From a virus: 64,000 bases of DNA. The translations under genes and the position numbers were made by a program. The DNA lies in the IMG/VR virus record IMGVR_UViG_3300020419_000859, one strand, 5' to 3'. This document shows, piece after piece, positions 1 through 64,000 of the stretch. Position 1 is the stretch's first letter, and each line of letters begins with the position of its first letter. Below the pieces are notes generated by a model. The model made no database searches and was not told where the DNA came from. It saw only the letters and a program-made list of their open reading frames with translations.

Positions 1-18
1 GGATAAAATGAGAGAAAA

Positions 19-1239
19 ATGTTTAATTTTAAAGGTTTCATAACAAAAGAAAAAAACACACATTTAGAACATCTTGAAGATGATATAATCAACAGAGGTG
101 CTAGAGGTGGAGAGAACGCTGTAAAGTTTCTAAAATCAATTAGAAACATGTTAGCAGGATCTTCTGGTGCCAAAGTAAATATGTCTGTCAAGTGGGACGG
201 TGCGCCTGCTATAGTGTGTGGTATAAATCCAGAAAACGGCAAATTCTTTGTCGGTACTAAATCAGTATTCAACGCAAAACCAAAAATCAATTATACACCA
301 GGTGATATAAGAACTAATCATAGTGGACCTGTTGCAGATAAATTAAATGTTTGTTTAAGAGAATTAAAAAAATTAAGAATTACAGGTATCTATCAAGGCG
401 ATTTACTCTTTACAAATGATACAAAGATACAGAATATAGATGGTGAGGCTATGATAACTTTTACACCAAATACAATTACATATGCAACACCAGTAAATTC
501 TTCTTTAGGTAGAAAAATAAGAAGAGCAAGAATGGGAATAGTATTTCATACAAGTTATACAGGTAAAGATATGAAAAGTTTAGGTGCTGGTTTTGGCACT
601 ATATCTGGTAGATCAGGTAGTACATCGGTATTTTTAGCAAGTGCTGGCTATACAGATACTTCCGGTTCATCTACGTTTACTAGTGGTGAACTATCTAGAT
701 TTGATGGTTTAATTAGAATGGCTGAAGGCTCTTTAGGTAAAGCGTCTACTATATTAAATGAAATGTCAAGATCAAATGATTCTTTATCAGTTGGTTTTAG
801 ACTAAAGGCTTTCTTTAATCATTATATTAGAAACACACAAGGTCACATGGGTAAGGTAAAAACTTTACAAAAAATGTTTAGAGATTATTATACTAATATT
901 TTAACGGAAGAAATAGCAAATAGAAAAACACCAAAAGGTAAACAAAAATACAAAGATTTATTAGATACTAATTTAAAATTTATAGATAGAAACGAACAAT
1001 CATTATACTTTGCAATTGCGTCACATGTAAGTTTAGGTAATGCAAAGAACTTTTTAATATCAAAACTATCTCAAATACAAAGTATCGGCCATTTTATTAG
1101 AACATCAAACGGTTATAAAGTAACCAATCCAGAGGGTTATGTTGCAGTAAGCAGATCAGCTGGTGCAATTAAATTAGTAGACAGATTAGAATTTAGTAGA
1201 GCAAACTTTACTATTGCTAAAGATTGGGTAAAAGGATAA
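19..1239 (+). CDS. DUF6267-like conserved phage protein; probable ligase/capping-superfamily nucleotidyltransferase
   Basis: Motifs VKWDG (KxDG), YQGDLLF, PEGYVAV and IKLV occur in the order of covalent-NTase motifs I, III, IV and V. N-terminus MFNFKGFITKE. Confidence 0.6.
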   Translation: MFNFKGFITKEKNTHLEHLEDDIINRGARGGENAVKFLKSIRNMLAGSSGAKVNMSVKWDGAPAIVCGINPENGKFFVGTKSVFNAKPKINYTPGDIRTNHSGPVADKLNVCLRELKKLRITGIYQGDLLFTNDTKIQNIDGEAMITFTPNTITYATPVNSSLGRKIRRARMGIVFHTSYTGKDMKSLGAGFGTISGRSGSTSVFLASAGYTDTSGSSTFTSGELSRFDGLIRMAEGSLGKASTILNEMSRSNDSLSVGFRLKAFFNHYIRNTQGHMGKVKTLQKMFRDYYTNILTEEIANRKTPKGKQKYKDLLDTNLKFIDRNEQSLYFAIASHVSLGNAKNFLISKLSQIQSIGHFIRTSNGYKVTNPEGYVAVSRSAGAIKLVDRLEFSRANFTIAKDWVKG

Positions 1240-1820
1240 TGATAGGATTTAAAGATTATATATTTAAGTTTCTAGAAGAAAAAAGACAGCCAAAGATTAT
1301 TTTAATAGGTGGTCCAGGTAGTGGCAAATCTACTTACGCTAAATTTTTAGTAAAAGAATTTAATATAGATCACATATATCCTGGTGATTTATTAAGAAAA
1401 GAAAAACAAAGTGGTAGTGAAATGGGTAAAAGACTTAATTTAGGTAAAGGAGACTTTGCTCCGAATGACATAGTTAAGAAACTTGTATTTGACGCAGTTG
1501 ATAAAGCAGATGGTTTTGTATTTGATGGTTATCCAAGATACATGCAACAAGTCAAAGACATGAACAATAAAGGTATAGTAATTAATAATATAGTATATTT
1601 AAATGTAAGTGAGGAAGAAGTTATAAGAAGATTAACAGCTAGAGGTAGAGCTGATGATAAACCTGAAGTTATTAAACATAGAATAGAACTATATCAAAAA
1701 GAAACAGGTCCGGTAATTGAACACTATAGAGATCATGCCGGTTTTATAGAGATCAAAGCTGAAGGCGCAGAGCCGGAAGAGATCGCAAAACAAATAATAA
1801 ATAAGGTTAAAAACAAATGA
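1239..1820 (+). CDS. adk: Adenylate kinase (short, LID-less type)
   Basis: GGPGSGKST P-loop, GDLLR, FDGYPR, RGRADD. Likely start is ATG 1239, overlapping the upstream TAA. Confidence 0.9.
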   Translation: MIGFKDYIFKFLEEKRQPKIILIGGPGSGKSTYAKFLVKEFNIDHIYPGDLLRKEKQSGSEMGKRLNLGKGDFAPNDIVKKLVFDAVDKADGFVFDGYPRYMQQVKDMNNKGIVINNIVYLNVSEEEVIRRLTARGRADDKPEVIKHRIELYQKETGPVIEHYRDHAGFIEIKAEGAEPEEIAKQIINKVKNK

Positions 1821-2173
1821 AAACTTTTAAAGAATATGAAAACAAATTAGATGAGATAGATTCTATTTGTGAGAATATGAAATACGATGACCTTGTGGTT
1901 GAAGAATCTGAGCATGAGGGCAAGAAAGTAAAATTAAATAATCCTGTTCGTTCAAGTGATGGTAAAAAGAAATTTTACGTTTACGTTAAGAACGAAAAGG
2001 GCAACGTAGTTAAGGTTGGCTTTGGTGATCCAAATATGGAAATCAAAAGAGACGACCCTAACCGAAGAAAGAATTTTAGAGCGAGACACAACTGTGCTAA
2101 TCCAGGTCCGAAATGGAAAGCAAGATACTGGAGTTGTTATCAGTGGAGAGCTGGCGCTAAAGTAGACAACTAA
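1817..2173 (+). CDS. Conserved small basic phage protein (DUF6321-like)
   Basis: KKFYVYVKN..VKVGFGDP..RRKNFRARHNC..ARYWSC pattern; leader MKTFKEY..LDE. Confidence 0.55.
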   Translation: MKTFKEYENKLDEIDSICENMKYDDLVVEESEHEGKKVKLNNPVRSSDGKKKFYVYVKNEKGNVVKVGFGDPNMEIKRDDPNRRKNFRARHNCANPGPKWKARYWSCYQWRAGAKVDN

Positions 2174-2186
2174 TAGGAGTAATATA

Positions 2187-2861
2187 ATGTATATAAAAGG
2201 TGGAATGAAAAAACTATCAAAAGCGATTGCAAAATCTACCAAAGAGAGTTTGGATAGAGAAATAGCAATAGCAGAAAAGGAGCAACAGATGATGGACGAA
2301 GCAAATGGTATCAAGTTTCCTACAAATCCAAGTGTAGGCGATACTGTAGAAGCACCAGAACCTGTGCTAAATGAAGATAGAAAAGGAGTTGATCTAGCAG
2401 ATGGATCAAAACTTGAGGACATGTCAATAAAAGAAAAATTAGGAACATGGTCTCATAACTTTTCTCAATTAGAGGAAAAAGAAAAATTTTACTATTTACT
2501 TGAACAAGGTAAAGGTATAATTGAACTTGATGAATCTAAAAGAATTAACGGATACAGAATACATGGTTGTGTCAGCCAAGTTTGGATGATACCGTCTTTG
2601 AAAGAAGACAAAATGTTATTTGAAGTAGACGCTGATTCACATGAGGCAAGAGGTGTGATGTATATTCTACAAAACATAATGTCTGGCCACACACCAAAAG
2701 AAATTTTGGAAGTGACAGATGACGATATCGTAGATATAGGTTTCTATGGTGTATTAACTGAAAGAAGACGAAAAGGTGTTTTTGTAGTTATGCAGGCAAT
2801 AAGAACTTATGCTAAAGATATGGAAGAAATACTAGACGAGGCGGCTAAAGCACAAGGTTAA
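2187..2861 (+). CDS. sufE: SufE-family Fe-S sulfur acceptor with an N-terminal extension
   Basis: RIHGCVSQVW (conserved Cys), DADS..ARG, LTERRRKG. Confidence 0.8.
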   Translation: MYIKGGMKKLSKAIAKSTKESLDREIAIAEKEQQMMDEANGIKFPTNPSVGDTVEAPEPVLNEDRKGVDLADGSKLEDMSIKEKLGTWSHNFSQLEEKEKFYYLLEQGKGIIELDESKRINGYRIHGCVSQVWMIPSLKEDKMLFEVDADSHEARGVMYILQNIMSGHTPKEILEVTDDDIVDIGFYGVLTERRRKGVFVVMQAIRTYAKDMEEILDEAAKAQG

Positions 2862-2862
2862 T

Positions 2863-3555
2863 ATGAAAACACTAAAAGAAGTCACAGCATTTTTATCCGA
2901 GGGTGTATATGACCCAGGAATATTTAAAGCTTTCTTCTTAGCAGGTGGACCAGGCTCAGGCAAAACTTTTGTCACGAGTCAAGCCTTTGCAGGTACAGGT
3001 CTTAAAATAGTAAACTCTGATACAATCTTTGAAAGAGGATTGTTAAAGGCAAATTTATCTTTAAAAATGCCAGATGAGGAAGAATATTTTAGAAACATTG
3101 TACGAGCAAAAGCAAAGTTAACAGCCGGCTCGGCTTTAGATCAATATGTAAAAGGTAGATTGGGTTTAGTCATAGACGCAACAGGTCGTGATAAGACAGT
3201 TATAGGAAGACAACATTCTATGTTATCAGCACTTGGTTACGATTGTTATATGATATTCGTAAACACAAGTTTAGAGGTGGCCATGGAAAGAAACAAGACT
3301 AGATCAAGATCAATACCAGAATATATTGTAAAAAATAGTTGGAATAAAGTACAACAAAACATAGGGTCTTTTCAACATATGTTTAGGGCAAGTAATATGT
3401 TAATTATTGACAACAACAGATCAGAAGCTGAACTTGTTAGTAATACAATTAGAACTGCCTCATCATATATTAGAAGACAGATTAGAACTAATCCTAATAA
3501 CTATATTGCTAAACAATGGATAGCAAAAGAACTAGAGGCTAAAAAAAGAATATGA
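2863..3555 (+). CDS. P-loop kinase (AAA_33/zeta/polynucleotide-kinase-like)
   Basis: LAGGPGSGKT, VNSD, LVIDATG, FVNTSLEVAMERN..R.R lid. Confidence 0.75.
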   Translation: MKTLKEVTAFLSEGVYDPGIFKAFFLAGGPGSGKTFVTSQAFAGTGLKIVNSDTIFERGLLKANLSLKMPDEEEYFRNIVRAKAKLTAGSALDQYVKGRLGLVIDATGRDKTVIGRQHSMLSALGYDCYMIFVNTSLEVAMERNKTRSRSIPEYIVKNSWNKVQQNIGSFQHMFRASNMLIIDNNRSEAELVSNTIRTASSYIRRQIRTNPNNYIAKQWIAKELEAKKRI

Positions 3556-5852
3556 AAACTTTTAAAGATTACTTAATCAAAGAGAGTATCATAGATATAC
3601 CAAGACGTACATACGCTCCTGGTGTATTTGATAATGCTGATAGTAAAGACCCTAAAATAAAACCAAGCGTGAAAAAATTAATTGATGATCAGATAAAAAT
3701 ATTTGAGAAAGAATATCCAGTAATTAAAACAGCATTAATAGGTTCTATACTTACAAAGAGATATAGAAATGACGCTGATCTGGACATTAATGTATTGTTT
3801 GACGTACCAAAAGACAAACAAGAAGACGAAAGAGTCAATCTTTCTCAAAAATATTTGTCAGCAAAAAATCCAAAAAACATACAAGGTAAGTTAATACCTG
3901 GCACTAAACATCCTATTAACTACTACTTTATAACAGATCAAAAAACATATGACGATCAGAATAAAAAGGCTGACGCAGTGTTTGATATAAACAACGATAA
4001 GTTTATAAAACGACCTGAAGATTTTACTTTTGATACAAACTTATATATCAAAGAGTTTGAAAGAAAAGTACAAGAGTTAGATGTAGTAAAAGGAGAATTA
4101 AAACGTGATATAATTGATTACCATGAATTAGTTGAATTACAACCAGATGATATATTAAACTTACAAGAAAAGATAAATGAAAAATTAGAAGAAATAGAAG
4201 ACAGTATTAAAGAGATAATAAAAATAGGTGATGATGTTGACGCAGATAGAAGAGCTGCATTTGCTGGTGATATGACACCAGATGAAATTAGAAAATATGG
4301 AGTTAAGAATAGATTACCTAAAAATGTTATCTACAAAATGTTAGAAAAATATCACTACTTAAAATTTTATAAGAAATGTAAAATGATATTAGATGATGGT
4401 AAGGTTACCGATGATGAGATAAAAAGTTTAACTAGTGAAGATATAGACAACATGAATGCAGAATCAATCGCTTCAGCATGGGACGATTTAATTAGAAGAA
4501 CATTTAGACGTAAAGAAATGGGAAGAGGTTTACAACTGTATGTAAAATATTTAAGACAAGGAATGAAAGACGCCAAAAATAAGGCAGCTCAACATGCTGG
4601 TATAGATTATGGTGTATTTGGAAAAGCAGTTAGAGACGCAGGACTTCCTGAAGAAGTAAACGAAGATTTAAGAAGACCTAGAAAATCAGTTGCATTTACT
4701 TTTGGTAGATTTAATCCACCAACTATAGGACATGAAAAACTTATTAAGAAAGTTAAATCAGTAAGAGCAAATGATCACAAAATTTATTTAAGTAGAAGTG
4801 AAGACAGTAAGAAAAATCCATTATCGCCTACACAAAAACTGGCGTATATGAAAAAAATGTTTCCTTCTCACGCAAGAAATATAGAGATAAACAAAACAAA
4901 CATGATATTGGATATAGCTACAACCTTACATAATAAAGGTTATACAGAAATCTTTATGGTTGTAGGTAGTGATAGAGTAAGAGAATTTGAAACAATATTA
5001 AACAAATATAACGATGTAAAATCAAGACATGGTTACTATAACTTTGATAACATAAATGTGTTATCGGCAGGCGAGAGAGATCCAGACGCAGAAGGAGCTA
5101 CAGGTATGTCAGCAAGTAAGATGAGAGCAGCTGCTAGTGCTAATGATCTATCTAGTTTTAAAAGAGGTTTACCTGGTGGTGTTGACGCCAACGCATTGAT
5201 GAAAGATGTAAGAAAAGGTATGAGATTGGCTGCCAGTATGGAATATAGTAATACGAACATGTTAACTATGGAACAATTTGATCAACAACAAATAAGAGAC
5301 CTATATTTAAGAGATATGATATTTAATATAGGAGAACATGTTGATTACACAAAACAGAATATACAAGGAACAGTTAAAAGAAAAGGTACAAACTATATTG
5401 TACTAGAAGATAACAATAATAATTTACACAAAGCATGGATTTGGGACTGTATACCAATAGCTTCTGATAAAGAGGTTGCAGTACGAGAACACAATTTAAA
5501 TATTGACTATGGCTTTGAGGCTATATCTGAAAAGAAATTTGCCGATTTAAAGAAAGAATTAACGATGAAATTAGAGAAAGAAGCGTTTGAAATAGGGCAT
5601 GATTATGCCAATCATACGAAAGAAATAACACCGGGAGAGAAGCCAGAAGCTAAACCAGTTGACGTTAAAGACAGAGGGTGGCCTACACAAGGTTACAAAG
5701 AGATAAAAGATGAGAAAATAAATGAAAAAGACGTAAATAATTGGGCTTCTGAAGCTGAAACAATAGATAAATATAAACAAAGATTTAAGGAGGAATGGAA
5801 AAGTAAGTTAGATGAGGCAGTAGTTAAGATGTTAAAAGACTTACAATCCTAA
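3552..5852 (+). CDS. Fusion of a Pol-beta-type nucleotidyltransferase (N-term) and an HxGH cytidylyltransferase-like domain (C-term)
   Basis: IGSILT...DADLDINV (GS..DxD); FGRFNPPTIGHEKL, VVGSDR, SAGERDPDAEG..GMSASKMR as in marine T4-like cytidyltransferases. Confidence 0.8.
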   Translation: MKTFKDYLIKESIIDIPRRTYAPGVFDNADSKDPKIKPSVKKLIDDQIKIFEKEYPVIKTALIGSILTKRYRNDADLDINVLFDVPKDKQEDERVNLSQKYLSAKNPKNIQGKLIPGTKHPINYYFITDQKTYDDQNKKADAVFDINNDKFIKRPEDFTFDTNLYIKEFERKVQELDVVKGELKRDIIDYHELVELQPDDILNLQEKINEKLEEIEDSIKEIIKIGDDVDADRRAAFAGDMTPDEIRKYGVKNRLPKNVIYKMLEKYHYLKFYKKCKMILDDGKVTDDEIKSLTSEDIDNMNAESIASAWDDLIRRTFRRKEMGRGLQLYVKYLRQGMKDAKNKAAQHAGIDYGVFGKAVRDAGLPEEVNEDLRRPRKSVAFTFGRFNPPTIGHEKLIKKVKSVRANDHKIYLSRSEDSKKNPLSPTQKLAYMKKMFPSHARNIEINKTNMILDIATTLHNKGYTEIFMVVGSDRVREFETILNKYNDVKSRHGYYNFDNINVLSAGERDPDAEGATGMSASKMRAAASANDLSSFKRGLPGGVDANALMKDVRKGMRLAASMEYSNTNMLTMEQFDQQQIRDLYLRDMIFNIGEHVDYTKQNIQGTVKRKGTNYIVLEDNNNNLHKAWIWDCIPIASDKEVAVREHNLNIDYGFEAISEKKFADLKKELTMKLEKEAFEIGHDYANHTKEITPGEKPEAKPVDVKDRGWPTQGYKEIKDEKINEKDVNNWASEAETIDKYKQRFKEEWKSKLDEAVVKMLKDLQS

Positions 5853-5857
5853 TAGAC

Positions 5858-7594
5858 ATGACAAGATATAGAAAAACAATGGCAGAGGCCTGGAACGAGT
5901 CAATCTTAATTGAGAGTGGCTTAATGGGTACTATCAAACCAGATCAATTAGACAATATCAAAAAAGTATGGGCTAAAAAGTCTATGAAAGATGTCACTCC
6001 TGGAGTGAGAGCTATGTTGGCAAAATTAGATATGCCTACTAAAGTTGCAGTTAAACATGCTAATATAAATGTACTATCTAAACTAGTATTAGATGAAAAA
6101 GAATTAGAAGAACAAACAGAATTAGACGAAGGCAGAATGAAAGATATATTTACTGCCGACCAAGAAGGCAAGTCTGCCGAAGAAATAGCAAAGAGATTAA
6201 AAATATCAGTAAAAACAGTTAAAGATATTTTAGGTGTAAAAGAACAAGTGGCAATAGATGAGGGTGGTGTTAAGGCTGCTCTTATGGATGTAGAAGATGA
6301 CGCTACTAGAATGGACTTAAACAAGTTTATTAGAAAACATTATGGAACTATGGGCTTATCTGCTCAAGAATTAAAGAAAATATTTTACAGAGTTAACAAT
6401 GAAGAAACTGAATTAACAGAAATTGCTAACTTTACTGCCTCAATGATTAATGTTCTTAAAAAAGAATACGAACCAATGAGAGGTAAAAAAATTACAGCTG
6501 CTAGAGCAAAACAATTAATGAACATACTTGATAAACTAAATGATAAAAATTTAGAAACTTTATCAAAACAAAATATACCTTTTGTATCAAGTGGTTCTGC
6601 TAGTAAACTTGCAGTAAGAAAAATGAAATTCAAAGTCACTAACGTAAACCCTTTCAAAGAAGAGGTTGAAAGTATAGACGAGAAGATTGATCCGTTTATG
6701 TTATCTTACAGTGACAGATATGGTAAACATGCTGGTTTTGAGGGTGCTAAAACTTTACAAGACTTACAAAACAAGGCAGCCAATTTAAGAAAAAAAGGAT
6801 TTAAGATTGATAAAATGGGTAGATATAATCCACCTGTTAAAGAAGATATACAAAATGAAGCATGTTGGGTAGGTTATAAACAAGTAGGTATGAAAAACAA
6901 AGGTGGTAAAGAAGTACCTAATTGTGTACCCGAAGATAAAGAATTAGAAGAACATATAGAAGAAATGGCTAAAGATGACGCTTATGCAATCGGTATGGCA
7001 GCCGCTAAAAAACACACAGGCGATACTGAACCACCTTTAGAAAAATCTACAATTACTAAAGGTCATGAGATTGCAAAGAAAATATTAAAGAAAGAAGATT
7101 TAGACGAGAGTACAAAGGCAGTTAGAAAAAAAGCAGACAAATCTAAAATGCCTTATTCAGTATTAAAGAAAGTTTACGATAGAGGTATGGCAGCTTGGAA
7201 AGGTGGCCATAGACCAGGTGCAACACAAGTACAATGGGCTCTTGCTAGAGTAAATTCATTTATTACAAAAGGCAGTGGCACATGGGGTGGCGCTGATAAA
7301 GATTTAGCAAAACAAGTTAGAAGTGAAGATTTAAGGGCAGTACCACAAGACGGTGACGTTAAGAAAAAAGATGGTACTCAACCTAAAAAATACTATAAAG
7401 GGTTAAGTAAGTCAGAAAAAGGTAAGAGAGCAGATTACTTTAAAAACAATGACAGTAATAAACCAGCACCAGGTGATAAAGACGCAAAAACTAAACCATC
7501 TATTCACACTAACAAATATAAAAAAATGTATGGCGAGGGTGCAAAACAATTAGTAGATAGAATATTAAAAGAAAAAATGGAGAAAAACAAATGA
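5858..7594 (+). CDS. Modular internal-head-type protein with C-terminal DUF5824-like segments
   Basis: Many (L/I)xE junctions; ACWVGYKQVG..VPNCVP; KKVYDRGMAAWKGGHRPGA..QWALARVNSF; QPKKYYKGLSKS. Confidence 0.5.
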   Translation: MTRYRKTMAEAWNESILIESGLMGTIKPDQLDNIKKVWAKKSMKDVTPGVRAMLAKLDMPTKVAVKHANINVLSKLVLDEKELEEQTELDEGRMKDIFTADQEGKSAEEIAKRLKISVKTVKDILGVKEQVAIDEGGVKAALMDVEDDATRMDLNKFIRKHYGTMGLSAQELKKIFYRVNNEETELTEIANFTASMINVLKKEYEPMRGKKITAARAKQLMNILDKLNDKNLETLSKQNIPFVSSGSASKLAVRKMKFKVTNVNPFKEEVESIDEKIDPFMLSYSDRYGKHAGFEGAKTLQDLQNKAANLRKKGFKIDKMGRYNPPVKEDIQNEACWVGYKQVGMKNKGGKEVPNCVPEDKELEEHIEEMAKDDAYAIGMAAAKKHTGDTEPPLEKSTITKGHEIAKKILKKEDLDESTKAVRKKADKSKMPYSVLKKVYDRGMAAWKGGHRPGATQVQWALARVNSFITKGSGTWGGADKDLAKQVRSEDLRAVPQDGDVKKKDGTQPKKYYKGLSKSEKGKRADYFKNNDSNKPAPGDKDAKTKPSIHTNKYKKMYGEGAKQLVDRILKEKMEKNK

Positions 7595-8340
7595 GTTATT
7601 TAAAAAATAAACCAAATTCTCTAGAAGACATGGCAAAACAAATGTCAATTCATACCAATGAATCTGATTACAAAACTATGTTTAAAAAAGAGTTAGAGAA
7701 ATCAGGTAAAAAAGGTATTGGTTCTATGACAGATAAAGAAAAAAAAGATTTCTTTAACAGAATAGATAACAAGTATAGTGCTAAAAATGAAGCAGTGACA
7801 AATGAGTTAACAAGTGCTCAAAAGAAATTACCACCTGCTTTACAAAAAGCAATTAAAGCAAAAGAAAAAAAAGAAGAGTCTGTAAATTGGGCAGAGGCGG
7901 CTGAAGAACAAGAGAAAAGACAAGAAGACGCTAAGTATTTTAAAACAGAAGCTAAAGATATACCACCAATTGACAAAGACAATAAACCAGGTGTTAAGAT
8001 CGCTAAGATTAGAGCAATGAAAGGTGACGACAAAGAAAAGAAAGAGTCAGAAATTGAAAAACTTAAAGATCAAAACGCATTATTAAAACAAAAATTAGAA
8101 AACGAAAAACATAAGGCTGTAAAACCTCAACCTAACAAAGATACAGGAGAAGTACCTTTATCTATAGGTATTGCATACAAACATTTAAGAGACAAAATGC
8201 AAAAAGAGGAACAAGAAAAGTCTATGTCGGATACAACAGCAGAGAGAGATAAAGAAATGAAAGAACCAAAAGGTAAAACTATGACTGGTCAAGAAAAAAC
8301 TCCTGTTGAAATGAATCCAAAAATGAATCATAAATTCTAA
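7591..8340 (+). CDS. K/E-rich hypothetical protein (possible prohead/internal protein)
   Basis: Long ORF coupled to its neighbours; highly charged composition. Confidence 0.45.
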   Translation: MSYLKNKPNSLEDMAKQMSIHTNESDYKTMFKKELEKSGKKGIGSMTDKEKKDFFNRIDNKYSAKNEAVTNELTSAQKKLPPALQKAIKAKEKKEESVNWAEAAEEQEKRQEDAKYFKTEAKDIPPIDKDNKPGVKIAKIRAMKGDDKEKKESEIEKLKDQNALLKQKLENEKHKAVKPQPNKDTGEVPLSIGIAYKHLRDKMQKEEQEKSMSDTTAERDKEMKEPKGKTMTGQEKTPVEMNPKMNHKF

Positions 8341-8342
8341 TC

Positions 8343-8573
8343 ATGGCTTGGGTAGACGTACCAAACTCTAATAGTATCTGGCAGTATGAAAACTCTGCTA
8401 CGATAACACACACATACAAAGATTCGGCTGATGGTGCGAACTCTGTAATATCAGGTGGTATTAGAACATATACAAAACCTGGTACAAGTGATACAGTACA
8501 AGTCTATATAAGAACAAGAAAAAAAGGTGAAACAACAGAGAGAGGAGAACTCTCAAAGACCTACTTTGATTAA
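8343..8573 (+). CDS. Hypothetical protein
   Basis: ORF in operon context. Confidence 0.5.
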   Translation: MAWVDVPNSNSIWQYENSATITHTYKDSADGANSVISGGIRTYTKPGTSDTVQVYIRTRKKGETTERGELSKTYFD

Positions 8574-8578
8574 GAATT

Positions 8579-9073
8579 ATGGCAAAACTACCGAGAATAT
8601 ATTGTGACATGGATGGTGTCCTTTGCGATTTCGTAAAGGGTGTTGAGAAACTTCACAATATAACCATTGACAAATGGTCATATGGTAGTAAGACTGAAAA
8701 GTGGTCTAAAGTAAAAGCAACTCCTAGATTTTGGCATACTCTACCATGGCAGACAGGTGGTAGACAACTATGGTCTTTCATATCTAAACATAAACCACAT
8801 ATCTTATCAGCATACGTAGAGGAAAGTTTTGATCCTAATTGTATACCAGGTAAGACACATTGGGCAAGAACAAATTTAGGCCTATCAGCACCAAGAATTA
8901 ACCTAGTAAAACGTGTACAAAAACAACTATACGCAAAAGTATTAGGTGATCCAGCACTACTAATAGACGATTATAAGAAAAACGTAGATCAATTCATCGC
9001 AAGAGGTGGTAAAGCAATACACCACACTTCAACTTCCAACACAATTAGACAGTTAAGATCGCTAGGTTTCTAA
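8579..9073 (+). CDS. HAD-family 5'(3')-nucleotidase/phosphatase
   Basis: IYCDMDGVLCD (motif I), ILSA, K, LLIDDY (motif IV). Confidence 0.85.
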   Translation: MAKLPRIYCDMDGVLCDFVKGVEKLHNITIDKWSYGSKTEKWSKVKATPRFWHTLPWQTGGRQLWSFISKHKPHILSAYVEESFDPNCIPGKTHWARTNLGLSAPRINLVKRVQKQLYAKVLGDPALLIDDYKKNVDQFIARGGKAIHHTSTSNTIRQLRSLGF

Positions 9074-9084
9074 CTTATTTCCGT

Positions 9085-9092
9085 TATAAATA
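9085..9092 (+). promoter_or_regulatory. T4-type late promoter
   Basis: Intergenic TATAAATA upstream of the structural gene at 9139. Confidence 0.75.
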
Positions 9093-9138
9093 GTGCTAGT
9101 TATATAACAAATAAAACTTAATTAAGGGAGAAATTTTT

Positions 9139-9711
9139 ATGTCTTTATGGGGAAACGATATTAAGCCAAAAAATTTAACCGATGCCGAGAAGAAGGAAGT
9201 TTACGCTACTTCTAAAGGCTGGGTTAGAGAGGCTGGTTCTATTCTTTCTGGTAATGACAACACTAACGCAACTCCGGAAGTATTAGTAGCAATCGGTGGA
9301 TTAGCTACTGCTATGGGTGCAGGTGACATTACTGAAATAGAATTTATCACAACATCATTCAGCGTTGGAGCTGGTGGTGCTTTACAAGCAAGAGTAAGAT
9401 TTAACGAAGACGTTACCGTGACAGGTACACCTACATTAACATTACAAAATGGTAATCAAGGTTCTGGTTCAGGTAGAGGTCCACACGTTTTATCATACAC
9501 TACAGGATCAAACACTAACGAGTTAACTTTCAATTTAACTATTGGCGCTGGCGCAACTACAACAGCTGCAAACGACCAAATTACAGTTGGTGCAAACGCA
9601 TTATCATTAAACGGCGGAACAATTAAAGATAGAGGTACAACAACAAACTCTACTATAACTAGTGCCGCTGGTATTGGTACTGCTGCTGGTATATTAACAA
9701 TCAGCGCATAA
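9139..9711 (+). CDS. Putative virion structural (fibre/decoration) protein
   Basis: MSLWG..ATSKGWV N-terminus typical of T4-like virion proteins; G/T/A-rich beta domain; late promoter upstream. Confidence 0.55.
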   Translation: MSLWGNDIKPKNLTDAEKKEVYATSKGWVREAGSILSGNDNTNATPEVLVAIGGLATAMGAGDITEIEFITTSFSVGAGGALQARVRFNEDVTVTGTPTLTLQNGNQGSGSGRGPHVLSYTTGSNTNELTFNLTIGAGATTTAANDQITVGANALSLNGGTIKDRGTTTNSTITSAAGIGTAAGILTISA

Positions 9712-9733
9712 TTTTTAAAAGGAGAAAAACAAA

Positions 9734-10135
9734 ATGGCAAACATTACAAGTATAAACTTCGTTGAAGATACTCACAACAGACTAGCTGGCGGAAATATAG
9801 ACGCAACAGTACGTTGGTCAGACGATGTTATTATCGGTGGAGTACCAGTACTAACCCTAACTAACGACATGGGTGGTCCTGCTGGCGACACTAGAGTACA
9901 ACATTTAGAGTATGTATCAATGAACGCTCCAGACGAGGCGTTATTCAGAATAACTTTAGGTGCAGACGCAAGAGAAAACGGACAAAACGGAGACACATTG
10001 TCAGTTGGCGAAAATGCAATGGCACTTAACGGTGGTACAATCGTAAACCGAGTGACTCAAGAGAACGCAACTATAACGAACTCAGCGGCTATCGGTACAG
10101 CAGCAGGAACAGTAGAAGTATATACACCTGCTTAA
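9734..10135 (+). CDS. Paralog of the C-terminal domain of the 9139 protein
   Basis: Shared VG.NA..LNGGTI......N.TIT....IGTAAG. Confidence 0.6.
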   Translation: MANITSINFVEDTHNRLAGGNIDATVRWSDDVIIGGVPVLTLTNDMGGPAGDTRVQHLEYVSMNAPDEALFRITLGADARENGQNGDTLSVGENAMALNGGTIVNRVTQENATITNSAAIGTAAGTVEVYTPA

Positions 10136-10149
10136 TAATAATGAAATTC

Positions 10150-10175
10150 TATAGGTGTCCTAGTGGGCACCTATA
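10150..10175 (+). terminator. Hairpin / probable intrinsic terminator or processing site
   Basis: TATAGGTGTCC-TAGT-GGGCACCTATA inverted repeat just after a stop codon. Confidence 0.55.
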
Positions 10176-10241
10176 TAATAATAACAATTGATGTAGGAAA
10201 TACCTACAGTAGCATTCCCGAAAGGGTTTAAAGGAGAAAAA

Positions 10242-10703
10242 ATGGCAGACAAAAAGGTAACACAATTAACGGATCTAGGCACAGCTCTAGACACAGCAGA
10301 TTTATTTCATGTAATTGATGACCCAAGTGGTACACCTATTAACAAAAAAATATCAGCTGAAAATGTATTCAATAATATTCCAAGTTGGATTGCATTAAAA
10401 CAAACAGCACAAACAATAACAGCAAGTGGATCAAGTCAAGCGGCTGATCTAACTTCAGCTATTACTTTAGTTGACGCAACATCAAACACAGCGCCAACTT
10501 CATTAGCAGCTGCTTCAACAGATGGACAAATTAAAACAATTTTAAATGCGTCTACTGGTGGAACAAATGCAGTGACAATTACACCAGCAAACTTTAAACA
10601 AGGTACAACGGTTACATTAAACGCTCCAGGTGAGTCAGTGACTTTAATTTACAAATCAAGTTTTTGGTATGTACTTGCAGGTGAGGGTCACGTAGTAGCT
10701 TAA
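10242..10703 (+). CDS. Putative virion structural protein
   Basis: MADKKVTQLT..DLFHVIDD..NKKIS N-terminus seen in phage fibre/decoration proteins. Confidence 0.55.
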   Translation: MADKKVTQLTDLGTALDTADLFHVIDDPSGTPINKKISAENVFNNIPSWIALKQTAQTITASGSSQAADLTSAITLVDATSNTAPTSLAAASTDGQIKTILNASTGGTNAVTITPANFKQGTTVTLNAPGESVTLIYKSSFWYVLAGEGHVVA

Positions 10704-10727
10704 TATATAATATAATAGGAGTATATA

Positions 10728-10919
10728 ATGGTAATTGATGAAAAAGTATTACAGGAAGAAAAAGAGTTATTAACTAAAGAGTTTAACGAACTTTCTTCAA
10801 AAATTAAATCGGTTGAATTGAATGTTGGTACTATGAAGGCAAATTTAAATGCAGTCAATGGTGCAATTCAAATGACCGATAAACTATTAAATAGGTTAAA
10901 AACAAATGAAAAAATTTAA
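10728..10919 (+). CDS. Small coiled-coil hypothetical protein
   Basis: ORF with SD AGGAG. Confidence 0.5.
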   Translation: MVIDEKVLQEEKELLTKEFNELSSKIKSVELNVGTMKANLNAVNGAIQMTDKLLNRLKTNEKI

Positions 10920-11037
10920 ATCATTCGTAAAAGAAGAAGATTTAAAAGATTTTGAGGAAGATGTTTTAGCAGGCAAAAAGCCTGCTGAAGCGCCTGAAGA
11001 AACAAAAGAGGAAGAAAAAAAAGATGAAAACATTTAA
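10906..11037 (+). CDS. 43-aa acidic peptide with capsid-targeting-like leader (below the ORF track cutoff)
   Basis: MKKFKSFVKEEDLKDFEEDVLAGKKPAEAPEETKEEEKKDENI; overlaps both neighbours. Confidence 0.5.
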   Translation: MKKFKSFVKEEDLKDFEEDVLAGKKPAEAPEETKEEEKKDENI

Positions 11038-11452
11038 AAAGTACGTACAGGAACACATGACTGTTGGCGTTGGTACACCTGAAGTAAATTCTGTTGAAGA
11101 CGGAAGTATGGGTGTTCATAACATACATGATCCTAAAATTTTAGAGAGAGTGAATGCTTTTGTTGGTTCTATTGCTGAGAAGGAATATATTAATCCTTCA
11201 GCTGCTGTTGAACAACTAGCAAATAAATTGAAAACAATTGGACTAGAAGTAAAACTACCAGCAATGGAAGGCACTAATGGTACAATAACAGGTGAAGTTT
11301 GCCAATTCGGTGGAAGATTTGGTAAAGACGTAGATGGTTCTGATATTAATGATGATGGTATATCTCATAGAAAAGAGGGTGGCCTTAAACTAGAGGTTAA
11401 GTACGAAACATTAAAAACAGGATCAAGTAAAGTCTACGCTAAATTAGTGTAG
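11024..11452 (+). CDS. Conserved hypothetical protein (possible internal protein)
   Basis: Leader MKTFKKYVQE. Confidence 0.5.
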   Translation: MKTFKKYVQEHMTVGVGTPEVNSVEDGSMGVHNIHDPKILERVNAFVGSIAEKEYINPSAAVEQLANKLKTIGLEVKLPAMEGTNGTITGEVCQFGGRFGKDVDGSDINDDGISHRKEGGLKLEVKYETLKTGSSKVYAKLV

Positions 11453-11456
11453 AACG

Positions 11457-11819
11457 ATGTTTAAAGAAATAACCAAAGATAACTGGTTGCTTTTTGCACA
11501 ACAAAATTATGATAACCCTACTCTAGAAGATGAGAAGGAGTTTTATGAAGATATTAAAAGAATAAGATATCTTAAAAGGTTATTTCGTAAGTATACGACA
11601 ACAGGTAATCTGAAAGTAAGATTGGTAGTTAATCACTTAATTATCTTACAAAACGTATTCGGAGTTGAAGCGGCGATTACTTTACTCTTGTTTAAGATAG
11701 ACAAGAAATATTGGGGTATGCTTAAAACATTTTTAGAGTACCTAGAATACCTATATCCACATGAGTTAACTGATATTCAAGGTGATCCTAAAGTAGAAAA
11801 AATGTTAGAGGAACTATAA
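11457..11819 (+). CDS. Conserved marine T4-like hypothetical protein
   Basis: LFAQQNYDNP..EFYEDIKR..YLKRLF..NHLIILQNVFG pattern. Confidence 0.6.
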   Translation: MFKEITKDNWLLFAQQNYDNPTLEDEKEFYEDIKRIRYLKRLFRKYTTTGNLKVRLVVNHLIILQNVFGVEAAITLLLFKIDKKYWGMLKTFLEYLEYLYPHELTDIQGDPKVEKMLEEL

Positions 11820-12295
11820 TGAACAGAGGTGTAGATTTATTAATAACGTATAGAATTGTTAAGTTATTGGCGACGCCTTTTAACAAACAAGAAGCTTTTA
11901 AACTCGGTATCATAGATGAGAAAGGTACTGTTTTAAGAAAGTATAGAACTTTACAAAAGTCTTCAGAAAAAAGAGCATACACAATGCTACACAGGTTTGT
12001 ATTCAATTTAAAAAGAATATTAGCAAAGGCAGGAATTAGAGGTGCTTTAGGTTCTTTTGCAGTGGCAGCTGCTCTTTTATTTAAAGAAAATAAAGAGGCA
12101 AAAAAACACCAATTGGTAATAGAATCCGCTGTGATTACATATCTAAAACAGATAGATCAATACAATTCAATGATATCGGAAGACATAAATATACCAGACA
12201 TACAGGAGACGCCAGTTATGAATTGTTTTGGTGTTGATGTATTTGAAAAAGATGGAGAATTAATAAGCGAGTACGAATATGACAAGACATTATAA
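11819..12295 (+). CDS. Conserved marine T4-like hypothetical protein
   Basis: YRIVKLLATPF..AFKLGIIDEKG..YT.LHRFVFNLKR. Confidence 0.6.
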   Translation: MNRGVDLLITYRIVKLLATPFNKQEAFKLGIIDEKGTVLRKYRTLQKSSEKRAYTMLHRFVFNLKRILAKAGIRGALGSFAVAAALLFKENKEAKKHQLVIESAVITYLKQIDQYNSMISEDINIPDIQETPVMNCFGVDVFEKDGELISEYEYDKTL

Positions 12296-12644
12296 AGCAA
12301 TGATGGACGAAATCATTAACAAGATGGACGAAGACGCTCCAGCTAATGCTACAGGTACGGCCGTTGCAGGAACAGGTGACGACAACTCTGTACATACAAA
12401 AAAATCAGAATTAGATAAGATGAAAAGACGTGATCCATTGGCAACAGGATATGTTGGATCAGTTGTACCTTTATCAACAAGAATTAAAGAGAGTGACGAT
12501 AACAATAGTATGATGTTAAAAGGTGTGTTAGATAAAATTGATAGTATAGAAGTTAAGATAGATGAAATGACACAACCTAAAACAGAAATTATAGAAACAA
12601 AAGAAAAAGAATATAAAACATTTAAGGACAAATACAATGCTTAA
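12279..12644 (+). CDS. Hypothetical protein
   Basis: Coupled ORF; EDAPANATG.AVAG motif. Confidence 0.5.
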   Translation: MTRHYKAMMDEIINKMDEDAPANATGTAVAGTGDDNSVHTKKSELDKMKRRDPLATGYVGSVVPLSTRIKESDDNNSMMLKGVLDKIDSIEVKIDEMTQPKTEIIETKEKEYKTFKDKYNA

Positions 12645-12834
12645 AACTTTTGAAGAATATCTTACAGGTAAAAAGAAAGAGAAAAAAGTTAAGAAAGAAT
12701 ACATGGGTTCTGCTGTTGCAGGTCAATCGGGTCCAGGTTTAGGTAGATTTAGACCCACAGTAAGTATGTATAAAAAGTCCGAAGGAACAGCTTTACATAA
12801 GTACCTAGTTAAAAAAGGTGTTTTAAAAAAATAA
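12637..12834 (+). CDS. Small basic hypothetical protein
   Basis: Leader MLKTFEEYL. Confidence 0.45.
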   Translation: MLKTFEEYLTGKKKEKKVKKEYMGSAVAGQSGPGLGRFRPTVSMYKKSEGTALHKYLVKKGVLKK

Positions 12835-12842
12835 GGAGAACA

Positions 12843-13442
12843 ATGGAACATTTAGATTTGTTAATACAATTAGCAACGAAATTCTGGATGTGGACTGTAT
12901 TAATAACACTAATTATAATTGGTGCAATTATTAACTGGTCTGACAGAATACATTTAAAAGGCAGAGATAGAAGATTTAAATATAAAGAAATGCCACATAT
13001 GAAACCTATATTGATACCAACTAAATCAAAAGGTTTTTGGGGTGGTATATTATTATGGTTATTAACTGTAAGAACATGGGAACTAGCCAAAGATTTTAAA
13101 TACGAACTAGACGGAACAAAGTATGTTATACCAGAAGGCTTCGTGTTTGATGGTGCAAGTGTACCAAAATTTTTAGCTTCGTTTTTATCTCCAGTAGGTG
13201 TTTTACTTATTGGTGGTTTAGTACATGATTATGCCTACAAGTACACGGCTTTAAGACAACAAGGTACTACAAAAGGTGCAATCACAATATTAGATAAAGC
13301 AGAAGCAGATAGAATATTCAGAGACATTAATATAGAGGTTAACGGATTTCATCTACTAAACTATTTAACTTATTGGGTATTAAGAGGTTTTGGTTTTGTA
13401 GCATGGAATAAACACCGAAAGGTAAACGCTAAAATAAAATAA
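12843..13442 (+). CDS. DUF1353-family protein with N-terminal TM segment
   Basis: IPEGFVFDGASVP..LVHDYAY..AD.IF. Confidence 0.75.
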   Translation: MEHLDLLIQLATKFWMWTVLITLIIIGAIINWSDRIHLKGRDRRFKYKEMPHMKPILIPTKSKGFWGGILLWLLTVRTWELAKDFKYELDGTKYVIPEGFVFDGASVPKFLASFLSPVGVLLIGGLVHDYAYKYTALRQQGTTKGAITILDKAEADRIFRDINIEVNGFHLLNYLTYWVLRGFGFVAWNKHRKVNAKIK

Positions 13443-13504
13443 GGATATACATGAGTAAATATCAAGATTTTAAAAACAGCACTATAAAAAAAGGGAGAAA
13501 ACAT

Positions 13505-13663
13505 ATGGAATGGTTAAAAGGAAGATGTAAAGAGTTATCATCATTACATGGTGGTGCTCTAATTGCAATGGGACTTGTTGTTCTATTTGCAGGTCCATTT
13601 GCTAAAATGGCAGCTTGGGCTGCTATCGCATACGGAGTATGGGCAATTTGGAAGAAGGACTGA
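13505..13663 (+). CDS. Small two-TM membrane protein (holin candidate)
   Basis: MEWLKGRCKELSSLHGGALIAMGLVVLF..AWAAIAYGVWAIWKKD; SD GGGAGA before ATG 13505. Confidence 0.45.
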   Translation: MEWLKGRCKELSSLHGGALIAMGLVVLFAGPFAKMAAWAAIAYGVWAIWKKD

Positions 13664-13673
13664 TTGACAATCC

Positions 13674-14138
13674 ATGGGAATTAGATTATTTTTTATAGGC
13701 ATTATAATCAGCGCCGTAATAGGCGCTGGTGCCTATGTTATGAAATTGCAAAAAGACAATGCAATTCTAAAAGAGAACGCAGTTAAATTAGAGTCTGCTA
13801 TACAAGATCAAAAAACTCTAATAGAAAATCAACAGAAAGATTTTCAAGAGATATTAAAAGCTAACAATAAAATGAACGAGTTAGTGGGTGTCTTAAAAAA
13901 AGATTTAGAAAACCTTGATAAAAGGTTTAATAAAAAGAATAGAGACGTTGGTAAGTTAGCTATAGCTAAAACTAAATCTATTGAAAGAATAACAAACGGT
14001 GCGTCAGCACTTGCTACAAGATGTATTGAGATCGCAAGTGGATCACCTCTAACAGAGGAAGAAAAAAATGCTACAAAGAAGTCAGAGATTAATTCTGAAT
14101 GTCCTAGTATTGCTAACCCTAATTACGTGCCTTACTAG
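13674..14138 (+). CDS. Inner-membrane spanin (Rz-like)
   Basis: N-terminal TM followed by a coiled coil; overlaps the downstream lipoprotein gene. Confidence 0.65.
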   Translation: MGIRLFFIGIIISAVIGAGAYVMKLQKDNAILKENAVKLESAIQDQKTLIENQQKDFQEILKANNKMNELVGVLKKDLENLDKRFNKKNRDVGKLAIAKTKSIERITNGASALATRCIEIASGSPLTEEEKNATKKSEINSECPSIANPNYVPY

Positions 14139-14448
14139 TTGTAGTAGCGTAAAGAAGTTAAGCATATTTAAGGAAGAAGTTAAGAGACAAGAACTTAATC
14201 TAGAGAAACCTACACCACTTGAATTAGAAAATTTAAGGTGGATTATAATCACTTCAGAAAACGCAGACGAGGTATTTAAAAAACTAGAAGAAAAAGGCAT
14301 AGATCCTGTACTATGGGGTCTAACAGATAAAGATTTTGAATTGTTAGCTAAGAATTTCGCACATATACGTAATCAATTAATGATTACAAATGAATTATTG
14401 GATAAGTATAAAGAGTATTACGAGCCAGAGGAGAAAAAAGATGAGTAA
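14068..14448 (+). CDS. Outer-membrane spanin lipoprotein (Rz1-like)
   Basis: Signal peptide with lipobox LTSC; 71-nt overlap with the i-spanin. Confidence 0.65.
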   Translation: MLQRSQRLILNVLVLLTLITCLTSCSSVKKLSIFKEEVKRQELNLEKPTPLELENLRWIIITSENADEVFKKLEEKGIDPVLWGLTDKDFELLAKNFAHIRNQLMITNELLDKYKEYYEPEEKKDE

Positions 14449-14899
14449 AGACAGATTTGACGTGAGTGAAAATACAGCAATAAGCATGCCAATCCGGAAC
14501 ATGCTGGCCATAATCGGTGCCGTGGCCGTAGGAGTGTGGGCTTATTTCGGCGTGTTGGAACGTATCACAATGCTGGAGACTAAAGCACAACTAGCAGAAA
14601 AAGATTTAAATCAAGTTGTTGAAACACTTGGTAACGACATAGAAAAAAATAACGAATTTAGAATTAAGTGGCCTAGAGGAGAATTAGGTTCACCACCTGC
14701 CGATTCCGAGCAATTTATGTTAATTGAGCATATCGCAGGTCAGGTGGAATCCATACAGCAACAAATGGAAAATATGATGAACAATGGCGTAAACATAAAA
14801 AGACTTCAAGAGGATGTTAAGATCCTACGAGAAGATGTGGAAAAATTAAAGGACAGTAATAGAAATATTATATATCAAAATGGAACGAAAACACAATAA
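14441..14899 (+). CDS. Membrane-anchored coiled-coil hypothetical protein
   Basis: Likely start MSKDRF (SD GAGGAG); one TM. Confidence 0.5.
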   Translation: MSKDRFDVSENTAISMPIRNMLAIIGAVAVGVWAYFGVLERITMLETKAQLAEKDLNQVVETLGNDIEKNNEFRIKWPRGELGSPPADSEQFMLIEHIAGQVESIQQQMENMMNNGVNIKRLQEDVKILREDVEKLKDSNRNIIYQNGTKTQ

Positions 14900-15224
14900 A
14901 GATAGATCATCAATACTAGCTTTCATAGTAGCAATACCTTTAGTAATTTGTTTACTAATGTCAGGTGTATTTGCACAAAAATTATATGTAGGTGGAGAAA
15001 AATACGAGAAAGATGGTGTAGTTGCTTTAACATTAACACTTAACGGTAAATTAATTGAGTGGGTATACAAAGAAAATATAGGCCAATGCTTGAAATCAAA
15101 AAGGATAGCAAGTAGAGAAGTTGGTGGAGAAAGAGTTATATTTGCTTGTAAAATGGTAAAAGCTTTACTACAAGAAGATAAACAAGCAAAATATGGTATT
15201 AGGTTATTAAAAATAATTGAATAA
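14880..15224 (+). CDS. Secreted/membrane hypothetical protein
   Basis: Signal-like N-terminus. Confidence 0.45.
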   Translation: MERKHNKDRSSILAFIVAIPLVICLLMSGVFAQKLYVGGEKYEKDGVVALTLTLNGKLIEWVYKENIGQCLKSKRIASREVGGERVIFACKMVKALLQEDKQAKYGIRLLKIIE

Positions 15225-15243
15225 ATAAAAGTGAGGTAATATT

Positions 15244-15666
15244 ATGGCTAAATTAGGTGACAAAACCGATTACAGTTATAGAGTAAAAAGGGTAACAAAG
15301 ATAGTAGATGGCGACACAATAGACGTGGTGCTTGATATGGGATTTGATATTCTATTTGCACAAAGAGTTAGATTATTTGGTATAGATACGCCAGAATCTA
15401 GAACAAGAGATTTAGAAGAAAAGAAATACGGTCTTAAATCTAAAAAATTTCTACAAGAACAAATCAAAAAAGCAAAAAAGATTACAATCAAAACATACAA
15501 AGATTCAGAAACAGGTAAGTTTGGTAGAATACTTGGCGATGTATGGTGTGATGGTAAATCTGTTAATCAATTAATGTGTAAAGTAGGCCATGCTGTAGCA
15601 TACTATGGTCAAAATAAAAAACTGGTTGAAGCTGCACATTTAAAAAATAGAAAAAGAGTGAGGTAA
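15244..15666 (+). CDS. Thermonuclease (SNase-family) nuclease
   Basis: VDGDTID, RVRLFGIDTPE, GKFGRILG, L..G.A. Confidence 0.9.
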   Translation: MAKLGDKTDYSYRVKRVTKIVDGDTIDVVLDMGFDILFAQRVRLFGIDTPESRTRDLEEKKYGLKSKKFLQEQIKKAKKITIKTYKDSETGKFGRILGDVWCDGKSVNQLMCKVGHAVAYYGQNKKLVEAAHLKNRKRVR

Positions 15667-15668
15667 TT

Positions 15669-15875
15669 ATGAGTGATAATCAATTCGGACATGATTCACA
15701 TGAACATGATAAGACTTATGAAAATGAACAAAGTATGGTTACTATTCCTTTAAAAGAATATGACAGATTAAAAGATCAAGGTAAATATATTACCGATCAA
15801 AGTTTAATATCTGTAATAGATAAGATAGAGGAACTTGTAAGAGCTTTGAGAAAACATATACATAGACATTATTAA
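15669..15875 (+). CDS. Hypothetical protein
   Basis: Coupled ORF. Confidence 0.45.
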   Translation: MSDNQFGHDSHEHDKTYENEQSMVTIPLKEYDRLKDQGKYITDQSLISVIDKIEELVRALRKHIHRHY

Positions 15876-16156
15876 TGGACTTATTTTTTCAAATACTAAT
15901 AGAATTTGGACTACCTGTAGCAGCTGCGTCTGTTATGGGTGTGTTCATCTATATCATTTTAAAATATATTTTAGGTGGTATTGTAGGCTCTGTTAAGAGT
16001 TTACATGGTATAATCATGGGATTAGAAAACAGAATAGATACCATGAATAACGACCTAATACATATTGACACACTTATGTCCTCTGCTTTAAATTTGAAGC
16101 CAGATTTAGATAGAATTGCTAGATCAGATGGTAAGAATGACGCACGGAAAGACTAA
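15875..16156 (+). CDS. Small membrane protein, paralog A (holin-like)
   Basis: FGLPVAAA..MG.FIY.I..I TM, then a coiled coil with .NDLI.I.T. Confidence 0.5.
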   Translation: MDLFFQILIEFGLPVAAASVMGVFIYIILKYILGGIVGSVKSLHGIIMGLENRIDTMNNDLIHIDTLMSSALNLKPDLDRIARSDGKNDARKD

Positions 16157-16410
16157 TGACGGTAATTGAAATACTAAATCAATATGGATTTGCGACAGTG
16201 GCTGCCTTGGCCATGGGTTGGTTTATATATTTTATATACACTTTTATTACACAAGAGATTACACAAAAACTCAAAGAGGCTTCCTCAGCCTTGATAGTCC
16301 TACTAGATAAAATCAGACGATTAGATAATGATCTGATAAGAATTAAAACTAAACTGAACACAATTCTTACAGTCCGAGAACAAGAAAAATTTAAAAAGAA
16401 GGACGATTAA
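16156..16410 (+). CDS. Small membrane protein, paralog B (holin-like)
   Basis: YGFATVAA..MG.FIY.I..I and .NDLI.I.T shared with the 15875 protein. Confidence 0.5.
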   Translation: MTVIEILNQYGFATVAALAMGWFIYFIYTFITQEITQKLKEASSALIVLLDKIRRLDNDLIRIKTKLNTILTVREQEKFKKKDD

Positions 16411-16411
16411 T

Positions 16412-16419
16412 TATAAATA
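16412..16419 (+). promoter_or_regulatory. T4-type late promoter
   Basis: TATAAATA 5 nt upstream of the csgF ATG. Confidence 0.65.
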
Positions 16420-16424
16420 TACGT

Positions 16425-16910
16425 ATGAAAACATCACTAGGAAAGGTGATGTTAGTAGTGTTTTTATATACTTCCTTGATTTCATCAATACTGGCATCCG
16501 AACTAACACATGAATTTAAAAATCCTGCCTTTTCTGGTAATGGCTACTCGTCTCATGTACTTTCTATAAATCAATTAGAAGTACAAAGAGAACAAAAAGC
16601 ATTTGATGACTTAAAATCAGCAGCTGCGGCCGCTGAAAGAGAAGAAAAAAACAAGACGGTAAATAAATTTATCGCCAATGTTGAGAGTAGAATTTATGCT
16701 AATTTATCCAAACAGTTAGTAGATAACATGTTTGGTACAGAATGCGACAGTAGTACTACTACTTGTCCAACAAGTGGCACATCAGAAATTGAAGGTGCTA
16801 CCATATCATGGGTAAAAGATACAACTACCGAAGTGATTACTTTAACGATTACAGCTGATGATGGAACAGTGACAACTATGTCTGTTCCTATAGGTGACTT
16901 TAAATTTTAG
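16425..16910 (+). CDS. csgF: Curli assembly protein CsgF
   Basis: Signal peptide then SELTHEFKNPAFSGNG (CsgF NP.FxG motif); F...VESRIY..LS.QL; adjacent to csgG. Confidence 0.8.
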   Translation: MKTSLGKVMLVVFLYTSLISSILASELTHEFKNPAFSGNGYSSHVLSINQLEVQREQKAFDDLKSAAAAAEREEKNKTVNKFIANVESRIYANLSKQLVDNMFGTECDSSTTTCPTSGTSEIEGATISWVKDTTTEVITLTITADDGTVTTMSVPIGDFKF

Positions 16911-16918
16911 GAGAAATA

Positions 16919-17758
16919 ATGTTTAAAATATTAGCCGCTCTTTTATTAGGGCTGACTTTGACAAGTTGCGCTACGAATAAAAATATGGAAATATATAAAG
17001 GTGAGGCACCTTTTATTGAGGGTAGTACAACTAAAGAAAGATTATTGGCTTTACCTGATTTAGATAATCAGCCAATAATTACTATTGCTGTATACAGATT
17101 TACGGACCAAACAGGTCAGAGAAAACCTAGTACAAAGTTTTCTCAATTATCAACTGCTGTCACACAAGGTGGTAGTATGTTTGTTGTAGACGCTTTTAAA
17201 TCTATCTCTGGTGGAGATTGGTTTCAAGTGTTAGAAAGAGAAGGATTAGATAATCTAATTAAAGAAAGACAATTAATTAGATCAACTAGAACAGAATACG
17301 ATGGCGAAGCGAATGCTGGTAATGTTTTAAAACCACTTCTTTTTGCCGGAATAATAGTTGAAGGTGGCGTTATAGGTTATGATAGTAATATAAGAACAGG
17401 TGGACAAGGCGCTAGGTATTTGGGTATTGGAGTAAGTGAACAGTACAGAGTAGACGTGGTAACAATTACATTAAGACTAGTATCTGTACAAACAGGAGAA
17501 ATTTTATTAAATGTCAACGTGACTAAAACAATTGCTAGTCACGCAAAAGGTGGAGACGTATTCACATTTTTAGATATGAATACAAAGGCTCTAGAAATAG
17601 AAAGTGGCGTATCAGTAAATGAACCGGTAACATATGCCATAAGATCAGCCATAGAGCACGGAGTACTAGAAATAGTATATATGGGTAAAGATAAAGGTTA
17701 CTGGAAGTTTAAAGAAGAAAAGACAAAGGGAATACACAACAATGAAAACATTAATTAG
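16919..17758 (+). CDS. csgG: Curli secretion pore lipoprotein CsgG
   Basis: Lipobox LTSC; AVYRFTDQTGQRKP, STAVTQG, WF.VLER.GL.NL.KERQ.IR, EGG.IGYDSN..TGG.GARY.GIG. Confidence 0.95.
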   Translation: MFKILAALLLGLTLTSCATNKNMEIYKGEAPFIEGSTTKERLLALPDLDNQPIITIAVYRFTDQTGQRKPSTKFSQLSTAVTQGGSMFVVDAFKSISGGDWFQVLEREGLDNLIKERQLIRSTRTEYDGEANAGNVLKPLLFAGIIVEGGVIGYDSNIRTGGQGARYLGIGVSEQYRVDVVTITLRLVSVQTGEILLNVNVTKTIASHAKGGDVFTFLDMNTKALEIESGVSVNEPVTYAIRSAIEHGVLEIVYMGKDKGYWKFKEEKTKGIHNNENIN

Positions 17759-18425
17759 CTTTATATTATTCATCTTGATGACAAATTTATCATGGTCTAA
17801 TGATATATACGTCACACAGTCAGGTGCTAGTCTTGATTTAGATATAACACAAGACGGAGAAAATAACACTGTTGGTAATAGTACAACGGCGTCTGCTTCT
17901 GCTGGTGCTACGACTATATTAAACATAGATCAAATAGGAAACTCAAACGTAATTACATATCAGATTAACGGTGCAACATACACAGGTGTTATCAATTTAG
18001 TTGGTAACTCAAACAATGTTGATTTAAATTGTGATAGTACAGCCGGTAACTCATCATGTGGTAGTGCTAATGCAGTAATTAATTTTACAGGTAACTCAAA
18101 CGACATTGATTTAGATATAGGTCAAACATCATCAGCTACTTCAGCAGATGTTGATATAGTTGGTCAATCAGGTTCTGATTCAAACGTTGTTGCTGCTACT
18201 GTTGATGGTAATAGTGCAATCTTAACAATCACAGTAAATGGTGATACTAACAATTATTTAATTGACATAGACGGCAATGGTGACGCTAACGGTCATACAT
18301 TAATACACTCACACACAGGTGGTATTGCAGACGTAGATATTGTTCAAAGTGGTACTAACGATAACATGATTACGTTAACAACAAGCGGAGATAACGCAGA
18401 TATTGATATCTCTCAAACAGACTAA
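17742..18425 (+). CDS. Curlin-repeat (CsgA/CsgB-like) secreted protein
   Basis: Signal peptide; repeated I/V-x-Q-x-G-x-x-N beta-arc units; N/D/G/S/T-rich. Confidence 0.7.
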   Translation: MKTLISFILFILMTNLSWSNDIYVTQSGASLDLDITQDGENNTVGNSTTASASAGATTILNIDQIGNSNVITYQINGATYTGVINLVGNSNNVDLNCDSTAGNSSCGSANAVINFTGNSNDIDLDIGQTSSATSADVDIVGQSGSDSNVVAATVDGNSAILTITVNGDTNNYLIDIDGNGDANGHTLIHSHTGGIADVDIVQSGTNDNMITLTTSGDNADIDISQTD

Positions 18426-18469
18426 TATGGATTACATAAACATTATTTTATTTTTTGGGATTATTTTAT

Positions 18470-19591
18470 ATGCAAACATTTCGTTTTACAATTGGGTTCA
18501 TACTCTTAATCCTTACGATTTTAGCGATAAACGTAAGAAGTAGTTTTGCTACAATAGGCGAAGTCACTTTACATAAAGGTAGTGCCGTTATAGACAGAAA
18601 ATCTGGAGAGAAAGACATTGAGGTACAAAAAAACCTTAATGTCTTCTCTTACGATACTGTAAAAACTGGCGATGGTAAAGTTGGTATACAATTCATTGAT
18701 GATACAAGAGTTGATGTCACTGAACATAGTAAATTATTAATTGACGAATTTATATACGATCCAAATACACAAACAGGTGCCTTATCTCTAAAGGCCACAC
18801 TAGGTACAGTAAGGTATGCTAGTGGTCAAATTGCAAAAAACTCCAAACAAAACGTAAAGATCAGTACACCTACGGCTACCATAGCTGTTAGAGGTACGGA
18901 TTTTACTATGACAGTTGACGAGATAGGTGGTTCAACTATTGTATTATTACCTAGTTGTGATGGTGCTGGTTTCTGTTATGTAGGAGAAATAGAAGTAATG
19001 ACAGACGCAGGTTTTGTAATAATGAATCAGGCCTTTCAAGCAACATATGTTGATAGTGTAGAAACAAAACCTATAATACCTGTATTATTAGATTTAGATA
19101 TTGATATGATTAATAATTTATTAATTGTAAGTCCACCAGAAAAGGTTGAAGAACAAATACAAACAGAAAGAAAGTTGGCAGTTGCTAGTGCTTTAGATTT
19201 AGACTTTTTAAAGTTTGATGAATTAGAAATTGACTTACTAGATAACTCTGCCGAAGAAGAAGCTTTTACAGCTTTAGATGTTGACTATTTAGATTTTGAT
19301 TTCTTAAAAGACATATTAGAAGAATTAAATAAACAACTTGCTTTAGAAATGAGAAGCGAATTTGATAAGAAAAAAAATAAAAAGAAAGCAGGACAAGATG
19401 AGTTTGGTGTAATATTATTAGATGAGGATCCACAATGGGTGTGGATGAGAACCGATGAATCAAATAATAATATTGTATTAAGATTAGATCAAGAATATGG
19501 ATATACTATAAACGTTATACAAGGAGATACAGAAATTATTGATTATGAGTTAGGTGATGGATCAAATCAAATAAGGATAAATCAACAATGA
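18470..19591 (+). CDS. FecR-domain periplasmic protein with acidic C-terminal region
   Basis: Signal/TM; D.VKTG..V.I.F.DDT.V.V.E.S.L.IDEF.YDP; I.TPTATIAVRGTDF. Confidence 0.85.
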   Translation: MQTFRFTIGFILLILTILAINVRSSFATIGEVTLHKGSAVIDRKSGEKDIEVQKNLNVFSYDTVKTGDGKVGIQFIDDTRVDVTEHSKLLIDEFIYDPNTQTGALSLKATLGTVRYASGQIAKNSKQNVKISTPTATIAVRGTDFTMTVDEIGGSTIVLLPSCDGAGFCYVGEIEVMTDAGFVIMNQAFQATYVDSVETKPIIPVLLDLDIDMINNLLIVSPPEKVEEQIQTERKLAVASALDLDFLKFDELEIDLLDNSAEEEAFTALDVDYLDFDFLKDILEELNKQLALEMRSEFDKKKNKKKAGQDEFGVILLDEDPQWVWMRTDESNNNIVLRLDQEYGYTINVIQGDTEIIDYELGDGSNQIRINQQ

Positions 19592-21003
19592 AATATGTAA
19601 TAATAGGATTAACAATTATACTAGCTTGTTTAGGTACTTGTTTTTCTCCTAAAGCAAACGCTTCTGATACAGCATTAATATATCATAGTAGTTATCAAGA
19701 CTCTCATACTAATGTTAAAGATCAATTAGAGGCAGATGGCTATACGGTTACACTTTCAACAAGTGGTTCTGTTGCTAGTAATTTAATTAATAGTTATGAC
19801 ATTGTTGTAGATTTAAAATATAATAGCAATTGTGGTAGTACATGTAGAACAAATTATCAATCTTTTGTACAAGCAGGTGGTATATTAATTATCACTGGTG
19901 AAAATAATAATTATTCTAATAGAAATAATAATATTAAAAGTTTGATAACAAGTAAGTTTAGTGGATCACTTACACTAGGTGGCAACACAAGTGGTTGTGC
20001 TAGACCTTGTACTAGTCCTAATAACTCAAATACTATATCACAAACTAATACATCTATAACTGATAGCAATTATACTAGTTTTGGTTATTATCCTTATGGT
20101 ACTAAAATTACTTCAGGTGATGGTACATGGGTGGCAAAAAATACATCTGGCGATATTGTGTGGATGCGATGGACAGGTGACGAACTACCTAGTGGTTATA
20201 CAGGTGCAGTTTATATTACCTTTGATATAAACCAATTTGAAACAGCATTTGATGGTGCAAACTTTGATAGTTTTATTTCAGATTTATATACATCAATGTC
20301 AACACCTCAAGCAGGTATAACTTCATCACAACAAACAGAGGTAACTACAGCAAAAAATAAAACTAATAATGGTAATGCAATTTATATAACTCAAAGTGGT
20401 AGTGGTATTGATTTAGATATAGTACAAGACGGAGATAATAATTTAGTTATAGGATCAGATTTAACTAATGCAGGCTCTATACAAGGAGATAATAACGAGA
20501 TAACATTAACACAAAACAATAACAATAATGTAATAGGTATTGATGTAAATGGTAATACAAACGATGTAGATATATGGCAAGATACAGATCAACGAGCAGT
20601 TGTAAATATAACAGGCGCCTCAAATACACTAGACCTAGAACAATTACACCTAAATAACACCGGAGACCACTTTTCTAAAGTGACAGTGAACGGCAATAGC
20701 AATACAATGACAATTGACCAGAAAGAAACTGGCGATAAGGTATTATTTTTAGAAGTAGACGGAAATAATAATGTAACCGTAGATCAAAAAGGAACTGGTA
20801 GCCATTTTTTAGATGTAAATCTAACAGATAGTCACACTGTAGACGTGACACAAGACGGTACAGGTAGTCATAATGCTAAAATACATTTAAGTGGAAATAC
20901 ATCATCTGTTACCTTAACACAAGATAGTAGTACAAATCAAAACTATGTTCTTGAACAAAATTGCTCTAGTAGTAGTTGTTCAGCAACAGTGACACAAAAC
21001 TAA
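19588..21003 (+). CDS. Large curlin-repeat protein with an extra N-terminal globular domain
   Basis: Signal peptide; ~230-aa N domain; C-terminal Q-x-G-x-x-N/H repeats starting NAIYITQSG..LDI.QDG.NN as in the 17742 protein. Confidence 0.7.
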   Translation: MKYVIIGLTIILACLGTCFSPKANASDTALIYHSSYQDSHTNVKDQLEADGYTVTLSTSGSVASNLINSYDIVVDLKYNSNCGSTCRTNYQSFVQAGGILIITGENNNYSNRNNNIKSLITSKFSGSLTLGGNTSGCARPCTSPNNSNTISQTNTSITDSNYTSFGYYPYGTKITSGDGTWVAKNTSGDIVWMRWTGDELPSGYTGAVYITFDINQFETAFDGANFDSFISDLYTSMSTPQAGITSSQQTEVTTAKNKTNNGNAIYITQSGSGIDLDIVQDGDNNLVIGSDLTNAGSIQGDNNEITLTQNNNNNVIGIDVNGNTNDVDIWQDTDQRAVVNITGASNTLDLEQLHLNNTGDHFSKVTVNGNSNTMTIDQKETGDKVLFLEVDGNNNVTVDQKGTGSHFLDVNLTDSHTVDVTQDGTGSHNAKIHLSGNTSSVTLTQDSSTNQNYVLEQNCSSSSCSATVTQN

Positions 21004-21224
21004 TGATTAAATGGACTAAAAATAAATGGCAAAAATTTAAGAAGTGGTCTACAGTGGATCATTGGATTGATCTATTTGTAGATGTAGGACTTATTGCGTT
21101 TGATGTTTTATCTAGTCCAGTATTAATTGTTGTAAGATTTATTAGGTACTTTTTTAACAAATACGTAAACGGCCATATAAAAAGATTTTTAAAATGGTTT
21201 GCACATAAGGTATTGAGACTATGA
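21003..21224 (+). CDS. Small amphipathic/membrane protein
   Basis: ATG overlaps the upstream TAA; coupled to the cyclase start. Confidence 0.5.
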   Translation: MIKWTKNKWQKFKKWSTVDHWIDLFVDVGLIAFDVLSSPVLIVVRFIRYFFNKYVNGHIKRFLKWFAHKVLRL

Positions 21225-23032
21225 AATGGCTTACACATTGGACAATTGCGTTTGTAACCTTATTTGTTTTAACATTTATAGGTTTAAAAGAACCACAAGT
21301 AAAAGAGATATTAAGATTAAAAACATTTGATTTATTATTACAATCAGAAACAAAAGAATTATCACAAGACATAGGTATAATTACAATAGATGAAAAGGCA
21401 ATAGAAAAATATGGTCAATGGCCATGGCCTAGAAGTGTATTAGCAGACATTATACTTAAAGCAAGACTAGATGGTGCTCAGGTTATAGTAGTGCCTATAC
21501 TTTTTAGTGAACCAGATAGAATGGGATACGATGAAGATTTAGCAGACGTATTACCATATCATATAGTAATATCACAAGTTGGTACTAATCAAACAAACAA
21601 AAATGGTGTGCCTAGAGGAGTTGCAAAAGTAAACGATCCTTTACCTTTCTTATTTGAATGGGGAGGTATGTTAGGTCCTATAGAGAAATTTCACAACGCA
21701 AGTGGTGTAGGTGTATCAAACACTGTACCTGAAGTTGATGGTGTTGTAAGAAGAATACCTTTATTAATGAAAATAGGTGAGGACATATATCCTGCCATGG
21801 CAATAGAAGTTATTAGAGTTGCTGTAGGTGCTCCTAGTTATCAAGTTAAATCAGGAGAAGCAGGTGTACAAGCGATGAGGGTTCCTGGTTTTCCTACAAT
21901 TAAGACAGACGCAAATGCCAGAATATGGTTAAGATGGAATAAAGAATACGAAACTATATCAGCTGCTGATATGGATTTTACAAAGTTTGCCGGTAAAACT
22001 GTAATCATAGGTATGAGTGCTGAGGGTTTAGGTGGTATCATAGCAACACCAATAGGCGAAAGATATGCCTATGAATTAACGGCCTCTACTTTAAATACTG
22101 TATTACAAGGAGAACAAATAATAAGAACTGATATAATGCCTTTGATAGAAATGGCTGTTGCAGTTGTATTATCTATTTTAATGATTTTAGTAGTTAGATT
22201 TTTTCCTTATTTGTTTATTATAACTTTATTGATAGGTACATATGGTGTTAGTTGGATAGCCGTATCACTTCTTTTTGAAAATAAACTAATGTTAGTTGAT
22301 ATGAGTTGGGCGATGTTAACTTTATCTATAGTAGTATTTCATTCCGTATTCACAAGATTTATTTTAGAGTTTAGATTGAAACAACAAATTAAAAAACAAT
22401 TTGAACACTACTTAGCACCTGCCATGGTAAAAAGATTACAAAAAAATCCTGAACTTTTAAAATTAGGTGGTGAAACAAGAGAGTTAACATTTTTATTTTG
22501 TGATATAAGAGGTTTCACTCCTATTTCAGAAAAGTATCAATCTGATCCACAAGGACTTACAGTAGTTATAAACAAATTTCTAACACCCATGACAGACATA
22601 ATTATGAAAAATGGTGGTACTATTGATAAGTATATGGGTGATTGCATAATGGCGTTTTGGAACGCTCCTATTGATATTCCGAACCATAGGACAATGGCTG
22701 TTAAGTCTGCTGTGGAGATGGTTCACAAACTAAAAGACCTAAATAATAGTGAGGGTTTTGGTCCAGGTAATAAGTTAAACATTGGTATAGGTATCAACTC
22801 TGGTAAGGCCGTAGTTGGTAATATGGGATCAAAACAAAGATTTGATTATTCAGTTTTAGGTGACGCTGTTAATTTGGCGAGTAGATTAGAAGGAGTATCT
22901 AAAAATTATGACGCTACAATAATAATAGGATATGACACATACAAAAACATCAAAGAAAAATACAACTTCAAAAAACTAGATCAGGTCAAAGTCAAAGGTA
23001 AATCTAACCTAGTTTCCATCTACACTATTTAA
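21221..23032 (+). CDS. CHASE2-domain class III adenylyl cyclase
   Basis: CHASE2: ITIDE..YGQWPWPR, EVDGVVRRIP. Three TMs. Cyclase: FCDIRGFT, DKYMGDCIMA, GIGINSG, DYSVLGDAVNLASRLEG, VKGK. Confidence 0.95.
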   Translation: MKWLTHWTIAFVTLFVLTFIGLKEPQVKEILRLKTFDLLLQSETKELSQDIGIITIDEKAIEKYGQWPWPRSVLADIILKARLDGAQVIVVPILFSEPDRMGYDEDLADVLPYHIVISQVGTNQTNKNGVPRGVAKVNDPLPFLFEWGGMLGPIEKFHNASGVGVSNTVPEVDGVVRRIPLLMKIGEDIYPAMAIEVIRVAVGAPSYQVKSGEAGVQAMRVPGFPTIKTDANARIWLRWNKEYETISAADMDFTKFAGKTVIIGMSAEGLGGIIATPIGERYAYELTASTLNTVLQGEQIIRTDIMPLIEMAVAVVLSILMILVVRFFPYLFIITLLIGTYGVSWIAVSLLFENKLMLVDMSWAMLTLSIVVFHSVFTRFILEFRLKQQIKKQFEHYLAPAMVKRLQKNPELLKLGGETRELTFLFCDIRGFTPISEKYQSDPQGLTVVINKFLTPMTDIIMKNGGTIDKYMGDCIMAFWNAPIDIPNHRTMAVKSAVEMVHKLKDLNNSEGFGPGNKLNIGIGINSGKAVVGNMGSKQRFDYSVLGDAVNLASRLEGVSKNYDATIIIGYDTYKNIKEKYNFKKLDQVKVKGKSNLVSIYTI

Positions 23033-23142
23033 ACTTAACCAGGAGGTTATCTGATAAAAAGGATTATACTACTAGCTATATGCTGGTGTTTATTATGGTC
23101 AGTGACGAATAAGTTAAACGTGGAAAAACAACAAGAAAAGAT

Positions 23143-23150
23143 TATAAATA
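23143..23150 (+). promoter_or_regulatory. T4-type late promoter
   Basis: TATAAATA upstream of ATG 23160. Confidence 0.6.
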
Positions 23151-23159
23151 TACAATAAT

Positions 23160-23600
23160 ATGGATAAACATACACAAGAAATTCAATTAGAACTAGCAAG
23201 GCTAACGAAAGATGTTGAGCAGGTAAGTACTATTCAAAATAGATTAGATACTGCCATTGACAAACTTACAGACGTTGGTGCTGATATTAAATCTATGCTG
23301 GCTGTACACGAAGAAAAGATAGAACACCAGGAAAAGATAGATGAAGTAATATTTTCTAAATTAAGGGTAAGAGCGGAAGAGACAGGAACTATAGAAAAAG
23401 AACTAAAAGAACATATAGAGTCGTCTGAAAAAAGAGTTAAGGAAGAGATACAATCGCTGAAAACCGAGTTTAGAGGTAGAATATCATTGTTAGAAAAGTA
23501 CAAGTGGATTATCATTGGTGCTTTTATAGCAGTAGAATTTATAACGGTTTTAATGATATCCAAAAAAGGTATGTTACCACTGTTTTCTCTTTTCAAATAA
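23160..23600 (+). CDS. Coiled-coil protein with a C-terminal TM (conserved in T4-like phages)
   Basis: RLD.AIDKL..I..MLAVHEEK..R.S.LEK.KW.IIG. Confidence 0.55.
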   Translation: MDKHTQEIQLELARLTKDVEQVSTIQNRLDTAIDKLTDVGADIKSMLAVHEEKIEHQEKIDEVIFSKLRVRAEETGTIEKELKEHIESSEKRVKEEIQSLKTEFRGRISLLEKYKWIIIGAFIAVEFITVLMISKKGMLPLFSLFK

Positions 23601-23602
23601 GC

Positions 23603-23631
23603 TTGACAATTTAAGACATTTGGTGTATAGT
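23603..23631 (+). promoter_or_regulatory. Sigma70-type promoter
   Basis: TTGACA-17bp-TATAGT upstream of primase. Confidence 0.75.
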
Positions 23632-23641
23632 AATATTTACT

Positions 23642-24643
23642 ATGTCGTCTTATATTGATCTAAAGTTTATCAATCAACTATCGGGTAGGTTGCAACAGTT
23701 TAAACAGAAAACAGACTATCTGTTTAACTTTCGTTGTCCTCATTGTGGTGATTCTAAAAAATCTAAAAGTAAAGCCAGAGCATATTTTTATAGAGTTAAA
23801 AATGATATGTTCTTTAAATGTCACAATTGTGGCCAAGGTCAAAACTTTGCAAACTTTTTAAAGTTTGTAGACCCTAGAGCCTATAAAGAATATTTACTAG
23901 AAAGATATAAAGGGTCAGCACCATCTACACCTAAACCTAATTTTAAATTTGATAAACCAATATTTAAAACTAACCCTTTGACTAAATTAAAAACAATTAA
24001 AGAGTTAGAAGATGACCATATTGCAAAACAATATTGTGTAAGTAGAAAAATACCTGAAGAATTTTTTGACAAATTATATTTTACGGATAAATTTGAACAA
24101 CTAGTAAATGAAATTAAACCTAATACATATAAAACTCAAAATGATCATAGTAGATTAGTGATACCTTTTTACGATACAACTGGAGAGTTATTTGCTTTTC
24201 AAGGTCGTGCCCTAGGTAAAGAAATTCCTAAATACTTAACAATCAAACTAAACGAAAATAAACAAAAAGTTTTTGGTTTAGAAAGAGTAAATTTTCAAAA
24301 TGATTTATATATAGTAGAGGGTCCTATAGACGCTATGTTTATTGGCAATTGTATCGCAGCTGCTGGTGCAGATTTACAGTTAAAAAATAAAATGTCTAAT
24401 GATAAAATTACCTATATATTTGACAACGAGCCAAGAAACAAAGAAATCATAAACAGAATGTATAAAGTAGTTGAGAATGATTATAATATTGTTATATGGC
24501 CAGACGATATACTACACAAAGATATTAACGATATGATACTTGGTGGCTTGACAAAATCGCAAATACAAAATATAATAGAAGAAAATACATATTCAAAGTT
24601 AAGTGCTTTGACTAAACTAAACCACTGGAAAAAAATACGATGA
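23642..24643 (+). CDS. 61: DNA primase (T4 gp61-like)
   Basis: NFRCPHCGDS..FKCHNC zinc finger; RLVIPF, FQGR, VEGPIDAMF, FDNEPRN, KDIND (TOPRIM). Confidence 0.95.
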   Translation: MSSYIDLKFINQLSGRLQQFKQKTDYLFNFRCPHCGDSKKSKSKARAYFYRVKNDMFFKCHNCGQGQNFANFLKFVDPRAYKEYLLERYKGSAPSTPKPNFKFDKPIFKTNPLTKLKTIKELEDDHIAKQYCVSRKIPEEFFDKLYFTDKFEQLVNEIKPNTYKTQNDHSRLVIPFYDTTGELFAFQGRALGKEIPKYLTIKLNENKQKVFGLERVNFQNDLYIVEGPIDAMFIGNCIAAAGADLQLKNKMSNDKITYIFDNEPRNKEIINRMYKVVENDYNIVIWPDDILHKDINDMILGGLTKSQIQNIIEENTYSKLSALTKLNHWKKIR

Positions 24644-26949
24644 CAGATACCGGAAATATTAAAGTAGTAAAAAGAGGACAAAGAGGATTAGAACCACTTA
24701 ACATTGAAAAGATACATGAAATGGTAGAATTTGCCTGTGAAGATATAAAAGGCGTATCAGCTTCACAAGTAGAAATGAGCTCGGGTCTCCAGTTTTACGA
24801 TGGTATTTCTACAAACGATATTCAACAAATTTTAATTAAGTCAGCTTCAGATTTAATCTCACTAGAAGCACCAAACTATCAATACGTAGCTGCTAGACTA
24901 TTACTATTCAGTTTAAGAAAACAAGTTATAGGTAGACTATGGGATCATCCACATATTTTTGATCACGTAGAGAAATGTGTTAAACTAGGAGTATATGATT
25001 CTGAAATACTAAAGACATATGATAAAAAAGATTTCAGTAGAATGCAAAACTGGATTACACATGAAAGAGATAATAACTTTACGTATGCTGGTTTAAGACA
25101 AGTCATTGACAAATATCTAGTACAAGATAGATCAAGTGGTGAAATTTATGAAACACCTCAATTCATGTACATGATGATAGCAGCCACATTATTTGCCAAG
25201 TATCCAAAAAACAAAAGGATGAGTTATGTTAAAAAATACTATGACGCAATATCCAATTTTAAAATTAATATTCCAACTCCTGTTATGGCTGGCGTTAGGA
25301 CTCCTATTAAGCAGTACGCTAGTTGTGTACTTGTTGATACAGACGACACTTTACCTAGTATCTTCTCTAGTGATATGGCTGTTGGAAACTATGTTGCTCA
25401 AAGAGCAGGTATCGGTATCAACGCAGGTAGAATTAGAGGAATTAACAGCAGAATTAGAGGAGGAGAAGTCCAACACACAGGTGTTATACCTTTCCTTAAA
25501 AAGTTTGAAGCAACTGTCAAGTGTTGCACTCAAAACGGTGTTAGAGGAGGTTCAGCAACTGTACACTTCCCTATTTGGCACCAAGAGATAGAAGATATTA
25601 TTGTTTTAAAAAACAATAAAGGTACCGAGGATAACAGAGTTAGAAAATTAGATTACTCTATACAATTATCTAAACTATTTTATGAAAGATTTATTAATGA
25701 AGAAGAAATAACATTGTTCTCTCCTCACGAAGTACCTGAATTATATGAAGCTTGGGGAACACCAGAATTTGACGAACTATATTTACGAGCAGAAAGAAAA
25801 AAAAGTGTTAATAAAAAGAAGATAGACGCACAAGAATTGTTTTTTGATATATTAAAAGAAAGAGCAGAAACAGGTCGTATTTACATAATGAATATTGATC
25901 ATTGTAATACACACTCTAGTTTTAAAGACACGGTAACCATGAGTAACCTATGTCAAGAAATCACTCTCCCTACCACTCCTATACAACATATAGACGGTCC
26001 AGGTGAGATTGCATTGTGTATTCTATCAGCAATCAACGTAGGTAAAATCAACTACCTAGAAGAACTGGAAGAACTATGCGAATTAGCAGTAAGAGCTTTA
26101 GAAGAAATCATAGATCATCAACAGTATCCTGTTAAGGCAGCTGAAATATCTACAAAAGCAAGACGTAGTTTAGGTGTAGGTTATATTGGCCTTGCACACT
26201 ATCTAGCAAAAGCAGGTTTTAAATACGACCACAAACAAGCATGGAAAGAAGTAGATAAACTAACAGAAGCTTTCCAATATTATCTATTGAAAGCAAGTAA
26301 TATACTTGCACAAGAAAAAGGTCAGTGTGATTTATTTCATAGAACTAAATACGCAGACGGAATATTACCAATAGATACTTACAAAAAAGAAGTTGACGAA
26401 ATTGTCACACGTAAGTTATCTATGAAATGGGAAGAATTACGAGCAAGTATTAAAGAATTTGGGCTACGACATAGTACTCTATCAGCCCAAATGCCTTCCG
26501 AGTCTTCTAGTGTGGTATCAAATGCTACAAACGGCATTGAACCACCTAGAGACCACTTATCAGTTAAGAAAAGTAAAAAAGGCACATTGAAACAAATAGT
26601 ACCTGAATTTAATAAACTTAAAAATTATTATACTTTATTATGGGATATGCCTTCAAATGAGGGATATATAAATATAGTTGCAGTAATGCAAAAGTATTTT
26701 GATCAAGCTATATCAGGTAACTGGTCATATAATCCAGGAAATTACGAAGACAATCAAGTACCTGTGTCAGTAATGGCACAAGACTTACTAACAACTTATA
26801 AATTAGGTTGGAAGACATCTTATTACCAAAATACTTACGATGGTAAAGAAGACATTGAAGAGCCTAAACACTCTATAGATTATGATACACCTATCTCTCC
26901 TGAAGAACCTTTAGAAGACCAGGAAAATTGTGATAGTTGTACAATATAA
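24640..26949 (+). CDS. nrdA: Ribonucleotide reductase class Ia alpha subunit
   Basis: ATP cone, PTPVMAG, SNLCQEI, LCILSA, AQMPSESSS, WKTSYY, C-terminal CDSC. Confidence 0.97.
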   Translation: MTDTGNIKVVKRGQRGLEPLNIEKIHEMVEFACEDIKGVSASQVEMSSGLQFYDGISTNDIQQILIKSASDLISLEAPNYQYVAARLLLFSLRKQVIGRLWDHPHIFDHVEKCVKLGVYDSEILKTYDKKDFSRMQNWITHERDNNFTYAGLRQVIDKYLVQDRSSGEIYETPQFMYMMIAATLFAKYPKNKRMSYVKKYYDAISNFKINIPTPVMAGVRTPIKQYASCVLVDTDDTLPSIFSSDMAVGNYVAQRAGIGINAGRIRGINSRIRGGEVQHTGVIPFLKKFEATVKCCTQNGVRGGSATVHFPIWHQEIEDIIVLKNNKGTEDNRVRKLDYSIQLSKLFYERFINEEEITLFSPHEVPELYEAWGTPEFDELYLRAERKKSVNKKKIDAQELFFDILKERAETGRIYIMNIDHCNTHSSFKDTVTMSNLCQEITLPTTPIQHIDGPGEIALCILSAINVGKINYLEELEELCELAVRALEEIIDHQQYPVKAAEISTKARRSLGVGYIGLAHYLAKAGFKYDHKQAWKEVDKLTEAFQYYLLKASNILAQEKGQCDLFHRTKYADGILPIDTYKKEVDEIVTRKLSMKWEELRASIKEFGLRHSTLSAQMPSESSSVVSNATNGIEPPRDHLSVKKSKKGTLKQIVPEFNKLKNYYTLLWDMPSNEGYINIVAVMQKYFDQAISGNWSYNPGNYEDNQVPVSVMAQDLLTTYKLGWKTSYYQNTYDGKEDIEEPKHSIDYDTPISPEEPLEDQENCDSCTI

Positions 26950-26966
26950 AAAGATAAATAACGAAA

Positions 26967-28070
26967 ATGAGCAAAACAGTATTTAACAAAGAAAAAGGAA
27001 TAGACCCTACTAAACAGTTAATGTTTTTAGGTCCTGATTTATCAGTACAAAGATATGATAATATGAAGTATCCTATTTTTGACAAACTGACACAACAGCA
27101 ATTAGGTTTCTTTTGGAGACCTGAAGAAATTTCTTTACAGAAAGATAGAAACGATTACTATGATCTATCTGAAGGCCAAAAGTTTATCTTTACATCTAAT
27201 TTAAAATATCAAACAATGTTAGATAGTGTACAAGGTAGAGGACCTTTACTATCATTTTTACCATTAGTATCATTACCAGAATTAGAAGGCGCTATTGTTG
27301 CATGGGATTTTATGGAAACAATACACAGCCGATCATATACTTACATCATCAAAAACTTATATTCAGACCCAGCAGATGTATTTGATATGATTTTAGAGGA
27401 CAAGAAGATAGAAGAACGAGCAGCTCATGTCACAGCAACTTATGATGATTTAATTGAAATGGGTCACAAATGGCACTTAACACCAAACAAAGTTGATATG
27501 TATGAACTAAAGAAAAAATTATATCTAGCTATGGTATCAGTAAACATACTAGAGGGTTTAAGATTTTATGTTTCTTTTGCATGTTCATTTGCTTTTGGTG
27601 AATTGAAAAAGTTAGAAGGCTCTGCTAAGATTATATCTTTCATAGCAAGAGACGAAAGCCAGCACTTGGCAATGTCACAAAGAATTATTAATAACTGGAG
27701 AGATTACGAGAACGATAAAGAAATGTTAAAAGTTATTAAAGATTGTGAGAAAGAAGTTTATAAAATGTATGATGACGCCGTTAACGATGAGAAACGTTGG
27801 GCAACATACTTATTTTCAAAAGGTAGTATGATAGGTTTATCAGAAAAACTATTACATCAATTTGTAGAATACATGGCGAATAGACGTATGAAAGCCATCG
27901 GGTTAGCACCTGCTTATGATCAAAAAACAAATCCATTACCATGGGTTGAACACTGGTTAAATAGTAGATCAGCTCAAAATGCTCCACAAGAAACTGAAAT
28001 AGAATCTTATGTAGTTGGTGGTATAAAACAAGACGTTAAAAAAGGTTCATTTAAAAAATTCAAACTGTAA
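26967..28070 (+). CDS. nrdB: Ribonucleotide reductase class Ia beta subunit
   Basis: FFWRPEE, DSVQGRGP, ETIHSRSY, EGLRFYVSFACS, RDESQH, APQETE. Confidence 0.97.
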   Translation: MSKTVFNKEKGIDPTKQLMFLGPDLSVQRYDNMKYPIFDKLTQQQLGFFWRPEEISLQKDRNDYYDLSEGQKFIFTSNLKYQTMLDSVQGRGPLLSFLPLVSLPELEGAIVAWDFMETIHSRSYTYIIKNLYSDPADVFDMILEDKKIEERAAHVTATYDDLIEMGHKWHLTPNKVDMYELKKKLYLAMVSVNILEGLRFYVSFACSFAFGELKKLEGSAKIISFIARDESQHLAMSQRIINNWRDYENDKEMLKVIKDCEKEVYKMYDDAVNDEKRWATYLFSKGSMIGLSEKLLHQFVEYMANRRMKAIGLAPAYDQKTNPLPWVEHWLNSRSAQNAPQETEIESYVVGGIKQDVKKGSFKKFKL

Positions 28071-28243
28071 TGGAAAAAATACAAAAGTACTGCTCTAATT
28101 GTCAGACTAAATATACTGTAGAATGGGACGAGGATAAATCAGATTTAGATCCTCTTACATGTCCTTTCTGTGGATATGAAGTTGAAGGAGAAGAAGATGG
28201 ACCAGACATACCTGACGAAGCAGATCACGAAAGTTGGCATTGA
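28070..28243 (+). CDS. 57-aa zinc-ribbon protein (below the ORF track cutoff)
   Basis: MEKIQKYCSNC...TCPFCG with an acidic tail; ATG overlaps the nrdB stop. Confidence 0.65.
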   Translation: MEKIQKYCSNCQTKYTVEWDEDKSDLDPLTCPFCGYEVEGEEDGPDIPDEADHESWH

Positions 28244-28772
28244 TTATAGTTTAACAAGTCCAGCCGTTTGTATAAACGATGGCAAATTAAAATTTTATTA
28301 CTTAACTACAAAAAAGAAATGGTTAGGTAAACAAAGTGATAATATAATTGGTTATGAACATAAAGAATGGACAGACCCTATTGAAAGGTTTAAAAACATA
28401 AGTGACTTTGTATTTAATATTCTCTACACAAATCCACTCTTTGAGCAACCTGTTTATGACATCTATATTGAGGGCTACTCGTTTGGTTCTAAAGGTCAAG
28501 GTCTTTTTCAAATTGCTGAGAATTGTGGGATACTCAAATTTAGGTTTCTTCAAAAAAATATTAATTACAATATCGTTGTACCGAGCGTTGTTAAGAAAGG
28601 CGCAACGGGAAAGGGTAACGCAGACAAAGACATGATGTACGAGGCCTTTCTAAAAGAAACGAAGATTGATTTAAAAAAAATATTAGATACAGATAAGGTT
28701 GGTAATCCATTATCTGATATAGTTGATAGTTATTTTATACAAAAGGTTGGATATGAAAATCAAAGTCGTTAG
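28197..28772 (+). CDS. RuvC-like (RNase H fold) endonuclease; start uncertain
   Basis: VGIDYSLTSPA, IYIEGYSFG, P..VKK.ATGKGNADK, DIVDSYFI. Confidence 0.75.
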   Translation: MDQTYLTKQITKVGIDYSLTSPAVCINDGKLKFYYLTTKKKWLGKQSDNIIGYEHKEWTDPIERFKNISDFVFNILYTNPLFEQPVYDIYIEGYSFGSKGQGLFQIAENCGILKFRFLQKNINYNIVVPSVVKKGATGKGNADKDMMYEAFLKETKIDLKKILDTDKVGNPLSDIVDSYFIQKVGYENQSR

Positions 28773-29427
28773 TACATGGAACAATAATCTATTTAAAAAA
28801 TACGCACATAGATTTCAAAAGACATATAATTGGCCATTTGAATTAGAGATATACAATGAAGACGATGATATGTTTGATAGAATACCTGAACTCAAAAAGT
28901 TTATTACTAGAAATCATGTAGACATACCAAGAGGCTTTTTATATGACGCCTGCCGATTTGCATACAAAGTTTATGCATACACACAATCAATATTAGAAAC
29001 AAAAGATTATGATGGTCTTATGTTCATAGACGCCGATACCGTATTCTATAAAAAGATAGATGAGAAATGGGTCAAAAAATATTTACATAGAGAAGACAAG
29101 ATGATAACTCATTTACATAGACCAACATATACAGAGTGTGGTTTTATATACTTCAACATGAGACATAGTTTTATAAAACAATTCGCAGCTGAAATGAGAA
29201 AAATGTATGATGAAGATTTATTATTCAAAGAAGATCAACAACATGATTCATTTATATTTGATATAGTAAGAAATAAAATGGAAAGAGAATATGATATTGA
29301 AAACTATGACATTGGCGATGGTAGATTAGGTCATGTACAAGCTAGATCAATATTAGGTAAAGTAATGGATCATACAAAAGGGGATAGAAAAATAAAAGGT
29401 AGAAGTAAAGAGAACATACAAATATGA
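28753..29427 (+). CDS. Glycosyltransferase (GT-A fold)
   Basis: RFAYKVYA, FIDAD (DxD), ECGF..F, HDS.IFD, H.KG. Confidence 0.7.
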   Translation: MKIKVVSTWNNNLFKKYAHRFQKTYNWPFELEIYNEDDDMFDRIPELKKFITRNHVDIPRGFLYDACRFAYKVYAYTQSILETKDYDGLMFIDADTVFYKKIDEKWVKKYLHREDKMITHLHRPTYTECGFIYFNMRHSFIKQFAAEMRKMYDEDLLFKEDQQHDSFIFDIVRNKMEREYDIENYDIGDGRLGHVQARSILGKVMDHTKGDRKIKGRSKENIQI

Positions 29428-30092
29428 TAAATGTTTTTATAGGTTACGATTATGGCGAACCAGCAGCTTATCATGTACTTGCTGAAAGTATTAGATCACA
29501 CGCAAGTGGTCCTGTTGCAATAACACCATTAGCATTAAATAACTTACCACAATTTAAAAGATCAAAAGAAACCAATCAATCTACAGACTTTGCATTTTCA
29601 AGATTTTTAGTACCATACTTATCAAACTATAAAGGTTGGTCAATCTATATGGATTGTGATATGTTTGTTAGAGACGATATATACAATTTATATAATCATG
29701 CTAGTTTTAAATATTCTGTTATGTGTTGTAAACATGATTATGTACCAAAACAAGATGTAAAATTTAGAGGTGCAAAAAACCAGGCCTTTCCTAAAAAGAA
29801 CTGGTCTAGTGTAATGTTATTTCACAATTCACAATGTACAGCACTAACACCTGAATATGTTAACAAGGCTAGTGGTTTAGAACTACATCAATTCAAATGG
29901 CTAGAAAGAGAACATATGATAGGCGATTTACCACTAGAGTGGAACTGGTTGGTAGGCGAGTATGAATATTATGAGTATGCTAAGAACGTACACTTTACAT
30001 TAGGTGGACCTTGGTATAAAGATTACGAAAATCAAGACTATGCAGATGAATGGCTTGAAATGCATAAACAAACAACACAGGTAGGTTTATGA
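29424..30092 (+). CDS. Glycosyltransferase (GT8-like)
   Basis: VFIGYD, STDFAFSRFLVP, YMDCDM, KNWSSVMLF, EWNWLVG, VHFTLGGPW. Confidence 0.85.
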   Translation: MINVFIGYDYGEPAAYHVLAESIRSHASGPVAITPLALNNLPQFKRSKETNQSTDFAFSRFLVPYLSNYKGWSIYMDCDMFVRDDIYNLYNHASFKYSVMCCKHDYVPKQDVKFRGAKNQAFPKKNWSSVMLFHNSQCTALTPEYVNKASGLELHQFKWLEREHMIGDLPLEWNWLVGEYEYYEYAKNVHFTLGGPWYKDYENQDYADEWLEMHKQTTQVGL

Positions 30093-31003
30093 TTATTGGT
30101 ATATCAGGTGCGTTTAACACAAAGGCTGGTTTTGTTTTCCCTACACACGAAGACTTTAAACTAATATCATGGAAAGATAGAAATCAATATATCAAAACTG
30201 CTAGAGCCTATATTCAATCAAACATATTAGGTAGAATGAAGATAATATATGCTGATATGTATAGACATATATTAGAACAAAAGAAACCTACACTAGTTGT
30301 AGAACAAGCTACATTTAGACAGAATTTAGATATAGATAAGGAAGATTATTACTATAGAGTAGGTAGAGGTTGTTATACTTACGACAATGGTTTTTTTAAT
30401 AATAAAAACTGTAAATCTGATAGGTGGGAACAGATACAGAGAGAACAAAATATAGAAATAAAACCATGGAAGAAAAATGGTGATTACATTTTATTACTAT
30501 TACAAAATCCTATGGACACCAGTTTAAATAATCTAGTAAGTAAAACTAGTGACTATACTGATTGGGTAAAGAATACTATATTAAAAATTTCAGAGTATAC
30601 TGCTGAAGATATTATGGTCAGATTACACCCTAGATTTCCTTTGAGATTTAATTTAAGAGAATTATTAAAATTAAAAGTAAGAAACAATATTATCTTTAGT
30701 AAAAATGTTGGCACAGGATTTAATAAGTCATCTAGTACAGATTTATATAAAGATTTAGATCATGCTAGAGTTGCAATATCATATTCTAGTAATGCATTGA
30801 TAGAAACAGTTTGTGAGGGTATACCTACTATTGCATTATCTAAAACTTCACATGCTTGGCCAGTTGCCTTTCATAATTTAGATGTATTAAAAGAAAGTGT
30901 AATGCCAGAAAAAAGTAGAACACAATGGTTGTACGATACAGCCTATACACAATGGAAAATGTCAGAGATAAACTCTGGAAAGGTACACAAAAGGTTATTA
31001 TGA
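30089..31003 (+). CDS. Putative GT-B / capsule-synthesis-type glycosyltransferase
   Basis: ILLLLQ..D, VRLHPR, L..A..ISYSSN..E...GIP, R..W....AY.QW..EI..G. Confidence 0.55.
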   Translation: MIIGISGAFNTKAGFVFPTHEDFKLISWKDRNQYIKTARAYIQSNILGRMKIIYADMYRHILEQKKPTLVVEQATFRQNLDIDKEDYYYRVGRGCYTYDNGFFNNKNCKSDRWEQIQREQNIEIKPWKKNGDYILLLLQNPMDTSLNNLVSKTSDYTDWVKNTILKISEYTAEDIMVRLHPRFPLRFNLRELLKLKVRNNIIFSKNVGTGFNKSSSTDLYKDLDHARVAISYSSNALIETVCEGIPTIALSKTSHAWPVAFHNLDVLKESVMPEKSRTQWLYDTAYTQWKMSEINSGKVHKRLL

Positions 31004-31830
31004 TTTATTGCCACGCTATGCAAAAAGTGGATTGTTTATCTCACCAGATTTGGCCTGCTATTGAGAAAGGTTTTCCTAAAGATGATAAAGACAAACACTT
31101 TTTTTGGGGACTAGCCGAACAAAACATAAACAAGATTACACAATTAGAGGCAGACAAAACAGATTGGTACTATGTAGATGTAGGTTATCTTACTGAACAA
31201 ATTACCAGATATCCTGAACCTAAAATACATGACTTTGATAAAACATATTTTAGAATTGTAAAAGGTAATATACACACATTAAGAGGTAGTATACAAGGTG
31301 GAGAAGAAAGATTAAAACAACTAGATAAAAAGGGTATAAAATGTACCTTTGATGGTTGGAACATGGGAGAAGGAGATCACATACTAATTTGTCCTTCAAG
31401 TGAGACAGTGACACGTAGACATAATAATATATCACAAGGTAGGTGGGTTGCTAGTGTTATGAATAAACTTACAAAGTTAACAAATAGAGACATACGAGTT
31501 AGAAATAAACCTAGACCAGGAAATGAGTGGTGGGGAAAAGATATAACCGAAGATTTAGATGGTGCTCATTGTTTAATTACTAATATGAGTTTATCAGCCG
31601 TTGACTCTGTGCTATCAGGTATACCAATTATAACAGATACAAGAAACGTTGCATGGCCAGTATCATCAAGATATATAGAATTTGTAAATGACCCTTTAAA
31701 ACCTACACGTCATAAGGTAACACAATGGTTGGAACTATTAGCAAACAATCAGTTTAATCTTACAGAGATAGAAAATGGTACAGCATGGGAAGTATTAAGT
31801 AAACAATCGGATAAATTATTTACAGTATGA
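31000..31830 (+). CDS. Putative GT-B glycosyltransferase, paralog-like to the 30089 protein
   Basis: DVGY, RNKP, L..AHCL.T..S....S...GIP, W...LA.NQF...EI..G; likely start ATG 31000. Confidence 0.5.
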   Translation: MIYCHAMQKVDCLSHQIWPAIEKGFPKDDKDKHFFWGLAEQNINKITQLEADKTDWYYVDVGYLTEQITRYPEPKIHDFDKTYFRIVKGNIHTLRGSIQGGEERLKQLDKKGIKCTFDGWNMGEGDHILICPSSETVTRRHNNISQGRWVASVMNKLTKLTNRDIRVRNKPRPGNEWWGKDITEDLDGAHCLITNMSLSAVDSVLSGIPIITDTRNVAWPVSSRYIEFVNDPLKPTRHKVTQWLELLANNQFNLTEIENGTAWEVLSKQSDKLFTV

Positions 31831-32630
31831 AAAAAATATTATTAGTTAGTGGTTGTAGTTTTACCGATCCACATTGGCATAGTGATATACATCCCGATAT
31901 GATTTGTGATTGGCCTAAATGGCCTCAAATAGTCGCTGATGAATTAAATATGGAGTGTGTTAATCTAGGAGTAAGTGGATCAGGTAATGAAAGAATTTAT
32001 AGTAGTATATCTGATTTTGTCACAACACCTGAAGATCAAACACCTACATTTGTATCAAAAATGCATTTGATGGATAAACATTATGAATTTCCAAAAGGTG
32101 AAATTGGTCTAGTTGTGGCTGCCTGGTCACAAGGTCATAGACGTGATTGGTCTGAATATAGATTTGTTAAAAGAGATCAAAAGAAAGATTTATGGACTAA
32201 TGAAAACTTTGATACAAAAGGAGATTTACATTATCATGTATTAAAGTCAATAAGATTACAATATGCATATCAAAATTTATGTAAACAACTTAATTTAACT
32301 TACTGTCACTTTCAAATGATATCATTATGGAGAGCATGGGTACATTTTAAAGTAAAAGATAAAAATCCAGTTGAATTTGAAAAAGAGTTTTTTGATCTAA
32401 TCAAGAGTACAGGTTATAATGAACTAATAAACAAACATTTTTTAGGTTGGCCATGTGATGTAGTAAACGATAAATATTGGGGAGAAAAGTCCTTTGTACT
32501 ATCTGATTGTTTAAAAGCACAACACAAAGTATCAAACAAAGATGTACACCCTAATAAGATAGGACAAGAACTACTAGCAGAGGAGTTTTTAAAAAGATTG
32601 CATGAAAATAAGATACTACAAAAAGATTGA
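31827..32630 (+). CDS. SGNH-fold hydrolase/acyltransferase-like protein
   Basis: SGCSFT, NLGVSGSGN, D.HPN..G...A. Confidence 0.65.
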   Translation: MKKILLVSGCSFTDPHWHSDIHPDMICDWPKWPQIVADELNMECVNLGVSGSGNERIYSSISDFVTTPEDQTPTFVSKMHLMDKHYEFPKGEIGLVVAAWSQGHRRDWSEYRFVKRDQKKDLWTNENFDTKGDLHYHVLKSIRLQYAYQNLCKQLNLTYCHFQMISLWRAWVHFKVKDKNPVEFEKEFFDLIKSTGYNELINKHFLGWPCDVVNDKYWGEKSFVLSDCLKAQHKVSNKDVHPNKIGQELLAEEFLKRLHENKILQKD

Positions 32631-32847
32631 TGGCTGGCGATGGTTAGGTTTTATACTAGCCATGATTGGTGCATGGGTACTTAGCAATGCTAATCCTGAT
32701 ACACAATGGTTAGGGTGGTCAATTGCAATATCAAGTTGTAGTATCTGGATTTACATGGGTTGGAAAGATAAAGATATACCTAGAGCATTAATGGAGTTGA
32801 TGTATTTGATTATAGCATTGAGAGCAATATGGAATTGGTTAACGTAG
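32602..32847 (+). CDS. Small three-TM membrane protein
   Basis: Hydrophobic segments; W...G...KD pattern. Confidence 0.5.
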   Translation: MKIRYYKKIDGWRWLGFILAMIGAWVLSNANPDTQWLGWSIAISSCSIWIYMGWKDKDIPRALMELMYLIIALRAIWNWLT

Positions 32848-33491
32848 TTTGTTTATATTGGGGAAATAAGTATAGTATTGATTATGTAAATAAACTATAC
32901 AGTATGGTAAAAAGGAACCTTTCTGTACCACATCAATTTATTTGCTACACGAACCACCCTTCACTAACTTTTTCCGAAGGAATTATCACAAAAGGTTTAC
33001 CATTTGACCAATACGAAGGCTGGTTTAATAAACTTACATTGTTTAGTAATGAAGCCGACCTTAAAGGTAATAATCTTTACCTAGACCTAGACGTAGTAAT
33101 ACTAGAAAACTTGGACGAGTTGGCAACGTTTGGCAGTGCCAATACCTTTGGTATCATCAACGATTTTAAACCTAGTAATGTGTACAATTCAAGTGTAATG
33201 AAATTCAACAATATCACAGCTGGCCATATATGGACATCATTTAAGAACGATGAAAATAATATGTTGAGAAATCATGGTGACCAAGAAATCATTAGCCATT
33301 TTATGAAAGACTCACCACATTTGAAGATTATACCAGACGAGTGGACTTTTTCATATAAGTGGTCTGATAGAAAACAACCTAGGATATACAATCCTAATTA
33401 CGAGAGAATGCCTGGTAAGATTGCAGTATTTCATGGTAACCCTAATCCACACGAATCAAGAGAAAAATATATCATTGATAACTGGAAATAG
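32829..33491 (+). CDS. Glycosyltransferase (GT-A fold)
   Basis: VVCLYWGNKY..YVNKLYSMV, GWFNKL.LF, YLDLDVVI, NSSVM, GDQ, VFHG.PNP. Confidence 0.75.
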   Translation: MELVNVVCLYWGNKYSIDYVNKLYSMVKRNLSVPHQFICYTNHPSLTFSEGIITKGLPFDQYEGWFNKLTLFSNEADLKGNNLYLDLDVVILENLDELATFGSANTFGIINDFKPSNVYNSSVMKFNNITAGHIWTSFKNDENNMLRNHGDQEIISHFMKDSPHLKIIPDEWTFSYKWSDRKQPRIYNPNYERMPGKIAVFHGNPNPHESREKYIIDNWK

Positions 33492-33505
33492 AACAAAACC
33501 AGAAC
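33491..33505. promoter_or_regulatory. Putative alphaproteobacterial LexA box
   Basis: GAAC-AAAACCA-GAAC (GAAC-N7-GAAC) upstream of tandem sigma70 promoters. Confidence 0.5.
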
Positions 33506-33547
33506 AAATACGTCAAAAAATTAAGTAAAATCAACGAAAAATAACGC

Positions 33548-33658
33548 TTGCTTTCTAGGCCAGGTCTGATAGGATAATGATATGAAAACAAAAAAGATAT
33601 TAAAAATAACAACTTATACAAATAACTTGTTGCCAAATACATCTTTTTGTGATAGGAT
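33548..33658 (+). promoter_or_regulatory. Tandem sigma70-type early promoters
   Basis: TTGCTT-16-TAGGAT (33548) and TTGCCA-17-TAGGAT (33630), both with extended -10 TG. Confidence 0.65.
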
Positions 33659-33688
33659 TTATAATATAAACAAAAAAGGAGATACACT

Positions 33689-34299
33689 ATGTCAAAAGTA
33701 AAACAATGGGCTGAAAACACAGCAGAGGAAAAAGTAGATAAGATTATCTTAAACTACAAAAACAACTTAATCAATAAAGATACTGCTGTCAAAGAAATTA
33801 TGGAAGTTGATAATTTAGATTTGATTGGTATTGATGAACACAATGTTGAAGAATGCATTGAAGATACATTTTACGATAAGGTTGAAGCCTAATGAATAAA
33901 AGTAAAACATTTAATATAGTTTACGGTAGAGAATACCAAGATTCAGATGAGAGATATGATGAATTTTTTTACATCTATAATACAGTATTCAGAAACGTAG
34001 ATATGAAACACCTTAAAACTGCCAATAGTTTTAAAGAAAAAATTAGAAAGTATTGTGATAAGAATTTTAATGAGACAGCTAGTAATTTTATAGGAAATAC
34101 TACAGTTAAAATTATACATGGTGATGACTATTATACAACTTACGAAGATGTATTTGGTACAGAGACCGTTGGAACTGATAACTCATTATTTAATGATTAT
34201 GGTCAATTGTGGAATGGTAGACAATTCTTTAAAAAAGATTATAATCCAAAACTAACAGAAAAGTATACGTACAAAAATTTAAATAGAGAGGCAAGCTAA
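33689..34299 (+). CDS. Two hypothetical early proteins (33689-33892, 33892-34299)
   Basis: SD AGGAG; coupled ORFs. Confidence 0.5.
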
Positions 34300-34592
34300 T
34301 GAAATACGGTGAAGATTTGATTTGTGATGAGATAAAAGAATATATTAAAAGTACATATGGTCAACACTACAGTACAACGGAAGACGGTTTCCAGGTGCAA
34401 GATATGTTGAGACAATTAGGAATTGATAAAGATTTTTGCCAAGCTAATGCCATTAAGTATCTTTGCAGATATGGTAAAAAAGACGGTAAAAACAGAAAAG
34501 ATTTATTGAAAGCTATTCATTATATAGTTTTATTGATGAGTAGTGAAGATAAAAATACAATAACTATAGACGAAAATTATAAAGGAGGATAA
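34299..34592 (+). CDS. DUF3310-family protein
   Basis: HY....Q.......FC..NAIKYL.RYGKK.G....DL.KA..Y. Confidence 0.75.
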   Translation: MKYGEDLICDEIKEYIKSTYGQHYSTTEDGFQVQDMLRQLGIDKDFCQANAIKYLCRYGKKDGKNRKDLLKAIHYIVLLMSSEDKNTITIDENYKGG

Positions 34593-34596
34593 CACT

Positions 34597-35464
34597 ATGG
34601 CTGAAGTACAAACAGATGTAATGTTTTTTAAAGATGATGTAGGTAAGAACCTATACAGAAAGAAAACATACTATACACTTGTTGTAGAACAAGATGTATT
34701 AGCAAATACAAAAGATGAGGCAGATACCTTGTTTACGGACCACGGAGGTCTTAAACATAGTAATATTACAAAAGATATTACAGACACCAACGAGGGTATT
34801 GAAACATTTATGGTTGACGCCAACTATACAGATTCAGATACAGCAAAGTTTATTGGTAAAGTCAAATACGATACTGATACTTACAATCAAACTTTAGATG
34901 AAGCTATTGAGGCTCAAGATATTCATATTGATACATGGGCTGAAGAAGACGAACCACATCAACTAACAAAGATTAGTCTAAAAGAAGAATCAGATGTTGA
35001 TGTACAGTTAAATTTAGAAGCTGAGGCTCAAAGAGGTAAATAATGAGTAAAGACGATATATTAGGATATTCTAGTCACGATTGGAGGAAACATACTGATA
35101 GCGCTGTTGTTTGTGACAGTGAAAATGGTATGATGAAAGTAAATGATTCAAAGGTTTACTTTACCAATCCTAGAACTTTGCAAGACGAAGAAGTGGACTT
35201 ATCCAGATTGGTAAGAGTCTACGTTAACAATAAAACATCACAGAAAAGGAGTGTCAAATAATGTCAGTAATGCATGATTTGGAAAGACCACTTAATGATC
35301 TCAAAGAGATTAAGAGTTTATTAAGTGCAGGTGCAAATATCGGTGCGATGAATTTGATTGAGAAAAAAATCAAAGAATATGAGACGGATATTGACGCTGT
35401 TGAGGCTTATTTCAATAGTGACGACTTTAAGAAACATGGTAAAAGGGCAACGGATACTGAATAA
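34597..35464 (+). CDS. Three hypothetical early proteins (34597-35043, 35043-35261, 35261-35464)
   Basis: Strong SDs; TAATG coupling. Confidence 0.5.
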
Positions 35465-35473
35465 TTTAGCTGG

Positions 35474-35502
35474 TTGCCATTTACTACGAAATATGATAGT
35501 AT
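35474..35502 (+). promoter_or_regulatory. Sigma70-type promoter
   Basis: TTGCCA-17bp-TAGTAT. Confidence 0.65.
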
Positions 35503-35526
35503 TATTAACTTAACGGAAGGAAAACT

Positions 35527-36345
35527 ATGTCATTTAGATACGATAAAGATAATTTGTTCAAAGAATTTGAGATTGCAAAACAAAAAGACTTTGCATTATC
35601 AAAATTAAAAGACCAAGACGCAAAAGAAAACGACTATTTTACTAATAGAATCAAATTTTGTGTAGACCATAAAAACTTAAAGATATCAAATCCATCTTAT
35701 TATGAGAATGTTGATATTAATTTTGCCAATTTAGAGATAGCCTACAGATCAACTAATCCTAGAGACCACTTCTATAAAGTAGTCTTTGGTATGACGTATG
35801 CAGAAAAGAAAGCAAAAGAAACCGCTGAACACGAAGCAAACTTAAACAAGAATGAAGAAGCTTAAAGAAAGATATAAACCAATTAATTTAAAGATGTATC
35901 ATGGCGTCAAAGAAATGCCTGATTACACCTTGTCTATTAATGGTTTACCAATGAACTCGTTACCTACGAGTGACAGAATTTCAGGCAGTTGTACTAAACG
36001 TAGTGCTCCTAAAGTTGAGTTGCCTGCTGGTAAAACAATAGGGATCGGTTACAATAAAGGGACATACCAGGTTGTAGATTCATCCGATTTCAAAACTATG
36101 GGACGTAAAGTATGAGAACTTTAATGATGTTAACTATTGTTGCTTTAATGACAGCGACTATAGCTAAAAGTGATGAGAAGAAGACGATTACACCACAAGA
36201 GTTTGGTAATGCAATTGCAGAAACACCAGGCAAACTTGTAAACTTTATTGGTGCTGAAGTTGAAAAGACTAAAGAGTATCAAAAAAAGTCATGGGCTGAA
36301 ATGAAAACAAAATGGCCTTGGACAATGTTCAACAAGAAAGACTAA
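35527..36345 (+). CDS. Three hypothetical proteins (35527-35865, 35852-36115, 36112-36345; the last has a signal peptide)
   Basis: Coupled ORFs after a promoter. Confidence 0.5.
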
Positions 36346-36815
36346 TGAGAACTATACTAATTATTGTACTTAGCTTATTACTTACAAACTGTGCCTCTAA
36401 TAGATCACAAGTAGGCGCAGTTTTAGGTTCAACAACCACCACTGGTGCGTGTGTAGAAATGGGAGTTAATGACCCATATGCTATCGCTGGTTGTGCTGTT
36501 GTTGGTGCTTTTGCTGGTGCAGAAATTATGTATAATTCAGACTACGATGTACACAATGCCGTATTCGTAGATCATTTAAACACAAGTCCAAATGGGTCTT
36601 CTTATACCAATTGGTACAATCAAGAGACAGGTAACTCTGGTATAATTAAGATTACAAAGTCATATCTAGTTGAAGATATTAAGTGTAAAGATTATGACGC
36701 TACAGTGGACATAACTAACAAATGGCCTTTGATTGGTGTAGGAGGTGTAAATAGAAACACTATATTTGGTACAGCATGTCAAATGCCTGATGGAAAGTGG
36801 ATAGAAAAACCATGA
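36345..36815 (+). CDS. Glycine-zipper lipoprotein (Rickettsia 17-kDa antigen-like)
   Basis: Lipobox LTNC, G-zipper, W.N..TGNSG, C..Y, GTAC..PDG.W. Confidence 0.75.
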   Translation: MRTILIIVLSLLLTNCASNRSQVGAVLGSTTTTGACVEMGVNDPYAIAGCAVVGAFAGAEIMYNSDYDVHNAVFVDHLNTSPNGSSYTNWYNQETGNSGIIKITKSYLVEDIKCKDYDATVDITNKWPLIGVGGVNRNTIFGTACQMPDGKWIEKP

Positions 36816-37802
36816 TACATAAAGTAAGTGACCTTTGTAAGAAGATTGACGGTATAAAAAAAGTGAGTGATAGATTATATAACTTGAAATACAATAATCC
36901 TAAAACTCCTGAAAGAGACGCTGAAGTTGATAATCTTGTTGCAGATGTACAAATGCAGTGTAAACTAATCGCAAGTGACAAGGAGAAATATGCCGGATAA
37001 TAATCACGTTGTAGATAACCTTAATAAAAGAAAAGAAGAAATAGAGGAAGAACTAGAATTTAAAACTAGCAAACCTTTAGAAGACGAGTTATACGAAATA
37101 AAAGATACATTAAAAAAACTAAACAATGAATAGAATAATACAGATAACTATATTGGCTATGTTGGTCTACTTGACAATATCAGTACATAAATTAAATGAA
37201 AAGGTATTTCCAGACCCTAATGTAATGATACCTTTATTGAGAACATACTAATGAAAAATTTTATTGATCCTAAAAATCCTAATACAGTTGGTAAAAGTAT
37301 TGTAAATTTAGGTAACCATATACTAGTTGTGTGTTTTATTCTAGCGATACTATTTGTAGTCAAAGCTAGTTATGCAGATGTGCCTGGATTAACAGACGAT
37401 CTATCTGGTAATACTGTACCAGTGAAAGAGGTCAAAGTATCTAGTACCGTTGATAAGACAATTGAGGTATTAGAGAAGATTGAAAGAGTTGAGAAAGAAA
37501 AAGGAAAAGTTTATTACGATAAGATCACGACTATTGAACCTACAAAAGCCGCTGATCAATATTGTTATGTCAAAATTACTATCAAGCAAGTAGGTGATAA
37601 CATCTACAAAGAGGAAACTCTTGAATGTGCTGATGGTAGAAAAAAGGTAGACGGTCCTAGTTATTGGGAACTGTTTGCTCAATTCTACTATAGAGATATA
37701 TCTACACCAGAGTACTGTAGACGTTATAGTAGAAAAAACCATGTCTTTAAAACGTTCGGAAAGACATGTTTAAACAAGGACGGTGAATGGAAGGTAAAAT
37801 AA
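36812..37802 (+). CDS. Small hypotheticals (36812-37000, 36990-37133, 37126-37251) and a membrane-anchored Cys-containing protein (37251-37802)
   Basis: Coupled ORFs; the last ends in a C...DG.W motif like the preceding lipoprotein. Confidence 0.45.
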
Positions 37803-37892
37803 TGATTAAAAACTTGATCATTTTATCACTTTTATTTGTAATAATTACTGGTGTCTCGGCTGGTGAGTTTTTGGACTATGTACAAATGGGAC

Positions 37893-37921
37893 TTGACAAA
37901 TTAGGCGAGTTGGTATATACT
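37893..37921 (+). promoter_or_regulatory. Sigma70-type promoter
   Basis: TTGACA-17bp-TATACT. Confidence 0.75.
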
Positions 37922-37944
37922 ATGAAAAGTGAGGTAAATAATAT

Positions 37945-38565
37945 ATGATGAAAAAAACAATGAAACTCGTAGGAGTTGTAGTGGCAGGACTGTTGGTTGC
38001 CAATTGTTCAGCTACTTATCAAATGAAATCAGAGAAAGGTAAAGTATTAAATCAAGTACCAAAGTGGTACATGGCCGATTTTTCTGAATCAAAAGCGTGT
38101 GATACACCGAAGTTTGGTAAAGACAAAGATAAAATGTGTATCTTTGGAGTTGGTACTGCCGTATCTCCAGACCTTAATCTAGCAATAGAAAAAGGAATGA
38201 TGATTGCGAAAGCAGAGTTGGCCGACATTATCAAAGGCGAAATGAATAAATCGTCTAAACAGTTTATTACTGAACTAGGTAAAACTCATAACAAAACTAC
38301 AGTATCAGAGGTTGAGTCTACAATTGTAAACTTAATTAAAGATACACCTGTTAGAGGTTATGAAATCTTTGCTAAAGATGTCACAATAACAAAACAAGGT
38401 TACTACAGAGCATGGATTGGTTTAAGATTACCAATGGGTGAATACAATAAAATGTATAACTTTACCATTGCAGAAGCAGTTGACTCTTATAATGTTAAGA
38501 AAAAAGCTGACGTAGCCTATGAAAACTTAATGAAAGCAGACAATGGCGATAGTAATATACAGTAA
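37945..38565 (+). CDS. LPP20-like lipoprotein
   Basis: Lipobox VANC; VPKWY, GVG.A.S....A...A...AK..LA. Confidence 0.7.
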   Translation: MMKKTMKLVGVVVAGLLVANCSATYQMKSEKGKVLNQVPKWYMADFSESKACDTPKFGKDKDKMCIFGVGTAVSPDLNLAIEKGMMIAKAELADIIKGEMNKSSKQFITELGKTHNKTTVSEVESTIVNLIKDTPVRGYEIFAKDVTITKQGYYRAWIGLRLPMGEYNKMYNFTIAEAVDSYNVKKKADVAYENLMKADNGDSNIQ

Positions 38566-38812
38566 AAACAATTGTGTGTTTTGTACCAAGGCCAAAGAAC
38601 TTGTAAAAAATCTTGGCCTTGAATACGAGGAGAAGAATCTAGAGAAAGATTTTGATTCTAATCCAGTTAAACTGATAGAAGATATTGGTAAAAAAGTTAT
38701 GTCTATGCCACAAATTAAAATAGATGGTAAATTAGTTGGTGGTTATAATCAATTACTGGAATATTTTGTTGAAGAAGGAAAGATAAACTTTAAAGGCGAA
38801 ATAATTAAGTAA
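38543..38812 (+). CDS. Glutaredoxin (NrdC-like)
   Basis: IYSK..CVFC..AK, SMPQI.IDG..VGGY. Confidence 0.9.
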   Translation: MAIVIYSKNNCVFCTKAKELVKNLGLEYEEKNLEKDFDSNPVKLIEDIGKKVMSMPQIKIDGKLVGGYNQLLEYFVEEGKINFKGEIIK

Positions 38813-39300
38813 TGAATGACGACAAGGATAATATTATACAGTTTCCTACCAACAAGATTGTTAGGCACAATAATAGTCCTTTAACTGAACACCAAAAGGT
38901 ACAGAATAAACTTAACGAACAATTAAAGAAAGTACAAACAAAACAATACATTGAACATCAAGTAGATGATATTGTGATGAACTTAATCAATAGTTTTCTA
39001 GACATGGCAATTAAAACAGACAAGGTAACATTTACAAAAGACCTGGCCATGGTAGTTGACGCAATGAGAGGTTTAATTTACAGAGACTTTGGTATTAGGC
39101 ATACTTCTCACTCTTTAATTGATAAGATAGTTGATGTAAAACAAATGAAAAATGGTAATAGAACAGCTACTATAGATTACAGTAGAGTAGTTGAGGCAAG
39201 TCAGCCTACAAAACCATTTAATAAAGAATTAAAAACTGAACTAGATGATTTATCAAACGGTTCAGGAATGTTTGAGCCAGATGATGACTTGGACAAATAA
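38812..39300 (+). CDS. Hypothetical protein
   Basis: Coupled ORF; NIIQFP N-terminus. Confidence 0.5.
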   Translation: MNDDKDNIIQFPTNKIVRHNNSPLTEHQKVQNKLNEQLKKVQTKQYIEHQVDDIVMNLINSFLDMAIKTDKVTFTKDLAMVVDAMRGLIYRDFGIRHTSHSLIDKIVDVKQMKNGNRTATIDYSRVVEASQPTKPFNKELKTELDDLSNGSGMFEPDDDLDK

Positions 39301-39368
39301 CAGAATTACTCCGGTAATCGCCTTAACAGGTTGTAAAATAGAAAACAATAAAAAAGGAGACTTAAACT

Positions 39369-39662
39369 ATGTTTAAATCTATTAAAAAAGTGTTTGGCAG
39401 AGGTAGACCAGCACTATCAAAAACTCAAAAGGTATTAAATCTTTTGAATAAAGGTGAAGCAGTTTCTTGGAAAACTTTGAGAAATGTGTACGACCTTAAA
39501 TCGCCAAGAGCGATGGTTGATAAATTAAGATCACAAGGTAATATGATCTATATCAACAAAACAAACAAAGGTACTTCATACAGAGTTGGTACACCTACAA
39601 AAGCTATCATAGCTGCTGGTATCAACAAGTTATATGGAACACCTTTCGCATATAAAAACTAA
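39369..39662 (+). CDS. Small basic winged-HTH DNA-binding protein with an AT-hook-like GRGRP
   Basis: GRGRP; K...VL.LL..G..VSW..LR.......RA.V..LR..G..IY. Confidence 0.55.
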   Translation: MFKSIKKVFGRGRPALSKTQKVLNLLNKGEAVSWKTLRNVYDLKSPRAMVDKLRSQGNMIYINKTNKGTSYRVGTPTKAIIAAGINKLYGTPFAYKN

Positions 39663-39671
39663 TATAGTTAA

Positions 39672-39697
39672 TGTGGTGGCGAGAAATCGCCACTACA
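39672..39697 (+). terminator. Hairpin terminator
   Basis: TGTGGTGGCGA-GAAA-TCGCCACTACA. Confidence 0.6.
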
Positions 39698-39716
39698 ACC
39701 AAATTAACGGAGATTT

Positions 39717-39926
39717 ATGGCCACAAAAGCACAATTAAAAAAACAAATAGAAACATTAGAAGATACGAACAAGTGGTTTAGAAAACAACTTGAGCCACAT
39801 GATTGTGGTTGGATGTATACCACAATTGATGGTATCAAGTATAGAATAAAAGTATTAAAGAGAAGATTAAGAGCAAAAGAAAAAGGTAAAATTGTTAAAG
39901 AAAAACACTGGAGTGAATATGAATAA
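39717..39926 (+). CDS. Hypothetical protein
   Basis: SD GGAG; ORF. Confidence 0.45.
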   Translation: MATKAQLKKQIETLEDTNKWFRKQLEPHDCGWMYTTIDGIKYRIKVLKRRLRAKEKGKIVKEKHWSEYE

Positions 39927-40025
39927 ACAATTAAAAGAAATCAGAAAGATAGTTAGTGGTGTGATCGCAGTTGGTGGTTTTATAGTCATACTTGCAGTAG
40001 TATTAAATTTATTACAAGGCACATT

Positions 40026-40877
40026 ATGATATTAGTAGATTTAAACCAGATATTGATTTCAAACTTGATGGTGCAGACCAGAAATAAGGCTGACGTTAAG
40101 CCTAATTTGGATATGGTGCGCCAAATGGTTTTAAATTCTTTACGTGGTTTTAATCTAAAATTTAAAGACGAGTATGGTGACATGGTACTATGCTCAGACG
40201 CTGCCGATCCTTGGCGTAGAGAGATATTTCCACAATATAAACATGGTAGACGTAAAGGTAGAGTTGATTCAGATACCGATTGGGATAATATTTTTAATAT
40301 TATGGCTACTATTAAGAAAGAATTAGTTGATAACTTTCCTTATAAAGTTATGTATGTAGAGAATGCTGAAGCAGATGATATTATTGCAACACTAATTAAA
40401 CAACAACAAGACATGATATATCTTATCATATCAGGAGACAAGGACTTTATTCAATTACATCATTATGGTAATGTTTACCAGTTTAGTCCTATTTTAAAAG
40501 GTTTCATTGGTGAACAGGATGACCCTAAACAATTTTTATATGAACAGATTATAAAAGGTGACCGGTCAGATGGTGTACCTAATATATTAAGTAAAGATGA
40601 TATATTTTTAGAACAAGGTGTAAGACAAAGACCTATCAATAAGAAAAGAATGGCTGAATTTGGTAATATAGAAACCAATATGACGTTAGATGAAGATATT
40701 AAGAAGAACTATTTAAGAAACAAGAAGTTAATAGACCTATCGCAGATACCAGAAAACATAGAAAATAGAATTATAAATACTTTCAAGAATTATAAAGTTA
40801 AAGACAGGTCGCTCCTGTTGAATTACTTTATGAAAAATAAAATGAAGACATTGATTGAACAAGTTAATGACTTTTAA
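40026..40877 (+). CDS. rnh: T4-type RNase H (5'-3' exonuclease)
   Basis: MILVDLNQ, WRR..FP.YK..R, EADDIIA, ISGDKDFIQL, KGDRSDGVPN. Confidence 0.92.
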   Translation: MILVDLNQILISNLMVQTRNKADVKPNLDMVRQMVLNSLRGFNLKFKDEYGDMVLCSDAADPWRREIFPQYKHGRRKGRVDSDTDWDNIFNIMATIKKELVDNFPYKVMYVENAEADDIIATLIKQQQDMIYLIISGDKDFIQLHHYGNVYQFSPILKGFIGEQDDPKQFLYEQIIKGDRSDGVPNILSKDDIFLEQGVRQRPINKKRMAEFGNIETNMTLDEDIKKNYLRNKKLIDLSQIPENIENRIINTFKNYKVKDRSLLLNYFMKNKMKTLIEQVNDF

Positions 40878-40899
40878 CATATATATGGAGAAATAAATT

Positions 40900-41430
40900 A
40901 TGGCTGAACAACCAAAAATGAATCCTTCGTTGATGTCAGCGTCAAGAACTATGGGCTCTACGGAACCTACAGTACACGAAATCTTTACGCTTGTAAACAA
41001 TGCCAAGGATAAACCAAAGAAGATAGAGGTATTAAAGAAACATGATACCAACGCATTGAGAATGTTGCTCAAAGCTGCTTTTGATCCAAAAATAGAGTTT
41101 GATTTACCAGAAGGAACACCACCTTTTATACGTAATGAAGCTCCTGCTGGAACAGAGCATACAAGTCTTTTTTATGCAAGTAAGAAACTATGGCGTTTCG
41201 TTAAAGGTGCAGATCCAGAAACAAATCAACTCGCAAGAGAAAAGATGTTTTTAGGTTTGTTAGAATCTTTACATGAAAAAGACGCAGATGTTTTAATTGG
41301 CATAAAAGACAAAAAATTAAACAACATGTACAAAGGTTTAACTAGTCAAATGGTCAGAGAATCATTTAATTGGGACTCAAACTTTATGAAACAGACAGGT
41401 AAGTCGATTCTAAAAGAATTACTGTCTTAA
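40900..41430 (+). CDS. Conserved marine T4-like hypothetical protein (DUF6433-like)
   Basis: FDP.I...LPEG.PP...AP.GTEHT.L; RE.MF..LLE.LH..DA. Confidence 0.55.
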   Translation: MAEQPKMNPSLMSASRTMGSTEPTVHEIFTLVNNAKDKPKKIEVLKKHDTNALRMLLKAAFDPKIEFDLPEGTPPFIRNEAPAGTEHTSLFYASKKLWRFVKGADPETNQLAREKMFLGLLESLHEKDADVLIGIKDKKLNNMYKGLTSQMVRESFNWDSNFMKQTGKSILKELLS

Positions 41431-41439
41431 AACCTCACA

Positions 41440-41473
41440 TTTTTAAGGGTGCGACACACTGTACCCTTAAAAA
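41440..41473. terminator. Hairpin, possibly a bidirectional terminator
   Basis: TTTTTAAGGGTGC...GTACCCTTAAAAA inverted repeat. Confidence 0.55.
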
Positions 41474-41510
41474 ACCCTTATAAATCAACACTTTTAAATT
41501 TATTTTCTGC

Positions 41511-41539
41511 TTGACTTTAATGTACGAATGGTATATCCT
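41511..41539 (+). promoter_or_regulatory. Sigma70-type promoter
   Basis: TTGACT-17bp-TATCCT. Confidence 0.55.
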
Positions 41540-41570
41540 AAATATATTAAAGAGAAGAAAGGTATATATT

Positions 41571-41900
41571 ATGAAAAAGTTGATATTAATTTTAGCTGTA
41601 CTGTGGTTAGGTTTGAATGCCTTTGCCAATTCAGTTAAAGCAGACGATTATAACAAGGCAGTTATTGGCCATGTTATATCAGAGACGATAAAGAACAATG
41701 AGATAGATCACAAATCTATTATGGAAAGTGAACTGTCTAAACTTGGACACCTTTACGCCTTGGAAATGGTTTCTATTTTAGAAAAACATTTACCATACAT
41801 ACTTGATTCTGTAATGACAGAGTTGAGATTGAAAGCAGACCACGAATATAAATGTAAGTTGCTTGAAGACACTAAAGCCGTTGACAAAGATTGTATATAA
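41571..41900 (+). CDS. Secreted hypothetical protein
   Basis: MKKLILILAVLWLGLNAFANSVKA signal peptide. Confidence 0.55.
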   Translation: MKKLILILAVLWLGLNAFANSVKADDYNKAVIGHVISETIKNNEIDHKSIMESELSKLGHLYALEMVSILEKHLPYILDSVMTELRLKADHEYKCKLLEDTKAVDKDCI

Positions 41901-41930
41901 TGATTAACTTAAAATTAGGAGAACAAAGAA

Positions 41931-42347
41931 TTGTTAAGAAGATCAAAAAAATATACGAAGACCAAAAAGTTATTAAAGGCTGACCTTACCCAAAAATCAT
42001 CTAAACGAAAATATAAAACTAGATATATTGATATAAAAAAATATTTTGCTATGATAAATGAACTAGTATTTGATAACAAACTTTCGCCGTTTAACAAAGT
42101 ATATATTAAGAAGATGAGAAACGCAACGTTAGGTCAAGTTATAACTTACGATTGGGAAAGACGAGGAACAAGAGAGTACGAGCTTCATATGTTGCCGTAC
42201 TATGACGATAAACAAGAATTTGCTAACACGTTAGCACATGAAATGGTACATCTACACCAGATGGCCAACGAGGGCGATACTGGTAACCATAACGCCTTGT
42301 TTTATAGTTACCGAAACAAATTAAACAAAGTAGGATTGGACTTATAA
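41931..42347 (+). CDS. SprT-like zinc metalloprotease
   Basis: N...F...L, TLAHEMVH (HExxH), downstream H...F. Confidence 0.75.
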   Translation: MLRRSKKYTKTKKLLKADLTQKSSKRKYKTRYIDIKKYFAMINELVFDNKLSPFNKVYIKKMRNATLGQVITYDWERRGTREYELHMLPYYDDKQEFANTLAHEMVHLHQMANEGDTGNHNALFYSYRNKLNKVGLDL

Positions 42348-42349
42348 TT

Positions 42350-42661
42350 ATGAGCAATATGATGAGAAGAAAAGTGAAAGAACTTGATCCTTACCTAAAA
42401 GGTAGAATAGGTGAGGCATTGATACAACTACAAGAATTACATAAACCATCAAATAGATCAGGTACATCAAGAGTATATTACACTGGTAATTGGGCTAAAG
42501 ATGTATACGATAACTTTACAGATAAACAGGCGGCTACTATATTTGCAAAAGTGGCTAAGATGAAAGATGGTTTATCTTTATCTCAACAAAAACTACCTAC
42601 ATTTAAAGATGAAGAAGGACAAGAGTGGAGTGGTTATGATTACATTGCGAGGAAATTATGA
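42350..42661 (+). CDS. Hypothetical protein
   Basis: Coupled ORF. Confidence 0.5.
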   Translation: MSNMMRRKVKELDPYLKGRIGEALIQLQELHKPSNRSGTSRVYYTGNWAKDVYDNFTDKQAATIFAKVAKMKDGLSLSQQKLPTFKDEEGQEWSGYDYIARKL

Positions 42662-43230
42662 AAACAATGAGAACTATAGCAAGAACTTTAATGTTCGTGG
42701 TTGTGGTATTATTTTGTGTAACCACGGTACACTATTACAAAATTCAGGCAAACGCAACACTGCCTACAAAACCAGACTTTGAACATACAAACAATCAACA
42801 GTTTATAGACAACGTTAATCAGTGTGTTGAGTATATCTATTTTTATGAAAAGACAGCTAATAGGGTAGATAAAGATTTACTATTGGCACAAGCGGCTCTA
42901 GAGTCAGGCTGGGGAAATAGTAGATTTGCCAGAGTTGGTAAAAACCTATTTGGTATTAGAACGTATGATTTAAAAGAGCCACATATGTTGCCTTCAAACA
43001 ATCCTAAAAAGTGGGGAGTTAAAGTATTTCAACATGAGTGTGATGGTGTTTTACATTATATAAATACTTTAAGTAACCACCATGCTTACGAGAAATACAG
43101 AGAACTATTAGCCACAGGTGCAGATAGTTTAGAATTAGTTGAAACACTTGACGCATATGCCAGTGATAAAGATTATTTCTGGAAAGTAAAAGCGATCATC
43201 AAAAAAATAAGAGAAAACTACAAACACTAA
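42658..43230 (+). CDS. GH73/Bax-like glucosaminidase with an N-terminal TM
   Basis: AQAALESGWGNSRFA...NLFGIR, Y...L..H.AY...R, YASD..Y. Confidence 0.85.
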   Translation: MKTMRTIARTLMFVVVVLFCVTTVHYYKIQANATLPTKPDFEHTNNQQFIDNVNQCVEYIYFYEKTANRVDKDLLLAQAALESGWGNSRFARVGKNLFGIRTYDLKEPHMLPSNNPKKWGVKVFQHECDGVLHYINTLSNHHAYEKYRELLATGADSLELVETLDAYASDKDYFWKVKAIIKKIRENYKH

Positions 43231-43231
43231 T

Positions 43232-44152
43232 ATGTTTCTAATCATACTAACTTTTTTAAGTGCGATATCTATATCTGTAATAGCCGCTGGCTATTCTATA
43301 TTAGGTCTTGCAACACTATTTGCTGGTGCAGTTGTACCTATTATTGCTATGGGTAGTGCATTAGAAGTTGGTAAGTTAGTAGCTGCCTCGTGGTTGTATC
43401 ATAACTGGCGCTCAGATATACCTAGATTATTAAAAGCATATCTATTCACAGCTATTATAGTTTTAATTTTTATAACGTCTATGGGTATTTTTGGTTTCTT
43501 ATCAAAAGCACACCTAGATCAAGTCAAACCAACATCTGGTAATAATATAAAAATAGAATTACTTGATAAACAAATTAATCAACAACAATTAATTATAAAC
43601 AGAGCAGAAAAACAATTATCTTTACTAGACAAAGCATTAGAAGTTTATATTGACAAAGAATATGTCACTAGAGGTCTAAAAGAAAGAGCTAAACAAGAAG
43701 AAGAAAGAAATGCCTTAAATAGTGCAATCAATAATGCTAGTGATAAGATTGCAGAATTAACAAATAGTAAGGCTAGTCTATCATTAGAACAAGATAAGAT
43801 AGAGGCAGAGGTAGGTCCTATTAAGTATGTAGCAGAGTTAATATATGGTGAGAATGCTGAACAAAATTTTGACAAGGCAGTTAGAATTGTAATACTCATA
43901 TTAATATTTGTATTTGACCCATTAGCAGTATTGTTATTGATAGCGGCTAATATATCATTGAGACAGTGGAGAATGAAAAGACAATTGACGGCTACAAATA
44001 AGAAAGTAAACCTAGAGGCAAAATTAAAAAGATTAGAAAAAAGAAATAAGAAGTTGAGAAGATATAAGAATGTGGTAAAAGACTTTGGCGATAGTCCAGA
44101 TGAGATTAAATTAAAGTTAAACCAGATAGTGAATTTAGATGACAAGAATTAG
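43232..44152 (+). CDS. Multi-TM coiled-coil membrane protein (conserved in T4-like phages)
   Basis: AA.YS..GL, LEVGKLVAASW, TSMGIFGFLSKAH, EVGPIKY, IFVFDPLAV. Confidence 0.6.
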   Translation: MFLIILTFLSAISISVIAAGYSILGLATLFAGAVVPIIAMGSALEVGKLVAASWLYHNWRSDIPRLLKAYLFTAIIVLIFITSMGIFGFLSKAHLDQVKPTSGNNIKIELLDKQINQQQLIINRAEKQLSLLDKALEVYIDKEYVTRGLKERAKQEEERNALNSAINNASDKIAELTNSKASLSLEQDKIEAEVGPIKYVAELIYGENAEQNFDKAVRIVILILIFVFDPLAVLLLIAANISLRQWRMKRQLTATNKKVNLEAKLKRLEKRNKKLRRYKNVVKDFGDSPDEIKLKLNQIVNLDDKN

Positions 44153-44303
44153 TATTTTAATATTATTGCTCGTGACTTTGAGTGGTTGCATGAAGACAAC
44201 CTGTGTAACCGACCTAGAATGTAAGAAAACATTAGATTGGAATAACCCTGGATTTACAGTAGTCCGAACAATAATAACACAAGGCGCTAATGCAGGCAAT
44301 TAG
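44139..44303 (+). CDS. 54-aa lipoprotein (below the ORF track cutoff)
   Basis: MTRISILILLLVTLSGC, lipobox LSGC. Confidence 0.55.
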   Translation: MTRISILILLLVTLSGCMKTTCVTDLECKKTLDWNNPGFTVVRTIITQGANAGN

Positions 44304-44306
44304 AGC

Positions 44307-44335
44307 TTGACAAACCGTAAAAAATGAGGTATACT
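44307..44335 (+). promoter_or_regulatory. Sigma70-type promoter
   Basis: TTGACA-17bp-TATACT. Confidence 0.75.
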
Positions 44336-44342
44336 ATACATT

Positions 44343-44828
44343 ATGATAACATTGAACGATATACAACGAATCACTACAGATAAAGCAGAAAGACTTATTA
44401 ACAATGCAGTTAAGGCCAATAAAACGGCTGAGACAGATTGGGCTAAGAACTTTTGGCATGGTGTATTTGTTAAATTATGTAAGAAATATAATAGAACTGA
44501 CTTATATAATAAACATTTACATTAGGTTGCCAAACTACAATATTTGTGGTATATTATAAATATGAAAACAATAAATGTCACGTTAAAAAAGAAAACGGTA
44601 CAAGAAGTTTATAATCAAGTTAAACTTTGCAGTGACCTTGGTTTTCCTAATTTTCAAAAAGGCGAACCTATTAATAAATTAATGCGTGAGATTAAAAAGG
44701 AAGTAATGAAACAAAAGAAACAGGACAAAGTGGTATTGTGGAAAGAACTATTAGATTTCTGGCCATTATCAATTGTAGTACCAGCAATGTTGATTGCTAT
44801 ACTAGTTGGTCCGTATTTTATGAGGTAA
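44343..44828 (+). CDS. Two small hypothetical proteins (44343-44525, 44562-44828)
   Basis: Each directly follows a promoter; the second follows TTGCCA-17-TATATT at 44527. Confidence 0.45.
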
Positions 44829-44829
44829 T

Positions 44830-45420
44830 ATGAATATATTTTATCTAGACAAAGATCCAGTTGTGTCAGCTGAAATGAGTTGTGACAAACACGTATGTAA
44901 GATGATTATTGAGTCTGCTCAAATGTTATCTACAGCACATAGATTACTAGACGGTATAGAGTGGACAGATTACTCTAAAAATGGCCGTAAGATTAAAAGA
45001 TGGCGACTAGAAGACCCTTACCTAGAAGATACTATTTACAAGGCATGTCATACAGGTCATCCTAGTACAGTATGGGTAATGTCAAATGCGTTTCACTATG
45101 CTTGGTTATACAAACATATGATTGCTCTTAATGAACAATTTAAATTAAGATACAATCATACAGAGGATCACATGACTATTCGTAAACTGAAAGATGTATT
45201 ACGAAACCCACCAAAAAATATCCCTATAAATAAGATTGCTACTGATCCAACACCTGCTATGCCAGATGAATGCAAAATACCTGGCGATGTGATTGGCTCG
45301 TACAGAAAGTATTATGTTATGAAGAAAAGAGAATTTGCTACCTGGAAAACACCAGCTGTTATACCAGAGTGGTACACAATAGGAATAAACAATGGCGAAG
45401 TTAGGCAAAACAACAAGTAA
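44830..45420 (+). CDS. Pyrimidine-dimer DNA glycosylase (DenV-like) family protein
   Basis: MNIFYLD.DP..SA...CDKHV.KMI.E.AQMLSTAH, H..HPST.W, AMPD, YR.YY...K. Confidence 0.75.
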   Translation: MNIFYLDKDPVVSAEMSCDKHVCKMIIESAQMLSTAHRLLDGIEWTDYSKNGRKIKRWRLEDPYLEDTIYKACHTGHPSTVWVMSNAFHYAWLYKHMIALNEQFKLRYNHTEDHMTIRKLKDVLRNPPKNIPINKIATDPTPAMPDECKIPGDVIGSYRKYYVMKKREFATWKTPAVIPEWYTIGINNGEVRQNNK

Positions 45421-46291
45421 AAGTACATTTAGATTTGATGGTAGAAGTAGACCGTCAGATGAACAGTATAAAAAAAGATGGAATGAAATTTTTGGTAAAA
45501 AGAAAAACCCTATTGCTAAAGATGTAAGAACACCAAAATATAAACCAAGAGTTGTAGAATCTAAAAAGAAATACAATAGAAAAAAGAAAGAGAAGATAGA
45601 TACATGGCAATGGACGTAAATCAAATAAGACCTTTGACATTAGAGGAAGAAAAAATTTTAAGAGAAGGATTATCAGATGTAGAGGTTACATATGAAAATG
45701 TTGCTACACTTACAGTAGAAGACCCTTTTGCTAATTTAGAAATACAAGGTGACAATAGTTTACCACAAGATTTAACGGAAGATGAGATTGTAAAAGATAC
45801 AGAAAATGATCCTTTTAAAGGAACTAGTATTGAGGGGAAAGATTAATGGCTAAATCAAAAGAAAAAATATACGAAAGAAATCCTGATACAGGAGTTATTC
45901 GTTGGAGATACGTAGATGAATCACCAGACAAATTTGGTTGGCCTAATTATGGTAGAATATTAAATGAAAAGAAAAGAAAAAATAAAAAAAAGTGAATATG
46001 AAAGTCTATACGATTGTATAGTCAGCGACCAAGTACCAGCTGACCACATCGCTAAATATTTTAAAGACGAAGGATTTTATAATTATTACACAAGGAGAAA
46101 AAATGGCAATCAAAGAAGCATTAATTAAAAAACTAGAGGGTGACGTAGCCTTATCTGAAGCAAACTTAAAAACGTTTTTTGAAAAACCAGTTGGTGTTGC
46201 AGAGCATATAGATTACGTAGAAACAGCCGAGAAAGAATTAATTAAACTTACAGACGCTAGAGATAAACTTGCTACATTAAAAAGTTTATAA
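45392..46291 (+). CDS. Several small hypothetical proteins (45392-45619, 45604-45846, 46103-46291 and shorter ORFs between)
   Basis: Coupled short ORFs. Confidence 0.4.
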
Positions 46292-46614
46292 TGGCTTATT
46301 CAGTAAATGATAAGTGTATCATGTGTAAACACACTGATTGCGTGGAGGTGTGTCCTGTAGATTGTTTCTATGAAGGAGAGAACATGTTAGTTATCAATCC
46401 TGATGAGTGTATAGATTGTGGTGTATGTGAACCAGAGTGTCCTGAAGAAGCAATACTATCAGACATGGAAGAAGAAGGACAAAAGTGGATTGCATTTAAC
46501 GATAAGTGGTCTAGACAATGGCCAGTTATTAACAAAAAGAAAGATAGTATGGATCCAGAAAACAAACATAGAGACGAAGCAGGTAAGTTAGAAAAGTATT
46601 TTAAGGATAAATGA
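46291..46614 (+). CDS. fdxA: 7Fe/8Fe ferredoxin (FdxA-like)
   Basis: [40 protein letters not shown]. Confidence 0.95.
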
Positions 46615-47030
46615 TAATTGAAAAGATTAAAGAAACAGGCGACAGTTTAAAAATGTTAGAAGGCCACGATAGATTACAATATCTGGTAGACAAGGCCAAA
46701 GAGGTAGAACCTTTACCTCAATTAGTCAAAACAGAATCAAATAGAATACATGGTTGTGCCAGTAAATTATGGATTATAGGTGGTTTACAGACAGATAATA
46801 CTATGATATATAGAGTTGACGGTGACGCCCATATCACAAAAGGTACAGCTAAATTGGTAACAGATATAGTTAACAATGAAGATGTAAAAGATATTGCTAA
46901 CCTTACAGTAGATAGTTTTATACCACTAGGCATAAAAGAACTACTAACAATGCAGAGACAAAATGGTCTAGGCGAATTAATAACAAGAATTATAGGACTT
47001 GCAAGTGCCAATATACACGTTCAGAAATAA
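46611..47030 (+). CDS. sufE: SufE-family protein (second copy)
   Basis: [30 protein letters not shown]. Confidence 0.85.
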
Positions 47031-47325
47031 AAGAACTAAAAAAGAATATACAGAAATGATGACCATTGCAGAAATGGAGAAATATTTGTCTAAAAATAAA
47101 CATATTACACAAGTACCACAGGCTATAAATATATCCGGTGGCGTAATGGGTGTTAATATGAAAAACGATGGTGGTTGGAAAGACAACTTATCACGAATTG
47201 CAGAAGCACACCCTACTAGTGCGTTAGCCGATAGATATGGTAAAAGATCAGCGAAAGAAATCGCAACAAGAAACGTAGTCAAGAAACACTTGAAAAGACA
47301 AGCACAAGGGAGAAAAAAGAAATGA
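47005..47325 (+). CDS. FmdB-like conserved phage protein
   Basis: GTG start, (M)PIYTF.N; DGGWKD.L.RI..AHP. Confidence 0.55.
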   Translation: MPIYTFRNKRTKKEYTEMMTIAEMEKYLSKNKHITQVPQAINISGGVMGVNMKNDGGWKDNLSRIAEAHPTSALADRYGKRSAKEIATRNVVKKHLKRQAQGRKKK

Positions 47326-47714
47326 CAAAAGACATACCAGATTACATGAGAGGTTTTGATCTAACCGATGATTGGGGAATGACGCCGGTGTCAGCACCAC
47401 CTAAACAAGAGGTGCCTGTAGTAGATACCAAGCCAATAGAAAATGCTAGTTTAGAAATATCAAAAGTTAAAGCAGACGTTTCATCTATTAAGTCAATGAT
47501 GAACGAAGTTATGCAGATAGTGGCAGAGAAAGATACTATAACAAAAGAAGTATCAGATGAAGATCAAAAGGCGAAGATGAAAGAACTTGAAAAAATAATA
47601 TTGCCTTTTTTATATAATTTAAGTAAAACTACTGAACCTTATATACATTGGCCTAACAGAGGTCCTATTATTAAGGCACAGATAGAAAAAGTGTTAAAAA
47701 TAACGAGAGGATAA
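47322..47714 (+). CDS. Conserved hypothetical protein
   Basis: LE..ILP.L.NL.K....YI.WPNR. Confidence 0.55.
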   Translation: MTKDIPDYMRGFDLTDDWGMTPVSAPPKQEVPVVDTKPIENASLEISKVKADVSSIKSMMNEVMQIVAEKDTITKEVSDEDQKAKMKELEKIILPFLYNLSKTTEPYIHWPNRGPIIKAQIEKVLKITRG

Positions 47715-47715
47715 A

Positions 47716-48183
47716 ATGAAATTAAGTAATAATTTTAGTCTTAAAGAATTAACAGCTTCACAAACAGCTGATCGTAAAGGTATTAATAATAATCCTAACG
47801 AAGATCAAATCAACAAGTTAAAACTGTTATGTGAAAAAGTTTTGCAACCAATAAGAGACCATTATGGCAAGGTAGTTACCGTGTCTAGTGGGTACAGATC
47901 CGTAGAGTTGTGTGAAGCCATAGGCTCAAGTAAAAATTCACAGCATGCTAAAGCGGAGGCGGCCGATTTTGAAATCTTTGGATTGTCCAATGCTGAACTA
48001 TGCAAGTGGATTTCTGATAATTTAGAATTTGATCAAATGATTCTGGAATACCACAATTTAGATGAACCTAACAGTGGGTGGATTCACTGCTCTTATAAGG
48101 CTGAAGACAATAGAAAACAAATTTTACGTGCTTACAGAAATGAAAGTGGTAAAACTTGTTATGAGTCATACGATCCGAATTGA
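47716..48183 (+). CDS. Peptidase M15A (Zn D-Ala-D-Ala peptidase; endolysin candidate)
   Basis: LS.NFSL.E, VLQPIR, SSGYRS, SQH...AAD, WIHCS. Confidence 0.88.
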   Translation: MKLSNNFSLKELTASQTADRKGINNNPNEDQINKLKLLCEKVLQPIRDHYGKVVTVSSGYRSVELCEAIGSSKNSQHAKAEAADFEIFGLSNAELCKWISDNLEFDQMILEYHNLDEPNSGWIHCSYKAEDNRKQILRAYRNESGKTCYESYDPN

Positions 48184-48264
48184 AAGGCAAAGCGTGACGA
48201 GTTAAGAAACTCTAGCGAATTAATAAACGACCATTTACAATTGTATAGGTCAACATGATATACT

Positions 48265-48939
48265 ATGGAATACAAGAACAACTTTGGTAAAATAAACATC
48301 TTTGAAGATAAAGAAAAGTTTAGAGGTAAAACTGTTGCAGTTGCCATGTCAGGTGGTTGTGACAGTACCTTGTTGTGTTATCTAATAGCAAACACAATAG
48401 ACAAAGAAGATTTAAATATTACAATTCAACCATATAATGGCCTAGACTTATGGGCACCAGGTGATGGTATGCAGATACCAAAAATAATCAATTACATTAA
48501 AAGTAAATTTCCTAACGTAAAGATAAATTGGCCATTGTCAGTTGTATTTGATACAAATGGTGGTAAAGCACCGTCAAAACATACTTACATAAAACCATTT
48601 TCAGTTATGTTAGAAGAAAAAATAGTAGACTATACTATTCATGGTATATCAATGGGTCCACCTGAAGATATACAAAAAGGATTTAACAAGACACAAGGTC
48701 ATCCAGACGAACTAGTACGTTTGCCTGGTGGTTTATATTGGGATGAACTCAATAACCAAGAAGATGATCTGGCACCATATAAAACAGTAGACAAAAGATT
48801 TATGATACAGGCATATGCCGACCATGGTATTGATGATCTGTTAGATATGACAGCCTCATGTATTGTACCCGATCCTGGTTGTAGTGGTACGTGTTGGTGG
48901 TGTCAGGAAAGACAATGGGCAATAGACGAAGTGTATTAG
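48265..48939 (+). CDS. QueC-like PP-loop ATPase
   Basis: VAMSGGCDST; C-terminal T.SC....C..CWWC.ER. Confidence 0.7.
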   Translation: MEYKNNFGKINIFEDKEKFRGKTVAVAMSGGCDSTLLCYLIANTIDKEDLNITIQPYNGLDLWAPGDGMQIPKIINYIKSKFPNVKINWPLSVVFDTNGGKAPSKHTYIKPFSVMLEEKIVDYTIHGISMGPPEDIQKGFNKTQGHPDELVRLPGGLYWDELNNQEDDLAPYKTVDKRFMIQAYADHGIDDLLDMTASCIVPDPGCSGTCWWCQERQWAIDEVY

Positions 48940-48941
48940 GC

Positions 48942-48970
48942 TTGACAAAATAGTACATTTAGTATATTAT
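48942..48970 (+). promoter_or_regulatory. Sigma70-type promoter
   Basis: TTGACA-17bp-TATTAT. Confidence 0.75.
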
Positions 48971-48979
48971 TAAACTATT

Positions 48980-49663
48980 ATGAGCAAATTTAAATTTATA
49001 GAACTAGATAAAAATGTCTTACCTAAAACAAAGGGTAAGAAAATAGATGGTTTTAGATTTTACGATATAAATGGTAAAAACTATCCATCAATAACTACCG
49101 TACTTGGTATTCAAAAGACCAAAGAACTACAAAAATGGCGTGACTCAATTGGTGAAGACGTGGCTAAATGGGAAATGAATAGAGCAGCTAGACGTGGTAA
49201 ATCTACACATACATTAGTTGAACAATATTTAAAAGGCGAAACTCCAAGTGAGAGAAGTGTATTGCCTCTAGGTATGTTTAAACTATTGAAACCATACATA
49301 GATCAAATTAACAACATACATTGTTTAGAAACAATTATGTACAGTAAAAAATTAACAATTGCTGGACAAGTGGATTGTATTGCAGAATATAATGGTAAGT
49401 TGTCAGTGATAGATTTCAAAACAGCCAACAAAGAAAGACAAGAGAGTTGGATTGAAAACTATTTTGTACAAACTTGTGCTTACTCTATGATGTACGAAGA
49501 ATTATATGGTAAGAGAATAGATCAGCTGGTCATTTTGATCGCAGGCGAAGATGGTAGCGTGATGGCATTTAAAAAAGACAGAAAAGATTATGAAGAAAAG
49601 TTAGGTAAATCTATTCAGGCCTTTTATAAATATTATGAAGAAATCAATAAAGATAAAGTATAA
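48980..49663 (+). CDS. PD-(D/E)XK exonuclease
   Basis: YPSITTVL, RG...H..VE.YL, AGQVDCIAEY, VIDFKT, YFVQ..AY. Confidence 0.88.
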   Translation: MSKFKFIELDKNVLPKTKGKKIDGFRFYDINGKNYPSITTVLGIQKTKELQKWRDSIGEDVAKWEMNRAARRGKSTHTLVEQYLKGETPSERSVLPLGMFKLLKPYIDQINNIHCLETIMYSKKLTIAGQVDCIAEYNGKLSVIDFKTANKERQESWIENYFVQTCAYSMMYEELYGKRIDQLVILIAGEDGSVMAFKKDRKDYEEKLGKSIQAFYKYYEEINKDKV

Positions 49664-49995
49664 TGAACTTCATATATTCCTTAATACTCCTATTAGGAGT
49701 TAGTAGTATCTCTACGGCTGAGGAATATACCAACAACTTCAATCTAGCACCTAGTGAAATGCCTGTGTTATGTGGACATCCAGAATATGTACACAAATTT
49801 ATTATTGATATGGGTTTTAAAATGGACGAAGCTAGTTTAGGAAGAGCCGGTGCAAAACCAGATGGTGATCCAATTATGATGATAACGAGATATGTAAATG
49901 ATGATCAGGTAATTGCAACGGTTGATATACCTACAGGTGAATCAGCGTGTATCATGTATCACACCTTTGATAGGACACAATTACAAGGAGATTAA
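49663..49995 (+). CDS. Secreted hypothetical protein
   Basis: Signal peptide; PVLCG...ACI. Confidence 0.5.
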   Translation: MNFIYSLILLLGVSSISTAEEYTNNFNLAPSEMPVLCGHPEYVHKFIIDMGFKMDEASLGRAGAKPDGDPIMMITRYVNDDQVIATVDIPTGESACIMYHTFDRTQLQGD

Positions 49996-50219
49996 TGATT
50001 AAGATGAATAGTAAAACTTTCTCGCAAGAGATTGAGACCACCGTACGTAAAGAAAAAATATCTTACATGGACGCAATCATACATTTGTGTGAACAAAAAG
50101 ATTTAGATCCAGGTAAAGTAAACTCATTTATTAATAAACAAATAAAAGAAAAATTGAAAGTTGAAGCGATGAACTTGAACATGTTAAACGTACCAAAACA
50201 AGGCTCGCTACCAGTATAG
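49995..50219 (+). CDS. 33: Late-promoter transcription co-activator gp33
   Basis: FS.EIE..V....SYMDAI...C......KEKLKVEA..LN; synteny with gp59. Confidence 0.85.
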   Translation: MIKMNSKTFSQEIETTVRKEKISYMDAIIHLCEQKDLDPGKVNSFINKQIKEKLKVEAMNLNMLNVPKQGSLPV

Positions 50220-50220
50220 A

Positions 50221-50826
50221 ATGCATGACGGATTTGACGTATTTAAAACATATCTAGCTATAAAACTTCACTTTACCACCGACTATGATTATATAGATTA
50301 TGGTGGTAAAGTGAATTGTAAACTAGAGACATTTACAAAAAGAAACGATAGGTATTTCTTTCACAAGTTAAGTAAACAATACGATAAATATGAGATATTA
50401 GACTTTTTTGTTGCAAATTTTTTAGATAATGATAAACAATGGGTCGGCAATTTATTACAAAAAGATGGAAAACAAGTTTATCTCAATTATAAAAAATACA
50501 AAGATGGTATTACTTACCACTTTAGAAATGATATGTTATTGGTTAATGATGACTTTACTTCTAGGTCTATTCGTTTTGATGATGGCTTGGGCTGTTCTAC
50601 TGGCCAGCATCCACGTTTGCTACAACTTCATATTCAGAAAAAGTTAAGCCACCAATCAATGGTGATTCTAGATTACCATTTAAACTTCATAAAACAATGG
50701 GACAAACAGATTACCGAAAAATTTGTATGGCCAATACTATCAAAACGACTTAAAAAGTACAAGAAATTCGTAAAATTCAACGAAACCGAGACTAAATTAA
50801 CGTTAAAGGACGTGTTTGTTCGCTAA
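50221..50826 (+). CDS. 59: Helicase loader gp59
   Basis: GFD..K.YLAIKLHFT..YDY..Y.GK, F.KR.D.YFF.KL, FFVANF. Confidence 0.88.
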   Translation: MHDGFDVFKTYLAIKLHFTTDYDYIDYGGKVNCKLETFTKRNDRYFFHKLSKQYDKYEILDFFVANFLDNDKQWVGNLLQKDGKQVYLNYKKYKDGITYHFRNDMLLVNDDFTSRSIRFDDGLGCSTGQHPRLLQLHIQKKLSHQSMVILDYHLNFIKQWDKQITEKFVWPILSKRLKKYKKFVKFNETETKLTLKDVFVR

Positions 50827-50832
50827 ATGTTC
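50818..50832. promoter_or_regulatory. Putative alphaproteobacterial LexA box
   Basis: GTTC-GCTAAAT-GTTC, 13 bp upstream of a -35 element. Confidence 0.5.
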
Positions 50833-50845
50833 TGGTATAATTAAC

Positions 50846-50874
50846 TTGCCATTTTGACGTTTTTCTGATATATT
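50846..50874 (+). promoter_or_regulatory. Sigma70-type promoter
   Basis: TTGCCA-17bp-TATATT. Confidence 0.65.
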
Positions 50875-50901
50875 ATACGTATATTTGAAAGGAAAAACAC
50901 T

Positions 50902-52053
50902 ATGAAAAAAATACTAATCACAGCAATACTAGTTAACACACTAATTCTGTTAACTCTATCTAACATCGCTAAGGCAGATCACAATGGTACTGAACATAAA
51001 TTTAACGGTATATCATTTTCAGCAAATGGTTCTGAAAACTACCAAGTTTTAGAAACAGATTTAGTTGAAAACAAATTAACAAAATTCGTAGATAAACAAT
51101 TAGAAAATCAAGACAAGACAGGTTTAGCTTCTTACATTGTTTATACAAATGGTAAGATTGTAATTAACAAAAACAATTGGAATGATGAGATTGTTAAAAA
51201 CAATGGTATGTTGAGGTCTAATTCAATGGGTAAAAGTTTAATTGCATATGTGACAGGTCATGCTGTTTGTAAGTATGGTTTAAACTTAAATAAAAAGTTA
51301 GATGATTGGGTTGTTATTGATAATACTTTATACGAAGATAATACATTATTACAAGTTTTAAATATGACTTCAGGTGATCACAATATAGTTGGTGAGAAGA
51401 AGTTTAGAGGTGATGGTTTTATTAACGGTGAAAAACATAAACAAGTTAACAATAAAACAGTTGCTTACAATATGATACACTTTAAAAATACAAATAAAGA
51501 GAAAGAAAACTCTCCATATAATTATAGTGCTTTATCAACAATGGTTGCAATCAATTATGTAATACACAAAATTGGTGTTGATAATTACGAGAAGTTTTTA
51601 ACAGAAATATTTACAGATCATGTTGGTGTAAAAAATAAAGTACACTTTCAAAAAATATCTTGGTCAAAACAAGATGATGATAAAGGTAATAGTAGATATA
51701 CATTTTTTGCTACTGCTGAGGATTACATTAGAATAGCTAACACACTAGTTAAAGATTACAATTCTGATACATGTATTGGTGATTATTTAAGAACTATATA
51801 CGAGAACAGAGTAAATAAAAATCATAAAGACTATGCTTCTAAAGGTGTAGCCGCTTATACAAAACAATACGGTGGTCAGTTTCATATGGGTTTAATTGGT
51901 ATGAATGACAAAGTTATATTTGGTTTAGACGGTGCAGGTGGTCAACAAATAGTTATTGATATGAATAGTGGTACAATAGTATATGTTGGTTCACTTGACA
52001 GACATTATAATTGGAAGAAATTAGTTTACAACGTAATGAAGAAAGGACTTTAA
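50902..52053 (+). CDS. Secreted serine hydrolase, beta-lactamase/PBP-like fold
   Basis: Signal peptide; SMGK (SxxK), LNMTSG, YNYS, G.GGQ.I.ID. Confidence 0.8.
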   Translation: MKKILITAILVNTLILLTLSNIAKADHNGTEHKFNGISFSANGSENYQVLETDLVENKLTKFVDKQLENQDKTGLASYIVYTNGKIVINKNNWNDEIVKNNGMLRSNSMGKSLIAYVTGHAVCKYGLNLNKKLDDWVVIDNTLYEDNTLLQVLNMTSGDHNIVGEKKFRGDGFINGEKHKQVNNKTVAYNMIHFKNTNKEKENSPYNYSALSTMVAINYVIHKIGVDNYEKFLTEIFTDHVGVKNKVHFQKISWSKQDDDKGNSRYTFFATAEDYIRIANTLVKDYNSDTCIGDYLRTIYENRVNKNHKDYASKGVAAYTKQYGGQFHMGLIGMNDKVIFGLDGAGGQQIVIDMNSGTIVYVGSLDRHYNWKKLVYNVMKKGL

Positions 52054-52155
52054 TGACATTGGGATACGGACTTGGTATGTTGTTTATGGGTATGATAGCA
52101 ATATTAGTAGGAGGCCTTTGTGTCTACTATGTTATTAATAAAGTAAAAGAAAGCG

Positions 52156-52518
52156 ATGACGAATAATGGAATGTGGGAAGATATGAAAACTATAGAAAAA
52201 TTAAAAAAGAAAGTAAAAGTTTTAACAGAAAATAAAACAAAAACAGTGATAAAAGAACCAGAAAAAGTATTAAACAAGGTTACACCTTTACATGATTTCT
52301 CATGGTATTTAAAATGGTTAAGTTGTATTTTAATATTATCAGCAGTATGTTTCAGAGCCAGTGGTGGTGCGTTTCATATGTTTGATTTATATTTCAGTTT
52401 TGCAGGTACACTAGGTTGGTTATGGGTAGGTATACTATGGCATGACCGTGCATTAATGGTATTGAATACAAGTTTAGCAATGGTATTAATGATAGGTATT
52501 TTAAAATCTTATGTCTAA
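52156..52518 (+). CDS. Three-TM membrane protein (DUF6552-like)
   Basis: WYLKWLS, G..GWL.VG.LW.DRAL..LN. Confidence 0.55.
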   Translation: MTNNGMWEDMKTIEKLKKKVKVLTENKTKTVIKEPEKVLNKVTPLHDFSWYLKWLSCILILSAVCFRASGGAFHMFDLYFSFAGTLGWLWVGILWHDRALMVLNTSLAMVLMIGILKSYV

Positions 52519-53383
52519 AGTATTTGTAGTAGCAAACGGCGAAAGTCGTAAAGGGTACGATTTAAATAAACTAAAAGGTAAAGGTAGAATATATGGTTGT
52601 AATGCCATATATAGAGATTTTACACCAGATGTTTTAGTTTGTGTAGATCAAGCTATATCACATGAAGTTTATAACAGTGGTTACTGTGATAACAACGAAA
52701 CATATTTTAGAAACTGGACAAGATTACCTGGTATGTTATATGAGTCTATGATAAATGCAGGCGCAGGTATAACTGCCGATGAAATGAAAATAGTTAAAGA
52801 AGAAAAACTAGTTAATGAAAATGAACGTGGCGATTGTCAAGAGTTTGTAATGCATGGTTCAAATATATCTGGTGCAGTTAAAGTATTAAAAATGAATAAG
52901 AGTGTTGAATCTAAAAATGTAAATCATACAGCTATTGATGTAAGTTGGTGTAAACCATTTAGTAAAGAACAATCACTTGACGATGTAATGAAGCCTAGAG
53001 ATTGGGGTTGGTCTTCTGGTACTACAGCGGCTGCCTTGGCAGTATTGAACGAGACACAACCAAAGGCAGATAATCCTGAAGAAACAATTAGTTTAGAAAT
53101 GTATCTAATTGGCCATGATTTAGGAAGTAATACAGACAAGATTAATAATTTATACAAAGATACCAAATACTATGGTCTAAAAGAACAACAACAAGTACCA
53201 CCAACAAACTGGATTGGTCAGTTGACTAAACTGATAAAAGAGAATCCAGCAGTGACTTTCTATAAAGTCAATCCAAAGGCAGATGAGGGTGGTGATCATA
53301 TTAATAGTAAAGTAAAAGAGTGGGAAGGCTGTAAAAACGTCTTTTATATTGATTATCCTACTATGGAAACATTAGTTTCGTAG
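52511..53383 (+). CDS. Conserved protein with DUF115/sialyltransferase-like Rossmann motifs
   Basis: VVANGESR, IYGCNAIYRDF.PD.LV.VD, WSSG..A..LA, YLIG.D. Confidence 0.5.
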   Translation: MSKVFVVANGESRKGYDLNKLKGKGRIYGCNAIYRDFTPDVLVCVDQAISHEVYNSGYCDNNETYFRNWTRLPGMLYESMINAGAGITADEMKIVKEEKLVNENERGDCQEFVMHGSNISGAVKVLKMNKSVESKNVNHTAIDVSWCKPFSKEQSLDDVMKPRDWGWSSGTTAAALAVLNETQPKADNPEETISLEMYLIGHDLGSNTDKINNLYKDTKYYGLKEQQQVPPTNWIGQLTKLIKENPAVTFYKVNPKADEGGDHINSKVKEWEGCKNVFYIDYPTMETLVS

Positions 53384-53388
53384 GAACA

Positions 53389-53417
53389 TTGCCATTTTAG
53401 CGTAGATATGGTATATT
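53389..53417 (+). promoter_or_regulatory. Sigma70-type promoter
   Basis: TTGCCA-17bp-TATATT before ORF 53425-53616. Confidence 0.6.
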
Positions 53418-53424
53418 AGAGCTT

Positions 53425-53616
53425 ATGAGTAAACCAAACAAGCAAGTGATTAAGATTAACAATTATGTTCGTTATTGGGATAGAAGTGTTGATAATGGTC
53501 ATAACTTTGAAGTTGTGATGACCGATGGTTCAATGTTAGAAATACAAATGCGTTGGCCAAAGGGTGAAGATAGATTAAATAAACCTGGTAGAGCTCATAA
53601 GAACTTGTATAAATAA
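53425..53616 (+). CDS. Hypothetical protein
   Basis: ORF following a promoter. Confidence 0.45.
   Translation: MSKPNKQVIKINNYVRYWDRSVDNGHNFEVVMTDGSMLEIQMRWPKGEDRLNKPGRAHKNLYK
53608..53615 (+). promoter_or_regulatory. T4-type late promoter
   Basis: TATAAATA upstream of gp32. Confidence 0.6.
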
Positions 53617-53679
53617 CTATGATACCGATAATATAGGTAACACAAATACAATATACAAATAATATAGGAGAAAAATAAT

Positions 53680-54567
53680 ATGGATTTTGAAGCATTAAAA
53701 TCATCATCAAGTGGCTTTGACAAATTAACTAAAGCTCTTGAAACAAACCTCAATCCTGAGGATCAATCAAACAAAAACAAATATCAAGACGACAGATTTT
53801 GGAAACCAGAGTTAGATAAAACTGGTAATGGCTATGCTGTTATTAGATTTTTACCTGCTATTGAGGGAGAAGACTTACCATGGCAACGTGTATGGTCTCA
53901 TGCCTTCCAAGATAAAGGTGGTTGGTATATTGAAAACTCATTAACAACATTAAGTCAAAAAGATCCTGTGTCCGAAGAAAACACAAGATTGTGGAATACT
54001 GGTGTTGATAGTGATAAAGAAATTGCTAGAAAGAGAAAAAGAAAATTATCTTATTACTCAAATATTCTAGTAGTATCTGATCCTAAACATCCAGAGAATG
54101 AGGGTAAAACTTTCTTGTTTAAATTTGGTAAGAAAATCTTTGATAAGATTACTGAAGCAATGCAACCAGCATTTGAAGACGAGAAACCAATCAACCCATT
54201 TGATTTTTGGAAAGGTGCAAACTTTAAACTAAAAATCAGAAAAGTAGATGGTTATTGGAACTACGATAAATCTGAATTTGAGGCAGTGTCGGCTATTGCT
54301 GACGGTGATGACAAGATTAAAGAAATCTGGTCAAAACAATATCCTCTAAAACCATTCTTGGCACCTGATAATTTCAAGTCCTATGACGAACTCAAAGAGA
54401 AGCTGAATAGGGTTATATCGGGTACGAGAAGCACTAAAACTGTTGAGAGTGATGAGCTCCCGCCAGCACAATCAGCACCTAGTGTAAAAAGTATGGAAAG
54501 TACAAGTCCAGCTAGTGATGATGACGATACGTTATCTTACTTTAGTAAATTAGCTGAAGACGAATAA
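53680..54567 (+). CDS. 32: Single-stranded DNA-binding protein gp32
   Basis: DDRFWKP..DK.GNG.AVIRFLP, WYIENSLTT, FKFGKKIFDKI, GANFKLK, NYD.SEF, acidic tail. Confidence 0.96.
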   Translation: MDFEALKSSSSGFDKLTKALETNLNPEDQSNKNKYQDDRFWKPELDKTGNGYAVIRFLPAIEGEDLPWQRVWSHAFQDKGGWYIENSLTTLSQKDPVSEENTRLWNTGVDSDKEIARKRKRKLSYYSNILVVSDPKHPENEGKTFLFKFGKKIFDKITEAMQPAFEDEKPINPFDFWKGANFKLKIRKVDGYWNYDKSEFEAVSAIADGDDKIKEIWSKQYPLKPFLAPDNFKSYDELKEKLNRVISGTRSTKTVESDELPPAQSAPSVKSMESTSPASDDDDTLSYFSKLAEDE

Positions 54568-54603
54568 TCCTAAACCGTTCCCTCCGTTTAGACAACATAC
54601 TTT

Positions 54604-54633
54604 AAGGGCTACTAGAAATAGTAGCCCTTTTTT
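54604..54633 (+). terminator. Rho-independent terminator
   Basis: AAGGGCTACTA-GAAA-TAGTAGCCCTT followed by a T run. Confidence 0.85.
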
Positions 54634-54636
54634 CGT

Positions 54637-54644
54637 TATAAATA
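54637..54644 (+). promoter_or_regulatory. T4-type late promoter
   Basis: TATAAATA before gp2. Confidence 0.75.
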
Positions 54645-54650
54645 TACCGT

Positions 54651-55181
54651 ATGGCAGTAAGTATACTAGATACATTAGTTGATAAGGCTGATGGCGCTAC
54701 GAAATCAGCGTCATGGTACAGACGTGCTGTAGGGTCTATTGCAGACAGAATAACAGCCAGAAAACTAATTAGACAGAATAAATTGATTGGTAGACCAAGT
54801 GTTGGTAGATTAAATCTCTTTGTTTATGATCCTAAATATAAACAGACATTGCCATATTACGATGTGTTTCCTCTAGTTTTACCACTAGAGACAATAAAGG
54901 GTGGTTTTGCAGGTATTAATTTTCATTATCTGCCACCAAACCAAAGATTTACTTTATTGACACAATTACAAACGTTTAACGTACAAGGTGGTGAAGTAAA
55001 CAGTAGCAATAGATTTGATGTAAGTTATAACAGAATTAAAAAGTTACCGTTGGCAAAAGGTTGTATTAAGAAATATCTATATAGTCATATGAGAAGTAGA
55101 TTTTTAAAGATAGACTATGACGAAGCTGCATTAGCAGTATATTTACCAATTGCTGACTTTAAGAAAGGGAGACCATATTAA
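54651..55181 (+). CDS. 2: DNA end protector gp2
   Basis: F.YDPKYK..LPYYD.FPL, G.N.HYLPP..R, CIK.YL.SH.RS. Confidence 0.88.
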   Translation: MAVSILDTLVDKADGATKSASWYRRAVGSIADRITARKLIRQNKLIGRPSVGRLNLFVYDPKYKQTLPYYDVFPLVLPLETIKGGFAGINFHYLPPNQRFTLLTQLQTFNVQGGEVNSSNRFDVSYNRIKKLPLAKGCIKKYLYSHMRSRFLKIDYDEAALAVYLPIADFKKGRPY

Positions 55182-56161
55182 TGGCGATTTTAAGAGGCGG
55201 AAAAAGAATAGGCGGATACGATATTAGAATTGGTATACCAAGAGACAGGTCATTAGACAATGTTACCGGTGATCCAAGATTAAAACGTACACAAGGTGGT
55301 AATCCTGAATCTACAATGGGTAGAGTACAATCAATGGTCAATGAGGCCGAAGGCTTTGCTCGTAAGGCAAGATTTTATGTTGAGTTTCAATTACCATCAT
55401 CTTTAGGTGGTGGTCCTGATGGTTCAGCAGGTTCAGTATCTTCATCAATGACAGATGAAACATATGGTTCATTTAGAACTAGTGCCGATATGAATGCTAT
55501 TCATATAGCAAATGGTAGACGTGTTCAAGCATTTTGTTCAGCAATAGAAATGCCTGATAGAGAAATAATTACAAAAGAAGTTAGACATGGTAATACACCA
55601 GCAAGACACGTAGCATACGATTTTAAATCAGCAGAAATAACAGCAACATTTTATGCTGATAAATTTTTAAGAGAGAGATCATACTTTGAAGCATGGCAGG
55701 CTGCCGCTTTTAGTACAAAGTCTTTTAACATGAACTATTACAAGAATTATGTTGCTGACATGAGAATATACCAATTAGGACAATTTGCGTCAAGACAAGA
55801 ACGAGACGATATAACATATGCAGTACAATTGTTTGATTGTTTACCAACAAATATTAGTAAAGTAGAATATTCTCACGATGAAAATACAGTACAGACTTTT
55901 TCTGTCACATTTAAATTTATGTATTGGATTAATTTCTTTCTTGATAAACAAGGCGAGATAGAATTAGGTCAATCTACATTTAATCAACCGACAGTAAAAC
56001 AAAATTCAGGTTTATTAGGTGGTTTATTAGGTAAACTACCACCAGAATTGAGACGAGCAGGTAGAGACGTGTTGAACAATTTGAGACGTAGAGTACCACT
56101 AGGTAAAATTACCGGTGGTAGAGCGTTCCCACCGTTCAAACTACCACCAATAAATATATAA
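55181..56161 (+). CDS. 54: Baseplate-tail tube initiator (gp54/gp19-like fold)
   Basis: AR..RF.V, C..IEMP.R, F..W, Y..NY...I.Q, L....P..I......S, F.VTF. Confidence 0.65.
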   Translation: MAILRGGKRIGGYDIRIGIPRDRSLDNVTGDPRLKRTQGGNPESTMGRVQSMVNEAEGFARKARFYVEFQLPSSLGGGPDGSAGSVSSSMTDETYGSFRTSADMNAIHIANGRRVQAFCSAIEMPDREIITKEVRHGNTPARHVAYDFKSAEITATFYADKFLRERSYFEAWQAAAFSTKSFNMNYYKNYVADMRIYQLGQFASRQERDDITYAVQLFDCLPTNISKVEYSHDENTVQTFSVTFKFMYWINFFLDKQGEIELGQSTFNQPTVKQNSGLLGGLLGKLPPELRRAGRDVLNNLRRRVPLGKITGGRAFPPFKLPPINI

Positions 56162-56179
56162 TAATTAGGAGATAATATT

Positions 56180-56914
56180 ATGGCATTACCAGTAATAGAA
56201 ACACCGACATATGAGTTGACTCTTCCATCACAAGACACAAAAGTTAGTTTTAGACCTTTTCTTGTTAAAGAAGAAAAGTTAATGTTAATAGCTCTAGAGT
56301 CAGGTGAAGAAAAACAAATACAAGAGGCAACTAAAAAAATATTGGCTGCCTGTACATTTAATAAAATAGATGTAGAAAACTTACCAACATTTGATATAGA
56401 GTATATGTTCTTACAAATAAGAGCAAAGTCAGTTGGTGAGATATCAAAATTTAAAGTAATTTGTCCAGACGATAAGACAACTTATACAGATATAGAAATA
56501 GACTTAACAAAAGTTGAGGTTCAAGTTGATGATAATCATACAAACAAAGTAGTAATTGATGACACTAGGCAATTGGGTGTTGTTCTCAAATATCCTACAA
56601 TGTCAATGATGACCAAAACAAACTTGAAAGACGCCGACTATGACACAGCCTTTGATTTAATGGTTGGTTGTGTACATGAAATATTTGAAGGCGAGAAGAT
56701 ATATCCTGGACAAGATAGTACAAAAGAAGAACTGAAAGATTTTTTAGAAAAGTTACCACAAGGTGCTTTTGATAAAATTAGAGTATTTTTTGACACTATG
56801 CCTAGATTGAGACATGAACAAGAAGTCACAAATCCAAAGACAGGTGTTAAAAGTACAGTGACCTTTAGTGGTCTACAAGATTTTTTCGGATTGGCCTCAC
56901 CCATAACAGCCTAG
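56180..56914 (+). CDS. 26: Baseplate hub assembly protein gp26
   Basis: MALP...PTYEL.LPS, FRPFLVKEEK, FD.EY.FL.IRAKSVGE, FF.TMP.L.H, GL.DFF. Confidence 0.9.
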   Translation: MALPVIETPTYELTLPSQDTKVSFRPFLVKEEKLMLIALESGEEKQIQEATKKILAACTFNKIDVENLPTFDIEYMFLQIRAKSVGEISKFKVICPDDKTTYTDIEIDLTKVEVQVDDNHTNKVVIDDTRQLGVVLKYPTMSMMTKTNLKDADYDTAFDLMVGCVHEIFEGEKIYPGQDSTKEELKDFLEKLPQGAFDKIRVFFDTMPRLRHEQEVTNPKTGVKSTVTFSGLQDFFGLASPITA

Positions 56915-57072
56915 AGGCGTACTTTGAAGTAAATTTTTCGCTAATGCAACATCATAAATATAGCATTAGTGATTTAGAGAACATGATACCATGGGAACGT
57001 GATGTATATGTTCAAATGTTAATTAATTATATAAAAGAAGAAAACGAGAAAAGACAAAGGGAGAAACAGTAA
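56887..57072 (+). CDS. 51: Baseplate hub assembly catalyst gp51 (-1 frame; first ATG only at 56944)
   Basis: H.SLE.Y...NF.LMQHHKYS..DLENMIPWERD.Y..L...IKEEN. Confidence 0.8.
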   Translation, partial: RIGLTHNSLEAYFEVNFSLMQHHKYSISDLENMIPWERDVYVQMLINYIKEENEKRQREKQ

Positions 57073-57368
57073 TGGAAACTGAAACAAAAAAAGTAAATTT
57101 AGAATTAGAGATTGACACTAATACTGTTGACTCTAGTAAAAACAGATATCAAGGTTTAATTGATCTTGCAAAAGCAATAGACAGTTGGAGAATATTTCCT
57201 AGAGTATTCATCACTACATATATTTTCTTACTATACAAAGTAGTAATATGGTATATGGAACTACAGGCACCTACTATGGAACAAAGTGGGTTAGTATCAA
57301 TAGTTGTTGGTGCTGGCGCTGCCTGGTTTGGTTTATACACAGGAAGTAGAGCAAAATCAACTAAATAG
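57072..57368 (+). CDS. Two-TM membrane protein
   Basis: D.WRIFPR.F, W.M.L..PT.EQ.G.VS.VVGA.AAWFGLY. Confidence 0.55.
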   Translation: METETKKVNLELEIDTNTVDSSKNRYQGLIDLAKAIDSWRIFPRVFITTYIFLLYKVVIWYMELQAPTMEQSGLVSIVVGAGAAWFGLYTGSRAKSTK

Positions 57369-57374
57369 TATTAT

Positions 57375-58799
57375 ATGGCATTACCATCAGTAGACACACA
57401 AACAAACGACCAAACTCAATTAGCAATTGACAAGTTAGGTAAATCAATAATGGAAAAAGCATCCATGTCAATACAAGGTGCTACAAAGGCCATTATACCA
57501 AATATACCTAAAATGATCAATGAGTTAACAATGGATTTAGAGAAAGGTCCTATTACTAGTTTTGGCAGAGTTATAAAAAAACTAGAGTCTATGGTACAAT
57601 CATTAGGTTTAGATTTAAGAGAATACAATCAAGACTTGGCTAAACTATTACAAGATAGAGAAGAAAAGGCCGTTAAATCAGAGGCAGCGGTACAAAGATT
57701 AAGAGAGCAAGGTGTTATTGCACGTGTTAATCAGACAACAAAAGAAGTCAAGATATTATCTAAACATGAAATCAAACAAGAAGAAAAGGCCATAAAATTA
57801 AGAGAACAAAAAATAACAAAACTAGAATTACAATTAAAGAAAGACGCTCACAAACTACAAACACGTATGTTTGGTAAAGATGAAAATCAGGCGAACACAA
57901 AGAAAAAAATACAAGAAAATTCTGTTAAGTTAGAAGAACTAAAAGCACTTCAAGAACAAAAACAAACTGATATATCTACAGGCACTACTGCTGACACAGG
58001 TAGAAGTAAACCATTGCCAATGTTTGTAGAAGAATTAAAAGGTGCATTTATGGAACCATTTGCAGCCATAGGTGAATCGTTTAATATGTTGAAAGAAACA
58101 GGTAAAGGTTCTGCTGAGTTAGTTAATTTCTTGACAGGTGGTATATTCTTAAAAGCATTTAAAGGTTTAACAAGAGGTCTTAAAGCAATTGGTGGTTTCT
58201 TTACATTGGCTAGATTAGCTCTAGTTGCTAAATTTGCATTGATTATAGGTGCTATTACATTTGTTGCAGCTAAAATAAAATCTATTGTTGGTTTCTTTCA
58301 AAAGATACTTGATTGGTTTAGAAACTCACGTTTAGGTAAATTATTAGGTTTATCAAAAGAAACACCTGAAGAAAAGGCAGAGAGAGAATATCAATCAGAG
58401 AACTTTGGTCTTAATGATGGTTTTGATGAACTAGACAGCCATTTCAAAGGTACGCCAAAAGAAGAAATGCCAAAAGAAGATGTACCAAAGGCTGAAATGA
58501 AAAAAATGGACAATACAGAGTCAACAACTATAGTACCTCAAAGTGATGGTGAAATTAAAGAAAAAGTTAAATCTTTCTTTAAAGGTTTATTTGAGAAAGC
58601 AACTAACATGAAAGACAAAGCTGTTGAGTTTGCTCAGGCACAAAAAGATAGCGCATTGAACAATCAAACTGTAGTAGTTAATAATGCACCAACCACTGTA
58701 TCACAAAATCAATCAGGAACAGTTGTGTCAGGTTATGTAAATAATAAACCAGACGAAACAATAATCAATACGTCAAGTAATAATTGGCGAGATATTTAA
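57375..58799 (+). CDS. Putative tape measure / baseplate hub (gp29-like)
   Basis: Coiled coil, central G/A/F-rich amphipathic part, C-terminal VVNNAP..V; lies between gp51 and gp4. Confidence 0.55.
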   Translation: MALPSVDTQTNDQTQLAIDKLGKSIMEKASMSIQGATKAIIPNIPKMINELTMDLEKGPITSFGRVIKKLESMVQSLGLDLREYNQDLAKLLQDREEKAVKSEAAVQRLREQGVIARVNQTTKEVKILSKHEIKQEEKAIKLREQKITKLELQLKKDAHKLQTRMFGKDENQANTKKKIQENSVKLEELKALQEQKQTDISTGTTADTGRSKPLPMFVEELKGAFMEPFAAIGESFNMLKETGKGSAELVNFLTGGIFLKAFKGLTRGLKAIGGFFTLARLALVAKFALIIGAITFVAAKIKSIVGFFQKILDWFRNSRLGKLLGLSKETPEEKAEREYQSENFGLNDGFDELDSHFKGTPKEEMPKEDVPKAEMKKMDNTESTTIVPQSDGEIKEKVKSFFKGLFEKATNMKDKAVEFAQAQKDSALNNQTVVVNNAPTTVSQNQSGTVVSGYVNNKPDETIINTSSNNWRDI

Positions 58800-59224
58800 G
58801 ATAAATCTTTTTCAGTTATAATTTTAAATTCAGCACCATTGTCTTTACAATATTTGGTAGCGGCTTGCCATTTAGCTTTATTTCGTATATACTCAAAACT
58901 TTCACGCATATATGATCTAGTCTTGCGACCAGTTGGTTTCTTTGGTGGCACACATTGACGTGATGGTTTAATCTCAATCAATAGTTTTTTACCTTGTTTT
59001 GTTCTTACAATGAAGTCTGGAAAATATCTATGCCATTTATTGTCAATAGGACTGTAGTACCGTATTGGTAACTCCTCACTTGCCCAATGGTCTATATCTG
59101 GATTTTTGTCTAGGTACACCATCATACGTCTTTCTAGTAAAGAACGATAAATAATATTAGTTGGATCGCCAACGTACTTACTAGGGTTGGCAGGTGTATA
59201 TTTTCCCTTAAAAGATTTCTTCAT
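58796..59224 (-). CDS. 4: Head completion nuclease gp4
   Basis: MKKSFKGKY.P.NP.KY.GD, YRS..ER, W.SEE..I.Y, HRYFPDF, EIKP, N.AKW.AA, F.I.TE. Confidence 0.92.
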   Translation of the reverse strand: MKKSFKGKYTPANPSKYVGDPTNIIYRSLLERRMMVYLDKNPDIDHWASEELPIRYYSPIDNKWHRYFPDFIVRTKQGKKLLIEIKPSRQCVPPKKPTGRKTRSYMRESFEYIRNKAKWQAATKYCKDNGAEFKIITEKDLS

Positions 59225-59230
59225 AACTGT

Positions 59231-59238
59231 TATAAATA
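59231..59238 (+). promoter_or_regulatory. T4-type late promoter between the divergent gp4 and gp48
   Basis: TATAAATA. Confidence 0.7.
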
Positions 59239-59264
59239 TACAAGTATATATAAAGGAATTAAAT

Positions 59265-60422
59265 ATGGCTTGGACATCTAAAGTAGCAAACATAATCAAA
59301 GGTCAGATAGGAGCGGCTGTTGGTAGATCAATTGCCAGCAAGTTATCATTTGCTTCATCTGGTCAGACATCAAAAGTAGCGGCTAAACTATTAAACAAAT
59401 CGCCGTTAGAGATAGGGTCAACAGGACCATTGACACATATGGAGTCAGTAAACAATCCATATAATTATGGTACTGTATTTTATCCTGAAGAAACATCAAA
59501 TCTAGGTGCTGGTCATTATGTTATATTTGATATAGTATCTCACAAGTCATCAAAATTTAAAACACAAACATTTAACAACGGTCAACTAACATCTGGTTCT
59601 AATAATCAGTTTGATAATTCCGATGTTAGTAATAGAATTTCAAATATAAAAAGAAAAGGTATCACATCATCATCAAGACTAAAATCTACATCAAGTGGTA
59701 TTATGACAAAAGTTGGTGATACACATAATTATATTTCAGACAGTATTATATTATATACACCAGCAGAGGCAATGAAATTTAATTACAGTGCTAGTTATGA
59801 AGACGCACAAACAGGACTTGCAGGAGATTTAGGTGCTAGTATTGGTAGTATAATGAACGATCCAGGTTTTTTAAACAAGATACAGGCTGCCGGCGAAGGC
59901 GCTGCTGGTCTTGGTAGAGAGTTAGGTAAGTCTGCTATATTTGCAGCTGCTAGTATTATACCAGGTTTTGAAAACAGTAGACAATTATTTGATAAGACAT
60001 TAGGTCAGGCAAAGAACCCTAATTTAGAAACAATATTCCAATCAGTACCATTTAGACAGTTTAGTTTTCCTTTCTTATTTGCACCTAAAGACGAGAAAGA
60101 AAAAGATCAAGTACATAAAATTTTACAATTGTTTAGATTTCATATGTTGCCTGAGCAACAAAATGCATTTGCTAAAGTTGGTTATTTTCATGTACCATCA
60201 GAGTTTCAAATAACATATATGTACAGAGAAAACGAGAACTCATATTTACCAAGAGTTAGCCGTTGTGTGTTAAAAGAATGTAATATTGATTACGCACCAG
60301 AGGGTGTTGTATCATCACTAATTGCAGACGAGAAAGGCGCACCACCAACTCTTATCAAAATGGATTTAACATTTGGCGAGACAGAGATTATGACTAAACA
60401 AACTGTAGCGGAGGGTTTCTAA
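59265..60422 (+). CDS. 48: Baseplate tail-tube cap gp48
   Basis: I.LY.P, NP..E..F.....R.F.F.F.F.P...KE, F..P..F.I.Y, L.F.E.EI.T. Confidence 0.8.
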   Translation: MAWTSKVANIIKGQIGAAVGRSIASKLSFASSGQTSKVAAKLLNKSPLEIGSTGPLTHMESVNNPYNYGTVFYPEETSNLGAGHYVIFDIVSHKSSKFKTQTFNNGQLTSGSNNQFDNSDVSNRISNIKRKGITSSSRLKSTSSGIMTKVGDTHNYISDSIILYTPAEAMKFNYSASYEDAQTGLAGDLGASIGSIMNDPGFLNKIQAAGEGAAGLGRELGKSAIFAAASIIPGFENSRQLFDKTLGQAKNPNLETIFQSVPFRQFSFPFLFAPKDEKEKDQVHKILQLFRFHMLPEQQNAFAKVGYFHVPSEFQITYMYRENENSYLPRVSRCVLKECNIDYAPEGVVSSLIADEKGAPPTLIKMDLTFGETEIMTKQTVAEGF

Positions 60423-60423
60423 T

Positions 60424-60948
60424 ATGGCATACTTTGAAAACTTCCCTAAAGGCAGTTATACTAACGACAACTTAACATATAAACAAGTTACCGATTTATT
60501 CAGACGAGTCAAGATAAAAGAAAAGATAATTGACGAGGCAAGTCTATATCAAGAATACGATGTACCTAATGGCGAGAGACCTGAAGATACATCAATGAAA
60601 CATTTTGGTGATCCACAATATCATTGGGTAATATTAATGACAAACAAAAGTCAAGATGGTTTGTATGATTGGCCATTAGATTTCAGAGCATTTGAAACAT
60701 TTATTGCAGACAAATATTCTAATCCAGATGATACACACCATTATGAGATTACACAAACAAGTGGACCAACATCATCAAACGACTATTCACATCTAATAGA
60801 ATGTAATAGTACAGAGCCAGGTGCCGTATCTGTATCTAATAGACAACATGAAGAAAGAATACAAGATAAAAAAAGAAAAATCAAATTAATAAATCCAGGT
60901 TTCTTACCTGTATTGCTAGAAGAATTTGATAAGTTGATGAATGAATAA
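60424..60948 (+). CDS. 53: Baseplate wedge subunit gp53
   Basis: YF..FP...Y, Y.V..GERPE......G....HWVIL..N, DWP, KR.IKL..P. Confidence 0.88.
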   Translation: MAYFENFPKGSYTNDNLTYKQVTDLFRRVKIKEKIIDEASLYQEYDVPNGERPEDTSMKHFGDPQYHWVILMTNKSQDGLYDWPLDFRAFETFIADKYSNPDDTHHYEITQTSGPTSSNDYSHLIECNSTEPGAVSVSNRQHEERIQDKKRKIKLINPGFLPVLLEEFDKLMNE

Positions 60949-60950
60949 TT

Positions 60951-62441
60951 ATGTACAATCAAATCAATGCTGACACACTAACAAGCGCAGGCCAATTTGC
61001 CTTATCAGACATACAGTTAATATCTTATGTATCGGCAGAGGGTGGTAGTGAACCAAAGAAAGTTAGTGTAAGATCACAAGTAATAGAAGTAAACATTTAT
61101 GAAGACCTATTTGGTAAAGGTCTTACAGGCAATGTAGTCATGGTAGACGGACAAAATATTGCCAATCACTTACCATTAACAGGCTTTGAAAGAATAGAAT
61201 TTAAACTAAACACGCCAGGTATATCAAAAGGTTTTGATTTCACATCGGTGACCGGCCACCCTATGTACATCTATAAAATATCAGGTAGACAAGAACTATC
61301 TCCTCGTACACAAGGTTATGTTTTACATTTTGCCTCTAAAGAATTAATCACAAACGAGCAGAATAAACTTCATAGAGTATACACAGGTACAATTGACCAA
61401 ATGGTGATGGATATTTTTAGAACTGATTTAAAATCTAATAAGACTTTGATACTAGAAGAAACCAAAGGCACAAGAAAATATGTTGCGACTGGTAAACGAC
61501 CATTTGAATTTATATCCGAATTATCTAAATCTGCTGAGGCAGGTAGATATAATAATAGTGGTATGTTTTTCTATGAAGACAGTACAGGTTATAGATTAAG
61601 ATCACTAGAGAATATGTTGGCGATTACAGACGGCGCTGCTAGACCAGCCGTTGCACGTTTTGAAAAGAAACCACGATCTGTAAAAGGTGGTAGTGGTATT
61701 ACCAATATTATACAAGAAATGCAGACAGTGGATGGTTTCACAATAGAGAACCAGTTTGATACAATAAAAAATTTAAGAAACGGTGTATATGCAAGTAGAA
61801 CTATAGCCCATGATCTTATGAATAAAACGTTTATTAATTTTGATTACGATTACAATTTAGAGTTTAGTAAGAACTTTCACACTGAACACGATGGTAATGG
61901 TGGTAAATCAGATAATAAGTCAGTTGCACCATTAATGAATTACGAAGGCAAACAATTTAGTGATTTCGCAGAAACAGTATTATATCTACAGTCTACAACA
62001 ACCAAGATACACAACGATATAGAAGACGAGCCAAAGGGTACAAATACAGCAAAAAGATTAAGTCAGAGATTGGCCTTTGCCGCTATGCAGGTATCATTGA
62101 ACGCAAGAGGTTTTACTGGCCTCTCATGTGGTGATGTAGTTGCACTAGAGATTCCGTCATATGAACCAGCAGGAGTAGATAACCCATTAGACCACGATCC
62201 ATATATGTCTGGACGCTACCTGGTTAAGTCCATACGACACAAAATAGATACTTCTAAAGATATGCACACAATGGCCATATCCTGTATGAAGGACGCCGTT
62301 AGGGTCGCATATCCTGAAGAAAACAACGATACCTTTACAGGAAGAGAAAACAGCGAGGCCACCAACATATTACAATACGAATTAGACGATACACTTATTA
62401 CCGAGGCAAGTGGAGGAAATAACGATGGTATTCTCTCATAA
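60951..62441 (+). CDS. Baseplate hub subunit (gp27-like)
   Basis: IYED.F...L.G, LP.TG.E, FFYE...G....SL, G....GD.V, SG.YLV..I.H; lies between gp53 and gp5. Confidence 0.6.
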   Translation: MYNQINADTLTSAGQFALSDIQLISYVSAEGGSEPKKVSVRSQVIEVNIYEDLFGKGLTGNVVMVDGQNIANHLPLTGFERIEFKLNTPGISKGFDFTSVTGHPMYIYKISGRQELSPRTQGYVLHFASKELITNEQNKLHRVYTGTIDQMVMDIFRTDLKSNKTLILEETKGTRKYVATGKRPFEFISELSKSAEAGRYNNSGMFFYEDSTGYRLRSLENMLAITDGAARPAVARFEKKPRSVKGGSGITNIIQEMQTVDGFTIENQFDTIKNLRNGVYASRTIAHDLMNKTFINFDYDYNLEFSKNFHTEHDGNGGKSDNKSVAPLMNYEGKQFSDFAETVLYLQSTTTKIHNDIEDEPKGTNTAKRLSQRLAFAAMQVSLNARGFTGLSCGDVVALEIPSYEPAGVDNPLDHDPYMSGRYLVKSIRHKIDTSKDMHTMAISCMKDAVRVAYPEENNDTFTGRENSEATNILQYELDDTLITEASGGNNDGILS

Positions 62442-62895
62442 TTTCAGAGAATCTCCGAGTTTTCCGACCGCTCCGCTCGCTTTGACGATAGATATAAACA
62501 ATGGCCATAGCAATGGCCGACAGAGAGAAAACACTGTAAAAGGTATAATATAGATAAGAAACATACAGAATACAATGTACAATAAAGAGAACAACCCTTA
62601 TAGACACATAGATACAATGCTCAAGGCGGCCTTTGAGAATATATCACATTATATCAGAGAAGGCAACAACATAGTGGTAAGCAGAGTTAAAGTCATGCTA
62701 GCGCATGCCTGGTCTATAGGAAATGGCCTTATCAGTACAATAAATAGACATACGCAGAGATTGGAAGACATATATTGTAAATGTAGTCTATGCCAGCGTT
62801 ATAATGGCCTCTTGCGTACAAAGGAGAGAAATAGGCAAAAATAATGGATTGTGTTGTAATTAAAAAAGAACATTTATCGGAAAAAATTTAGAACA

Positions 62896-64000
62896 ATGGC
62901 AAACTTTATAGGAAAGAATACAGACTTTACATGGTTTTCAGGTGTAGTAGAAGATAGAAAAGATCCTCTCTTTGCAGGCCGTTTACGTGTTCGTTGTTTA
63001 GGTTATCATACAGACAATAAGAGTGAATTACCTACGGCCGATTTACCATGGGCAATTTGTATTATGGGTAATGGGTCACCAGGAATTTCAGGCCTTGGCC
63101 ATTCTCCTAGTTTTCTTGTTGAAGGCAGTTGGGTATGGGGATATTTTCGTGACAGTACTGGCCACCAGGAGCCAATCATAGTTGGCAGTTTACCAGGCAA
63201 GCCGATTGGTTACGGTAATCCTGACAGTGGCTTCTACGACCCACACAGACGAAGTGATGATGAGGAAGAGGAAGACTACAAGAAATCGGTATACCCACGT
63301 GAGATCAATGAGGTAGATACCAATAGGTTGGCCGTCAATGATGAAAAGAAAGAGCACACTTCGTTGACTACACGTAAGGCCGACAGAGAATTAAATCTAA
63401 ACATACCAACGGCAGACTTTGACGAAGTGACAGCGGCCGATGGATCAACTATAATCGCAAGTGATTCGGATACCTGGTCACAGCCAACTATACCTTACTC
63501 GGCCGTTTACCCATATAACCACGTGTTTGAGAGTGAACAAGGCCACATTAAGGAATATGATGACAGTTGGGAATATGATGAGTACACCGGCCAATACCAT
63601 TACTACACACGAATACACGAAAGACACAAGAGTGGCACAGGTTATGAAATAGATAACAGTGGTAATATTGTAAAGAAAGTGGTGGCCTCCTCTTACGAAT
63701 TAATAGACGCTGACCATTACGTAAACATCAAACAAGATTCAGATATCACTATCAATGGCCGTCATAAGATATTCATTAACAAAGATGGCTTTGAAAATAA
63801 CCACTACGACATACACGTAGGTGCCAATGCCAATATTAATATACAAGTAGACACAGGCGATATCAATATGGTTACCAAAGGTGGCCGTATTAATGTAAAT
63901 GCAGGTGGTGATTACAATGTTAAAGTAGGTGGTAATTATACAATAAGTGTAGATGGTAATAAAACAGAGAGTGTATCAGGAAGTAAAGTAAGTAATACAA
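62896..64000 (+). CDS. 5: Baseplate central spike gp5 (partial; runs off the window)
   Basis: MANFIG..F.WF.GVVEDR.DP..GR.RVR..G.HT..LPWA, G.WV.G.F.D, YPYNHV.ESE.GH..EYDD, start of beta-helix repeats. Confidence 0.9.
   Translation, partial: MANFIGKNTDFTWFSGVVEDRKDPLFAGRLRVRCLGYHTDNKSELPTADLPWAICIMGNGSPGISGLGHSPSFLVEGSWVWGYFRDSTGHQEPIIVGSLPGKPIGYGNPDSGFYDPHRRSDDEEEEDYKKSVYPREINEVDTNRLAVNDEKKEHTSLTTRKADRELNLNIPTADFDEVTAADGSTIIASDSDTWSQPTIPYSAVYPYNHVFESEQGHIKEYDDSWEYDEYTGQYHYYTRIHERHKSGTGYEIDNSGNIVKKVVASSYELIDADHYVNIKQDSDITINGRHKIFINKDGFENNHYDIHVGANANINIQVDTGDINMVTKGGRINVNAGGDYNVKVGGNYTISVDGNKTESVSGSKVSNT

Follow-up and report, generated by a model that had tools for sequence, protein, structure and literature searches.

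The window analyzed here, a stretch of viral DNA 64,000 nucleotides in length, derives from a marine T4-like phage related to HTVC008M. Between its gp41 and gp61 genes, and downstream of a T4-type late promoter, one coupled run of genes encodes all five enzymes considered below. The features of the locus are as follows.

19..1239, + strand: DUF6267 (phrog_455), 406 aa, predicted RNA-ligase-like nucleotidyltransferase with no OB domain (model, motifs, structure searches)
682..1071, + strand: basic helical insert, residues 222-351 of DUF6267, between motifs IIIa and IV (model, alignment)
1239..1820, + strand: adenylate-kinase-family NMP kinase (Adk), optional (PF00406, E 3e-35)
1817..2173, + strand: 118-aa protein; its T4 internal-protein-like leader is the strongest of the locus (leader scoring)
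2187..2861, + strand: SufE-domain protein, a rare insert outside the module (3/50 loci)
2863..3555, + strand: P-loop hydroxyl kinase of the PNK/zeta/PSTK group, leader present (AAA_33 2e-11, Zeta_toxin 3e-9)
3552..4436, + strand: Pol-beta-fold (minimal-NTase-like) domain and helical C-terminal part, residues 1-295 of the NTase (motifs, profiles)
4683..5222, + strand: HIGH-superfamily adenylyltransferase domain of the NTase (ORF 3552-5852), the cyanophage 'cytidyltransferase', phrog_395/3041 (fold, motif)
5319..5456, + strand: small all-beta domain after the HIGH domain, SH3-like by secondary structure only
5858..8573, + strand: three charged modular proteins of 578, 249 and 76 aa, the first with DUF5824, separating the NTase and HAD genes (ORFs, profiles)
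8579..9073, + strand: HAD phosphatase of 5'(3')-deoxyribonucleotidase type, no leader (motifs, profiles)

The ten genes are genuinely coupled, since the gaps between them span only -4 to 13 nt (-1, -4, 13, 1, -4, 5, -4, 2 and 5 nt in order) and the Adk ATG overlaps the stop codon of the ligase gene. Every ORF and motif named in a preliminary description of this DNA was recovered: the KWDG...GD...EGYV...K protein, Adk, the kinase, the Pol-beta plus HIGH NTase and the HAD protein. Its picture of a tight operon of such enzymes holds for the coupling but not for the contents, as five genes of the run encode something other than a nucleotide enzyme (the 118-aa, SufE-domain, 578-aa, 249-aa and 76-aa proteins) and the HAD gene, the last ahead of the next late promoter at 9085, lies downstream of the NTase by 2.7 kb and of the ligase by 7.3 kb. 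The 118-aa protein is mobile within the locus and is fused to DUF6267 in P0215, as the kinase is in P0204. The small all-beta domain is a separate ORF in S-PM2. No tRNA genes were found in the window, and PADLOC returned weak matches only.

The preliminary description took the protein at 19-1239 for a ligase by its motifs, and this call holds: modeling and conservation place DUF6267, as a predicted member, in the ligase nucleotidyltransferase superfamily, on the RNA-ligase side. Against 48,161 representatives, the eight best matches to the model (pLDDT 89.9) are RNA ligases (NgrRnl Z 7.6, rmsd 4.1, 185 aligned; REL1 7.3; Trl1 7.0; T4 Rnl2 6.8; T4 Rnl1 6.6); in a second structure search the best 50 rows are all ligases and the first 20 RNA ligases; and among viral models the first named matches outside its own family are RNA ligases. 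Overall, RNA ligases align to its two-sheet nucleotidyltransferase fold at Z 6.1-7.9 and rmsd 3.9-4.6 over 170-199 positions. They outscore DNA ligases by only about 1.5-2 Z, and because all Z are below 8 the superfamily call leans partly on motifs. The ligase matches came only from a rigid-body-tolerant aligner; Foldseek of the model on PDB gave nothing under E 0.09, and sequence searches against solved structures gave nothing meaningful. Capping enzymes and NAD+ ligases are not among the best 50 rows listed, a listing that alone cannot exclude them.

The predicted active site comprises motifs I (K58, D60; KWDG at nt 190-201), Ia (K81), III (D128; QGD at 126-128), IIIa (F176-H177), IV (E372; EGYV at nt 1132-1143) and V (K385, then V387 and R389). 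Across an alignment of 106 sequences at 35-88% identity, K58, D60, H177, G373 and K385 are invariant (106/106), K81, D128 and E372 each occur in 105, and R389 in 104. Each of the 106 has V, I or T at residue 387, and the second motif-V lysine is absent, in a register that is sequence-based rather than a residue-level superposition. V387 and K81 occupy the registers of K227 and R55 in T4 Rnl2, whose K227Q mutant retains the sealing of pre-adenylated donors, with R55K acting as a compensating change (PMC3149579). In DUF6267, R389 or three conserved histidines could stand in for the missing lysine.

DUF6267 shares the adenylyltransferase fold and the order of motifs I-V with Rnl2/Rnl5-type enzymes (T4 Rnl2, REL1, NgrRnl), Rnl1 and Trl1. 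Unlike the Rnl2/Rnl5-type ligases, to which it is 9-15% identical, it has a 130-residue insert (about 60 residues shorter in some cyanophages), His at IIIa and two further N-terminal His, and it ends at residue 406 with a single helix, 21 residues after K385, with no OB domain. Neither the K-x-K motif V and C-terminal domain of Rnl2 nor the C-terminal helical domain of Rnl1 is present; the PF09414 (Rnl2) profile gave no match at E 0.05, phmmer against T4 Rnl2 gave E 0.6, and the PF09511 (Rnl1) profile did not match. A literature search, whose coverage stopped short of the S-CRM01 virion proteome and the 2016 RNA-repair survey, found no paper on DUF6267. Its best explanation, from model and motifs, is a new family of predicted RNA-ligase-like nucleotidyltransferases.

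We consider it improbable that the substrate is DNA, with kinase, phosphatase, Pol-beta fill-in and DUF6267 together mending nicks or single-strand breaks, the helical insert of DUF6267 doing the work of the absent OB and DNA-binding domains, and abortive 5'-adenylates being reversed by the HIGH enzyme. Such a role would suit the position between gp41 and gp61, the lack of a PF01068 ligase in HTVC008M, Melnitz and S-PM2, and the restriction-nuclease-like ORF upstream of the ligase in ~40/67 loci, but RNA ligases outrank DNA ligases in the structure searches, the OB domain is missing, the Pol-beta domain is minimal-NTase-like and lacks the Pol X GS-x-RR signature, the promoter is late, and S-CRM01 and EniLVp02 have a separate DNA ligase. 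The related idea that DUF6267 stands in for a missing gp30 is weakened because these two phages carry both and the promoter is late.

The sole constant partner of DUF6267 is the HIGH enzyme, to which the preliminary description's model gave no role. Its domain in the NTase has the motif T391-I-G-H394, with H394 invariant, and a Rossmann-like fold (Z 13.1 to 1f9a). NadM enzymes are its nearest folds (Z 13.1, 12.7), with PPAT tied (12.2), and NCBIfam NMNAT/PPAT families score 14-27 bits against cut-offs above 100, PPAT again tying. It has in common with NadM, NadD and PPAT the HIGH fold, TxGH and a C-terminal S-x-S-K-x-R motif but, at 13-19% identity, is equidistant from the three and tied to a ligase; by sequence and model, the predicted enzyme sits between them. 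Cyanophage orthologues are annotated NMNAT-like or cytidylyltransferase. Unlike phage NMNAT systems of NAD+ reconstitution, the locus has no phosphoribosyltransferase.

Phage records number 469 for DUF6267 and 564 for the HIGH enzyme, and the counts track each other by name (Synechococcus 369/375, Cyanophage 61/61, Prochlorococcus 24/24), with co-presence across Kyanoviridae and in 37/37 close loci having enough sequence. The two genes adjoin in Vibrio phage EniLVp02, which has its own Rnl2-type ligase and DNA ligase besides the pair; one gene separates them in DLP_6 and C48C1; and in RaK2 the HIGH enzyme is present with DUF6267 not detectable. S-PM2 carries them as a fusion, and so do 21 of 38 long DUF6267 homologues, in both orders, the fusion persisting at 9-12% identity and involving very divergent HIGH subfamilies; the kinase, Pol-beta domain and 118-aa module account for one such fusion each.

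An alternative that we regard as unlikely is that an NMNAT-like enzyme topping up NAD+, Adk, a nucleotidase and a ligase are late or packaged proteins with independent functions, which share a late promoter and are joined into polyproteins only for packaging. In its favor, unrelated modules fuse to DUF6267 (the 118-aa module, RimK, DUF5824), the gp41-gp61 slot takes up other genes of no relation to these (SufE in the window, a Ser/Thr kinase in S-CRM01), the DUF6267 and HIGH genes are unlinked in S-CREM2 and ACG-2014f (65-95 kb apart), the kinase lies 52 kb from the locus in Melnitz, and non-enzyme neighbors are as syntenic as HAD (20/20). Mere cargo is harder to reconcile with the excess of HIGH fusions over those of any other window module, and with a DUF6267-HIGH co-presence that survives loss of linkage.

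The kinase, the phosphatase and the other neighbors belong to particular lineages as extras and do not make up a fixed kit. Among close loci the kinase and the Pol-beta domain occur in 50/50, HAD in 20/20 and Adk in 26/50, and the closest relatives keep ligase, kinase, Pol-beta, HIGH and HAD in full synteny. About 450 cyanophage records, in contrast, have the DUF6267 ligase without this kinase or HAD: no cyanophage appears among 24 kinase or 62 HAD records, and in profile searches of cyanophage genomes NT5C was missing in four and an AAA_33 kinase over cut-off in three. Co-occurrence in marine T4-like genomes, as earlier envisaged, is thus borne out in the close clade and breaks down in the cyanophages, and the proposal of one Rnl1 plus Pnkp-like kit as a conserved unit falls with it.

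That proposal had rested on likeness to T4, and a single region of this phage does combine a ligase-fold enzyme with a Pnkp-like P-loop kinase and with a DxD phosphatase, as in T4. D53 of the kinase is in register with T4 Pnkp D35, as are the P-loop and lid Arg, with no Arg at the R38 position; it has a profile match to T4 Pnkp at E 5e-4 and matches phrog_505 at E 8e-8, zeta and PSTK scoring equal or higher. The HAD protein (D10-x-D12, D130-D131) is of the NT5C/phrog_2643 type and resembles 5'(3')-deoxyribonucleotidases, not the Pnkp phosphatase to which it had been likened, and its profile fails to find T4 PseT. In contrast to the T4 Pnkp and Rnl1 system, kinase and HAD have a gene each, with 5 kb between them, and most ligase-bearing phages lack both; the locus also has a late promoter, packaging leaders and a constant HIGH partner. 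An obligatory T4-style tRNA heal-and-seal kit of ligase, kinase, HAD, Pol-beta and Adk against host anticodon nucleases therefore seems very unlikely: the constancy of kinase, Pol-beta and HAD in close loci, the kinase motifs and profile matches, and a second HAD of the same family directly after the Melnitz kinase all speak for it, and are outweighed by the cyanophage absences, the missed PseT, a HAD with no leader, an optional Adk and an unexplained HIGH enzyme.

No feature of the Pol-beta domain points to the CCA-adding enzyme that had been suggested. It has G64-S65 and D76-x-D78, with N123 where the S-CRM01 relative has Glu, and appears minimal-NTase-like (1ylq Z 8.4; MntA E 1e-3), although it was modeled only inside a 660-residue model whose structure listings were filled by the HIGH domain. 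The profiles that it matches, each below cut-off, are Polbeta, NTP_transf_2, MTPAP-like and MntA, with none for a CCA-adding enzyme or Pol X, and GS-x-RR is absent. A phmmer match of the NTase to a STING chain, covering 58 residues of a helical stretch, is probably due to chance. In jumbo phages, Pol-beta NTases accompany RNA ligases (RlaP, PMC7824862). The locus shows a like pairing, as do Deifobo and P0224 with a different Pol-beta family next to the RNA-ligase-like gene; unlike in RlaP, no RlaP or CCA profile matches the domain here, whose fusion partner is a HIGH enzyme and whose third acidic position is Asn.

Kinase and HIGH domain together have the layout of NadR, RibF and HldE, and T4 Rnl1 uses AppX dinucleotides as donors. 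One may imagine a chain in which the kinase makes pX and the HIGH enzyme converts it to AppX, from which the ligase-fold enzyme would transfer pX (or AMP) to a protein or to the end of an RNA or DNA, the AMP set free being recycled by Adk; were X NMN, NAD+ would be the donor. The kinase's fusion to the NTase in four loci, its best solved relative being a small-molecule kinase, zeta toxin (E 4e-4), and the NadM- and PPAT-like folds of the HIGH domain are in keeping with this, but cyanophages keep the DUF6267-HIGH pair without the kinase, motif IV of DUF6267 is EG, like ATP-dependent ligases, and the HIGH alignment has no tryptophan at what we take to be the NadM nicotinamide-stacking position. 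On balance, we hold such a chain to be doubtful, much as we do independent cargo.

Expression of the locus appears late. The T4-type late-promoter motif lies upstream in 47/59 loci and 0/48 for gp41; this argument rests on position upstream of orthologues, as window-wide counts of sigma-70 promoters and TATAAATA show no excess over shuffles. The preliminary description saw capsid-targeting-like leaders on most enzymes. Scored against the actual T4 ipI/II/III leaders with an analyst-chosen threshold of 15, leaders pass on the NTase, at 26, and on the kinase, at 19; the ligase reaches only 12 (0/33 orthologues), Adk fails in the window copy (11) and passes in 15/19 orthologues, and HAD has none (0/19), so the claim stands for the NTase, the kinase and Adk orthologues but not for the remainder. 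At this threshold leaders pass in 3/10 genes of the run and 0/84 beyond 12.9 kb (Fisher p 9e-4). The similarity to T4 IPI, IPII and IPIII extends to small neighbors and the late promoter; unlike those internal proteins, the cargo here is enzymes. The HIGH enzyme has been found in virions of S-SZBM1, S-CREM2 and S-SCSM1 (PMC9146016, PMC10665884, PMC9602691). DUF6267 (SSZBM1_141) is absent from the 30 S-SZBM1 virion proteins and is not listed for S-CREM2, whose virions contain a Pol-beta relative, gp156; this is 63% identical to g125 of S-CRM01, a protein that the window profile finds at E 1e-9.

Our preferred reading, which we hold tentatively, is that the working unit is an end-joining core of DUF6267 and the HIGH enzyme, acting most likely on RNA, with clade-specific healing add-ons. 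The analysis itself shows the fold with its conserved active site, a late promoter, two genes that co-occur and fuse, and HIGH enzymes in the virions of relatives. Both enzymes would be made late, with at least the HIGH enzyme loaded into the head, and we infer that early in the next infection they would act on broken nucleic acid, RNA being the best candidate, joining 5'-phosphate to 3'-OH ends. Phages of the SAR11-type clade may have added two healing steps, with the kinase turning 5'-OH into 5'-P and the Pol-beta domain filling a trimmed 3' end back in, and Adk, SufE and probably HAD may be separate cargo of the same late cluster. We know of no pathway that uses a HIGH enzyme in ligation. 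A possible, if less probable, arrangement is split chemistry, in which the HIGH enzyme supplies an App-capped end or AppX and the ligase-fold enzyme only joins or transfers, both delivered at least partly in the phage head. For the end-joining core, the likeliest division of labor is a comparable one, though speculative: the HIGH enzyme would make the adenylated donor (App-end), and the ligase, without a second motif-V lysine, would mainly seal.

DUF6267 and the 'cytidyltransferase' are present in nearly all sequenced T4-like cyanophages and also in pelagiphages, among the most abundant viruses of the sea. With an RNA-ligase fold, named catalytic residues and a virion-borne HIGH link, these two core 'hypotheticals' become open to a direct two-protein assay, and doubt falls on the usual view that the HIGH enzyme works by itself as an NAD+ or cell-wall enzyme. 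Adapter ligation would profit from a ligase that by nature only seals. If the pair does repair RNA, marine phages without recognizable Rnl1 or Rnl2 would have a repair route of their own.

The window is 32% GC, carries all of its genes on one strand, and encodes a T4-like primase, NrdAB, RNase H, gp32, gp2 and baseplate genes. The top cultured match of its first open reading frame (50%) is from the Pelagibacter phage HTVC008M, whose locus shares the local gene order, and the source is a marine T4-like phage, which we infer to be probably of the SAR11-infecting type. In close relatives, HTVC008M, Melnitz, S-PM2, S-CRM01, P-TIM40, S-SZBM1 and EniLVp02, the cluster considered here lies 3' of the gp41 helicase gene, and gp61 comes after it wherever the record extends that far. 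The five enzymes named in the preliminary description, and their motifs, are present where it placed them, among these plus-strand genes:

19-1239 (+), DUF6267 ligase-like protein, 406 aa, motif I lysine K58
1239-1820 (+), adenylate kinase (Adk)
1817-2173 (+), 118-aa protein
2187-2861 (+), SufE-domain protein
2863-3555 (+), kinase
3552-5852 (+), nucleotidyltransferase with a Pol-beta domain (3552-4436) and a HIGH adenylyltransferase domain (4683-5222)
8579-9073 (+), HAD protein

The product of 19-1239 belongs to DUF6267 (phrog_455), a family of 2,745 relatives at 50% clustering that no paper found in our literature search names. Its structure model is confident (pLDDT 89.9, pTM 0.87). Foldseek against the PDB gave no match; in a wide structural search the first eight places all fell to RNA ligases (Z-scores: NgrRnl 7.6, REL1 7.3, Trl1 7.0, T4 Rnl2 6.8, T4 Rnl1 6.6), with DNA ligases at 5.0-5.9. 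These scores are middling, likely lowered by a helical insert at 222-351 that has no counterpart. A second structural look listed 50 rows, ligases only, the first 20 of them RNA ligases, and in a search of viral models RNA ligases were the first named matches outside the family. The proposed ligase fold was recovered, with RNA ligases ranked first; DNA nick repair is a distinctly improbable function.

Across 106 DUF6267 sequences K58, D60, H18, H177, G373, K385 and N396 are invariant, K81, D128 and E372 are kept in 105, and R389 in 104; the motifs persist in short cyanophage forms and in a Vibrio phage. Judged by this conservation, the predicted active site is under strong selection. The model has no OB domain, only 21 residues separating K385 from the chain end. 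Set in sequence register with T4 Rnl2, DUF6267 departs from it at two places: R55 is replaced by Lys, and K227 by Val, Ile or Thr. In Rnl2 itself, the K227Q mutant can still seal donors adenylated beforehand, adenylate exchange with the donor is lost, and the R55K change compensates (PMC3149579). The resemblance is a clue and does not amount to a finding.

DUF6267 has a constant partner in the HIGH domain. Cultured phage records matched number 469 and 564, respectively, with near-identical counts in cyanophages, Melnitz and related phages, and the domain is present in all 37 close loci having sufficient downstream sequence. Its gene is directly adjacent in S-RIM12, P-TIM40, S-SZBM1 and the Straboviridae phage EniLVp02, one further on in DLP_6 and C48C1, and fused to DUF6267 in S-PM2. 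Among 38 long DUF6267 homologues, 21 carry the HIGH domain at either terminus, very divergent ones included; the kinase, Pol-beta and 118-aa modules occur once each. Structural relatives at 9-12% identity still bear a cytidyltransferase-domain annotation. Exceptions to linkage exist: the two genes are distant in S-CREM2, ACG-2014f and Deifobo, and RaK2 has the HIGH enzyme with no detectable DUF6267 partner. The Deifobo ligase-like protein is divergent, escapes the DUF6267 profile, and was reached only via a structural match to PA5oct; it is 446 aa long, its motifs Ia and III carry the canonical Arg and Glu, and with the Pol-beta gene described below it falls in region L095:2732-6038 of this Pseudomonas jumbo phage. 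One 1,325-aa polyprotein, P0244, joins DUF6267 and HIGH domains to a RimK-like ATP-grasp ligase and a putative protease domain.

By fold the HIGH domain is intermediate among NadM (Z 13.1), NadD and PPAT (12.2), and it misses all family cut-offs; neither 'cytidylyltransferase' nor 'NMNAT' is therefore established. A chain in which kinase, HIGH enzyme and ligase activate and then transfer a small molecule is an unlikely reading of these enzymes.

The kinase belongs to the PNK/zeta/PSTK group and retains the catalytic Asp; its top solved relative is a zeta toxin, with T4 Pnkp weaker. It is sometimes fused to the nucleotidyltransferase or the ligase. In Melnitz it lies 52 kb from DUF6267, and the gene immediately 3' of it encodes a second HAD from the same family (L133:4001-5300), the two possibly forming a split Pnkp-like pair. 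The Pol-beta domain is minimal-NTase-like (1ylq, Z 8.4) and had no tblastn match in cultured phages; its profile finds S-CRM01 g125, two genes 3' of the HIGH gene. Two genes after the Deifobo ligase lies a Pol-beta protein of another family, which is also fused in the protein P0224; the association thus recurs, and Pol-beta association with RNA ligases has been described for RlaP (PMC7824862).

Co-occurrence of the five proposed kit members holds in part. All 50 of 50 close loci have the kinase and the Pol-beta domain, and the deoxyribonucleotidase-like HAD is in 20 of 20, the same as its non-enzyme neighbors, but no cyanophage record has the kinase or this HAD, and Adk occurs in only 26 of 50 loci and not at that of HTVC008M. 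A strict five-part, T4-like kit is very unlikely.

Neighboring genes in the ten-gene run 19-9073 overlap or are separated by at most 13 nt, and five of the ten encode something other than nucleotide enzymes. Of 59 distinct close loci, 47 have a T4-type late-promoter motif no more than 80 nt 5' of the first gene (controls: 0/48 upstream of gp41, 3/25 upstream of UvsX); in the nearest relative it is about 65 nt ahead of the ATG, a point equivalent to one just left of the window. The next motif comes at 9085, 3' of the HAD gene, and taken together the run is most likely a single late transcript. About 40 of 67 close loci (for example, L001:8512-9933) have, in the slot 5' of the ligase that would fall just beyond the left edge of the window, a protein of 350-500 aa from one of four interchangeable families with PD-(D/E)xK-like motifs (PADI ... 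SLK). These match neither Pfam nor PADLOC, often have their own late promoter, and are probably restriction-type nucleases.

Delivery in the virion, also proposed earlier, has signals in its favor for part of the set. T4 IPI-III-like leaders are enriched in this region and absent from replication genes, and HIGH orthologues were detected in purified virions from three cyanophages, S-SCSM1, S-CREM2 and S-SZBM1, with a carry-over caveat from the papers' authors. The HAD has no leader, and DUF6267 is missing from the virion proteins listed for S-SZBM1 and S-CREM2, where it lacks a leader or is unlinked. Two more small genes (11024-11452 and 12637-12834) have strong T4 internal-protein-like leaders. 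S-CRM01 has, between its DUF6267 and HIGH genes, an inserted gene for a Ser/Thr kinase whose N-terminus resembles a leader (L089:3657-6122), so unrelated cargo does enter this slot. This favors a cargo cluster of mutually independent enzymes, although we consider that account improbable overall.

Other features of the window stand apart. Of two SufE-like genes, that at 2187-2861, a rare insert at the ligase locus, has an acidic 85-residue N-terminal extension; the other (46611-47030) sits behind a ferredoxin-like gene at 46291. By eye from translations, 16425-23032 holds curli-like genes with signal peptides (CsgF-, CsgG- and curlin-repeat-like), a FecR-like protein and a CHASE2-type adenylate cyclase, and 28753-33491 holds six or seven glycosyltransferase- or capsule-modification-like genes 3' of nrdB.

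The ligase fold, the T4 repair paradigm and the HIGH enzyme as a virion protein with no assigned function were already known; our search, with subscription literature mostly outside it, found no paper placing DUF6267 in the ligase superfamily or tying it to the HIGH enzyme. Tentatively, and at somewhat less than even confidence, we favor a core of DUF6267 ligase and HIGH enzyme that would join the ends of broken nucleic acid, more likely RNA than DNA; in this clade the kinase and Pol-beta domain would be healing add-ons. Within this reading, and held more weakly, a relay in which the HIGH enzyme would make the adenylated donor accounts best for both the pairing and the lysine missing at the K227 position, though it is without precedent.
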